A stretch of DNA of 64,000 bases from Eledone cirrhosa (lineage: Eukaryota): assembly GCA_964016885.1 (NCBI GenBank), contig OZ024740.1:283278001-283342000 (forward strand), written 5' to 3'. The position numbers and the translations under genes were made by a program. The notes below the pieces were generated by a model. The model searched no databases, was not told where the DNA came from, and saw nothing but the letters and a program-made list of their open reading frames with translations. The first letter of the stretch is position 1. Every line of letters begins with the position of its first letter. Positions 1 through 64,000 of the stretch are shown here, one piece after another.

Positions 1-312
1 ATTTTGAAACTTTTTCATTATTTGCTAAACCTTGATTAAATACATATATATATATATATATATATATTTAGAGAGAGAGAGGGAGAGAGAAAGAGAGAGA
101 GAAAGAGAGGGATAGAGAGAGAGAGAGAGAGAAAAAGGGAGAGAGAATAGGAGAGAGGTATAGATGGATATGTGTATGTATATACATGTATGCATTTATA
201 AACTTGTATACATATATATATATATATGTGTGTGTGTGTTTGTGTATTCGTTACTGGTAATTACTGGGTATACACGTTCGATACATACATAAACACACAC
301 ACACACATACGC

Positions 313-409
<97 letters not shown>

Positions 410-518
410 TAACAAATGTAAACTATATTTATAAAACCATATTTATTTCATTATACATATTTCAAGGGCCACCAGAGCAAACTATATACTTGTATACACA
501 CACACATATATATATATA

Positions 519-601
<83 letters not shown>

Positions 602-707
602 CCATTTGTTAATATATTGTATATTTACTCCAATAATTTGTTGAGTGCTTTATATCAGTTATAAAAATATTTTGCTTGTTGTATCCCAACAAATTAAATA
701 TAACCTC

Positions 708-768
<61 letters not shown>

Positions 769-1212
769 GTATACTTATTACAACATACACATATTCCCTC
801 ATTTCCTAATACATACATGCTTATCTATTGAAACAAAAGCTCCTTTGTCGATCCCAAATCCCGACATTAATCGATATTCACAGCCATAAATCTGTGATCC
901 CTTATTCACCATAATCACCATTCTAACCTTTTTATATTTCCCTTTTTCTCTGCCTTTCCCTTATTTTCACTCGACCAACTTGGAATCAAGCTGTGTGGCA
1001 AGAAACCAATAATAGCTGACGTTCAATGTCGCTGTAACACCGCCACGCTTCCTGCTGCTTCTACCTCCATTGTTTAGCCCTTTTCTTTCCCTAGGAATCA
1101 ATGCAGAATCCCTGGCAATTATTGATAGTTGTTAAGGATTGTTGAGGTTTACAGCCAACTGGTGTTTAAGGAATTGTTGCTTGCTTCGACTACGTTAAAT
1201 ATATTCTTGCCT

Positions 1213-2187
1213 ACATACATACAGAGATACATACACACATACATACACACATGCATACATGCATACATGCATACATACAGAGATACACACACACACATGC
1301 ATACATACATGCACACATACATACATGCATACATGCATACATGCATACACACATACATACATACATACATACATACACGCATGCATACATATCTGCATAC
1401 ATACATACATACATGCATACATACATATATATATACATACATACAGAGATACATAGACACATGCATACATACATACATGCATACATGCATACATGCATAC
1501 ATACATATATATATACATACAGAGATACATACACACATGCATACATACATACATGCATACATACATATATACATACATACAGAGATACATTCACACATGC
1601 ATACATACATACAGAGATAAATACATACATACATGCATACATACAGCATACATACATATATATACATTCATACAGAGATACATACATACATACATACAGC
1701 GATACATACACACATTCATACATACACACATATATATACATGCATACATACATACATACATACATACATACATACATACATACATACATACATGCATACA
1801 GAGATACATACATACATACATACATACATACAGGGATACAAACACGCATTCATAAATACATACACACATACATAGACATACATATATACATGCATACATA
1901 CACATACATTCACATGCTACTTACACGTATGCGTAGATACTTACACGCATACATACACACATATATATACATATATATACATGCATACGCACATACATAT
2001 ATATAAACATTGATACATGCATACATTCATGCATACATGCATACACACATATGCGTGTGGGTATATATATGTATGTATGTGTGTATATATGTATGCATAT
2101 ATATGTGATTTCAATCATACGCGTATACATATTTAAAGCACATATACATATATGTGAATGTATATGCATGTATATATAGATATATAA

Positions 2188-2231
<44 letters not shown>

Positions 2232-2233
2232 GC

Positions 2234-2285
<52 letters not shown>

Positions 2286-2352
2286 GCATATATACATACA
2301 CACATATATATATATATATATGTATATGTATATGTATATGTATATATGCATG

Positions 2353-2387
<35 letters not shown>

Positions 2388-2390
2388 GCT

Positions 2391-2435
<45 letters not shown>

Positions 2436-2444
2436 ATATGCTTG

Positions 2445-2475
<31 letters not shown>

Positions 2476-2519
2476 GCATCATTTTACCCTATAATATATA
2501 TAAGTGTGTGTGTGTGTGT

Positions 2520-2605
<86 letters not shown>

Positions 2606-2630
2606 ATGTGTGCGTGTGTGGTGGTGTCTG
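1213..2630. repeat. Compound microsatellite field: degenerate (TACA)n, (TA)n, (TG)n
   Basis: Direct inspection; source of many spurious ORFs. Confidence 0.95.
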
Positions 2631-2850
2631 TGTGTACATGTGTGCCAGTATGTTTGTGATTGTGTGTGTGTGTTTTTACATAGAATTCTTCACATCTAAA
2701 CGTGCTGAATATGTGCTTGTGTGCGTGAGCGAGAGAAAGAAAGAGAAATTGATCTAAGTATCATACCGAAAATGTAAATGTTAATGATTAGGTTTGTGTG
2801 CGAACGTGTGAAATAGTATTTATGAATGCGTGTCTGTGTGTGTGTGTGAG

Positions 2851-2884
<34 letters not shown>

Positions 2885-3790
2885 ATGTGTGTTTGTGTGT
2901 CTGTGGGCATCCGTGCACGTTTTTATATGTATATATGTAGGTGTGTGCTGATTTAGAAATGCTTTCTTTTGTGAATGCCTGTTTATTGAATATAGCAGTT
3001 GGCAATGTTGCTATATAACGGAAGAATCACACCTCTTTTATTTGATCAATCTATCTAAGAACATCCCTGTAGGATACATATCAACTCTAGGATGCTTCTT
3101 TTTGAACAGCAATACAACATATTTCCCTAATACAAACCATCGAAATTAATGATATACTGTATATCAACATACAATTTTCTGTAAATAATAGTCAATATAC
3201 GTGATTTCTGAATTGGAAATGTTTTCATTTGAATATACAGACACGTGTATTTGTATGGGTTTGTATTTGAATACTCACACGTGTAGTTTGGAATTGAGGT
3301 TTGAATAACCAAATATGTAGCTATTAGGCTTCTGCTTTGAATATCTAAACGTATATAACTGTCAGAGTTTGAGTTTGAATCTCCAAATATATATTATGAG
3401 CGTAGCCTGGGTTTCAAAATAATAGGAGGGTTGTAATAAGCAGGGGTGGAACGGAAAAACTGTAATTTTTCTAGGTTTTCTCCCTTCAGTTTTTTTTAAA
3501 ACCAGAATTAGTCGGCTATTTTACATATTGAGACCCCAACCCATCCTATTTATTTTATAACGAACTAGATTTCTTGTAAAGTTATCTTTTTGTCATGCAT
3601 AATGTTTTTTAATGTCTAAAGAAAATTAATTATTACAGGAATACTATCACTTTAAATAAAATTTCGCCACAGATAGATTAGCAAAAGTTAATAAGCGTGG
3701 GGAGGGTATGGGCATTATTCGGCACCCGAGAGTTGATGTAAATTTTTAAGCGAAAATATCGAAACGTGTAGATGTCTTTGGGTTTTACTA

Positions 3791-4608
<818 letters not shown>

Positions 4609-4812
4609 ATATTTGTAGTTATTAGGGTTTGGATTTTAATATTGAAAAATGTGTAGTTGTTAGTGCTTGCGTTTTAATATTTAACCGTATGAGTGTCATG
4701 CATTAAAAAAATTAGTAGTGTTGCGTAAATGCCATTACAGTGGTTCTGGCTCTTTACATTCTGAGTTAAAATATTATCTTTCATTTTTCTATAATATAGT
4801 ACCAGTCGAGTA

Positions 4813-5174
4813 CAGTGATACCTCGCAGTACGACTTTTATTCGTTCCATGGCCAAGCTCGTTTTACGATTTACTCGTTTTACAAATCAATTTTCCACATT
4901 GAAATTAATTAAAATATGAATTCCAGCCACCCCCAAACCACCAAAATTCATTTTTTTTTAAATAGAAATGGTGCAATTACAAGGAACATGTTATTTATAA
5001 AAATATGATAAAAGAGAATGCAAAAGAAATATGTAAACTGGTTTTATTAATTGTATGAAAATCGCTCGTACTGCGGATTCCCAATGGTACTACAAGAAAG
5101 AAAATTCGCATGAGCCTCGGCTCGTACAGCAAATTATTCGTACAATGAGGCACTCGTACTGCGAGGTTATACTG
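4813..5174. mobile_element. Tigger/pogo-like (Tc1/mariner) MITE
   Basis: TIRs CAGTGATACCTCGCAGTACGA / TCGTACTGCGAGGTTATACTG; TA on both sides; inserted in an old SINE remnant. Confidence 0.85.
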
Positions 5175-8100
5175 TACTGCTATTGATATAATCGACTTTA
5201 CCCTTACCCAAACTTGTGCCTAAGTTATAAATTAATATTTATACATATGTATTTGAGAGGATGTAGGGGTTGAACATAATAACATGTGTAGTTGTGTGGT
5301 TTTGTGTTTGAATATTCAGACGTGTAGTTGTTAGGTTTTGGATATCTGGACATGTAAACATGAGTATTTACGAGTGTTTGTACTAATAAGATTTAAGATC
5401 TGAATATATAAACATATCTAGATGTTACCCTTTGTGTGAGAATATCGAAATGGGGGGGATAGTTGTTAAATATATGATCTCCGTACCGAGACTTACGTAA
5501 TCGTTAGTTTTTGCAGAACGACAACATATTTATAAGGTATATTAATGACTTTAAATATAGGTGAGTGTAGGGAAGTAAAGTACGATATTAGTTCTCCATT
5601 GAAGCGAGTCTGTGGCTTAAACTATTTTTTTCTTTCACTTCTATATGACGCAATTAATGATTTTTCAGTGTACGAAGAAAGTTTACATGTACATAAAAGT
5701 CAACATGTTGTACACCTATATTCGTAAGCCTTATATGAAATATATACATTTATAATGCGTGTTTTAGTGGTAAATGTAACATGTATATATTTGTGTGTGT
5801 ACGTCTGTGTGTGTGCCGTGTATGTAATATGTATATATTTGTGTGTGTTCGTCTGTGTGTATGTCTGTGTATGTATTGCCTTTAAGGAAGATATGAACAT
5901 TACAGCATTTCTATTTCCGTACCTCTCAGATCAATATATATATTAACCCATGGATTTTTAAGGAAAAGGAAAGATTCCCTTTCGGTTACGACTGGATGTT
6001 GGTTTGCATCTCTGAGACACAAGCCTGGGTGGTGTGGGATTTTTGGAAGACCAACTTTCATCCATTTATGCCAGTCTCCCCTCTCCGCGACACCAATATT
6101 TTCCATGTGAAAGGCAAATGCCGAATGAGCTTTGCATCAGTAATATTGCAAGCAACTTTAGTTTAGCTGAGCCCCTCTCTCTAGGTACTTAGCTAATGTC
6201 TTCATTCCATTGATTGATACATCTGATAACTAATGGTGTTTCAATCAACACAAGTTATAGGTGATTAGCTAATTATTTAATAATGTAGACGTAAGCAAAT
6301 ACACTTGGGCCAAGCGATAGTCTCTTATAGGGACATCTGTTTTCCATTCTTTCTTGAAGCTAATTGTCTCAGTAAAATAATTAAAATCCTTAATAGAGAC
6401 AGTAACCTAACAAATGCCACACTCTTCTCTCCAAAAACACATGTGAAGTAGGTGCCTTTGTTCCTATGAATTAGCAGAGTCATTAGAACGTCGGATGGAA
6501 TACCTTGCAGCACAAAAATCGGAAATCCAGTAGTTTGAAGATTAATGGCTATATACAATGTAAATTGTCATGATTCAGCATTGATTTTAACTGAGAAGAG
6601 ACATTTATATAACAGTTATAACAGTTGCAAATTAATCTCCAATTTACAACCAATGCGCTTATGTTTATGTGTTTTAGAGTCTATGTGCACGTGTCTTCGT
6701 CCGTCGTATCTGTAAACTTGAATGTTACTAGATTGCTCGTCCTAATTCCGAGTTTTTTTTTTTCTCGTGAATAAAAATATTTTGTTGTTGCTATGACACT
6801 GAGATTTGAATTTATATAAGGAAAGGAAGTTTTAGAACTGTCACAAAATCGGTAGCCCCAATGATGTGGGTCTGGGCGGAGTGTTGGAGTATTTCCCTTG
6901 TCTACTTCCCAAGTAGGCCGGAAGTCTCCCCTGCTACAGTTTAGACGACAAAACTATCGGAGGGCAACCGATGTTTCGACAGCTTACGATCTTTGGCTTG
7001 ACGGGCAGCGTTGCCTAGGTTACTTGCTGAATGGACCAAATTGCCTTTGGAGAATATTTCAATGCATGTAACATCCCAGATGATGAACTTTCCACCGCGA
7101 AATGCGAAGATCGTAATGTCATCTGAATTATGTATGGAAATTGGTATCATGAATTAGTTCTATCTCGCTAAATTACACCACTTCTCATCCAGTAATTATC
7201 TCGTTAGTTCTGAACTAAATAATGTTTGAGATTACATGGCTACCTTCTCTCCGTTTCCAGAAACCTTGTCTTTGTCTAAACGTTAAATTTAGTCTTATTA
7301 TGTGAATAACAATCTTATAGCCTTTTCAGACATTAAACAGACATATAGAGAGTTTATTTAGACGATAATCTATTTAATGTATTCTAGAAATACAATGTAG
7401 CTCACCTGTTACCCTTTCTTCATAATTCCAACTAGTCTACTTAATAGCTGTAGATCCGAGAATCGTTTAGATTGTTCATCAGAATACTTACACTATCAAA
7501 AAACATGAAATTTACTTGTCAGTTATTTCGTGTTGTCAAGATTTTTGTCGCCCCCTTTGTAATATTTTTTCTGACACAATTCTACACCATTTTGGTGTGT
7601 TTGTGAATAATTACTTCGTTTGTCAATTATGATACAACGTTAAAACAACGTCGTATCAACGAAGTTGAAATTGCTCTGCAAAACTATTTATAGCATATTA
7701 ACTACCACTGATTATATAGACAGATATAAATATCTTGCTTTTATATACAATATATTTATGGAAAGAAAAAGAGCAATCTTTCGTATTTATTTCTATCTTG
7801 TTAAGATTTCCTCGGGAACTGTATATCCTCTTAACTTCTTGCACAGTTTAAGGAGTTACTCGGTCACTGAAAAAATACAAACACATGATTGAACTGCGTC
7901 TACGAAAATATTGTATTGAGTACAAAGTTTTTATATTTGTCTATATAAACAGTGCTGGTTACAACCTATATATATATATATATATATGGTTTGGTGCAGT
8001 ACAGCATTAAATCAACCGTTGTTGATATACCAATAATTTATTAATCGTTAATTTTAATTTCTTCACTAATTTCTTCATTAATTTCCACTTATTTATACAT

Positions 8101-8711
8101 CTTACTATTGGGCGATTGTCATGTTGAAATCATAACGATACATCCAGGAGTAGCTAGTAGTGTAGCTAGTGTTTTATTCCAGTTTTCATCGTTTCAAGCC
8201 CTTGATGATTTTTCTCTTTTTTTATTCACTTGTGCTTTATACATCACTCACCCACCTTCCCCACCCCCACACACTCCCTTCATATGTTTACATTGTGATA
8301 ACAATCATGTCTTTAAGAAACCGTAATGAAGAAGGTATACTGTTTCTGGCAAAATAAATCTCTTCTTTGAATTTAGTAATAGCATAATAGCATTTACCAA
8401 CTTCACAGAGAAGCAGGAATTTGCCAGAAGTGAATATTAAAAGGTTAGTGTTGACTTCAAAATGATTTGAGATAGTATTACATCACTGCAATATATTAAG
8501 AATCGTTGACATTTTCTGCAGTAATTTCTCTGCAGTATAAGAAATGCATGTATTTTAAATTCGAGTGTGATGTCATAATTTTTGCATATTGTTGGTTTTC
8601 AATTCTTATCGCTTGCATCATCATTGACAATTACGTAATAAGCACAGCAATGTTTTCTTTTACGTCATTCGGAAATTGAATTTTGTTTTAGGATTAAGTA
8701 TGCATACAATT

Positions 8712-8830
8712 CTTTCAAATATTTCTGTTACTATATGCTACGATAAAATTACTTCAAATATTTTTATCTTACAACATGCTGTCATAAAAATAAACTTCAA
8801 ATATTTCCATGTTACACTATGTTATCATAA
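8712..8830. repeat. Diverged minisatellite, about 41-bp unit, 3 copies
   Basis: Recurrent TTCAAATATTT..TTAC..ATG.T..ATAA. Confidence 0.6.
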
Positions 8831-10129
8831 GCGGTAAAACATCTTTTCATTGTATATAGAATATTGTATCGATGTTAAATGTATTGAATTTTATAAGAGT
8901 TGTGTTTACCGAATATATAACTAGGAAGAAGGGAGTGGTAGTTGTACTCCTGGATAGATTGACGTGATTGATATCACATTTGCAGGGCTGTGAGAGTTAA
9001 TTTCGCATTGCAATTATATAGGTTCTGCGTTCGATTCCTCTGTCCCATTTAATCTGTTCAATGCAAATCATATGAGTGAAACTGGGTATACAAAAAATGT
9101 ATGAAAGCCCATTAGATGATTTCCAAAGGTCAGTCTTATGAAAAATTGTGTCATCCGGATTCTACCGGATGATTATATTGTGGCTTCTCGTGACTGTTGA
9201 TTACTCAACTACAAATACGCTAATTTAACGAGCAGGACGTTTAATTGATCGACACATTTAATGTTCATCGACGAAACCGATAGTGAATCCACTTGGAGAG
9301 AGGCCTATGCGGTTGAAATATGTAGAGGTGATATGCATCTAGTTATGTCAGAGGCTGAATACGTTTCGTAACTGCAGTAGAGAAGACAATATAAGGAGAC
9401 CGTACATTGGTAAGCTAGAGGTTTCGGTATTTTGGTTAATGAGACGTTGCCAATGAGCTGGATATGTTTTAGTTTATGCTGTCTCTTATTTAGAATGTAG
9501 TTTAAGTGTTGACTGTTATTTAGGAGCAGTATTTCATGTCTTATTTAAACATTTAGAAGGTTAGATTCTATTTTTTTACTCTGAAGGTCAGTCTTTGAGA
9601 TATTGTATTTGTTATATTATCAATATGAGATTTACTTTGAGAGCGCATCAATGGTTGTGAGCTTTTAACATATTTACAGTAGGAGTGCGGTCACTTCAAT
9701 CTCTCCAAAATACATGTCTTGGTAGGTGGAAGGATTACCAGCTGTTGTCCAGGAACTTGGTTTGCACTCTCAGCAAGTGTGTAGTCCAATCAAAGTCTTA
9801 ATAACAACACAAGTTGACGCAATCTTACTACTGTGGGTCCCACTCTAAGTATTACTAGTGTCTTCTAAAAAAGAGTAACGTCAAAATTTGATCCCAATTC
9901 TAACATGGGGTTCCCACTCAGAGTAGTACTGGTGTGTTCAAATAGAAGGGTGTGTAACAACACAATTTCACTCCTGTGTTATATGTGTTGTTAGAAAGAT
10001 GCTGGTAACAGAACCAGATTGCCATATGGATGGTTAGAGTAACAATACTTTTCATAGACACAGTGAGACTAGTTTTGTCGTTTGGTCCTAGGAGCGTTGA
10101 ATAATCTCAGACTAGTTAAAGAGCTCACA

Positions 10130-11225
10130 TGTGTTAAGACCACAGGTGAATATAAAATCCGGTCCGAGATATTAAAAGCCTTAAATAGAGAAGGTATTCT
10201 CTGGCTGATGTGTGTGTGTGTCGGGTGGCTTCGATCTCTGGAAAGACACCTAAGCAATGGCAATCGGGAGTGATAATCCCAACTTTCAAAAGGAGAGACG
10301 AGTATTTGTGTTCGGATAAATGGTGTTAAATCAAAACCATTCAATGTGGGTGTCGGCCTCTGCCAAGGGCGCGTACCATCACCTCACTTGTTTACTATTT
10401 ACATGAACAGGATTGGCATGCGCAGCAGGTTTGAAAGTGGTGTCAAGACTGGCGGGTGTAAAGTCAGTCGGCTGGAATTTACAGACGACATTGTGTTACT
10501 TAACTCGAGAGAAGGTGATAACTGACTTGCATTCGATAAGTTTGATGCCGAGTGCTACATGGCTGTAATGAAAATATGTGCTGCAAAAACTGAGAAACTC
10601 GTCCTCTCAAGGAAGCCTGCACAGTGCTCTTTACATGTGAATGCAGTTCCACTCATGCAGGAAGAGAGGTTCAAGCATCAGCGTGGGAGGGCTGTTCAGG
10701 AATGACTAAATGCAAGAGGCTGAATTGACCGAAAGAATTGCAGGTGCTGGTGTAGTAATGCGCTAACTACAGCATTCAGTAATCAGGAAAAGGGAGGTAG
10801 GTGTAAAAACCAAACTCGCTATCTTCAATACGGTATTCGTACCAGCTCTTAAGTGTGGTCATGAGTATTGGGGAATTACCGAAGGAATACGATCACGAAT
10901 ACAAGCGGCCAATATGGCGTTTCTCAGAAGGATCTTTGGAGTAACCTTTCTTGATAGAGTGCGTAGCTCGGATATCAGAGAGTCAATCCAAGTAGAGGCG
11001 CTACTTCTCCAAATTGAGAGAACCCAGCTCCGGTACTATGAGCATGTGGTTAGAATGTCTCAGCAAAGAATTGCTGGAGAGATTTTTACAGGCTAAACCT
11101 ACCCATGGGTAGACCCCGAGCAACGGTCACGCTCGGGGATCCAGCCGGATCAGTTAGAGACGGTTGCTTCTGACAGGAACCGCTGCAAGGAGTGTCTAAG
11201 AACTCTACCCCCACAACCCTCTCAG
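10130..11225 (+). mobile_element. Decayed, internally deleted RTE-clade (Expander/Rex3-like) LINE with (GAA)n tail
   Basis: Remnants IRSEILKALNREGILWL, WQSGVIIPTFK, CVRINGVKSKPFNVGVGLCQG..SPHLFTIYM, FTDDIVLL, FLRRIFGVTFLDRVRSSDIRE..LLLQIERTQLRYY.HV.RM; followed by (GAA)n then (CAA)n. Confidence 0.85.
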
Positions 11226-11310
11226 GAAGAAGAAGAAGAAGAAGAAGAAGAAGAAGAAGAAGAAGAAGAAGAAGAAGAAGAAGAAGAAGAAGAAGAAGAA
11301 GAAGAAGAAG

Positions 11311-11348
<38 letters not shown>
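11226..11348. repeat. (GAA)n followed by (CAA)n
   Basis: Pure triplet tracts at the RTE 3' end. Confidence 0.95.
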
Positions 11349-11442
11349 GGCTCTGGGTCAGTGCCACTAGAGATGGGATCATCAGGAGGGAGAAGACATC
11401 TACGAGGCATTTATTTTCAACTTTACATCCACTAAATACATA

Positions 11443-11556
11443 ATTGTTTCTACTTTTGGCACAAGGCCAGCAATTATCTCACCACATTACTGGTACTTTA
11501 TTTTATTGACCCCGTAAGGATGAAAGGCAAAGTTAACCTCGGCGGGATTGGAACTA
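11443..11556 (-). mobile_element. 3' half of SINE
   Basis: Reverse complement of B box, core and tail. Other fragments at 16385-16480, 18155-18300, 37080-37230 and 53521-53578. Confidence 0.8.
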
Positions 11557-12623
11557 AATACATAATGCATAAAAAAAACGTTACAATAAAAAATAATTGT
11601 GATAACGACTTTGATGATTGATGATAAGGACAATTATGAAAGTCTTTCCAAAAACTGCCCGTGTCATTTATCCTACTACCATTTGTTTGTACGTTTTTAC
11701 TTCAGAAATATCTATCTCTATCTTCTAATGTTGGTCTCTATCAGTATCAAAATGAGTTTTGCTGCTCTTGTTTCTGGGAAATTTATCTCCTCCCTAGTGT
11801 TTAAATAAATATTGATACATTTCTTAAATTGCTGAGTACGGGTCGCCATGACACTCAAGTCAATCCGAAGTTACTAAGCTCGAAAATCTGTGTTAGATAT
11901 TCACCAATCCAAACATATGATATGGCTAGTAGAATTGTTTTACTGCAGTCTGACCTGGGATATTCCACTAAAGACCATAAAATACATACTATTACACAAT
12001 GCTAGTCAGTTTTTAATTGGCATTATACTTACACATAATCATCATAACTAGCAGAAATAATCTCCGATTTATACTCCCATATGTTTATGAGTATGTGTGT
12101 ATACACGTATTCTCTCACCTCTTGAAACCGTAAAGAAGCATCAGAAAATAGAAATTTTATACGATTTTCATGCTTTGATTCAACAAAATGTAATTGTTTT
12201 TTCACATCAAAATAATTGATCTAGGATTTAACGGGGTCACATGCTAATTATATTCCGGATCAAATTCCATTATAAACACTTTCTTCGATTTATTGAAAAT
12301 TAAAATAACATAAAATGAATATTATTATCAAAACTTCAGTTGAAACTGGGTATTTTTCTCAACATCAGTTTATAAAAACTACTTGCGTAGTTAATAAAAC
12401 TTCCCTTTAACTACCAAACTGTAATAGTTAATAAAACTTCTCATTTATAGATTATACTGTAATATATTCTCAGTAGTATAAACATTCTTATTTTTACGTT
12501 TTACGTATTCTACATTGATGTGCATTATGTGTTTTAAACTCTATTTAAACGTAATTACCGGTGATGCAACACTTCGATGCTGACTTTTTACGAGTTTTTA
12601 CAACACGCATACACACACACACT

Positions 12624-12688
<65 letters not shown>

Positions 12689-12844
12689 ATTCGCTTTATT
12701 ATTTCTGTTCCATTGTTTACTATAACTGGTCGCTCTCTCGGTAGCTAGGTTTTAAAGAGAAGATGATTAAGAAGACAAAAAAAATATATATATTAAAGCA
12801 AAATTTAGGTCTTGTAATACACAACATTATTTGTACAAGTACTG

Positions 12845-13030
12845 GTGGATTGGCAGTATCAGTTGAGGGTGGGGACGCCATGTTTTCCAGCATAGTTACG
12901 TCCCTTTACGATCTGAGTTCAAATCCCGCCGAGGTTGACTTTGTCTTTCATCCTTACGGGGTCGATAAAATAAAGTACCAGTAATGCACTGGGTAATTGC
13001 TGGCCTTGTGCCTAACGTAGAAACAATTAT
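12845..13030 (+). mobile_element. tRNA-derived SINE (dominant family)
   Basis: A box TGGCAGTATC.G, B box GAGTTCAAATCCC, core TTTCATCCTTACGGGGTCGATAAAATAAAGTACCAG, tail CCTTGTGCCTAA..AGAAACAATTAT; TSD ATTATTTGTACAAG. Confidence 0.9.
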
Positions 13031-13494
13031 TTGTACAAGCATTCACCCGATAAAATTCTAAGCTCTTTCAGATATTTATCGTCTGAGCTCTGGTATTCAA
13101 ACTATAGAACAATATCTGACCGGCTGCTCTATATATTTGTAGGTTCTACAAATATTCTATTAATATATGTATCAGTAATTTTTTTCTCAATATGAGGATG
13201 TGTCTCACTAAATTTGTTTTTCACGTTACATGTTTGACTTTGTGTGTTGCACCTTTTAGGTTCTCATTTTATTCCAGATTGTTTTTGTTACTATACAGAT
13301 TCCCAAAGGGAAGTAGAATCTTGATGATGTGTCTGGATGTGTATGTGTGTGTGTGTCTATCTGGTTGTGTATATATGTATGTGTGTATGTGTGTGTGTGT
13401 GTATAGGGTTGTGTATCTGTGTATGTGTGTATATGTGTGTGTGTGTATCTGTATATATGTGTCTGTATCTGTGTATGTGTGTGTATGTGTGTGT

Positions 13495-13862
13495 GACGGC
13501 CCTTGCCATTCTGTGTTCAAATCCCGCCGAGGTTAACTTTGCCTTTCATCCTTACGGGGTCGATAAAATAAAGTACCAGTAATGCACTGGGTAATTGCTG
13601 ACCTTGTGCCAAAAGTAGAAACAATTATTATCAGTTAAAACAGGGCGATTGATAGGCCGTATCGGCAGAGTCGGACGCCATGCTTTGCAGCATGGAGTTA
13701 CGACCCTTTATGATCTGAGTTCAAATCCCGCCGAGGTTAACTTTTCCTTTCATCCTTACGGGGTTGATAAAATAAAGTACCAGTCAAGCACTGGGCTCGA
13801 TTTAATTGACTTCCCTCTCCCCCAAAATTGCTGGCCTTGTGCCTATATAAGAAACAATTATT
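13495..13862 (+). mobile_element. Two adjacent SINE copies (truncated short form + full long form)
   Basis: Same motifs; the second copy has TSD TTAT(C/T)AGTTAAAACA and the extra TCGATTTAATTGACTTCCCTCTCCCCC segment. Confidence 0.88.
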
Positions 13863-14340
13863 AGTTAAAACATTAGTAAGATGAATCTATAAATTGGTAC
13901 TGGATACTTTAATGAAAGTAGAAGGTAAATATTATTAATTACATGTAATCCCGATGGTCAAGCTTAAAAGGTTTCCACCGGACTTACAAGTAATGAAATA
14001 TATGAATATATATGGCTAAGTACACGCACAAAACTATTACATTATTTCATACAGACATTTCTTAAGAACATAAATGTGGCAGTGCAGTTAAGAAGTACGC
14101 TCCATAACCGCATGATTTTTACTTCGGTCACACCAGTATGTGTTTACGTCTACACCGTATAATAAGCGTTTTTCTTTGCTCATTTAATGTGACTTACCTC
14201 TTCGACAAATAGGAATTCGATGAAATAAGCCCTAAACATAAAATTAAGTACTGGGGTTAATATGATCTATTAATTTCGTAAAGATTATGCCCCTGCATTG
14301 GCTGAAGTCCAATAAAAAATTGTATATTCAATGTATTTCA

Positions 14341-14655
14341 GGCATTTGGCAGTATCGGTAGAGGGCCGGATGCCATGCTTTTCAGCATGGAGTTACGGCC
14401 CTTTATGGTCTGAGTTGAAATCCCGCCGAGGTTTTTTGCCTTTGATCCTTACAGGGTCGATAAAATAAAGCACCAGTAATGCACTGGGATAATTTGTGGC
14501 CATATGCTAAGATCAGAAACAATTATATAATAACATGATGATTTCTGTGGTGTTATAATCGTTTCCACTTTTGGCACAAGGCCAGCAATTACCCCAGTGC
14601 ATAACTGGTACTTTATTTTATCGACCCCCGTAAGGATGAAAGGCAAAGTTAACCT
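14341..14655. mobile_element. Tail-to-tail SINE pair (14341-14527 +, 14555-14655 -)
   Basis: Same family motifs on opposite strands. Confidence 0.85.
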
Positions 14656-14703
14656 GTTGTATTATAATACAAGACATTCACTTGATAAAACATTGAAGAA
14701 CCA

Positions 14704-14870
14704 AGTGGAGTCTTCCGGCATTCTTGGTCCCCGGACCACATCCCTGCGCACTGCTATCGGATCTGGTCTGGCTGCCCGCAGGTGTGAGTGCTATGAGGTG
14801 GAGTGACTCTACCAGTGTACCTCCCTCGCCAGGCTCCGAGGCAATCTCTTCTCCATTATGTCAGCCGGGA
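14704..14870 (+). mobile_element. 3' fragment of a CRE-like RLE non-LTR element
   Basis: VESSGILGPRTTSLRTAIGSGLAARR...E*LYQ.TSLA.LRGNLFSI resembles the conserved RLE C-terminus (VET.G..G....IG..L...QR.S.A..RGN..SI). Confidence 0.6.
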
Positions 14871-15343
14871 CCACGAGGCGAACGACGTATTAGGGAAGGA
14901 GTAGGGTGGCTGTCTTCAGAAGAAAGGGTTAATAATGCTTTTCCACACACACACGACTATATATAATTCAAGATTATTACGACTAGCTGCAGATAAATTT
15001 TCCAGGAATAGACATTTAATTAAAACTCTTTGATTTTTTTTATATATTCAAAACTATATTATTTATTACTAAACCAAAAGTAAACAAAAGAACCGTGTAT
15101 ACAATAAATACTGTTCCCACAATATTGGAAAATCTTCACGTTGGCGTTTCCGTGGGTTGCAGCTTTATTTTGCTTTCCCTTATTTCTATTTATTTCTCGT
15201 TGCTTGTGTTGTTGTTATTTGTGGTGGTGCTGCTAGCCTTCATTTGCTCCGACATTATCCTCATTGCCATATTGTCATCGGCGTCATCTATATACATAAA
15301 TATATATATACACACATACACACACAAATGCACACATACACGG

Positions 15344-15398
<55 letters not shown>

Positions 15399-15512
15399 TG
15401 TTCAATATATTACACTCTATTAATATATGGCGTACCTTACCCCTGATTGAACACACACACGCACACGCACACACACACACACACACACACACCAACCCAC
15501 ACACATACACCA

Positions 15513-15569
<57 letters not shown>

Positions 15570-15571
<2 letters not shown>

Positions 15572-15917
15572 TAAGAATATTTTCGAAACAGCGAGTGGGT
15601 TTGAAATTATTATAAATGTAAGCTATCGCCGTATTTTGACTAAAGAAATTAAAGAAATTATTTAGCCTGATGGTGGGGTTAAGACCCCTCGGAGAAATGG
15701 AAAAAGATGAGTATTGACGTACATGGGAATAACCCGGGTGATGTGTTGGTGTAAATGGTAGCACAGTGGTCCGGATAACCAAAGATGTGGGTTCGACTCC
15801 CATGTACGTCAATACTCATCTTTTTCCATTTCTCCGAGGGTTCTTAACCCCACTATCAGGCTAAATAATTTCTTTAATTTCTTTAGTCAAAATACGGCGA
15901 TAGCTAACATTTCTAAT
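15570..15917. mobile_element. Asymmetric inverted-repeat element in (TA)n with a tRNA-like cloverleaf at its centre
   Basis: 15609-15728 and 15798-15917 are near-perfect reverse complements; the left arm has an extra 40-bp tail; (TA)n on both sides. Confidence 0.85.
15740..15811 (+). tRNA. tRNA-like cloverleaf (repeat-derived, probably not a decoding tRNA)
   Basis: Acceptor GATGTGT/GTACGTC, D arm GTGT-AAATGGTA-GCAC, anticodon arm GTGGT-CCGGATA-ACCAA, T arm GTGGG-TTCGACT-CCCAT; A and B boxes present; lacks U33 and purine 37. Diverged relatives at 35182-35297 (-) and 51098-51175 (+). Confidence 0.6.
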
Positions 15918-16717
15918 ATATATATATATATAGATATATATAAAATTAAGGGACGAATCTTATAGAATAAAATGGACAAACCTTTCAGCGTTTCTTCACT
16001 CACGTGCAGATAATTAGATAATTTTAGTATGTATTATGTAATTTGGCGATGAACCGCGTCGTCAGCGTAATGGAAAGTTCCGTATGTCGTACTGGGGTTA
16101 ATATGATCTATTAATTTCGTAAAGATTATGCCCCTCCATTGGCTGGACACAAGTGAATGTAGTAGTAGTCCTCCACGCGGTTATTGAGCCAGGCCTGACC
16201 ATTTACATGGAAAACACGTTGGCATTGATTCAGATTGAAAAAAATGGCCATGTCAGAAGCACTAAACCAGGGTGCTTCCATATAAAAAAAGGCAGGGTAG
16301 CAAACAATAAATACATGCAATTAGAACAAAGAGTGAGGAAGTTCAACTTACAATTTAAATGTAATTTAGTCCCCTGGGAATTAATGATTTTGTCTTTCAT
16401 CCTTACGGGGTCGATAAAATAAAGTACCAGTAATGCACTGGGTAATTGCTGGCCTTGTGCCTAACGTAGAAACAATATTATTAACGGACGAAGTTTATCG
16501 AATAGAATGGACACAACTTCGACCGTTTCCTTACTCACTCAATAATCTACATACATATACATACATACACACAGAGATACATACTTAAATACCTTTATAC
16601 ATACACAAGCATACACGCACACATTCACGCACACACACACATACATACACATGCGCACGCACACACGTGCACACACACACACACATATATGTATATACAG
16701 TATATATATTTGTATAT

Positions 16718-16912
16718 AACGAAGGAAATGTGGTAAGGAACCAGGTGGACCATAACGCACCAAAGTACTCAATACTTAGGGTAGTAGAGTGGGTAATAGG
16801 AACAAGTAAGACCCCGACGGCTGAGCTCAAGCCGTTTCGACGTCTAATTGAGTACAGAATTAGCCGCCGAAACGGCTTGAGCTCAGCCGTCGGGGTCTTA
16901 CTTGTGCCTATT
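16718..16912. repeat. Family A asymmetric hairpin element
   Basis: About 53-bp inverted arms (TAGGAACAAGTAAGACCCCGACGG...) around GAGTACAG; the left arm has an extra 80-bp tail; contains the 3' half of the hammerhead. Confidence 0.85.
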
Positions 16913-17276
16913 TGTATATATATATATATGTGTGTGTATGTGTGTGCGTGCGTGTATGAATGTGTATGTATATAGGTATTAATGTATGTATGTATGTATG
17001 TACGTCTGTATAGACACAAACTTTAACTTCATTGCATTTGAAATAAATCATAATTTAATATGTACTCAGATATCTGTGTGTCATGCGTTTGTGTGTATGT
17101 GAAATGCTTTCTATTTTAGTGTTACATATAGTCGTGTTGGTGGTGATAATATTAATAACAGTTAATATAGTGCTATTGATTGAGTTAATGGTATTAATGA
17201 TGAGTTTGTTGGGCATAATGTTACTGTTGGTGGTAGGTGTGCAGGGGTTGAGTATTTCCAGCTATTATTATGTTAA

Positions 17277-17866
17277 GGGGGGTGGATTAGCAGAGTCGTT
17301 TGAGGGTCGGACAACATGATTTGTGGTTTTTAGTTACGTTTCTTTACGTTTCCAGTTCAAATCCAACCAAGGTTAGCTTTACCTTTCATCCTTACGGGGT
17401 CGATAAAATAAAGTACCAGTTATGCACTGGGGTAGATTTAATTGACTTTCCCCTTCCCGAAAATTATTGACCGTGTGCCTAAATCAGTGGATTGGCAGTA
17501 TCGGTAGAGGGTCGGACGCCATGCTTTGCAGCATAGTTACGTCCCTTTACGGACTGAGTTCAAATCCCGCTGAGGTTAACTTTGCCTTTCATCCTTACGG
17601 GGTCGATAAAATAAAGTACCAGTAATGCACTGGGTAATTTGCTGGCCTTGTGCCTAAAGTAGAAACAATTATTATGGCGGTGAATTGACAGTATTGGTAG
17701 AGGGTCGGACGCCATGCTTTGACGCATAGAGTTACGGCCCTTGCCATTCTGAGTTCAAATCCCGCCGAGGTTAACTTTGCCTTTCATCCTTACGGGGTTG
17801 ATAAAATAAAGTACCAGTAATACAATGGGTAATTGCTGGCATTGTGCCTAACGGAGAAACTATTAT
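17277..17866 (+). mobile_element. Tandem trimer of the SINE
   Basis: Units about 17277-17485, 17487-17673 and 17676-17866; the whole array is bracketed by CTATTATTATGTT(A/G)AGG. Confidence 0.9.
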
Positions 17867-18534
17867 TATGTTGAGGTTATTAACATATGAGACATTAGAA
17901 ATAATGAGGATAGTTAATATAATATTCACATGCTCCCGTAATATTCATCACAGCGATGGTGTTGGCTGCTTTTTTAAAAACCCTTGGTCAACCATGATTG
18001 GGAAGACCTATGGTAAACGACGTCCCTTTCCTGAATATCTAACAATTCTATTGTAACGTGCATCGTAGATCTCTATATTCTGAGACAATATTGCAGGATT
18101 TCAATTTGAATTATTTTTATAGGAGAGCAATATACTTTTTATATAATCGAATCTGAGGGTGGTGGAGAGTTATCAGAAGATCGGGTGGATTTGGCTTCGG
18201 TTCACTGCTCTCTGAATTTAAATCCCACCAAGAACAATTTTGCCTTTCATCTATTCAAAGTCGGTAAACACGTACCAATCGAGTACTGGGATCGATTCTT
18301 CCTGTATATCTCTTTCTCACTTCCATTCTCAAATTCTCTATTCCTTTCTAGAAGAAATCTGCTGTATTCTAACCTGGAGAGGAGATGGGCTTCACCAAGT
18401 TCAAAAATGCCCTAAAACACCCGCATGTCAATACTACGCCATATCACTCCCCCAGGCGTTATATGCATAATCGAATCTGAATATAGTCTGTAATGTAAGA
18501 GGTTTGAATACATTTTAAGTTCGAAATTCTAGAC

Positions 18535-18787
18535 CAGGCATGGACAAGCTTTTCGAGAAGCGGGCCGCATGAGATATGGCTCATCATCAGGCGGGCTGCA
18601 TTCATGCCCACATTAATAAAAAGGGCGGTAACTCAGGTTGTTTTTATTTGTTTCTTTAGAATTCGTACACGTTGTTTTCCTCGATCGCAAAAATGGTAGA
18701 AAGATTAATTACAACTGAAAAGTCAAGGTAAAAAAAATCAGGCGAGCCATTCAGAAAGCTTCTCGGGCCGCAGGTTGCACATGATTA
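18535..18787. mobile_element. hAT-type MITE
   Basis: 8-bp TSD TTCTAGAC at 18527-34 and 18788-95; CAGGCATGG.. left end; internal GGGCCGCA motifs at both ends. Confidence 0.78.
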
Positions 18788-19767
18788 TTCTAGACATACA
18801 TCTATATTGTATACTTGTAACGCGTACCATTTTGCTTTGATGTTTGTAACCATTCACCTAGGGATTCTATTGTTATTAACGCAGACATGGGTGAGTGGTT
18901 ACGAAGTTATTTTCACAATCATTTGGTCCTCCGTTCAATCTGTCATTTTGAGATCTTGGACCAGTTTCGGCACGACAACTGCATTGTGAATGAAATTGAG
19001 TAGAGGGAATCTTTGTGGAGGTCTGTCAGCTAGATTGTACCTGTAATTCACTGGTCCAGCTTTGCCACATATTGGGTTTTAATGATTTGGCTTAAAAAAT
19101 ACGTTAAATGTAGACGTGTCTCGGGAATACACAACCGCTTACACATTAATTCACAAGTTGGCTTTCACTTTATCGAACAACTAAATACTCATCAATGAAA
19201 TCAACGAAGGTTCTAATATCAGTTCTTCTATTAAAGACACTGTTCATTAGACATTTCTTCAACCCCGCCAATATAGTTATCGATTTTACCCGTATAACTA
19301 CATTCTCTATGCTTCGTAAATGTGTCGAGAAGTTGATATTATTTAATGATTTTTCCTTGTTGGTTTTTTAAAATTTTGAACACCGCTATAGAGTGTTTTT
19401 GATTGTTAATTGGAAGGGAAATCTTAATTAATTGAAGTGTTCCACCTCATTATATTATATATGCCAGAATTCATTCTACAGCTGTGTGTACGGAGGGTAG
19501 CATGCCTTTTAGTCAATGAAATCATTTAAATAACCTTATACGTGTTTCGACAAAACCATTAGACCGTCGGACAAAATACCTTGTGGTATTTTCCCCGGTT
19601 CACATTCCACTCTGACCATTTTTCTTTCATCCTTCCGCAGTGGAAAGAATGAAATAACAGTCAGATACTGAAGTCGATTCCCCTGACAGTTTTGTTCTTT
19701 CCCCCACAAACATTTTAGCTTTATTTGTAAAATTCATTATTAGCACTACTACGGCAGCGAAGAGGTA

Positions 19768-19848
19768 TCATTAGATACCTTGTGTCAGTTATGGGAAGTT
19801 ATTTAGTCATTAGATACCTTGTGTCAGATATGGGAAGTTATTTAGTCT
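19768..19848. repeat. 39-bp tandem duplication
   Basis: TCATTAGATACCTTGTGTCAG(T/A)TATGGGAAGTTATTTAG twice. Confidence 0.9.
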
Positions 19849-20176
19849 TCTCAAGGCCTTTCCTTAATTATGTTCAGGAATCACAGAATAAAAGCAGAAT
19901 TTTGGCATTTTTATGTTAAAGGCAATGCTAGCAAAAAGTACCAAACTTCTCAAAAGATGAAATTTAAGCATTCAACCTTATAATAATTTGCTTACCATGA
20001 CTATACATAACTATTTTTTTTATGATTAGAAGTCTCGGTCGGTTACACTCAGCTTAACACATTAAACCTCAGTTAAACGCTAAAATGGTATCGGTCCTAA
20101 TTACTGTCATTTTCAGTATATTGCTTTTCAGTGGTGTGTCATCTTGTTACTCTTGTATAAATGCTTACACGCGTAC

Positions 20177-20182
20177 TCTCTC

Positions 20183-20213
<31 letters not shown>

Positions 20214-20232
20214 CCCTTTCTCTCTCTCTCTA

Positions 20233-20315
<83 letters not shown>

Positions 20316-20350
20316 CTCTCTATCTACCTCTCTCTCTGTCTCTCTCTCTC
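20177..20350. repeat. (CT)n microsatellite
   Basis: Direct inspection. Confidence 0.95.
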
Positions 20351-20442
20351 ACACACACATATATATATGTATATATATATATATATGTGTGTATAATTAT
20401 GTATATATATATATATATATGTGCATATATTAATATATAAAG

Positions 20443-20561
20443 TGAAGGCGTGTGGCTGAGTGGTTAGGAAATTGGATTCGCAATCGTAAGGTTGTGAGTT
20501 CGATTCCTGGACCAGGCGATGTGTTATGTCCTTGAGCAAGACACTTTATTTCACGTTGCTC
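20443..20561 (+). mobile_element. Second tRNA-derived SINE family with CORE-like segment (truncated)
   Basis: A box TGGCTGAGTGG, B box GAGTTCGATTCC, then TGTCCTTGAGCAAGACACTTTA (CORE-like); another copy at 27970-28080 (-). Confidence 0.75.
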
Positions 20562-20659
20562 CTTCTACCTGGAGTTGCGACCGATAGATAGTATTAGCAA
20601 TTGGAAAGACGAACGGAAACATTGTTTCCTAGGTCCGATTTGACGAAAGTCGATCGTTC

Positions 20660-20709
<50 letters not shown>

Positions 20710-21125
20710 CACACACACAGATATATATATAGATATATATATACTCTTCTCTGTAAAACAAAAGGTTATTTATCACATTAACCCACCAGAGTCTAATTGT
20801 TTCTCTGAAGCTACATTATAATCTAAATAGGAAATGTATTCATCTGTATCACACCAACACAGTCAATCTGTACAATCACAATCTATATTTCCAGCCAAAA
20901 TATTCACGAAATGGATAGCACACTTGCTCACTATTCGAGAAATGACAGATTCGATACCTTTTGGGGGCCTCTATCCACTTTGTTTCTGTCTCTAGGGTAC
21001 TTCACCTGATTTTCTCAAATAGTATTGATAGTAATCGATAACTAACATATTGACTTAGATTAGGAGGCATATATTTCAATAATTATTAATTCAACCTGTG
21101 GAATATATGCATATATATATATATT

Positions 21126-21167
<42 letters not shown>

Positions 21168-21267
21168 CTAGTGTATTGAGTACCTTACTTACAGTGGTTA
21201 CATCCGTTTGAACCCGGGACTCATATATCTATCTCTCTCGCTGTCTTTCTTTCTATATATATATATG

Positions 21268-21349
<82 letters not shown>

Positions 21350-21479
21350 CACATACACAAAAACATGTATGTGTGAGTGTGTGTGTGTTCCATTGATATT
21401 CAAAATCATGTTAAATATTGTACCTAGATTATTCACATAAAACGAAACAAATTATAGAGTTCAAATTATGACGTCAAAA

Positions 21480-22350
21480 ATAACAATAGCTCACTGTCAC
21501 TTCGACGTGATATACTTCACCTGCTTACTATTCATTCCATTTCAGAAGAAATTTTAAATACCTGAGGCTTATAAGCCGGATTCTTTTTCAGTATCGACGT
21601 CTTATCTTTTCGGCAGTCAGAATATTGCAACTGTGCTTTTAATGATTATTATGCGATTTGGCTTTAGAGAATAACTTCCAATGTAATCCGTATTATATAT
21701 TCCTACACTTCACTCTAGAAATGTCGGCTCCCAATAAAGTCATCTTCTTTCTGAACAGAATACAAAACAAATGGCTAAGTATGTGATATCTGACCTTGAA
21801 TTGGTTATTAAACCTATATACACGATACTGGTAGTTAGCATAGTAATCGTTTTATCATACACTGCATTCCTAGTTAGGCACTCTCTTTCTAAAAGATAAT
21901 CGTGCCTATTTATGCAATTGCTGCCTCCGCTATTTCTAGAATTATCCATATCACAATTGATCATAAATTTAGCTATGCTGGATGATGTTGTATTATGCAC
22001 CAAGTTTTCCGTAGAGGAATAAAATAATTGTTTCTACTTTAGGCACAAGGCCAGCAATTAACCAGTGCATTACTGGTACTTTATTTTATCGACCCCGTAA
22101 GGATGAAAGGCAAAGTCAACCTCGGCGGGATTTGAACTCAGATCGTAAAGGGACGTAACTATGCTGGAAAGCATGGCGTCCGACCCGCTACCGATACTGC
22201 CAATCCACCGCCCTAGAGGAATAAAATAATACGATCTTGTGATCTAACGGAAAATAAGTTTTATTTAATGCAATATTTTTTTCAGCTATTGGAGTGGCCA
22301 ATTCCATATTGAATATTGGATTATACTATCTACTTTTCCTACCTCTACAC
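21480..22350 (-). mobile_element. Heavily decayed Penelope-like element (linker + GIY-YIG) split by a SINE
   Basis: Minus-strand remnants YNPIFN....IA......YFPLDHK, then ECLTRNAVYDKTIT....VYIGLIT (ORF 21740-22003), then WKLFSKAKS...CNILTAEK. Many stops. Confidence 0.65.
22024..22213 (-). mobile_element. Full-length SINE with 17-bp TSD
   Basis: TAGAGGAATAAAATAAT at 22012-28 and 22214-30. Confidence 0.92.
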
Positions 22351-23524
22351 TTGTACTTTATATGGTATTGCTTACTCCTGAAATATCAACAAAACTTAGT
22401 CTCATTATAATAATCCAGAGAAATTTTCTTGACTTCGACGCATTGTTTCTATCTCAAATTATTTTGTATTTGTCTTTTCTGTCTCTCTGAAGTTATTAAG
22501 AATTACAACTTGTGCAACATTTGTTCTAAGCCTCTAGAAATGAAATAGAAAAGCCCCTGTAATTAAAACATGCAGTGTTGTAGGCTATGATGAATGCTTT
22601 AGATGCCAATGAAATATGTCTGATCAGTAAATACTTTACATTGAATCTTCTGGATGCTTTGTGAGCATCTTCAAACAAGCGAATACCTGATATCCTGTGC
22701 AGGATTGACTGTAATAGCTGACACCCTCTTATCTCAAGGAAACAAGAAATGGAACAAGTGTCTTTAATATATCATCCAACTCAGAACATGCCAAACACAT
22801 GAGGGATATTAACGTAGTTATTATCGGCGAAGCATGCAAAATAACATCCAGATATAGTATATCGTCTGAAGTCTAGACATTATATAAAGTTATTCTTCAT
22901 AGCTCAACATTTTCGAAATAGTTATTCTTCGTGGGTCAACATCTTTTTGACACACTCTTCTTTTTATACCATTCTCATTAATGCAAGTTTGTGCTCAGAT
23001 CTAACATTTCGAATTATTTCCATCACTGACTGTACACACTGATTATTTTGAATCGCTTGTTTCCGTGTCCTTACTGCATCCGCTGCCTCTAAGCTGTAAA
23101 GTTGTCCGTGCCTTGACTGATTAGATACGTAGTGATATGTTTACATGTGAAAAGAGCATGATACTTGTACTGTATGTTTTGTAATATTTGCTCCAAAAGA
23201 TGCGAATAACAAGGTGCGGCTATAGTTCCGATTGTGCTGCCTAAAAGTTTAATTTTCTTCTGTACTAAATAAATCACTCAACTTACTGAATAACTCTCCA
23301 AATCTAGCCGGTCAACGTTATCGTTTGGCAGCAGTTTAAATTTACTTTGAAGCCACAGATCTTGACATTATTGACTGTTTATGTTCGTTGACCCAATATT
23401 GAGCTCCTCGATATTATTTATGGTTGCCTTCATTTTACAGTTGTTTAATTTGCATATTTTCAATAAAATGTTCACATTTTTATTTCTATCTGTCTTCTGC
23501 ATTTGTATTATTTCTTGGATTTCT

Positions 23525-23697
23525 GGGATTGGCAGTATCGGTAGAGGGTCGGACGCCTTGCTTTGAAACATAGAGCTCTGATCTGAGTTCAAATCTCGCC
23601 GAGGTTATCTTTGCCTTTCATCCTTACGGGGTCGATAAAGTACCAGTAATACACTAGGGTAATTTCTGGCCTTGTGCCAAAAGTAGAAACAATTATT
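23525..23697 (+). mobile_element. SINE copy
   Basis: Family motifs; ATTATTTCTT on both sides. Confidence 0.85.
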
Positions 23698-24494
23698 TCT
23701 TTTTTTCCCTCTGCCTTTGTTTTACCTCTGCTGCAAATGGATATTTCTTTCTTCAGTACTCTTACCATGATTTCACCTGAGATTAATATTTTATTTTATT
23801 CAAATACCTTCCATACGTGACGCTAGGTCAAATGTTGTCATGTTAAATTGATTCTTTCCTCCTGGCTTAACGCATTTTAACGTTGTTGCGTTGCTTCACA
23901 ATCCCTCTTTGGTATTTCATTTCGATTATCTACTCTCAATAGCACCTATCTTTTCTGTTTATCTCGAGCTACTTCGCGAGCCCTCAGTCTCTTTTTGTCT
24001 TCTGCCATAATTTCCTATAGCAGTTCACAATTATATAATCAAATTTCAACCAAATATGTTGAGGTTTTCGAAATGTAAAAGAAATATAGATCACGTTTTG
24101 AATGATGAAAATAATGAAATGAACACCTTTCTCCAGTCTTCGTTGTTCAACAGACGACCATATGTACATATACTAAATTGTGCGGGATGTTAAAAAACTT
24201 CTGCGTTGATGTAACTATTACTCCACACACCCACATCTACACAAACATATGCCCCCAAAACATACACACTCATACTTACACACACACATCCACACATACA
24301 CACACCTTATATACTTTCCGAGTATATATATATATATGTATACATGTATGTATATATATGCGCGCGCGGGTGGGCGTGAGTGTGTGTGTATAATACTGAG
24401 ACGAAGTCAACGGAGACGGGGAGGACCGAAGACCTTCGATCGTTTTTCCCACTCACAATTGTTCCTTAAGGTGTGTAAATATATAATATTCATG

Positions 24495-24550
<56 letters not shown>

Positions 24551-24551
24551 C

Positions 24552-24681
<130 letters not shown>

Positions 24682-25149
24682 GTCGCTTGCGAGTGCTACT
24701 AGTAACATGTAACCCAGTACCACATGTCTTATGGTCGTGTCATCACCGACTAAACCGGCAACTACACTAAGCCTTCTTGGGGAGGAGGGCGATATTCGGA
24801 CACCCTGCGGATGAAATACAAGAACCGGCGAAGGACGGAGTCAACGGCCATCTTAAAAGTACTTTTTGTGTTTGTCACAAAATCTTTCTAAGGGAAGAAA
24901 ACTGAAAGAAAATCTGCGGCTTCTGAAGCATCCGAAGATGTTGACCAGTTCGCCTTTTCGGGTAGTGTTTTCGATATTGAGAGAGTGGGATTGGTCAAGT
25001 GCAAGGCCTTTCTCCACTTACAAAACCTCCAAGGCACAGGCATTGCTTGTTCATGTAATGTTACAGGTTCATGTGGCTGGCCATAGCCTAAACGTGCACC
25101 ATTTTCTGTAATCTGACAAGCGATTGCAATTTTCTTAGCAGAGTTTGCA

Positions 25150-25213
<64 letters not shown>

Positions 25214-26164
25214 ATAAAGTTCTTAATTACATATATATATAACTTAGCCAAATATTATTTACAACACAATAAATCTAATATATTTATCAAATGACTAAAC
25301 CAACCAAAATTGCCTGAGTTTAATACTGTTTGAATCCTTTCAGTTGTCATTAGAATCGGCGAGAATTTAAAATCTGTAGACTAGTATATATTAATTTCAA
25401 AATATTAGAGACAAATTCTAAATTCAAACACTAATAATACATTCAAATCAATTATATTTTAGCTGACGTACTTAAAGATAAAACCCTCGGGGAAATATTT
25501 AGTAATATAATATTCTCGCTATGTTGAAAATCTGTAGATATGTTTAGATAAACAAGTATATATATAGACGCACCTGTGCACATGTTACACATCGGTTTGA
25601 ATAGCAACAACAATAAAACTGTATTTAGGTATTGCTCTAACAGGAGCCTAGGTTTAAACGAATAAACATTTCCAGATAAAACCGTGCTTGAGCCTAATCA
25701 TCGATTGTAAGCGTTGTAGTCCCTTTCACTGCGATAAACATGCCATTTAATAGTATTATATGTTTATTATATTGCTGGTTCACAGTTCATGAATATTGCG
25801 GAAACTGTCCAACATTATTAATAAACACTGTAGAAAGTTTATCTTCTGTGATGATTCTGATTTTCATTTAGAAAATTGACAGCTAACCTTGATTAAATTT
25901 CTCAAAGATTGAAAAAAATGTTCGCTTGAAATACCAAACATTTATTGCATTGAAAATAACACACATACACCCAACCGCACACGCGCACACACATACATAC
26001 ACACGTACATCGACATAAGCAAATACATATATACACATTCATATATGTATATATATACATATATATATACATATATATATATACATATATATATACATTT
26101 ATATATGTATATATATAGAGATATAGAGATATATATATATACACACATATATATATATATATAA

Positions 26165-26236
<72 letters not shown>

Positions 26237-26238
<2 letters not shown>

Positions 26239-26436
26239 CGAAGGAAATGTGGTAAGGAACCAGGTGGACCATAACGCACCAAAGTACTCAATACTTGAGG
26301 TAGTAGAGTGGGTAATAGGAACCAGTAAGACCCCGACAGCTGAGCTCAAGCCGTTTCGACGGCTAATTCTGGACTCAATTGTCCAGAATTAGCTGTCGAA
26401 ACGGCTTGAGCTCAGCTGTCGGGGTCTTACTGGTTC

Positions 26437-26440
<4 letters not shown>
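26237..26440. repeat. Family A asymmetric hairpin element in (TA)n
   Basis: Near-perfect arms of about 60 bp around TCAATT; same tail as the 16718 copy. Confidence 0.88.
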
Positions 26441-26473
<33 letters not shown>

Positions 26474-26575
26474 TAAATGTATATATATATGTATATATAT
26501 ATGTATATATATATGTATATATATATGTATATATATGTATATATATAGATATATCAATGTATATATATGTATTTG

Positions 26576-26680
<105 letters not shown>

Positions 26681-26871
26681 AGAATTGATTTAATATTAAT
26701 ACAGCATAGATTTGTTAATTCATGTTGTTTTGTTAGGGAAATTATTAAAGGGGAATAATAGAATTGCAAGTGAATAATGTTACTAAGTAGGTTTATTGAG
26801 AAATTGAATTCCGATCGATCAAACAACTATTTACATCAATAGGAAATAACTATATATATATATATACATAC

Positions 26872-26906
<35 letters not shown>

Positions 26907-27311
26907 CATATGTATATATATATATGTATGTGTATATATATGGATATATATATGTGTATGTGTATATATATATATGGATATATATATATATGTGTGTTCA
27001 TATATATTATGTGTGTATATATATGCATATATATATATATATGGTATGTTCACGCTTGTGTGAATAGCAATCAAGTAAAATAATTGGTCAATAGAAGTAG
27101 GTTGGAATAACATTTTTGGCTGAAATCTGTGCGTGTTGAACTACTACGAGCAGTTATTTGTTGTCCCTTTACAAGCGACTGACTCTATAATATTGAGATA
27201 TCTTTGCCTATTTCAGTGAGGAATTAACCAAATCTGGTTAGGTAACACTGGTCAGCTAACGCTGGAAGTGCAGTCAATTTTTCATTTAAAATTATATATA
27301 CATACATACAA

Positions 27312-27495
<184 letters not shown>

Positions 27496-27528
27496 CATGA
27501 ATCAAAGTTCTGTTCAAACCATTTATTA

Positions 27529-27573
27529 GCTTACAATTGTTTCGTCCAAACCGAGGTTTGGAGTCTTCGGAGC
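27529..27573 (-). ncRNA. Hammerhead-like motif (CCGAAGA core)
   Basis: GCT / CCGAAGA / C-TCCAAACC-TC-GGTTTGGA-C / GAAA / CAATTG / T-A / AGC; next to (TA)n(GA)n. Confidence 0.62.
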
Positions 27574-28244
27574 AATGTTTCAATGATTGTTTACATAAAT
27601 GACCTCCTTTCCAACACAAGATACATCCAGAAACATATGTATATATAGATATAGAAAAATATGTACACATTCAACATCTCTGCAGAAGACATTAAAGTTG
27701 TGCTGGTGATCAAAACAAACAATGATAGATATTTCATCCCGAAATAGTTTTATTAATACTATCATACTATACTGTCGGTTACGTCGATGTGTGTTCCAGT
27801 TGATTCGCTTAACAGAACAACCAGCTCCAGAAGTGAATGTGAAAGTAGTTGAGCATTCCACAGACACGTGTGTCCTTAACGTATTTCTCCGGAAGATTTG
27901 ACACATAATATGACAAGGATGGTATTTCGAAATATAGATGCATCTCATTTGCGCCTGCTTAGCTGACTAGAGCAACGTGAAATAAAGTGTCATGCTCAAG
28001 GTCATAAAATGCCATCACGCATCGAACTCACGACTTTACTAATACCCTAACCACCTAACCAGCTAAGCCACGCGCCTTCAGTTTAGTTGGATATTTAAGT
28101 ATCATCAGCAACAAAGAATTGATAAATGTATCCGAGCACGGAAGAGCCGAACTCCCACTGTTATCGCCTCCATCTCTTTCGCCCTCCCCATTCCTCTGTA
28201 TTATGAGCAATGGGGTCCCACGTGCTGGCCGCCCCACAGACTCG

Positions 28245-28408
28245 GTGGAGAGAATGGAGAAGGCGTTTCCCCGGAGGATGATAAGGGAGATGTGCAGGAA
28301 GAGTCATTCCATCTCGTGAGGTACACCTGCGGCTAGCAAGATCAGCGCCTATGGCAGTAAGTAGGGAGGTAGCCCAACTGCCAAGGACACCAGAAGTCTC
28401 CACTGCTA
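28245..28408 (-). mobile_element. 3' fragment of a CRE-like RLE non-LTR element
   Basis: AVETSGVLGSWATSLLTAIGADLASRR / E*LFLHISLIILRGNAFSILS; homologous to 14704-14870. Confidence 0.6.
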
Positions 28409-28636
28409 ATTTAAGGATCGATCTAGCTGCCAAGAATATCTTAACTATTTAATACAAATTGTTCTACCCGGTTTACTTAAGTTATAATTGTAGGTATTAT
28501 ACGTATACTGAAGGAATCCAATCCTTGATTAAATTCCAGCACAGTTAATCACGCTTTCTCTTTCCATGATATTGCATAAACAGGCCAGATTTTTACATGT
28601 ATAATATATACAAATAAAACATTATGTTTCTTAAAG

Positions 28637-28825
28637 GGCGGTGGATTGGCAGTATCGTTAGAGGGTCGGACGCCATGCTTTCCAGCATAGTTACGTCCCT
28701 TTACAATCTGAGTTCAAATCCCGCAGAGGTTGACTTTGCCTTTCATCCTTACGGGGTCGATAAAATAAAGTACCAGTAATGCACTGGGTAATTGCTGGCC
28801 TTGTGCCTAAAGTAGAAACAATTGT
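28637..28825 (+). mobile_element. Full-length SINE with TSD
   Basis: ATTATGTTTCTTAAAG / ATTGTGTTACTTAAAG flanks. Confidence 0.92.
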
Positions 28826-29311
28826 GTTACTTAAAGCTGGAACTGTGAAGTGATTGCCACCTATTTATGATATATTTTACTTTGCTCAAATGTATTGAGT
28901 GCTACTTCAAATAATGTTTGGGTGGCTATATGTACTACATAAAACAACTCATATGTATGTGTGCTATTTGTATCATGATTGGCTAGGCAATTATATTTTT
29001 CTGTCCGTCTGTGTGTTTATCAATTTTATTTTATATTTGTGAAGCTGTGTTCTGATAGATGTATTATATGAAAAGGCATTAGTGTATATAGTCAGTTTTG
29101 AATAGTTCTTAGTATTAGTTATAGTCGAATGATCAATGACCTATCACTATTCATACATCATTCTTTTACTCTCTGTATTTCTCATTCTCTCTCTCCACAC
29201 GCACACGCACACACGCACACACACACACACACACACACTCACACACACACATATACATACATACATGCATACATACATACATACATATATACATACATGC
29301 ATACATACATT

Positions 29312-29345
<34 letters not shown>

Positions 29346-29364
29346 TAGAGAGAGAGAAAGAGAA

Positions 29365-29415
<51 letters not shown>

Positions 29416-29420
29416 TATAC

Positions 29421-29483
<63 letters not shown>

Positions 29484-29759
29484 TATATATGTATATATAA
29501 AAACATTTAGGTATCCACCATGTTAGAGCAAAAACAAGTCCAAAAGTTTTACATGAACGGAGTTTTTCATGTCTGTGATTGAATGGGCAACTAGTCACAG
29601 GCATTGGCGTAATGAAGAAATGTATACATACATACATACATACATACATACATGCATACATACATACATACATACATACATACATACATACATACATACA
29701 TACATACATGCATACATACATACATACATACATACATACATACATACATACATACATAA

Positions 29760-32700
29760 TGATACATAAACTTTAACATATAAATACAACGTTGTTATAT
29801 TATATTACATTCGTAAAGGAATATACTAAGTAACGGTTCTTTTTGTTCTCGATTCAAACGATTCAAGAACAACGTTTAAAACACAGTTGTAGAATTAAAA
29901 ACTAACTGAAAAGAAATATTACCCAAGCTGTGAATAACTTTAAATTTGATTCTGACAGAACTTTGTCGTAACTTTTAAAGAAGATCATCGACTATTTAAA
30001 AAAAAATAAATACAAAATATTAGTGAATAGACGAACTCATCATGGCAAAAAGTACAAGTCTCCTTCGACCAAATCGCAATTACAACCGTTGTATACAGTG
30101 GAGCTACGAGCTTAACAAAGAATTATATGAAGCATACAAACAATCTGAACCCCAAAAGTTCGGTTTTATGCAAAGGCTAAACACTTTATGGAACTCCAAA
30201 CACCCAGAATTAGACTTTTCTCCAAAGCATCTAAATGAACAGGCAAAACGTATCATTAGATGTAAATTGATACATCTATCGGAATTGAGTGATACTACAA
30301 ATACAGCCCTTGTAGACAACCACCCCTCCTCCACTGACAGACAAAGAGAATGGCCAGCTAAATCTAACAGTGAACAGCTCACCAACAATTTTGCTGAAAT
30401 CCATCCCACTTCCACTGAAGAACAGCGAGAAAGGTCAGCTGACTCTAGTAGTAATTGTCACCACATCAACAACGAGGCTGCAATTCATGACTCTACTGAA
30501 CAAACAGAGCACCAAAAACTTGTGGGCACCCTACAAGTGATATGGAACGATATGTTTCAAGAAATACACAGCCTTAATGTGAGTGACAGACCATACAACA
30601 CTAGAGTCAGTAAAGAACCCACTAAATTGGAATAGGAAGCGGTGAACGAAATAGCTGGCAATTATCTGAAGGCTATACGATCTAAAGGTGTAGAAACGAC
30701 ATTTGAAACGCTCAATGTTTTGTTATATGTTTCAGCTGTCACATTGCTATCATATAACACACATCTAAAACCACGCAATCAAGATACAAACAGAAAGCCT
30801 GAACCAGCGTGGATGCGAAATTTAAAAACCAAAATTTTGTCCCTGAGACGAAGTATCTCACACATCGCAGTCGTTATGAAATGCAACATAGAGAGCAACT
30901 TCACACGACACCAGGAAGACCTAAAGAAAAAGTTAGAGAGACGATTTGGAGATACCAAATTTAAAACTTTGAACTCCAAATTACACCAGTTGAAACAACA
31001 ACTCACAGCTACAACAGAAAGACTAAAATATAAGTCAACAGCACATAAACGACAAGAGCTAAATAGATTGTTTGCCAGAGATCCTAAATCAGTTTATCGC
31101 AGCTTAGGTGGCAAAAGCTCAATCCCTGTAAACGACACCCCTTCAAAAGAACAGGTTGAGAACTACTGGAGATCTGTATGGGAAACGGATGACGGATTCA
31201 ACAGACAAGCTAATTGGCTAAAACAACTGGAACAGGACTACTGCCAACATGTCCAGACAAAACAATATGACATAGATGGGTCAATACTGGAAACAGCTCT
31301 ACAGAAAATATCGAATAGGAAATCGCCAGGCCCAGACCTCATTACAGGATACTGGTTGAAGAATTTCACTTTTTATCGGCAAGATCTCATACGGCTGTTT
31401 ACAGAAACCATTAAGGGCACACAAGAACTGCCCAGATGGTTATCAACTGCCACTACTCTCCTCATTCCCAAAAATAGCCAAACCACCCTTGCTAAAAATT
31501 ACCGTCCAATTGCCTGCCAAAGCATCATGTATAAATTATATACTGGGTGCCTTAACCTGTTCTTACAGGATCACTGTGCTACCAACAACATCATAACACC
31601 TGAGCAAGCTGGTGGAAAGAGGGAGGTGTGGGGTTGCATAGATCACCTACTAACTAACAAAATGATTCAGGAAAAAACAACAAAGAATCGCAGACTCATG
31701 ACTGTCGTGTGGCTGGACTATCAAAAAGCATTTGATAGTGTACCTCATGGGTGGATTATTAAGGCTTTACAGTTAGCTAAAGTCCCACAACCATTGGTAG
31801 CTGCTGTTGAACGCCTGACCAAGAACTGGTACACCAATTTGATCCTTAGAGGTGAGAAGGAGCAGGTTAAGACTGATAGGATACATTACCAGAAGGGCAT
31901 CTTTCAGGGTGATAGCTTGTCAGTACTACTCTTCGTTCTCTCACTGAATCCACTATCTTACCTACCCAGGAAACAAGGTGGACAAAGAAGAGGGCCCAGA
32001 AGTATCTCCCATCTTTTCTTTGTTGATGACCTGAAGTTGTATGGGCCAAATATCAATGACATCAAGAAACAATTGGACCTCATTACACAATTTTCAACCG
32101 ACATCAAAATGAAATTTGGTGAGTCCAAGTGTGCATATTTGGCAGTAAAACGTGGAAGAGCTGTGCCCTCCTCTAGAAATCTAGAGATGAACGGCCTGAC
32201 AATACAACCCCTGCAGTCAGGTGACAACTACAGATATCTTGGACAGGATGAGAATGTCAGATATGATGGACCCATAAATAAGGAGAGAACCAGAACTGAA
32301 TACCTCAGAAGAGTAAAAAAAATATGGTCATCAGAACTGTCAGCATACAACAAATACATTGCCCACAATACCTATGCTGTGCCAATTCTAACGCCAACAT
32401 TTGGCCTACTGAACTGGTCATTGCAAGAACTAAGTGAGTTGGATGTTAGAACCCGAAAACTTCTCAGTGTTACTGGGAACTTTAACATCAATGGTGATGT
32501 GGATAGGCTATACTTCTCACGCAAGGAAGGTGGCCGGGGTCTAAAATCAATATTAACCACATATGAGACCCGGATAGTAACACTGAAGCAACACCTTCAA
32601 CAGAGGAAAAAGGTTGGCGACCATCTTGCTCAGGTTTATGAGCATGAAAAAAGAAATATCATTAGAATAGCGACTGATCTGGAGGAGAGATATGGAATAA

Positions 32701-33634
32701 AGCCTGATATAAATTTCTCACCCAGAGAAATCGGAAGATCCTATTCAATGTTCAAACAAGAAAAAAAAATTGACCAATTTACAGAGAAAGTTGTGCATGG
32801 ATACTTGAGGCGTAAAACACAGACCATAGAGGGGATAAACCACTCAAAAAGCCTGGCATGGAGTTCCGACATGTTTATGACATCACACCTTGAGGGATAT
32901 CTCTATGCAATACAGGAACAAGAACTCCCTACCAAATATCTGCTGCACAAAAGAGGAGGGTCAGAAGCTGACAATAAATGTAGGCTATGTAAAACAAAGA
33001 TCGAGGATGTAAGCCACATTGTTGCCAGCTGCGAAAGAATGTCATCTCGCTACTACCTCCCCATGAGACACGATGGGATAGCTAGAACCATCTGGAACGC
33101 ACTTCGGAAAACAAAATTAACAACAAACGAGGAAGAATATATTGAGACAGATGGCACTAAGGAATATTGGTGGAACCTGAAAATAAAAACTGCCACCAAA
33201 TTATAGCACAACCGGCCTGATATTGTTGTTTGGGACCACACATTGAAAACGTGTTCTGTTGTGGAGATCAGCTGCCCACTTGATGTAAACGTTGTCAGAA
33301 AAATACAGGAGAAGGAGGACATCTACGGACCATTGATGAGGAGCTTACAAATCCAGTATCCAAGCTACACCTTTAGCTTCATACCCATCATTATTGGAGC
33401 TACGGGTTATATACCAACCCGCTTGGACCAAAGTATGACTGAACTTGGATTTGCGGACAAAAAGCGCAGCTCCCTAATTCATAGTCTACAAATGGCTGCG
33501 ATAGCTGGCACCTTCAAAATTTGCAAAACATTCTTGCGATTCAAGGGATGACAATTTCTTTTCTTTTACAACCTTGCCACCAGGAAGGTGGCCGGTCAAA
33601 AAAATATACTCGAAATTAAGAGAAAGAGATATAA
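29760..33634 (+). mobile_element. R4/Dong-like RLE non-LTR retrotransposon, near full length, inserted in (TACA)n
   Basis: Single-frame RT+RLE coding region; short 3'UTR with GCCACC-AGGAA-GGTGGC hairpin; (TACA)n on both sides (about 29624-29757 and 33635-33668). Boundaries approximate. Confidence 0.88.
30042..33551 (+). pseudogene. RT-RLE polyprotein of the R4-like element, interrupted by two in-frame TAG codons
   Basis: ORF-track pieces 30042-30635, 30642-33206 and 33243-33551 are all in one frame; stops at 30633-35 and 33204-06. RT motifs WLDYQKAFDSVPH, GIFQGDSLS, HLFFVDDLKLY; CCHC finger CRLC..EDVSHIVASC; RHD; RLE motifs NRPDIVVWD, VVEISCP, K..Y. Confidence 0.9.
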
Positions 33635-33781
33635 CATACATACATACATACATACATACATACATACATTACATACATATATACACAAACATAAGTATGC
33701 ATTTCTTCATTACGCTGATGTCTGTGACTAGTTGGCCATTCAATCACAAAATGCAAAACTCCATGTAAAACATTTATATTA

Positions 33782-33962
33782 TCTGGCTGTATCGGTTGAG
33801 GGTTGGACGCCCTGCATTCTAGCATTGTTACCTCCCTTTACTGTCTCAGTTCAAATCCCGTCGAGGTTAACTTTACCATTCATCCTTACGGGGTCGATAA
33901 AATAATGTACCAGTAATGCACTGGGTTATTGCTGGAATTGTGCCAAAAGTAGAAACAATTAT
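33782..33962 (+). mobile_element. SINE copy
   Basis: Family motifs, moderately diverged. Confidence 0.82.
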
Positions 33963-35311
33963 CTATTAGCCTCGATAAATCTGTAGTTATGTATCAACCA
34001 GCCTCAACTTCTCCTTATATAAAACAATTCATTTACTATGTAGGACAAATTCTCGAAATAGTTCGAGGTTCTCATATTTGAGAAGTCAAATTAACCTCTA
34101 TTTCACATTAAATGATGAAATAGTCTCCTGTATCAAAAAGCTATCGATATTTTCGCATGTCTTTGGGTATGTCTTTGGAAGCAGAAGGGAATTAGAAAAG
34201 AAACAAACTTTACAATATATCATACATGTTTCTATTTATTCTGTTATATCCCCGTAAGATCAGGGGTGTCTATTGCAGCCACATTAAACTCTTCAAACGG
34301 TTTCACCAATGTTTCCTGCATGAAATCCATCATGTTCACTAGAGTATACACATCACTGACATTGAAATATTACAAAACACTTGTACAGTCAGCATTAAAT
34401 TTCATATCCACAAGCACTGACACCGATGGTTATGTCTTTTTGTTAGATTTTACGACAGCAAAATTCCAATACAAAAGCATTTTAACGAGTTAACATCTGG
34501 TGAAAACCCACAACACAAACATATTTGCCTTTTAGGTATATGACCAAACATGCCTGTCAAATGCTGGTTGTAAAGTCACCAAGGTAAATATGCAGAAATG
34601 CCACAGGTTGAATATGACCGATCACTTGCTGCCAATTTGCCATAAGGTATGGGGAGAGAATTTTCGAATAACTGTGAAGTTGCAAGACACACCAAAACAT
34701 ATAATCATGGTACGTGTTTGACTGAATAGCCAAATACTCTCCTAAATATATATTAAAGACACCCCAGAACTCGTAATCAACGATAGAAACCTATTATGTC
34801 AGGAAGGGTCTTACACGTCTAGCGAGTCGAAGGCCATCATGTATATAAGAATATATGTATGTATGTTTTAAGGTTCTATTATTATATAACTTTTCACCAA
34901 TAGAGTGTGAGCCGGTTGCTAACATAGAGACATTTTCTTTCATTGGAATTTAGACAATATCAACTACGTAAATACTTATGTATGTCAGTATGTGTTTGCG
35001 CGTGTTTGTGTCTGTGGGGGTGTGCAGGTATGGGTATTTTTGCATGTGTGGATCTGTATGTTTTTGGCTATATATGTACACGTGCATATGTTTCTAAAAT
35101 TTATATATATGTATATGCAGATATTACATGCTGAATTTCTGAAATGTTTTACATATTTTTACCACCAAAAAGTCTAATAATAGGGGGGCATATAATCCCA
35201 CTGAACGGGAAAAGATGGGGATTAGCGCACATGGGAGTTGAACCCATACTCTTGTTTGCTGGGCAAGTACCCTGCCATTTGGCCAACGAACCCACCCATT
35301 ATAAGAATATA

Positions 35312-35527
35312 TAATTGTTTCTACTTTATGCACAAGGCCAGCAATTTGAAGAGAAGGGTGAAGTCGATTAAACTGACCCCAGTGCATTACTGGTGCTTTA
35401 TATGGTGCATAAAGACGAAAAGCAAACCTAACCTATGCGGAATTTGAACTCACAACATAAAGGTCCACAACTCTATGCCACGAAGCATGGTGTCCGACGC
35501 TCTACCGATATTGCCAATCCACCGCCC
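35312..35527 (-). mobile_element. SINE copy (long form) with 18-bp TSD
   Basis: ATTATAAGAATATATAAT at 35298-315 and 35529-546. Confidence 0.88.
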
Positions 35528-35825
35528 TATTATAAGAATATATAATAAAAATTATTCGAACCTACGAAGCATATGACAGAAATAATAAGGGTATGTGAAT
35601 ATTAAAGGGATATGAATATTATAGTTGGAACATAATAAAATGTTTATCAAGTGATTACATGTTATATATTGAAATAACTACTTCTTTTTAGGATTTACTT
35701 TAATGCATACACAATGATATGCAAAATCTCCCCCAAAACGTGCTCTAATCCTGTCAAGGGCTATATGCAGACTTAAACGCACATGATTTTCCTCAGTCAA
35801 TTTTAAATAAAGTGGACCCCCCCCC

Positions 35826-35899
<74 letters not shown>

Positions 35900-35900
<1 letters not shown>

Positions 35901-36567
35901 GAGGTTTGTCAGAAAGGTTCCAGGACAGATGCCACAAAAGATTTATTTCAAACCCAAATTTCACATTGAGTTTTCTCTTTCAAAGTAATCCCCCTGAAGT
36001 ATGTAACTCTAATCTTGGCTCTCTGCAGCGATCAAATTTTTTTCTTCATAATTTTATATACATGTCCTCTGTTTCAGGTCGTCAAGCAATGAGCACAGAG
36101 CAACGAACAAACTTGAAAACTCCCTTAGAAGCAAGCACTGGGATTGCTGCAGCAAGTGTATGGAGATGAGACGATGTCCCGCTCACGTATTTTTGAGTGG
36201 TGCAAGAGGTTTATAGAAGGACGCCAGGACGTGGAAGATGACCCCAGGAGCGGAAGGCCCTCAACAACCAGGACTGAGGTCAACGTTGAGCGCGTCAGGC
36301 AGATGGTGCGTAGATATCGTCGGCTGACTGTTCGACTGATGGCAAATGAGCTGGGCATGAATCGGGACAGCGTCTGGAAGATTCTCACTGAAGATTTGGA
36401 CATGCGGAAAGTCTGCGCGAAGATGGTGCCAAAACTGCTGAACGATGACCAGAAGGGTCGACGCATGCAAGTGTGCCAGGACATCCTCGAGCGTCTTGAA
36501 ACCGAACCAGACTTGCTAGGGACAGTCATCACCGGTGATGAGTCATGGATCTTCGAGTACGACCAGG
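35900..36567 (+). mobile_element. Truncated mariner transposon (left TIR + N-terminal half of transposase)
   Basis: TA|CGAGGTTTGTCAGAAAGGT.. terminus after (TA)n; MSTEQRTNLK at 36089, frameshift, then VYGDETMSRSRIFEWCKRF..DDPRSGRPS..KVCAKMVPKLL..VITGDESWIFEYD. Ends after the first catalytic D. Confidence 0.9.
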
Positions 36568-37951
36568 AGGGGACACATACAATAACATCCATATCTACAC
36601 ATGCATGCATACATACATATCTACCTAGTTGATGTTGTGTAAATTCCAATGAGAGAGTCTTTTGTCTATGTTAGAAACTGACTCTCTCTCTATTGGTAAA
36701 ACTTTGTGAAATTATAAAACCAGGAGAACATACATACATACGGACGTACGTGCCTATATACATATGTGTACGCAAACACATAAATATCTTCGAAAGTTGT
36801 TTTCAACATGGTCGTTGAATGTTAGAAATACTAGTGACATCACACTTTATTTTCGTAAAGTGACACTGAATAATGTAACACTCGATATACGTTTCTAATG
36901 ACAGGGTGGTCGTAGCCAAAATGATCCTGATCAAAGAAATTTCATACATATCTGGAGCACTTTAAATCAAATACTTTAAACATGGAACCTACTTTATATA
37001 TTTAATGCAGGAATATATAATAGAATAATATCTGTGTAAAAGACACTATCTTCAAGATAGAGTGTTCGCACAAGTAAATATTGGTTTTAATTTAAGTATA
37101 AGGCCAAAAGTCTTTAAGAAAGGGCAAAGGGTGTTTAAATCAACCCTAGTAATTAAATGGTATTGTATTTTATCGAATCCATAAGGAGGAATTTGAAAGT
37201 TGAGCTCGGAAGGGATTTTAACTCAGATCATTAATAAATATTAAATGGAAATTCACATGTGTAATTTTGATGATTTTTTTCAATGAATATTATTCCATCA
37301 AGACTTCTCTCTCTTGCAAAAGAAACTAAACAACTAATAGGAATGAAGTCGAATCTCGAAATAGAATCCTTTAAAACAAACATAAGTATATTAGTTGTGT
37401 ATTAGCATGCAACGTAATATAACAAAGGTGAGATTCGTGATTGAAATCTCGTTTCCTTAAAAACAATATTCAAACACAAGATGAGATAAATGCAAATATG
37501 ATCGGATTTAAGGAAATAATAATAATAAAACACCAACAACAACAACAGCAATATATTTTTAGTATATTCTTGTAAATGTTCGAAAATAGGTAGTGGCTTA
37601 GTTTTGAGGACAAATAATATGGTATAGTTCATTAAAGGGAAATCGTTGACTTGAAACCAGGAAGTGTGTTTCTCCAGAGGCTATTCTTCAATACAGGAAT
37701 CATTTTTTTTTTTTTTTTTTTTGCTTCTGCACGAGAATACTGTCTTCAAAACAGTAAACATAGCGTTGACTTTTATATCAACGTGAAGCAACAAGAAATA
37801 TAATTGAATTATATTTTTTCTTACTGTCTGGATATGAGAAACGAAAGAAAAGCAGAGGGGGAATATGAAATCTCTCTACAAATCAGATAAGACTGGAATC
37901 AAACAACAGAACTTACATTTTATACCAGACGAAATAAACAGCTACGAAAAC

Positions 37952-38020
<69 letters not shown>

Positions 38021-38021
<1 letters not shown>

Positions 38022-39140
38022 CTTAGATAGGACTAGACATAAGATAGGGAAAGCCACCTCATGTTACGACAACCAGAGATACCAGGGTGTCCTGTTTGTG
38101 GACGCTACCCCTGGAGGGAAATTAGCTAACCAGTGTAGAAAGGCCCTGAGAAAGACCCACTTAAAGATTAAGGTGGTAGAAAAGCCAGGAACCACCATAA
38201 AATCCTTGATCAGCAAAAAACTACCCGTTTAAGAAAACCCACTGTACTAATAGAAAATGTATTATATGTAAAGTAAACCCCCGGATAAACTGTAAAACTA
38301 GAAACGTAGTCTATAGCATAAGATGTACAGAGGGTACCTGCAGAAACATGACAACAACATAGATAGGCGAGACAGCTCGTAGCATAGGTGAAAAGATAGA
38401 CCAACACTGGGGGGAACTAAAAGGACGCAAAAACGGTTCAGTACTATACGAAGAGGCCAGACAACAACACGACGGTAACATAGACAACACAGAAATTAGA
38501 ATAATATCTAAACATAGAAATGACCCAGCAGATAGGCAAATCAGAGAGGCCAGCGAAATAGAACTTAGAGGGCCAAGGCTAAACAGAAAAAAATGAATGG
38601 AATAACAACAACACCCAAACAAACAACACTGACCTAAGAAAGTATAAATAAATAAATAAATAAATACACAAGCATAATAACAACAAACACATATAAACAC
38701 ACACTAGTAAACTAAGATAGAATACAATAACCAATACACAGTCACCAAACACGAACACACATCAAACAAAACACTATACACACACGCAAACGCATGCGCA
38801 GAGAAGACAAAAAAATAAATAAATAAATAAATAAATAAACAGACTAAATAAAGATGGCGTAGGCATACAATACAACGGGAGAAAACATAATAGCACCACT
38901 GACGATCTTGCAGATGTGCAACGAAAGAACTTTGTTAGACTATATATATGTGTTTGTGTCTATATTGTATCTGTATTTTTTACCGTTGGTCAGTCCATGG
39001 TAACATTGAGGACCGAATAAATTAAATTAACCGATATAAAAGACACAGAAGCGAAAACCAACCAAACAGTGAGTGTGTTCTGTTATTAATTGTGGCAATA
39101 TTATTACACAAATATGAACCCCCCCCCCCCAAGTATAACT
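38021..39140 (+). mobile_element. 5'-truncated Penelope-like element (family B): GIY-YIG remnant, 3'UTR and hammerhead-like motif
   Basis: Manual translation: VLFVDATPGGKLA..KIKVVEKPG / CTNRKCIIC..CKTRNVVYSIRC...C..(*)IGETARS..H..DRQIREA..LN, with a frameshift and a TAG at the Y of YIG. CTGACGA..TTGCA-GATG-TGCAA..GAAA at 38899-38926. Flanked by (TA)n. Confidence 0.88.
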
Positions 39141-39161
39141 ATATATATATATATATATATA

Positions 39162-40057
39162 TAGGAACCAGTAAGACCCCGACAGCTGAGCTCAAGCCGT
39201 TTCGACGTCTAATTCTGGACTAAATGAAAATTTATCCTGGTATTTAAATAGCCGATCTTCTCAAGGGGTAATTCCATATATGGTCAAAGTGATTGTCAAA
39301 AATCAGTAGTAATTCTGTGGTTGCAAATTAGTAGGGGAGATGGTGGCTAAACCTGCCAGTAGGAGAAAGAGGGGAGGGGGGTGGAGTAGACCCAATCAAG
39401 CGTTGGTAGTGCCAGCTACAGCTGGGCATGAGGTCAAAGAAGATACAGGGGAGGGGGAGGGGGAGGAAGTCGGAACGGTAGGTAGAACAATGGGGGGTAG
39501 AAATAGGAAAGAAAAATACTGAGAGTGAAGAAAAGCAAATAAGTGTAAAGAAAAAAGTAAAGTAAATTAAATTCTACGACCTAGGTGTCAGGCTATTGTT
39601 AGGCGAGAATAAAATAAAGAAAGAAAGAAGTAAATAAATAAATAAATAAATAAATAAGGAAACAAGTAAAAGAACTAGGTGGGACGGGATAGGCAAGGAC
39701 CCTTTTAAGAGGTATAAGTACGTAAATGATACGGTGACGGGTCAACAAAAGGGGCCAAAATACTAAAGAGACTACCACGAAATAAACAATAAAGGTTTCC
39801 ATCCCGGGCCAGCAACGACCCAGTGCAGCAAAGTGAACTTGTACGAGATAATAATTCTGAGTCCCGAGAAAAATATATACTAATGCTAACTCTAAAAGAT
39901 CTAAAACAAGCTACATGAAAGTTCGTACGAAATAAAGGTAGAATACGGAAAAATAAATTCAGAATCCACCCCGCCCAGAAGAAAAGCGAAGCAAGAAATA
40001 CTGAAACGAAAAAATAAGGCATAAGTGCCACTAAGAAATATAGAGGGCACAGAGAAT
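39162..40057 (-). mobile_element. Hammerhead-bearing PLE-type element, family A (longest copy; no recognisable coding region)
   Basis: Ends in the family A terminus (..GGGGTCTTACTGGTTCCTA) fused to (TA)n; only copy that keeps the 5' half of the ribozyme. Upstream boundary approximate. Confidence 0.7.
39176..39269 (-). ncRNA. Type I hammerhead ribozyme, U3-A8 core variant, long loop II
   Basis: Minus strand: stem I ACCCC / core TTGAGAA / stem II GA(T)CGGCTA...TAG(A)CGTC / GAAA / stem III CGGCT-TGAGCTC-AGCTG / TC cleavage triplet (GUC) / GGGGT. Confidence 0.75.
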
Positions 40058-40069
40058 TATATATATATA

Positions 40070-40633
<564 letters not shown>

Positions 40634-40723
40634 CAGGCATACATACATATATATGTATGTATGAATATACTTCTATTCCCACCTCCAATGGATGTTTTAG
40701 CATTAGATAAAAGATGGACTCTT

Positions 40724-40780
<57 letters not shown>

Positions 40781-41219
40781 ATGTCTGTAGGTGGGTGGGT
40801 GGGTATGTGTGTGTGTGTGGGGGGGGGGGTATGTGTAGGTATGTATGTATACTAACCTACAATTATATCTCAGAGGTTAAAATTCACCATGGAAAAAGTT
40901 GTTTAGCACTGTCGTAAAAGGCAATATTCATACATGAATTTCATTTACATACACATGCACATATAGTTATACACACACACACATTATTATTATTATTATT
41001 ATTATTGAATGCCATGGTTGACGGAGGCTCGGCTCTGTAAGTATAGTAATTTTTAACCGTTAAAACAATTGTAAATTGTTTAAAACTTGAACCAAATTGT
41101 TGATAAAGACACCCTCCTCCTCGTGAGAGGGGTCTTTCTGTCCGTTATTTGGCCCTTCGGGGTTAAATAACCAGTTATTGGGGTTTTGTACCCAATATTC
41201 ATTTTAAACAAAAAACAAC

Positions 41220-43316
41220 ATGGCTACGAAAAAGAAATTTCATACGTCACTCCCACTCATTCCGTCTTCTTCTTTCTCAATCATCACTACAGCAGAGAGA
41301 AGATTGTCTCTCTCCCTCCCTTCTTTAAATGTGTCTCTCTCCCTCCCTTCTCTTTCGCAAGTGACGAAAGAAAAGAAAAGTCTCGTGCAAAGCGTGCAAG
41401 GTTTCTCCACGACGACGACGACAGCCACGAAACAGGTGTGCGGGAAATACGAAAACCCAGTTCATTCGTCTGACGTCAGGAATAATAGCAGTAGCAGCCG
41501 TAATAACAACAGCAACAGTGACAATGAAAACAACAGTAGCAGCCGCAACAGCATCACCAGCAGCATAAACAACAACAGCATTAGCAGCAGCAACACCAAC
41601 AACAACCACAGCAACAGCGGCGGAGGCAGTAGTCGTAGTACCTGCAGCAACAACAAAAGTACCAGCAGCTCTGACGACAACAACAACAGCAGAGAAAAAC
41701 CAATCTCATTTGCAGGTATTGCGAAAAACTTGGAAACAATCCTCATAACAAATGAGGAATTAGAGGAAGCGAAGAAGATGGTGACAAAGAACGGACACCG
41801 AGCAATCTGCAAGGCAGCGGAAAAATTTTTCGAAACCCAAGAGCACTGTACGGTCACGTACCGTACAGTAAGTACAAAATCCCGTAGGGTGGAAAGAGCC
41901 ACAGAGGCCCAAATACAAAAAGCCTTGGGGTCTGTGTGGCAGCGGAAAACGCACATCACCCGAGGCAAAAAATATGCCACCGTAGACGTACTTTTTGCCA
42001 CACCCCAGGAGGCAAAGGCCCAATCAGTAGTGACCCTAAGGAGCGAGGAAATGGTGTTGGTGCCCTCCTACTGCGGGCAAAAAATTGTGAGGGTCAAACT
42101 GACCCACGTCCCCCCCGGAATGACCCCTTCTTGGCTGGCCGTGTCTGTCCTCGTCGGAATCGAGGACAAAACAACTGTACTGCAAGTACAGAAAAAAGTA
42201 AGAGAAGATTGGGTCGGCTCCTCCATTGAGATGCTAATCCAAACCAACCAGGAGTGCATCGAAGCTATCCCGGATGTGATAGACTTCGATAACGGCACTC
42301 AACTGCCCATAAGTGTTGAGGGCAAACGCCCGAAATGCTTTCGCTGTGGATCGAAGACTCACCTCAGCGCCTTCTGCAACGAGAAGACCCTGAGAAAGGA
42401 GAAAACCCCCCTCCTTCCGAATCCGGCTCCACGGCTACCAGCAACAGGACAAGCGGCAACCAGGAACGATAGGCCCGTGGCACCCATACCCACTCCACGG
42501 AAATCAAAAACAGCAGCAGCAGTGGAAATACTAACAACAACAACAGCAATACCAAATGCAGCTGCAACAGAGACTCCTGTGCAAACATCACCAACAACAA
42601 CAAGTGAAGGAGTGGAGCTGGTACCCCTCCCCGACCTCACAGAATCAGACATGGAGTGTGAGGTGGGAGAGAGATGGCAAAAGGTCGTAAGAAGGCACAA
42701 ACGCAGAAGCAGCGCATCGTCGCCTTTGAAAAGGGAGGAAAGAAATGAGAAAAGGGTAAAGTCTACTGCAAAGAGACCCACAGCAGCAACAACACCAACA
42801 CCATCACCACCCACACTAGCACCACCATCACCACCGGCGACAACCCCACCGCCAACAACACCTTCAACACCACCACCACAAGCACCAACATCGCAAACAC
42901 AACAACAAAACACACACACCCAGCAACAACGACAAGAAAATAGCAGAACCACACCCCACCCCCAGAAAAACAAATGCACGGCAATAAATACACACAACAA
43001 GAAACTAATGACTTACATAATTGAACACACAGACATTTCACAACAGGACTACATAATACCAGCACCAATCAAAACGCCAACTAACATAAGACTGCTAAAA
43101 ATAGCACAGAAACAATACACAAACATTAAAACGAAATTCCCCAACGCAGTTGGTGATTTCAGGGACCTAGGAGGAACCATCAATCGAAGAGTATACTCAG
43201 ACATTCTCTTAGAAGAGCCGACGACCAGCCGAAGGGACGATTCAACGGTCCCTTCACCAGACGATCAAGTGAAAAGGGATGTAAAAACCATCCCTCCTCT
43301 ACCAAAAGTACGGTAA
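41220..43316 (+). CDS. LINE ORF1 (gag-like nucleic-acid-binding protein with CCHC zinc knuckle)
   Basis: 698 aa open frame; CFRCGSKTHLSAFC = C-X2-C-X4-H-X4-C knuckle after an RRM-like region; S/N- and P/T-rich low-complexity stretches; lies just upstream of ORF2. Confidence 0.88.
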   Translation: MATKKKFHTSLPLIPSSSFSIITTAERRLSLSLPSLNVSLSLPSLSQVTKEKKSLVQSVQGFSTTTTTATKQVCGKYENPVHSSDVRNNSSSSRNNNSNSDNENNSSSRNSITSSINNNSISSSNTNNNHSNSGGGSSRSTCSNNKSTSSSDDNNNSREKPISFAGIAKNLETILITNEELEEAKKMVTKNGHRAICKAAEKFFETQEHCTVTYRTVSTKSRRVERATEAQIQKALGSVWQRKTHITRGKKYATVDVLFATPQEAKAQSVVTLRSEEMVLVPSYCGQKIVRVKLTHVPPGMTPSWLAVSVLVGIEDKTTVLQVQKKVREDWVGSSIEMLIQTNQECIEAIPDVIDFDNGTQLPISVEGKRPKCFRCGSKTHLSAFCNEKTLRKEKTPLLPNPAPRLPATGQAATRNDRPVAPIPTPRKSKTAAAVEILTTTTAIPNAAATETPVQTSPTTTSEGVELVPLPDLTESDMECEVGERWQKVVRRHKRRSSASSPLKREERNEKRVKSTAKRPTAATTPTPSPPTLAPPSPPATTPPPTTPSTPPPQAPTSQTQQQNTHTQQQRQENSRTTPHPQKNKCTAINTHNKKLMTYIIEHTDISQQDYIIPAPIKTPTNIRLLKIAQKQYTNIKTKFPNAVGDFRDLGGTINRRVYSDILLEEPTTSRRDDSTVPSPDDQVKRDVKTIPPLPKVR

Positions 43317-43351
43317 GTGGTCTTTCCCATCTTTTCCACTCTATTTTAAAC

Positions 43352-46300
43352 ATGACCTCACTCAGAATAGGCAGCATAAATGCGCGTGGCTTGGGGTCGT
43401 CATGGAAGCAGGGTCACCTGCTCAACGACCTCAGGTCACTAAACATAGATGTAGTGGCCATCAGCGAGACCAGAATCTCCGAAGCACGGGCCTTCGTACC
43501 GATCTTCGGCGGCTACGATGTGTACGCATCTCCCAGCCGTCCTGGATCGGGTGGAGGAGTTGCTGTGCTTTTTCGGAGAGGTTTGGATCTCGCCATACGG
43601 GCCATCTTCCTGGACCCAGAGGGTAAGCTGGTGGTGCTGGACGTGACCAGCGGAGACGGGCAAGCTTTCAGGCTAGTGGCCGTCTATGCCCCGACAGGAG
43701 CAGGGCGGCCTGATTTCTTCCGGCGTCTGGAGACCTTTCTTGGAACGTCCCGCTCTTTAGTGTTAGTGGGCGACTGGAACGGGATCTTAGATGCACGCTG
43801 GGACTGTGTGGGATTAGCGGATAGGGGTGGAGGGTGCAAGAGCCTCACCAACCTGCTCAGGCGTTTTGAACTGTCTGGCAGGTACCGATTGGATTTCCCG
43901 AATGTGCCAATGTGGACTTGGACAAACCGCATAGGGTCATCCAGATCATATCTAGATAGAGTATTTTGTAGGGAAATAGATAGGTCTAGCATAGGCTGTC
44001 CACAATTCAAGATAGTCAGCTACACGGACCACAAATTCGTGATCTGTGTGCTTGACTTAGATAGACTTCATAGACGAGGACCCGGCTACTGGAAGCTAAA
44101 CGCGTCCTTACCAGCGCGCAAGGCCTACAGAGACCGGATTAGCGAACTAGTTAAGCGGGCGTTGACGGGGGCCATCGTCAACAACAAGTGGTGGTTTGCT
44201 CTGAAAAGAGCGATTAGAATAGAATCGATTAGGTTTAGTAAGGCTTTAGCAATAGAGAAAAATAGAGCAGAGGGAGAACTAGTTAGAAAATTAGACGAGG
44301 CGCTTAGCAAAGGCATTGCGACCGACGTGCTTGTGGCGAAATTGGCCCTTGACCAATTCTTCAATGCAAAGCACGAAGGCTGCGTTGTCAGAGCTAGGGT
44401 GCGTGCTCTCAGACACGAGGGGACGAAAGCCTTTCAATGGGCCCGAGTGGCGGAGGCGCGTCGTGGCAACAAAGCCACGATCCGGTCTTTGGTGGACCAC
44501 GACGGGCGCATGCTACTCGATCCCGGGCAAATGTGTGAAGCTTTTCAGCGACACTTCGCTCAGCTGTTCGGGGGCAGCGGTGGGCCGGGTAGAGGGATGG
44601 ACTTTAGTGTCTACCTCGACGGACTGCCGCGGCTCTCGGCCACTGAGGCGAAGTGTTGCGAAAAGCCGATAACAGCCGCTGAAGTAAGGGAGGCAATGAC
44701 TGGCTGCACAAGGGGTAAATCGCCTGGTTTGGATGGTCTGCCCTATGAACTTTACGTACAGATGCCAGACTTGTTCGGAGGCCTCTTGGCGGACGTCTAC
44801 TGCAACTGGCAACAGAACGGGAGAATTCCCAGTTCTGTGAGCCGAGGAGCGGTGGCACTGCTGAGAAAGGATCCGAACAAGGGGGATGACATAGACAATT
44901 TCCGGCCCATAACTCTGCTAAACACAGAGTTTAAGATTTTGGCCAAGGTGCTAGCAAAGAGGTTGGCGCTTGTCGTTGGTGGTCTGGTGGGAGAGGCGCA
45001 GACATGCGCCATTCCCGACAGATCCATCCACGACAACCTCCACCTCATGCGATACATCGTAGAGAGGGTAGCTAGGGAACCTGGCACGGGTGGGTCCTTG
45101 ATCAATTTAGATCAGTCGAAAGCTTTCGATAGGGTCGACCATCGTTACCTAGCGGCAGTCCTGAGGGCGGCTGGCTTTGGGCCCGTCTTCAGAGGCTGGA
45201 TCGCTGCCATGCACAGCGACATCTGCTCTGTGGTGAGAGTGAACGGTCACCTGTCGGAACCGTTCAACATCATGCGCTCGGTCCGCCAAGGATGTCCCCT
45301 CTCGTCCCTCTTGTACGTATTGACTCTCGAGCCATTACTGCACAAACTGGAGACGTTGAGGGGGGTCCCGCGCGAACTAGGATGCGGAAGATCCGTATCA
45401 GCATATGCGGACGATGTCACCGTAGTGGTGTCGAACGCCAAACACATCGAGGCGATCGGCACTACACTAAGAGAATACGAAGCGGTGACAGGAGCAATGA
45501 TCAACCAGGAAAAGTCAGTGGGCCTGCAGCTCGGCACCTGGAGAGGCAGGTCCATGCCGTCCAACAGCGTCGTCGGACGCTGGACGGACGGACCGGTTAA
45601 ATTGCTAGGGGTCTGGTTCGGTCCGGACCTCCAGACGGACAAAAACTGGGACGAGGTGACGAGCAGGGTGGCTTCTCTCACCCAGAAATGGGCCGAGAGG
45701 AAGCTATCCCTGAAAGGTCGAGCGGAGGTGGCTAACGCGTACATCGCGTCCGTCATCTGCTACCGCCTGACCGTCGTACCTTGTCCTAAGCCTCGCCTGA
45801 CTGTGCTGGAGCGTTTGCTCTTTCGCTTTTTGTGGAAGGGACGCGCTCCGATGGTCAGGCGGTCCATCTGTTGTCAACACCCGCTACGTGGAGGGCTGGG
45901 CATGCCGTGGCTGATGATGCGCAGGCACGCGCTCAGGCTACGACATCTCCACCTCTTCCTCGACGGTGATCAGGTGTGGTCGCCGTTTGCTAGACGCGTG
46001 TTTCCCCAGCTCGTTTCCTTGACGGAGCTGCAGTCCTGGGTCAAGCGAAGACCGAGAGGGAGCGCCTGGAGACTGGAATGTCTTCAGGCGCTCACAGCCC
46101 TCGACCAATCGGGCAATGTGATCGGTGGAAACTCCACCTCGGCGTTCTATAGAGGATTAGTGGAGGGGAAGAGCGACGACGTACTTGGGGAAACTCTAGG
46201 CGTCGACGAAAATCAACTAGCCAATCTCTTCGGAAGAACTTTCGGGCCAGGGCCTATGGACAACTTCCAGAAATCTCTGGCCTGGCAGTGCTACCGAGGA

Positions 46301-46771
46301 GCCTTGCCAGTTCGGGATAAACTCTACAGGCATGGAGGTGCCGTCAGCCGGGCATGTCCGAGATGCGCGCAGGGCGACGAAACCGTCCTGCACGCACTCG
46401 TCCAGTGTCCGAAAATTGCTGACTTGTGGGTTTATGTCGAACACCTGCTGTCGCGTTTAGGACGGATCCGGCTATCATCTGAGTCCATCGTGAGGATTGC
46501 CCCGCCCTCCTCCTTTAGCCGGGAAGGGCAGGCAGTTTTTATCTGCCTGGTGGCCATGGCGAAAGAGATAGTATGGTGGACACGTTTGAAAGGGCTGAAG
46601 ACGAGCACTTACCTCTTCGGTGATGCTCTGATTGACTTTTTCAAATTTCATTTGAAAAGGAAAATCAGAGTAGAGAGGGAAGTGCTCTCTTCCCAGCATT
46701 TTGTTGAAAGATGGGTGAGAGAAGCAAGAATGGCCCGAGTGAATGGGCCTACTCTGAGCATATATCTGTAA
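43352..46771 (+). CDS. LINE ORF2: APE endonuclease + reverse transcriptase + C-terminal zinc finger
   Basis: 1139 aa. APE motifs GSINARGL, ISETR, VYAP, GDWN, YLDR, TDH. RT motifs KSPGLDGLP, FRPITLLNTEFKILAK, LDQSKAFDRVDH, VRQGCPLS, YADD. C-terminal CPRC..ETVLHALVQC. The YWKLN motif is typical of L1/Tx1. Confidence 0.96.
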   Translation: MTSLRIGSINARGLGSSWKQGHLLNDLRSLNIDVVAISETRISEARAFVPIFGGYDVYASPSRPGSGGGVAVLFRRGLDLAIRAIFLDPEGKLVVLDVTSGDGQAFRLVAVYAPTGAGRPDFFRRLETFLGTSRSLVLVGDWNGILDARWDCVGLADRGGGCKSLTNLLRRFELSGRYRLDFPNVPMWTWTNRIGSSRSYLDRVFCREIDRSSIGCPQFKIVSYTDHKFVICVLDLDRLHRRGPGYWKLNASLPARKAYRDRISELVKRALTGAIVNNKWWFALKRAIRIESIRFSKALAIEKNRAEGELVRKLDEALSKGIATDVLVAKLALDQFFNAKHEGCVVRARVRALRHEGTKAFQWARVAEARRGNKATIRSLVDHDGRMLLDPGQMCEAFQRHFAQLFGGSGGPGRGMDFSVYLDGLPRLSATEAKCCEKPITAAEVREAMTGCTRGKSPGLDGLPYELYVQMPDLFGGLLADVYCNWQQNGRIPSSVSRGAVALLRKDPNKGDDIDNFRPITLLNTEFKILAKVLAKRLALVVGGLVGEAQTCAIPDRSIHDNLHLMRYIVERVAREPGTGGSLINLDQSKAFDRVDHRYLAAVLRAAGFGPVFRGWIAAMHSDICSVVRVNGHLSEPFNIMRSVRQGCPLSSLLYVLTLEPLLHKLETLRGVPRELGCGRSVSAYADDVTVVVSNAKHIEAIGTTLREYEAVTGAMINQEKSVGLQLGTWRGRSMPSNSVVGRWTDGPVKLLGVWFGPDLQTDKNWDEVTSRVASLTQKWAERKLSLKGRAEVANAYIASVICYRLTVVPCPKPRLTVLERLLFRFLWKGRAPMVRRSICCQHPLRGGLGMPWLMMRRHALRLRHLHLFLDGDQVWSPFARRVFPQLVSLTELQSWVKRRPRGSAWRLECLQALTALDQSGNVIGGNSTSAFYRGLVEGKSDDVLGETLGVDENQLANLFGRTFGPGPMDNFQKSLAWQCYRGALPVRDKLYRHGGAVSRACPRCAQGDETVLHALVQCPKIADLWVYVEHLLSRLGRIRLSSESIVRIAPPSSFSREGQAVFICLVAMAKEIVWWTRLKGLKTSTYLFGDALIDFFKFHLKRKIRVEREVLSSQHFVERWVREARMARVNGPTLSIYL

Positions 46772-47018
46772 ATTAAAGGTGGAAAACTGGGAGAGGGCAC
46801 TTGCCTTGGTGGTCAGGGTCATTGTGGCTTTTTACTGGGCTTTCTCCACAAATGTCCCTCCGAAGTCTCCCCCCTATTGGGGAATTTTTCATTGTTATTT
46901 TTGTTACATCCTCTGTTTTTGTTTTTTACACGCAGAAATGCCCATTTGTACCGTCCTGCATTGTCCTGCACTGTCCTTAATGTCTACTTTATGTAAACCC
47001 TTGTGGTTAATAAAGAAA

Positions 47019-47080
<62 letters not shown>

Positions 47081-47292
47081 GGATTGGCAGTATCGGTAGA
47101 GCGTCAGACACCATGCTTTCCAGCATAATTACGACCCTTTACATTCTGAGTTCAAATCCCGTTGAGATTAGCTTTGCCTTTCATCCTTACGGGGTCGATA
47201 AAGTAAAGTACCAGTAATGTACTGGGTCGATATAATCGACTTTCCCCTCCCAAAAATTGCTGGCTTTGTGCCTATAGTAGAAATAATTATTA
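47081..47292 (+). mobile_element. SINE copy (long form) abutting the Tx1 (ATT)n tail
   Basis: Family motifs begin immediately after (ATT)20. Confidence 0.9.
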
Positions 47293-47859
47293 CGGCGCAT
47301 CACCAATGCATTACCGAGCGTAGCTCTCTTCTCTGCGCCTTGGGTATGTGCAGTCTGTTTTTGGTGTTATTGTTTCTATTGTATTGAGAGTACTCGGCGT
47401 AATATGTATACAGTGCCCAGTAGTGTTATTTTTGTATACTGTATATAATTGTAAGTCCTGGGGTTCTAGTTATGTATCTGTCTGTGTGTGTGTGTTTTTT
47501 ATAGTATTATAGATACTATTTCTATCTTGATCATCACATTCGGGTTATTTCTATCTCTAGATCTTTATGTTCTAATAGTTTCCTTGGTTGACATATTGTC
47601 GCTACGTACTATCACGGCTGCGGCATGATCCGCATCCCCCATCCCAGTAATTGGTGCACGTCACTTGTTTTGTCGAGTCGGTTGAGATATAGTTCAGAAG
47701 GACGTCTGTGGTTTAACTCTTGAACGGTCTTGGTCTAGTGAATGCTGTTGAATGTAGGCGCATAGTTTAAGTTTTATTGAGTTCGTGGCTGGCTTCGGCT
47801 TACTAACGATGTACTAACGTTCAATTTTAGGCAATTGGTGACCTTAGTCTGACTCGCAG

Positions 47860-47899
<40 letters not shown>

Positions 47900-48067
47900 A
47901 TCTTTATATATATATATCCGAAGAGAGAGAGGGGGGGAGAGAGAGAAAGATAAATAGATAGAGAGAGAGGAGAGAGGGAGAGAGAGAGAGTGAGAGAGAG
48001 AGAGAGAGGGGGGGGGGAGAAAGTGAGAGAAAGATGAATATGGATTGTTATGTATTGCGCTGGTGAT

Positions 48068-48112
<45 letters not shown>

Positions 48113-48119
48113 CCTTGAT

Positions 48120-48300
48120 CACATTGACCGACCAGTATGTCGGGCGTCCATTCGGCGCCGCTGGTTAGCACGCCGTCTATTCCTCATCCATGTAGTCCCA
48201 ATCATATTCCTAAAATCGTAACTCCACCTTCGAGGAGGCCTTCCGAGTAGTCGTTTCCGCGGGTACCACTCGGCAACTGCGCAGAATATATGCGCAGCAA
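48120..48300 (-). mobile_element. 3' fragment of an RTE-type LINE
   Basis: WYPRKR..GRPPRRWSYD....GTTWMR is the usual RTE ORF C-terminus. Confidence 0.65.
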
Positions 48301-48339
48301 GTTCAGATGGGCTGGACACGTCGCCCGGTTCACCGATAT

Positions 48340-49489
48340 ATATATATATGGGATAACAAATTATCGTTATAGGTAATCCAGTTATAAGGTGTGAGTACTC
48401 TGAATTTTTAACGTTCAGCGTTGTTTGATTCAACAAGAGGTTTCCTTAGTTAGGTGGCGAGTTCCCAGGAATTCCTATGCAGGTTAATCTTGGAGTAATA
48501 ATAGTGAAAGAGTGAAGAATAACATGGTCAACAGTACAAAAAGGGTTTTATTTACAGTTTTAACAATTGTTTCATTGATTAGTATGTCTAAAGGTTGCTA
48601 TTCACTCGAAGTTGTGTCACTGAACCTTAAATACAGTGTGTGCTTAATCAAATCATCGGAATAACTGACAAATTTACACTCGGTATTTGTATTTATACTA
48701 AAGAGAATTCAAATAACATCAATAATAAAGAAAGAAAAAGAAAAAAATAATAATAAAGAAGTTAAAATGAAGATGATAAAAAAATAAGTAAAAAATATAT
48801 ACGTGAAAAAAAATATATCAACATAATATGATTGTTGAAAATAGTGGTGGTGGTGGAGGGGGGTGTTAAAGTTATAGTGTTGTGTAAGTATAAAGATGTG
48901 ATGAGGGTAGGAATATTATTAATATGAAAATAAATATTAAATATATACATACGTATTATACGTATTGGTTAAATCGCAGAGGGTTAGAGTAGGAAGAAAG
49001 AATATAATGATAAATAACATATAACAGATAAATTAATAAATTAGAAGTTAGGTTAGAGGTTAAGAGATACAGGATAGGATACAAGGGAAGAGGTGAAGAA
49101 AGAAAGGTTAGGAGGTCTATGATGTTGATTTCGTGATTAGTTGGTCTGTTGACAGTTAATAATAATGGTTTGGTATGTAGTTATTATAATAGACTCTGGG
49201 TGGTTCAGCTTGAATTATGGGATTGTTGGATCGAATCATGTTGGTTTGAAATTTGCGAATTTAGTAGCTGCTTTGTGCCTACAGAAAATTGATCGTTCTA
49301 TTTTGCTGTTAAGCAGCATTTTGTCATACTTTAAAATATGGAACAGCTCCATATTGCAAAGTCTGCAGTGGGACATTTCATTTCTGTAGGACTTTGCTCC
49401 CGATAATTTCGACCAGCTAATCACGTATTCTTGCTTTGTATCCTTAAGCTGCCAGATTTTATTAGCCATGTTATTCTTCACTCTTTCAC

Positions 49490-49491
<2 letters not shown>
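48340..49491 (-). mobile_element. 5'-truncated Penelope-like element: GIY-YIG C-terminus, 3'UTR, long-stem-II hammerhead and inverted 5' stub
   Basis: ORF 49236-49481: IWQLKD..YVISW...AKSY....CRLCNME..ILK...LLNSK.E....CRH, a typical PLE GIY-YIG C-terminus. Hammerhead-like motif at 48555-48667. 49466-49491 is an inverted copy of 48511-48537. Confidence 0.85.
48555..48667 (-). ncRNA. Hammerhead-like motif (CCGATGA core, extended stem II)
   Basis: CAGTTATT / CCGATGA / T-TTGATTA...TAATCAA-T / GAAA / CAATTG / T-T / AAAACTG, in the 3' region of a GIY-YIG PLE. Confidence 0.62.
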
Positions 49492-49574
<83 letters not shown>

Positions 49575-49699
49575 TATTTTCCGATGAAACGCTGAGGCTC
49601 AATTTTAACAACTTCATAACTGCTAAGTCCTCCTGTGTTAATTTCGATGTTGACCTTTTCTTATTTACATGCATTACATAGATACGTACATACATATAT

Positions 49700-51090
49700 A
49701 TGCAAGAATATATAGAGAAATGTTCACATGGTTCCGACGTTCTTGAAAGATTTAGGAATGTAGTTTGGCCAGGATAAATTTTTTTATATGATTGTAAAGC
49801 GAGGAAAAGCTACAAGCCAATTTAGCAACATCCCTACCAATGGTCTGACGTTTGTACCGGTATCTGATAACGACTGCTACAGATACTTAAGGTATAGATG
49901 AAAATATATCCTTTCGTAGTAGTTGTAATAAGGAACGAGTAACCAGGGAATATAACATCCGAAAAAGAAGAATATAGCATCTTCAATTCTCTGCGCACAA
50001 TAAACCAGTAGCTTACAAAATGTTTGCTGTGCTTCTGCTGACACCAACATTTAGGCAACTTCACTGGGCGCTAGATGAGATCCGAGACGACATTGAGGCT
50101 TAAATCTACCCGAAATTTAAACATGTAGGCAGAGTTTTATCAACAACACAAACAGAATTTGATCATCACATCCTATCCCCAGATAATGTCTACGCATCAC
50201 CAAGAGTAGAAGATTATCTATAGAACAAATCTGTCAACATGAGTCAGATAACATTATGACAGTTGGGAAGGAGCTCCCTGAGAAATAATCCGTGTATGAT
50301 TATGAAAAACTAACACCCAGGGAAATAGCACAGCAATACCGCAATTAATCTATCGATGGAAAACTGCATGCTTATCAGCAAAACATCACGCATGGCTACG
50401 TTGCCAGAAAGGTTCAAAATGAGAGTAATATAGATACGCAAAGCAGTCTATATTGGACCAATAACCGGTATATTGACTTTCACATTGACGGATATGCTTT
50501 TGTACTCCAGGACCAGGGGAAAAATAAAATACCTAATGGACAAATGAGATTGGGTTGAAGACAAAACAACTAGATGTGACAACAGATGTAAACTGCAGAA
50601 TAAACATCAAGGATGTCACCCACATTATAAAATGCTGCCTATTGTCATCACGATACTATCTTTTTATCAGCCAAAAGACTATACAACGCAATCCGTGGAA
50701 CAGATAACCCTGAGAATATACATATGAAATGTTACAATGATGCGTAGGGTCATATGTATACCTAATATGAAAGACTACTGTTGGAATGTTCTACTCAAAA
50801 CCCTAATAAATTGCAAGCATAACATAACAGACAAGAAAATCGTGATATTAGGCTGAGAAAAGAAAGCATGTACAGTAATGGAATTCAGCTGCCAAACAGT
50901 GGCAAAAACGAGAACAACTATGCTGAACTAATGAGGAATCTGCAAATACTCCACCCTGAGTATATCTTTAGATTTGCAGCTGTGATCTTTGGGGCTCTGG
51001 GACATATTCCTAACTACCTCATTACAAATCCAGAGAGGCTCGGCTTCACAGAACTGGATAGGGCACAGCTAGTTAGGAAGCTGTAAGTAG
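49700..51090 (+). mobile_element. Decayed 5'-truncated relative of the R4-like element
   Basis: Frameshifted remnants match the 30-33 kb element: LSAHNKPVAYKMFAVLLLTPTF vs LSAYNKYIAHNTYAVPILTPTF, NRCKL, DVTHII, SSRYYL; ORF 50868-51086 (NYAELMRNLQILHPEYIFRF..IFGALGHIP) vs IYGPLMRSLQIQYPSYTFSF..IIGATGYIP. Preceded by TACA-like repeats. Confidence 0.8.
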
Positions 51091-51184
51091 AGTCCAGAGG
51101 TATGGGTTCAACTCCCATGTGCGCTGATGCCCATTTTTTCCCGTTCAGTGGGATTATATGCCCAGCTATTATTAGACCATATCC

Positions 51185-51393
51185 TGCTAATATTGGTAGA
51201 GCGTCGGACACCATGCAATTTGGCATAGTGTTACAGCCCTTTAAGTTCTGATTTCAAATCCCGCCATGGTTAGCTTATGTCTTTCATCTCTACGGCGTCG
51301 CTAAAATAATGTTCCAGTAACGCACTAGGGTCAAGTTAACTGACTTTCCTTCCCCCTAAATTGTTGGCCTTGTGCCTCAATGAGAAACAATTA
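51185..51393 (+). mobile_element. Diverged SINE copy
   Basis: Family motifs. Confidence 0.78.
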
Positions 51394-51666
51394 TATATTC
51401 TTGTAATTAATAATTGTAAAAAAAGAGGAACATCTGCAAAGAAATATATGTAAATATATGTTGTTATATTTAGGTCGGCAGATGCTATTCCTAAGATATC
51501 ATAACTAATTCAGTTAATCTGCAACAATGGTGTTTGCACGCACACATACACGCACACATACATTCCTACACGAACGTACACTTCGCATACACACATACAC
51601 ACACACACACTTATATATATATGCATATATATTTTATATACATACATATATATATATATAATATAT

Positions 51667-51868
51667 AAGAACAAAAGATGGTTAAAAGAGTTCCATGTAT
51701 TTTATTATGTGCATTTCAAAAACAAATATCATCATGCAATAATATTTGTGTTTTCATCAGATAAAACAGGAAGACATGATATGAAGGTTAAAAAACACTT
51801 GTGGATAGTTCAGTTTTAAATCAACATTGCATTGCTTTATTGTACTACAATAAAACTCACCTCCTACA
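51667..51868. repeat. Family C element with most of the right arm deleted
   Basis: Left arm matches 40072-40230 and joins directly to the tail CATTGCTTTATTGTACTACAATAAAACTCACCTCCTAC. Confidence 0.85.
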
Positions 51869-51902
51869 CACACACATATATATATATACATATGACGGCG
51901 AT

Positions 51903-52510
51903 GAATTTGTTTTGCGAGGTTTTTTATATGAAATCGTGTGTCGAAACAAATATTGTTATACTTGGGGAGGGTCATATTGTTGTAATAATATTGACAGAAA
52001 TAATAACAGAACACACTCACTGTTTGGTTGGTTTTCGCTTCTGTATCTTTTATATCTCCATAGTTAATTTATTCGGTTCTCAATGTTTATCATTGACTGA
52101 CCAACGGTCAAAAATACAGATATAAATACATATACAGTCTAACAAAGTTCTTTCGTTGCACATCTGCAACATCATCAGTGGTACTATTATGTTTCCTCCT
52201 GTTGTATTCTATGTCTACGCCATTTTTATTTTATCTGTTTATTTATTTATTTATTTTTGTCTTCTCTGTGCATGCGTTTGCGTGTGTGTATAGTATTTGG
52301 TGTGTGTGTTCGTGTTTGGGTGACTGTGTATTGGTTATTGTATTCTATCTTAGTTTACTAGTGTGTGTTTATATCTGTTTGTTGTTATTGTGCTTGTGTA
52401 TATATTTATTTATTTATATTTCTCTTAAGTCAGTATTGTTTGTTTGGATGTTATTGTTATTCCATTCATTTTTTCTGTTTAGCTTTGGCTTTCTAAGCTC
52501 CATTTCGCTT
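51903..52510 (-). mobile_element. PLE family B 3' fragment with hammerhead-like motif
   Basis: Reverse-complement copy of about 38565-39140 plus a 3' extension; minus strand reads CTGATGA-T-GTTGCA-GATG-TGCAAC-GAAA at 52151-52178. Confidence 0.85.
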
Positions 52511-52742
52511 ATATATATATATGTAAAAGGAAAACAGAAATAACAACACAATCGGTACGCTATATATACAGTATATATACAGTACGGGATGGAATTGGAA
52601 AAAATGTCTCTAGATAAAAAAAACAGGTCCATTCATTTTGCCATCTCTTGCAAAAATGTTGGTGTTGGCGTTTTGTGTATGATTTGCTTTTTAGAAAAGT
52701 GGATGATGGAGCGCGTCTACCTGAGATGGAAAAAAAAAGTTT

Positions 52743-52815
<73 letters not shown>

Positions 52816-52995
52816 ATATGTCCGTACGAAGCTAAGAAGAAATGTGTGTATTTATGTGAGTAAAAGAATGTGTGTGCATGTAAGTACGAAGCTATTAGCA
52901 AAAGGAAGAGGGTCTTAACGTTTTGGACGCTAGTCCTTCATCAGAAAAACGAATGAAAAATAAGATAGATTGAAGGGACGGGCGCGGTGGAATTG

Positions 52996-53083
<88 letters not shown>

Positions 53084-53456
53084 GTGAGGTTTTTTTTTAC
53101 AAAATGAAAAATAACCGAGGTGTCCTACACGAGTGAAAGTATAAAGAAAAAGAGATGAAATCGAAAATGCAACTGAAGTCTTATTTTTTTTTTAAATATA
53201 TATATTTATTTGGTTCCTTTACCGGTTTCGCAGTTCTTCTGCTTTTCAAAAGGTGAGTTGAGATGGAGGGTCTGTGGTTTTTCTCACATCGTTATATATA
53301 TATATATATTTCGTTTCTGAATTTGTTTAGCAAGATTCTTTATCTGAAAACGTGTGTTGAAACCGATATTGTTATGCTTTGGGAGGGTCATGTTGCCAAT
53401 AAGAAACACACGCACCAGTATATTTATATGTATATATATATACATATATACATATA

Positions 53457-53521
<65 letters not shown>

Positions 53522-53601
53522 CTGTTTCTACTTTAGGCACAAGGCCAGCAAATACCCAGTGCATTACTGGTACTTTATTTATATATATATATATATATAA
53601 A

Positions 53602-53798
53602 ACGAAGGAAATGTGGTAAGGAACCAGGTGGACCATAACGCACCAAAGTACTCAATACTTAGGGTAGTAGAGTGGGTAATAGCAACGAGTAGGACCCCGA
53701 CGGCTGAGCTCAAGCCCTTTCGACGGCTAATTCTGGAATTCCAGAATTAGCCGTCGTAACGGCTTGAGCTCAGCCGTCGGGGTCCTACTCGTTCCTAT
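53602..53798. repeat. Family A asymmetric hairpin element in (TA)n
   Basis: Arms meet at CTGGAATTCCAG; same tail. Confidence 0.88.
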
Positions 53799-54474
53799 TT
53801 ATATATATATATATATATATATAAGAGAAGAGTCAGGACAGCGATGGCTGAGCACCGGCCGTTTCAACAGCTAGATACGGACTGAGCCACCAGTATTTGA
53901 ACGGTGGGAATTTACCTGAAATTACCAAGGGCTACAGTTCATATATGGGCATGCAATCAAAACAAAGAATAGAAGAAATATCTAGGAAGAAATATATATA
54001 TATTCAATGTGGTTTACCTTTCGCGGTTCTAACGCCTTACATTGAGTTAGAACTCAATGTAAGGCGTTAGAATGTAGTCCAGTGAGATCCTGTGATTGGT
54101 TCCGTTAGATATTCGTTATGAAAATCATCGGTTTGTATTTCGCTGAGTCAATCTTTTAGGTACAGAGTCCGATATATTATATATTAGTTTTTTTTACCAA
54201 TGATAATAAAGGCAAGTTATTTCACACATCTCATTCATTGTTTTACGATCGCCTCGGAGGGTTGATCATATCAATATATTGACTGATCGATAGCAGCTAC
54301 AGAACTGTATACTATCAGCCATAATACATGAGTTCTATCATAACGTCTTCGCCGGAAACAATTGTGTGTGTATGTCTGAATGAGTCAGGACCCTCATAAC
54401 CTTAATCTACTACCCCACGTATCAAGCACTCTGATGAGAAAGGGTCTAACCAGTTTGTAACCCAATCCATCCAG

Positions 54475-54521
<47 letters not shown>

Positions 54522-54528
<7 letters not shown>

Positions 54529-54892
54529 AAAAGGGGATGAAATCGAAAATGCAACTGAAGTCTTATTTTTTTTAAAAATATATATATTTATTTGGTTCCT
54601 TTACCGGTTTCGCAGTTCTTCTGCTTTTCAAAAGGTGAGTTGAGATGGAGGGTCTGTTGGAAAACAAGTAACATTTAGAGACCAACCTGATGTGAGAAAA
54701 ACCACAGACCCTCCATCTCAACTCACCTTTTGAAAAGCAGAAGAACTGCGAAACCGGTAAAGGAACCAAATAAATATATATTTTTTAAAAAAATAAGACT
54801 TCAGTTGCATTTTCGATTTCATCCCTTTTTCTTTATACTTCCACTCGTGTAGGACACCTCGGTTATTTTTCATTTTGTAAAAAAAACCTCAC

Positions 54893-54900
<8 letters not shown>
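54522..54900. repeat. Family D hairpin element in (TA)n
   Basis: 54522-54657 is inverted relative to about 54705-54838; tail on the right arm. Other copies at 53076-53290 (single arm) and 55341-55655 (hairpin). Confidence 0.9.
54726..54763 (+). ncRNA. Minimal type I hammerhead ribozyme, U3-A8 variant (family D)
   Basis: CCTT / TTGAAAA / GCAG-AAGAA-CTGC / GAAA / CCGG (palindrome) / T-A / AAGG. Identical copies on the minus strand at 54598-54635 and 53216-53253. Confidence 0.82.
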
Positions 54901-54984
<84 letters not shown>

Positions 54985-54988
<4 letters not shown>

Positions 54989-55333
54989 TGTATTAATAAA
55001 TGGAAACTATATTTATAAAACCATATTTATTCTATTCTATATATTTCAAAGGTACCAATACTTTGGTACGCTCTCGTCGGATAAAATACAAAATGTGTTT
55101 TATAAATAGTGACATACCCAGGAATCACACCTTAACGGTTCAGGTTCCGTTTGGATAGTACCAAAGTTTTGGTACCCTTGAAATATATATAATAGAATAA
55201 ATATGGTTTTATAAATATAGTTTCCATTTATTAATATCATTGATATTATACTCCAGAAAACTGTCGAGTGCTTCGAAGGTGTTATAAATATATTTGTTGA
55301 ATTACCAACAAATTAAATATCTCTTTGCTTATA
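54985..55333. repeat. Family E asymmetric inverted element with hammerhead-like motif
   Basis: 54991-55069 inverted vs 55158-55235; minus strand 55034-55086 reads TTAT-CCGACGA-stem(GTACCAA..TTGGTAC)-GAAA-TATA-T-A. A diverged relative at about 404-710 is split by microsatellites. Confidence 0.7.
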
Positions 55334-55340
55334 TATATAT

Positions 55341-55655
55341 ATTAGAATGTGAAGATTTGTTTACAAATTTAAAAATAACCGAGGTGTCCTACGCGAGTGA
55401 AAGTATAAGGAAAAAAGATGAAATCGAAAATGCAACTGGTGTCTTTTTCTTTTTAAATATACATATTTATTTGGTTCCTTTACCGGTTTCGTAGTTCTTC
55501 TGCTTTTCAAAAGTAGAGTTGAGATGGAGAGTCTGTGGTTTTTCTCACCACAGACCCTCCATCTCAACTCTACTTTTGAAAAGCAGAAGAACTGCGAAAC
55601 CTGTAAAGGAACCAAATAAATATATATTTTTTTTTAAAAAGACTCCAGTTGCATT
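55341..55655. repeat. Family D hairpin element, more diverged
   Basis: Arms meet at TGTGGTTTTTCTCACCACA; hammerhead copies carry point changes. Confidence 0.85.
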
Positions 55656-55775
55656 AGATTATAATAGGAGTTGGGCTGTAGGAGTGAATTCAAAACTAAC
55701 TTATTCCGAATTGAACTTTAAGTACATAGCCATGCCTACTCATGTGTATGTGTGTATTTGTGTGTATGAGCGCAC

Positions 55776-55876
<101 letters not shown>

Positions 55877-56093
55877 TACAACACCATCTTGTTTTGGGAC
55901 AACATAAATCTTACAGTATCTGATGCTTTCAATTAACTATACTAGTATTTTTGGTGTACCATGAACATCACATCTGATAACAATTTATAACAATAGTGTT
56001 CCTGGAACAGCAGGAACAACACAAGAGCTGTTACTTTTTAATCTACGTAATTAATATGCTCAGGAGAGCATGAATCTCACAACAACTACTATA

Positions 56094-56309
56094 TTAGCTC
56101 TTTAGCATTTAAACCGGCTATATCCAGCAAGAATTCTCTCACCTCTTTCTCTTCAAAGAGGTCATAACCACCTGCTAGTTCTTAGTTTAAGGTATTGTCC
56201 TCAAAATAAATAACATCAAAATCTCATAAATTCGATATTATGTGAAATAAAGTATTTACCATCAAAATACAATAGTAAATATAGAGTAATGTGAATGCTA
56301 AAGGGTTGA
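56094..56309. mobile_element. piggyBac-like MITE (decayed)
   Basis: TTAG-CTCTTTAGCATT ... AATGCTAAAGGG-TTGA: inverted ends with degenerate TTAA. Confidence 0.55.
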
Positions 56310-56880
56310 ATCTACAGTAAAATAGAACATGGACCTCACTGCAGCTGATGCCCTCAATCCACAATTGTAGTACCGTACTACAGCGCCAACAGTTTTCTGT
56401 TTATTTTCCGGTGTCGGTGGAGAAAGAACCTTAAGACAGTTGATAAACTTAATATGCATCACTAGTGATCCTGAAATAGGAACATAACATTTTATTCACG
56501 TGGCAAGGCATGAGCATCACTTGAACTGATTTAGTCGATCTGCAACTTTAGTGGAAGCTCAAAACTGTTGATGAACTTAATCTATAATACTAGCATTTTT
56601 GAAACACCATGAATTTCACTCTAACGAACACGCGTAATCTATAGAACTTGTGAAACTTTACAACAAATTATTCGCTCATATTTTCTTGCAACGATATAAA
56701 ACTTTATAGCATCACAATTCTTTTATTCTTTCCTGAGTATGAGTCGAGGAGCTATTTTCAGTTCTTGATTTACTTATACATTTGTTATTCATACAGTACA
56801 TTTCAAATTTGGATGAACACCTTCATTTGATATTACATCTCTAATAAACTATAAGTATTTGTGCATTTGCGGTAATACTA

Positions 56881-57146
56881 ATAATTGTTTCTACTTTTGG
56901 CACAAGGCCAGCAATTATTCCAGTGTATTACTGGTACTTTATTTTATCGACCCCGCAAGGATGAAAGGCAAAGTCAACCTCAGCGGGATTCGAACTCAAT
57001 AATTGTTTCTACTTTTGGCACAAGGCCAGAAATTATCCCAGAGTATTACTGGTACTTTATTTTATCGACCCCGTAAGGATGAAAGGTAAAGTTAACCTCG
57101 GTGGGATTCGAACTCAGAATGGCAAGGGCCGTAACTCTGTGCGTCA
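56881..57146 (-). mobile_element. Tandem dimer of 5'-truncated SINEs
   Basis: Units 56881-56998 and 56999-57146. Confidence 0.85.
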
Positions 57147-57619
57147 AATACGAATAATGATTTCTAAGGACGACGCATGGTAAAATAATTTTCAAGAAGA
57201 GGTGAGACTATAATAAAGTTGAACTAAATACACTAAAATATAGTCATTACATGATTAGTAAGCCTCTGATCACCTACGGCAGTGGCAAAAACGACAGTTG
57301 ATTCCATTAGAATGTTTACTTTAAACGTCGAGGTACAACGCAATTGGTTGCAGGGCAAGTAGTTTGACGCTTTCGAACAGCACACCACCTCCATATCATA
57401 CAACTACCCCACAACTCTACCACCAACACCATCATTTAACTAGTTATATGCCATCTCTCAACAGTATATTTTCTTCTTGTGTGCCTCGAGATTTTGCTCT
57501 TGGCCGCAATAGAAGCGAGCATGATTGTTATATACCTGTGTGTGTATACATACATGTTTACTCACGCACACATGCTTTTATTGTATATGTTTGGGTATAC
57601 AGGTTATACACACACACAT

Positions 57620-57680
<61 letters not shown>

Positions 57681-57684
<4 letters not shown>

Positions 57685-57845
57685 AAGGGTAAACAAAAAT
57701 AGCAACACAATCGGTACAGTATATTGAAGGAATATATTAGGTTAACGCTTTCAATAGCAGGAAGAGAGTCTTAACGTTTCAGACGCTAGTCTTTCATCAG
57801 AAGAAAGAATGAAAAATAAGAATAAAATACAAATAAGATAGATGC
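57681..57845 (-). repeat. Family F element with minimal hammerhead-like motif
   Basis: Minus strand 57769-57804: TCTT-CTGATGA-A-AGAC-TAGC-GTCT-GAAA-CG-T-T-AAGA. A second copy is split across 52521-52560 and 52895-52970 with stem II GGAC/GTCC (compensatory change). Confidence 0.72.
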
Positions 57846-57860
57846 CTTTATGCATGTATG

Positions 57861-57937
<77 letters not shown>

Positions 57938-58051
57938 GTTTGTATATGTATAATAAACCCAACACAATGCAGGTATGGACATAGAATAAAGAATGCAAAT
58001 GCAAAAGATATTGTTGACAATTAGTCTTTTACCTTAGATTTATTTAAATGT

Positions 58052-58086
58052 CCTTAATTTTCGAGATAACATCTCTTCTTCGGAGG
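58052..58086 (-). ncRNA. Minimal hammerhead-like motif (CCGAAGA core)
   Basis: CCT / CCGAAGA / A-GAGAT-GTT-ATCTC / GAAA / AT / T-A / AGG. Confidence 0.55.
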
Positions 58087-58308
58087 GAAGTAAAATGGTT
58101 AAACCAGTGTTCTAAATAGCTTTCCAAGTCATTGGCAAGCTATTTAGAACACTGGTTTATATTTCAATGACGACACTGGCCACACTGTTCTGTGTGCGAG
58201 TGTCGTGACATCATCAGACAGCTTGTTACATAATAAGGTTATGTTTCCGAGGCAATCCAAGTTGAATCGACATGGGAACGGACGAAGTGTGTGCTTTTGG
58301 GTTCTTTC

Positions 58309-58371
<63 letters not shown>

Positions 58372-58577
58372 GGAAAAAATGAAACGAAATTTCATTTCAC
58401 ACTATTAGTACTCTTGCTAGACACTACGGCTTAATACGGGATGTTTGTTTACAAACACAGCGAGCATTATAATAAATTTTCGGTGAATCCATACGTACAT
58501 ATATATATGTGTGCATATATGTATATATATACATACTACTGTACGTCTGTATACATATATGTATGTACGTATACATA

Positions 58578-58629
<52 letters not shown>

Positions 58630-58632
<3 letters not shown>

Positions 58633-59746
58633 TTGCGAGGTTTTTTATATGAAATCGTGTGTCGAAACAAATATTGTTATACTTGGGGAGGGTCATATTT
58701 GAGTAATAATATTGCCAGAATTAATAACAGAACACACTCACTGTTTGGTTGGTTTTCGCTTCTGTGTCTTTCATATCGGTTAATTTAATTTATTCGGTCC
58801 TCAATGTTACCATTGAACGACCAACTGTCAAAAAATACAGATACAATATAGACACAAACACATATATATAGTCTAACAAAGTTCTTTCGTTGCACATCTG
58901 CAAGACCGTCAGTGATGCTATTATGTTTCCTCTCGTTGCATTGTATGCCTACGCCATCTTTATTTAGTCTGTTTATTTATTTATTATTTGTTTATTTTTT
59001 GTCTTCTCTGCCAATGCGTTTGCGTGTGTGTACAGTGTTTTGTTTGATGTGTGTTCGTGATTGGGTGACTGTGTATTGGTTATTGTATTATATCTTAGTT
59101 TACTAGTGTGTGTTTATATGTGTTTGTTGTTATTTTGCTTTTTTATGTATTTATTTATTTATTTATTTAGGTCATAGAACTTAGAAGGCCAAGGCTAAAC
59201 AGAAAAAATGAATGGAATAACAACAACACCCAAACAAACAACACTGACCTAAGAGAAGTATAAATAAATAAATAAATAAATACATACACAAGCACAATAA
59301 CAAGAAACACATATAAACACACACTAGTAAACTAAGATAGAATACAATAACCAATACACAGTCACCCAAACACGAACACACATCAAACAAAACACTATAC
59401 ACACACGCAAACGCATGCGCAGAGAAGACAAAAAATATAAACAAATAAATAAATAAACAGACTAAATAAAGATTGCGTAAGCACACAATGCAACGGTATG
59501 AGACATAATAGCACCACTGACGAAGTTCCAGATGTGCAACGAAAGAACTTTGTTAGACTATATATATGTGTTTGTGTCTATATTGTATCTGTATCTTTTG
59601 ACAGTTGGTCGTTCAATGGTAACATTGAGGACCGAATAAATTAAATTAACCGATATGAAAGACACAGAAGCGAAAACCAACCAAACAGTGAGTGTGTTCT
59701 GTTATTAATTCTGGCAATATTATTACTCAAATATGACCCTCCCCAA

Positions 59747-59750
<4 letters not shown>
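58630..59750. mobile_element. PLE family B inverted pair (about 550-bp arms) in (TA)n
   Basis: 58630-59172 (minus) and about 59175-59750 (plus) are reverse-complement copies of the same 3' region; (TA)n on both outer ends. Confidence 0.88.
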
Positions 59751-59820
<70 letters not shown>

Positions 59821-59822
<2 letters not shown>

Positions 59823-59997
59823 CGAAGGAAATGTGGTAAGGAACCAGGTGGACCATAACGCACCAAAGTACTCAATACTTGAGGTAGTAGAGTGGGTAAT
59901 AGGAACCAGTAAGACCCCGACAGAGACCGTTTCGACGGCTAATTCCAGAATTAGCCGTCGAAACGGCTTGAGCTCAGCTGTCGGGGTCTTACTGGTT

Positions 59998-60001
<4 letters not shown>
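59821..60001. repeat. Family A asymmetric hairpin element in (TA)n
   Basis: Same tail; left arm has a small deletion; an extra terminal fragment lies at 60073-60091. Confidence 0.85.
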
Positions 60002-60074
<73 letters not shown>

Positions 60075-60106
60075 GGTCTTACTGGTTCCTATATATATAT
60101 ATATAT

Positions 60107-62080
60107 CAAAATGAAAATCCGAAGGCAAGGTAAAATTCCAATCATTTAATCACGACACTTGTTTCAATAAGAGATAGATCGATTGTGAAGACATGATCGA
60201 TTATCACTGATCTCATCAGGTGAAAATGAATTGTCTTCAAATTCTTGATATGAGGGAGAAAAATAACGATGTTCTCTCACATAATTCATTACCTCATATG
60301 AAGAAGGTAGTGGAAGGTAACCTACCACTAACTCCTCCCTCTCTACTTTAGCCATAGAGTTCTCTCAATAAACAAACAGTCACACACTCAGGCAGTTAGA
60401 CGGCTAAGATTGTTTGCGCACTTACAAACGATACTCTGCCTGTTTCCACGGCGTTCTCATAGCTGAGAGCACTTTTTTAGAATACCTAGCTAGTAAATAG
60501 TTAGATTGATTACACACTTAGTATACCTAGTTAGTAATTGATTGCACACTCGGACATGACCAATTACGCGCACCTCCCTTTACTTAAGATACCCTAACCA
60601 TTGAGTTCTCTCAGTTGGGATATAGCTAGTCGTATTATACATTTAGTTAGGACCGATTACGCTCTCTATACATAACTCTACACACAGTACCCGTTTCCTT
60701 TAGACATTGAGCTGCCATAATTACGACTGTCACATTCCTACCGACTGAACACTACACTAGGTTTTGATCCGTGATCATCTAACCATGGAGGACTCACTGT
60801 TACGGATTGAACAATGATACTGACACACCATTAAGGGCTTACACACATCCTTTGGATTTTACTATCCTGCGCTTTTTTTACTTCACCTTCTGTGTTGGAT
60901 AACACACCTCCACCACTCAAACAACTATCTTAAAACCTCATTGGCCCATATGACGGGAAATCGCACTTACGGACGCATTTACCCAATACCCAACACTACA
61001 CGAAACCCTTTGCTGGCCTACATTGCGGTAGCTCGCACGCACGGATTTGGTGACTCGGATTCTCAATGGGACAGCGGTACATACTGAGTTCGATATGAGC
61101 TGATTGCTTGCTCTTCACATGGATGTGTATTTACCCGGACGTACCCTTTTTTTGGACGATTCGGATGTGTATATACCATAACATACACTTGAAGATATGG
61201 ATGTTACAATTCAATCTATACACGTATAGCAGAACACTGAACTGAACTTACTTGCTTGTGTGTGTGTGTGTGTGCGTGTGTGTGTGTGTGTGCGTGTGTC
61301 TGCGTGTGTGTGTGTTAACCCAATATTTCCAATTTACATCGTCAAATTGAGATTTGACCAATATAGCTTCTGTTGTTTTGTGAACTAACTTTCGGTGAGT
61401 GCTGTGTTGGTACATTCTTATATTTATTTATTTGTTTCTTATATTTATTTTTTCTCGGACATCGCTTCGGTGTGTATGAGAGTGTGTGTACCCAGCCACA
61501 CTAACTCTACAGGTTTAATACTGTGTTGATGTGTGTATATATATGTATATATTTTTCTTTGACCCCGAGCCGGTGTGTGTAGGTGTGGAATTTGTGTGTA
61601 CCCACTCACATTAACTGTGACTGACTGTATCCCTACAGATTTGATTGATGTCCAGCGTCTTTTGCAGCGATAGAAATCTGAAAACTTTTATAACCTCAAC
61701 TGAAGTTAATAGCAGTTGCCGTGTCTCTGACTGGTGTGTCTTCATATGAGGGAATGAATTCTGTGAGAGAACATCGTTACTTTTCTCCCTCATATCAAGA
61801 ATTTGAAGACAATTCATTTTCACCTGATGAGTGCAGTGATAATCGATCATGGCTTCACAATCGATCTATCTCTTATTGAAACACGTGTCGTGATTAAATG
61901 ATTGGAATTTTATCCGCCTTCGGATTTTCATTTTGATACTTATACTCCGTTTTACATCATCTAGCTGTTCCCTTGAATGGAATTGGAGATATACAAAAGC
62001 GTGGAGAACTTAATATTGCTAACATCAACTTATTGGACCATTTTACACAACCAATAATACACCTTACTATATAACAACTA
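60107..62080 (+). mobile_element. Non-coding hammerhead-bearing element with about 195-bp inverted repeats
   Basis: 60107-60303 is the reverse complement of 61740-61937; 1.4 kb interior without a recognisable ORF. Right boundary approximate. Confidence 0.72.
61820..61893 (+). ncRNA. Type I hammerhead ribozyme with canonical GUC site
   Basis: TCAC / CTGATGA (61824-30) / long imperfect stem II (GATA-ATCGAT..ATCGAT-C-TATC) / GAAA (61878-81) / palindromic CACGTG / T-C / GTGA. Confidence 0.78.
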
Positions 62081-62081
62081 T

Positions 62082-62087
62082 ATAGAC

Positions 62088-62175
<88 letters not shown>
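62082..62175. repeat. (GATA)n microsatellite
   Basis: Direct inspection. Confidence 0.95.
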
Positions 62176-62176
<1 letters not shown>

Positions 62177-62586
62177 TGTATAAAATAATTAAGTCAAATA
62201 TGTAAAATTTGGCTTCGTTTATTATAAATTAAAAATTAGCTATATATATTCCGGTGACATCCATCATTGTCTGTGACCCCTTCAGACAGTCTGAATTGGT
62301 GTGGAAAAGACAGGTACACATGTTGAAGTGCATTTTACACCGTCAATACATCGATATGTCCACCTCCTGTGTGTGTTGTTATTCCTCCGAGGAACTGGAA
62401 TCATATGTCGGTAAACAACCAACATATACTCAATATATATATATATATATTGGAAAATGTGTGAGATCCTTGGTACAGTTAGGTATATTTGAAAAAAAGG
62501 AAAAGAATGATTCACTTATAGGGTTAAACATTTTTTGATTTTATGTGTTATATTATAATATTATGAGTGTCTATTATTATAACATT

Positions 62587-62780
62587 TCGGACGCCATGCT
62601 TTGCAGCATAGAGTTACGGCTCTTTATGATCTGAGCTCAAATCCCGCCGAGGTTATCTTTGCCTTTCATCCTTATGGGGTCGATAAAATAAAGTACCAGT
62701 CACGCACTGGGGTCGATTTAATCGACTTTCCCCTCCCCCAAATTACTGGCCTTGTGCCTATATAAGAAACCGTTATTATA
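62587..62780 (+). mobile_element. 5'-truncated SINE (long form) with TSD
   Basis: TTATTATAACATT on both sides. Confidence 0.88.
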
Positions 62781-62839
62781 ACATTAAATCAAAAACTTTT
62801 TAACACTACAGGTGAAGTCATTCTTTTCCCTTTTCTCAA

Positions 62840-62901
<62 letters not shown>

Positions 62902-62908
62902 ATATACG

Positions 62909-62997
<89 letters not shown>

Positions 62998-63011
62998 ATA
63001 TATATGTATGT

Positions 63012-63052
<41 letters not shown>

Positions 63053-63091
63053 TATATATACGTATATATATATGTATATATATATATATAC

Positions 63092-63157
<66 letters not shown>

Positions 63158-63159
<2 letters not shown>

Positions 63160-63530
63160 AGATCAAAAGATGGTTAAATGAGTTCCATGTATTTTATTAT
63201 GCGCATTTCAAAAACAAATATCATCATGCAATAACATTTGTGTTTTCATCAGATAAAATAGGAGGACATGATATGAAGGTTAAAAAACACTTGTGGATAG
63301 TGCAGTTTTAAATCAACATATATGTTGATTTAAAACTGCACTATGATGAAAACACAAATGTTATTGCATGATGATATTTGTTTTTGAAATGCGCATAATA
63401 AAATACATGGAACTCTTTTAACCATCTTTCGATCTTATATATTATGTATACTCCAGTCCTACAAACTGTAGAGTGCTTCTTATCCGATATCTGCATTGCT
63501 TTATTGTACTACAATAAAACTCACCTCCTA
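63158..63530. repeat. Family C hairpin element
   Basis: Same sequence as 40070-40495; left arm keeps an intact hammerhead on the minus strand (about 63192-63258); right arm has an internal deletion. Confidence 0.88.
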
Positions 63531-63531
63531 C

Positions 63532-63567
<36 letters not shown>

Positions 63568-64000
63568 ATTGTTAATACGGTGTATTACGTATTACGTGCT
63601 CTTAAAAGATTTTCCTCGATAAATAATAAAACACTCAACAGTTTTCTGGACACTACTCCACAACTGTATCTCCTCTGTATGTGTATTCATGTTTGCGCGT
63701 GTGTGTGTGTACGAGTGCGCTTGCGTGTATGTATGCACATGTATGTATGCACATGTATGTATGTATGTATGTATTTATGTATGTATGTATGTATGTATGT
63801 ATGTGTGCATGTATCAGTGCGTGAATCTGTATGTGTTGTATAGTTTACGTTTATTTAACACCTGAGCTAAGCAGCAGCATCTCTCATTATATGGCTTTCC
63901 TTTAGACTGCGACGACGACAGCAGCAATTGCAGCAGCAACAGCAACAGCAACAAACAGCAGCATTAGCAACAACGGCGGCAGCGTAAGCAACAGCTGCAG

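What the first reader, a model, noticed from the sequence alone, without database searches (positions are those of the whole stretch)
15570..15917. PLE-style inverted insertion carrying a tRNA cloverleaf instead of a hammerhead
Seen: the same architecture as the hammerhead families ((TA)n, long arm with tail, centre, shorter inverted arm, (TA)n; arms about 120 bp). The centre is a fully foldable tRNA cloverleaf (15740-15811) with A/B boxes and a non-canonical anticodon loop, and I found no hammerhead. Diverged relatives lie at 35182-35297 (-) and 51098-51175 (+). Inference: either a Pol III SINE mobilised by Penelope-type machinery rather than a LINE, or a PLE terminal repeat where a tRNA mimic (RNase P/Z processing or Pol III promoter) replaces the ribozyme. 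I do not know of this being described; that is not a literature search.
Basis: partly seen in the sequence, partly recalled or inferred. Interest (0 to 1): 0.85.

Follow-up and report, generated by a model that had tools for sequence, protein, structure and literature searches.

The report
Ribozyme-free retrozyme hijacking tRNA splicing
This is one copy of a high-copy, short, tRNA-containing repeat that inserts with the signature of Penelope-like retrotransposons; two tandem copies are predicted to fold into a tRNA-splicing substrate, which would let the host's own tRNA-splicing enzymes cut out and circularise one unit, a job that similar elements are known to give to a ribozyme.

Summary
It belongs to a family of 260-272-nt non-coding units (tRNA, trailer, body, linker). 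They insert into (TA)n as 5'-truncated, head-to-head inverted and head-to-tail tandem copies, with two fixed 3' ends about 37 nt apart (85 of 91 inverted pairs use one of each). There is no poly(A), no TSD above chance and no hammerhead. This is the Penelope-like (PLE) signature.

New here: the odd anticodon loop. Positions 32-35 are self-complementary. In a tandem dimer the two tRNAs can swap halves and form an exact bulge-helix-bulge around a one-unit 'intron', with the C-G pair that metazoan tRNA splicing needs. After I noted this prediction, a subfamily turned up with both 33 and 34 changed (CGCG; 96 of 100 listed double changes). The three propagated loops (CCGG, CGCG, CUGG) rank 1, 2 and 5 of 16 for this helix.

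Likely cycle: Pol III read-through dimer, TSEN cleavage, RtcB circle, rolling PLE reverse transcription. No RNA data and no autonomous partner were found; the older family often has CCAG. PLE mobilisation about 0.93, splicing-made circle about 0.6.

The parts
15527..15569 (.). left (TA)n target tract
   Evidence: 144 of 154 insertions have (TA)3 within 14 nt of a 3' end
15571..15728 (-). left arm: 5'-truncated copy of the unit, positions 59-216; ends at the distal 3' site and is truncated just 3' of the T-loop
15571..15605 (-). PLE-type tail (unit positions about 182-216) between the two 3' end sites
   Evidence: 3' ends cluster at 179-183 and 215-223
15729..15734 (+). 6-nt junction filler, identical to unit positions 36-41
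   Evidence: sequence; a templated origin is inferred
15736..15739 (+). 4-nt leader; modal 5' end of non-tandem copies, likely Pol III start
15740..15811 (+). tRNA-like cloverleaf with A box (15747-15758) and B box (15790-15800); stems covary between families A and B
15771..15777 (+). anticodon loop; 15771-15774 is the self-complementary tetramer (32-35), predicted central helix of an inter-copy bulge-helix-bulge; predicted splice junction between 15776 and 15777
   Evidence: geometry from PMC6614914
15812..15830 (+). trailer with T5 run (15821-15825): candidate leaky Pol III terminator and 3' strand of the linker-trailer helix
15831..15918 (+). body of the right arm, ending at the proximal 3' site (unit position 179)
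15917..15942 (.). right (TA)n target tract
35204..35298 (-). family B copy (older relative), tRNA part and trailer
51055..51175 (+). family B copy, 5'-truncated (homology clear from about 51098)

Best explanation
This is a non-coding, tRNA-containing repeat unit that inserts into (TA)n with the two-ended, inverted and tandem pattern of Penelope-like elements, and it likely makes a unit-length circular RNA template by feeding a tandem dimer to the host tRNA-splicing enzymes instead of using a ribozyme. Steps: (1, shown) 260-272-nt units occur as truncated single, inverted and tandem copies with two 3' end sites. (2, inferred) Pol III starts 4 nt before the tRNA and sometimes reads through the T5 run into the next unit. 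(3, predicted) In the dimer the 5' half of tRNA 1 pairs with the 3' half of tRNA 2, pulled by the ~16-bp linker-trailer helix, and the two anticodon loops pair through 32-35 to give a 3-4-3 bulge-helix-bulge. (4, inferred) TSEN cuts at 37/38 in both copies and RtcB closes the excised unit without a scar. (5, inferred) An autonomous PLE protein starts reverse transcription internally at the two tail sites on both target strands. Linear RNAs give copies that stop near -4; circles give copies longer than one unit, which regenerate tandem masters.
For: PLE signature: 85 of 91 inverted pairs use one distal and one proximal 3' end; 144 of 154 insertions abut (TA)3; 0 of 154 have A6. Non-simple 8-mer direct repeats occur in 15 of 154 against 12.0+/-3.1 in shuffled flanks. 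22 of 37 insertions picked by the tail alone are inverted and 12 of 37 tandem. This matches the tail, inversion and tandem features in PMC8557442 and internal two-site initiation in PMC11167929. Fold kept: acceptor pairs 2 and 5 and anticodon pair 29-41 differ on both sides between families A and B (about 62% identity). Loop: 75 of 90 copies in a positional sample are CCGG (33), CUGG (27) or CGCG (15), none CCAG. Of 195 genome-wide double changes at 33/34, 96 of the 100 listed are CGCG and the other 4 are its CpG-decay forms. C33>T 47 against G34>A 2 in 210, while nine other CpG sites give 4-14 and 3-13. Only 4 copies, all different, change both 32 and 35. Adjacent bases 33/34 cannot pair within one loop. 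CCGG, CGCG and CUGG rank 1, 2 and 5 of 16 for the inter-copy helix. The swapped fold beats two separate cloverleaves in 6 of 6 in-register natural dimers by 6-18 kcal/mol. The central helix has P>=0.67 in 10 of 13 CCGG dimers and 0.97 in the one CGCG dimer. The geometry equals the metazoan rule: C-G proximal pair, 6 nt from that C to the exon end, 3-nt 3' bulge (PMC6614914). Two template classes: 15 of 30 and 12 of 37 arms stop at the first -4 site but 2 of 26 at the second (p=0.001 and 0.03). There is no indel scar at the unit junction in 65-72 arms. Tandem neighbours share subfamily variants (30 discordant of 373, 113.6 expected).
Against: No circle, cleavage or transcript has been observed. 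Family B is most often CCAG (10 of 31 aligned rows, CCGG 5, CUGG 4), which keeps C32-G35 but breaks the middle pairs and ranks 11th of 16. The central helix has P<=0.29 in all 22 CUGG dimers. In fly and human reporters a fully paired helix lowered tricRNA yield, the opposite of what the drift to CCGG/CGCG would suggest. Both constrained cloverleaf folds lie 14-34 kcal/mol above the unconstrained minimum. The CGCG change is a single evolutionary event. Against all 68 arms the first-versus-second -4 contrast is not significant (p=0.14). The T5 run must be read through. Extra stops near the predicted junction fall at 35-40, only 1 of 8 exactly at 38. No autonomous partner with shared sequence was found. 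Self-complementary loops could equally serve RNA dimerisation.
Confidence: 0.6

Rival explanations
1. The element is PLE-mobilised, but it makes no circle. The self-complementary loop is an RNA dimerisation signal that loads two RNAs on a dimeric PLE protein, and copies longer than one unit come from read-through of long genomic arrays.
For: The PAc protein is predicted to be a dimer and extends both strands. Some insertions have arms from different variants: this window copy differs at two diagnostic sites, and 2 of 19 multi-loop loci mix CGCG and CUGG. Arrays of about 10 units exist (a second at L339).
Against: The palindrome sits at 32-35, the exact register of the splicing motif, not on the anticodon. 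Inverted arms are mostly concordant (31 discordant of 327, 101.6 expected). Long arrays are rare. A purely linear cycle loses a linker per round, yet the linker is shared by families that are 62% alike.
Confidence: 0.22
2. The element is PLE-mobilised, and the tRNA mimic is cut by RNase P (and Z) out of multimeric read-through transcripts; units are then rejoined or jumped across.
For: The cloverleaf is conserved. A minority of 5' ends lie at tRNA +1 (5-6 of 15; 3 at position 0).
Against: The modal 5' end is 4 nt upstream of +1. There is no scar at -10..+3. It does not explain covariation at 33/34. RNase P ends (5'-P, 3'-OH) are not RtcB substrates (own knowledge). The trailer is paired in the predicted fold.
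Confidence: 0.1
3. It is an ordinary LINE-dependent tRNA SINE whose inversions come from twin priming or later rearrangement.
For: It has a tRNA head with A and B boxes and 5' truncations. RTE-like and L1/Tx1-like LINE frames are present in the window (clade names recalled).
Against: No poly(A) and no TSD excess. The arms overlap by more than 100 nt, whereas twin priming gives non-overlapping parts (own knowledge). There are two internal 3' ends and head-to-tail units with a linker.
Confidence: 0.04
4. It is a MITE or other DNA transposon with long terminal inverted repeats that captured a tRNA.
For: Inverted arms flanked by TA.
Against: Arm lengths and centres differ in every copy, 15 of 37 insertions have no inverted arm, and direct tandems occur.
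Confidence: 0.02

Closest known systems
Metazoan non-LTR retrozymes (Cervera and de la Pena, as reviewed in PMC7761336; bioRxiv 10.64898/2026.07.22.740005)
   Same: Short non-coding tandem units, proposed PLE mobilisation, cDNAs longer than one unit from a circular template, and cleavage ends (5'-OH, 2',3'-cyclic P) of the kind TSEN also makes.
   Different: No hammerhead. The unit carries a tRNA with Pol III boxes and a self-complementary anticodon loop, and no pLTR homology was found.
Penelope-like elements (Poseidon PAc, Neptune, Naiad; PMC11167929, PMC8557442)
   Same: 30-40-nt tail from two internal RT starts, inverted 5'-truncated copy, partial tandems, AT/(TA)n targets. Naiads also lack a canonical hammerhead.
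   Different: No RT or GIY-YIG frame; tRNA-derived; no sequence shared with the 50 GIY-YIG loci examined.
tricRNAs and intron-containing pre-tRNAs (PMC6614914, PMC10485636)
   Same: Predicted bulge-helix-bulge at 37/38 with the C-G proximal pair, on a tRNA body; excised intron circularised by RtcB.
   Different: The 'intron' is a whole mobile unit that itself contains a permuted tRNA, and the motif is made only by two tandem copies. Natural introns are generally 15-30 nt and are not retrotransposons.
tRNA-derived SINEs, including octopus OR1/OR2/OK (Ohshima and Okada 1994; seen only as citations in PMC4758252, PMC4824008, PMC10886601)
   Same: tRNA head with A and B boxes, high copy number, likely Pol III.
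   Different: No TSD, no A-rich or simple-repeat tail, internal 3' ends, tandem and inverted copies, stems conserved.
TRIMp3 elements Helenus, Ajax and Cassandra (PMC10886601)
   Same: Small-RNA-derived Pol III promoter inside a non-autonomous element that is not LINE-dependent; tandem arrays occur.
   Different: Those are LTR elements with PBS, PPT and TSD; this one shows PLE integration.

Membership tests
tRNA-derived SINE (LINE-dependent) | tRNA-related head with A and B boxes | tested here: met
tRNA-derived SINE (LINE-dependent) | target-site duplications | tested here: not met
   15 of 154 against 12.0+/-3.1 shuffled; a duplication made only of TA repeats would not be seen
tRNA-derived SINE (LINE-dependent) | A-rich or simple-repeat 3' tail at the RNA end | tested here: not met
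   0 of 154 with A6; ends fall at two internal sites and the unit continues in tandem copies
tRNA-derived SINE (LINE-dependent) | 3' end shared with a LINE | not tested
   no LINE library was compared; none of the fetched tail-matching loci continued into a LINE
tRNA-derived SINE (LINE-dependent) | Pol III transcription | not testable with these tools
   indirect only: 5' ends pile up 4 nt before the tRNA
Non-LTR retrozyme | short non-coding units in tandem | tested here: met
   259-272-nt units, up to about 10 in a row
Non-LTR retrozyme | type I hammerhead in each unit | tested here: not met
Non-LTR retrozyme | unit-length circular RNA in vivo | not testable with these tools
   needs RNA
PLE-mobilised element | 30-40-nt tail: two 3' end sites | tested here: met
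   179-183 and 215-223 in A1; about 157-172 and 204-208 in A2; 85 of 91 inverted pairs use one of each
PLE-mobilised element | inverted 5'-truncated copy and partial tandems | tested here: met
   22 of 37 inverted, 12 of 37 tandem; 29 of 46 inverted in the CGCG subfamily
PLE-mobilised element | AT-rich or microsatellite targets | tested here: met
   144 of 154
PLE-mobilised element | homology to the pLTR of an autonomous PLE | tested here: inconclusive
   no nhmmer hit at E<=1 in 50 loci out of 150 scored and 10595 candidate GIY-YIG places
Autonomous PLE | RT plus GIY-YIG frame | tested here: not met
   the unit is closed on itself by the linker
Metazoan TSEN substrate / tricRNA precursor | C-G proximal pair, 6 nt from that C to the 5' exon end, 3-nt 3' bulge | tested here: met
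   in the predicted dimer fold against the rules in PMC6614914; C32/G35 never change together in a propagated subfamily
Metazoan TSEN substrate / tricRNA precursor | tRNA body for the ruler mechanism | tested here: met
   stems pair and covary between A and B; G27-A43 mismatch in A and U4-U mismatch in B
Metazoan TSEN substrate / tricRNA precursor | moderately, not fully, paired anticodon-intron helix | tested here: inconclusive
   CUGG gives G-U at positions 2 and 3 as in the fly tyrosine reporter; CCGG and CGCG are fully paired, which lowered yield in reporters
Metazoan TSEN substrate / tricRNA precursor | cleavage by TSEN and ligation by RtcB | not testable with these tools
   bench test
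TRIMp3 (Helenus/Ajax/Cassandra) | two LTRs around an internal part, with TSD | tested here: not met
MITE | fixed terminal inverted repeats and fixed length | tested here: not met

The most novel reading that the evidence does not exclude
A new class of mobile element: a viroid-like circular RNA replicon that encodes neither protein nor ribozyme. It supplies its own Pol III promoter as a tRNA, disguises two tandem copies of itself as one intron-containing pre-tRNA, is excised and circularised by host TSEN and RtcB, and is rolled back into the genome by a Penelope-type reverse transcriptase. It is a mobile tRNA intron that carries its own exons, and the same route may serve other hammerhead-less PLE partners.
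Probability: 0.55. Interest if true: 0.96.

Novelty: categorically new. Interest (0 to 1): 0.88.

Why it matters
It would be a first transposon, as far as my searches reach, that parasitises tRNA splicing, joining three pathways (Pol III, TSEN/RtcB, PLE reverse transcription). It makes two open questions testable: whether PLE machinery uses circular templates, and what can replace the hammerhead. Even without the circle, a tRNA-derived element moved by PLEs breaks the SINE-LINE pairing rule, and it suggests that some repeats filed as SINEs in such genomes have another partner. The natural compensatory variants give a ready mutational test, and a self-circularising tandem tRNA is a possible design for making circular RNA.

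Tried and rejected
Autonomous partner: 50 GIY-YIG loci showed no homology to either monomer and no matching tRNA in their 3' ends. Expression: no RNA holder listed, so nothing can be said either way. Third family with another palindrome: none in 1.05 Mb of held loci or after adding forty 10-kb stretches, 38 of them at arbitrary places; a tRNA-like piece at L032 was single-copy. A genome-wide search with the covariance model was not available. A DNA search with positions 41-111 returned nothing because common words are skipped. A first result that CGCG copies never stop near the tRNA start (0 of 11 insertions, p=0.005) did not survive enlargement: 16 of 67 arms stop at -6..16, still fewer than CUGG copies (11 of 21, p=0.03). 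Stop rates were confounded by using one reference for two subfamilies and were redone. The ~10-unit array at C4:61.01 Mb shares variants in blocks, so it reflects later unequal crossover and was not used as evidence of rolling. Plain folding of the tRNA region does not recover the cloverleaf (z=-0.31). A possible antisense hammerhead (CUGAU..GAAA in the body) lacks the CUGANGA core. Literature: nine working searches (one search was empty through a wrong year) listed no paper on a tRNA-derived PLE-mobilised element or on a transposon using tRNA splicing, judged from titles, abstract starts and the passages read. Repbase, Dfam, SINEBase and subscription papers were not searchable, so the consensus may already be deposited as a SINE. 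Earlier findings of this scan: nothing.

Full report
OBSERVATION. The described structure is present: (TA)n on both sides, 121-nt inverted arms at 97%, and a tRNA at 15740-15811 scoring 42.4 bits against a cut-off of 29. No hammerhead core lies on either strand of the unit, and Rfam shows no ribozyme in three loci at E<=5. The genome is 3.0 Gb. Its repeat content looks to me like an octopus, but that is recalled and no call established it.

THE FAMILY. A search with the element gave 2266 first-look candidates (40 scored); a 32-nt pattern alone has 806 exact matches. Copies picked by the 3' tail only showed that the sequence does not end at the tail: a ~55-nt linker leads into the next tRNA, so the unit is a 271-nt circularly permuted monomer. 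Of the 37 distinct insertions behind the 40 full hits, 22 are inverted head to head, 15 are single-orientation and 12 run through the linker. 3' ends fall at two sites, 179-183 and 215-223. In 154 distinct insertions pooled from several differently biased searches, 85 of 91 inverted pairs use one site each, 144 abut (TA)3 and none has A6; direct repeats are at chance level. PMC8557442 describes the same tail, inversion, partial tandems and (TA)n bias for PLEs (passages). PMC11167929 shows that the tail is the stretch between two internal RT starts and that both target strands are extended (parts 1-2 of 4). I put PLE mobilisation at about 0.93. The genome has more than 10,000 GIY-YIG candidates, including a young Neptune-type family, but none of 50 loci examined shares sequence with the unit.

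SUBFAMILIES AND FOLD. A1 (271-272 nt), A2 (259-261 nt, about 82% to A1) and the older family B (about 62%) align over the whole monomer, linker included. B shows the same inverted and tandem forms. Acceptor pairs 2 and 5 and anticodon pair 29-41 differ on both sides between A and B; exceptions are a U-U pair in B and G27-A43 in A. The pair count (83.6% against 75.6% shuffled) is on an alignment fitted to the structure and is weak support by itself. Linker and trailer pair over about 16 bp. Contigs of four runs under four other organism labels hold related sequence; the richest (412 contigs, 234 under 90%) shows no other letter at 15% or more in the loop of a CUGG reference.

WHERE COPIES START. 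17 of 49 arms at risk stop at 53-70, just 3' of the T-loop. This fits an RT block by the T-arm or m1A58, or joining at short palindromes there (inference). 15 of the 30 fetched (of 41) perfect-tRNA copies begin 0-6 nt upstream of the tRNA, mode 4 nt; 17 of 68 do so in a positional sample and 11 of 62 in the CGCG subfamily. This suggests a Pol III start. Arms that reach the same site one unit further up mostly pass it: 2 of 26 stop. The contrast is significant against (p=0.001) and against the A1 arms (12 of 37, counted by hand; p=0.03), but not against all arms (p=0.14). There is no indel scar at the junction, and tandem neighbours share variants (30 of 373 discordant, 113.6 expected). So there are likely two templates, a linear one and an end-less homogeneous one.

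THE LOOP. I noted before the relevant searches that 32-35 is self-complementary, and that a different palindrome would be the test. In a dimer the 5' half of tRNA 1 can pair with the 3' half of tRNA 2, leaving exactly one unit as an intron at 37/38. The loops then pair C32-G35', 33-34', 34-33', G35-C32' between two 3-nt bulges. This matches the metazoan rules: a C-G proximal pair, 6 nt from that C to the exon end, and a 3-nt 3' bulge (PMC6614914, passages and section 20; PMC10485636, passages). In a positional sample not selected on the loop, 75 of 90 loops were CCGG, CUGG or CGCG (three loci are segmental duplicates, removed, leaving 12 CGCG). Genome-wide, 96 of the 100 listed of 195 double changes at 33/34 are CGCG, and only 4 unrelated copies change both 32 and 35. 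C33>T is propagated and G34>A is not (47 against 2 of 210; that pool is partly selected for perfect tRNAs). A midpoint-rooted tree of 66 natural monomers puts CUGG at the base of both A clades. The two derived states are then the two best of the 15 alternatives for this helix, about 1 chance in 105. The swapped fold is favoured in 6 of 6 in-register dimers; two more had indels that broke my fixed register and were set aside, and one of them favoured the unswapped fold. The central helix is probable in 10 of 13 CCGG dimers and the one CGCG dimer, but in none of 22 CUGG dimers.

AGAINST. No RNA-level step has been observed. Family B is most often CCAG. Full pairing lowered yield in reporters. 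CGCG is one event. My first link between loop strength and read-through (0 of 11) weakened to 16 of 67 against 11 of 21. The excess of stops at 35-40 (8 against 8 in 17-34, p=0.03, after dropping one reference artefact) is not at 38. The T5 run must leak. A dimerisation role for the loop is the main rival, and the two roles are not exclusive.

COMPARISON. It works like a non-LTR retrozyme (PMC7761336, passages; bioRxiv 10.64898/2026.07.22.740005, parts 1-3 of 5) but fails that family's defining test, the hammerhead. It has a SINE head but fails the TSD and tail tests. TRIMp3 elements are LTR-type (PMC10886601, passages). The octopus repeat annotation PMC13282606 (part 1 of 3) lists 893 unclassified SINE families and 31 PLE families among recently active insertions and, in that part, no such element. 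PMC4758252 and PMC4824008 (passages) class OR1/OR2 as CORE-SINEs; 10.1101/596502 (passages) mentions short non-autonomous Penelope elements and nothing on tRNA in those passages. I opened no supplements; consensus libraries there or in Repbase could already hold this sequence under a SINE label. Nine working searches showed no description of the mechanism.

VERDICT. Real, high-copy, young (mean 95% identity to a natural copy) and PLE-mobilised. The splicing-made circle is a specific, partly confirmed prediction at about 0.6. Interest 0.88.

Noticed in passing
L146:2800-2920 (+), also L309, L302, L292: The commoner tRNA-headed SINE carries, just behind its head, a 14-nt stretch identical to positions -4..+10 of the family A tRNA, where family B differs: a possible template switch. 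By eye its own acceptor and anticodon stems pair poorly.
   Followed up: no
L250 (G000:C1:145867400-145877399), L251, L255, L258, L259, L261: Young Neptune-type PLE family with a 938-aa open stretch and near-identical copies; candidate partner, no shared sequence with the unit.
   Followed up: partly
L253, L263, L265, L260: Hammerhead-like CUGAAGA..GAAA motifs 350-410 nt behind the GIY-YIG frames of two other PLE families.
   Followed up: no
G000:C4:61009627-61012411 (L201); L339: Arrays of about ten units whose variants are shared in blocks (L201) or are much diverged (L339): satellite-like growth after insertion.
   Followed up: partly
window 58579-59822; 38870-38960; 52120-52210: Inverted (TA)n-flanked insertion and copies with a hammerhead-like CUGANGA..CGAAA motif that Rfam does not call.
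   Followed up: partly
window 17354-17870, 56880-57116, 62484-62844: A very common SINE-like family also occurs in tandem and between inverted arms, which raises the question whether it too uses PLE machinery.
   Followed up: no
window 30027-33551 (+) and 41208-46771 (+): Two nearly intact non-LTR retrotransposons (856-aa RT frame; 702-aa and 1204-aa frames with endonuclease and RT).
   Followed up: partly
window 37891-38232 (+), 49236-49598 (-), 36129-36632 (+): Fragments that look like PLE frames and a mariner-type transposase (recalled motifs; Pfam gave no hit for the two PLE-like pieces).
   Followed up: partly
L341/L402 (G000:C1:136.616 Mb), L458: Insertions whose arms or units carry different loop variants (CUGG and CGCG), so two RNA molecules can feed one insertion.
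   Followed up: partly
G000:C1:211.75/212.22 Mb, 212.50/213.06 Mb, 34.69/35.92 Mb; C28:43.88/44.50 Mb: Pairs of near-identical insertions with shared flanks: segmental duplications or assembly duplicates.
   Followed up: no
L032:2255-2400: Single-copy tRNA-like remnant with a T5 trailer and a similar D arm; perhaps a very old relative.
   Followed up: yes
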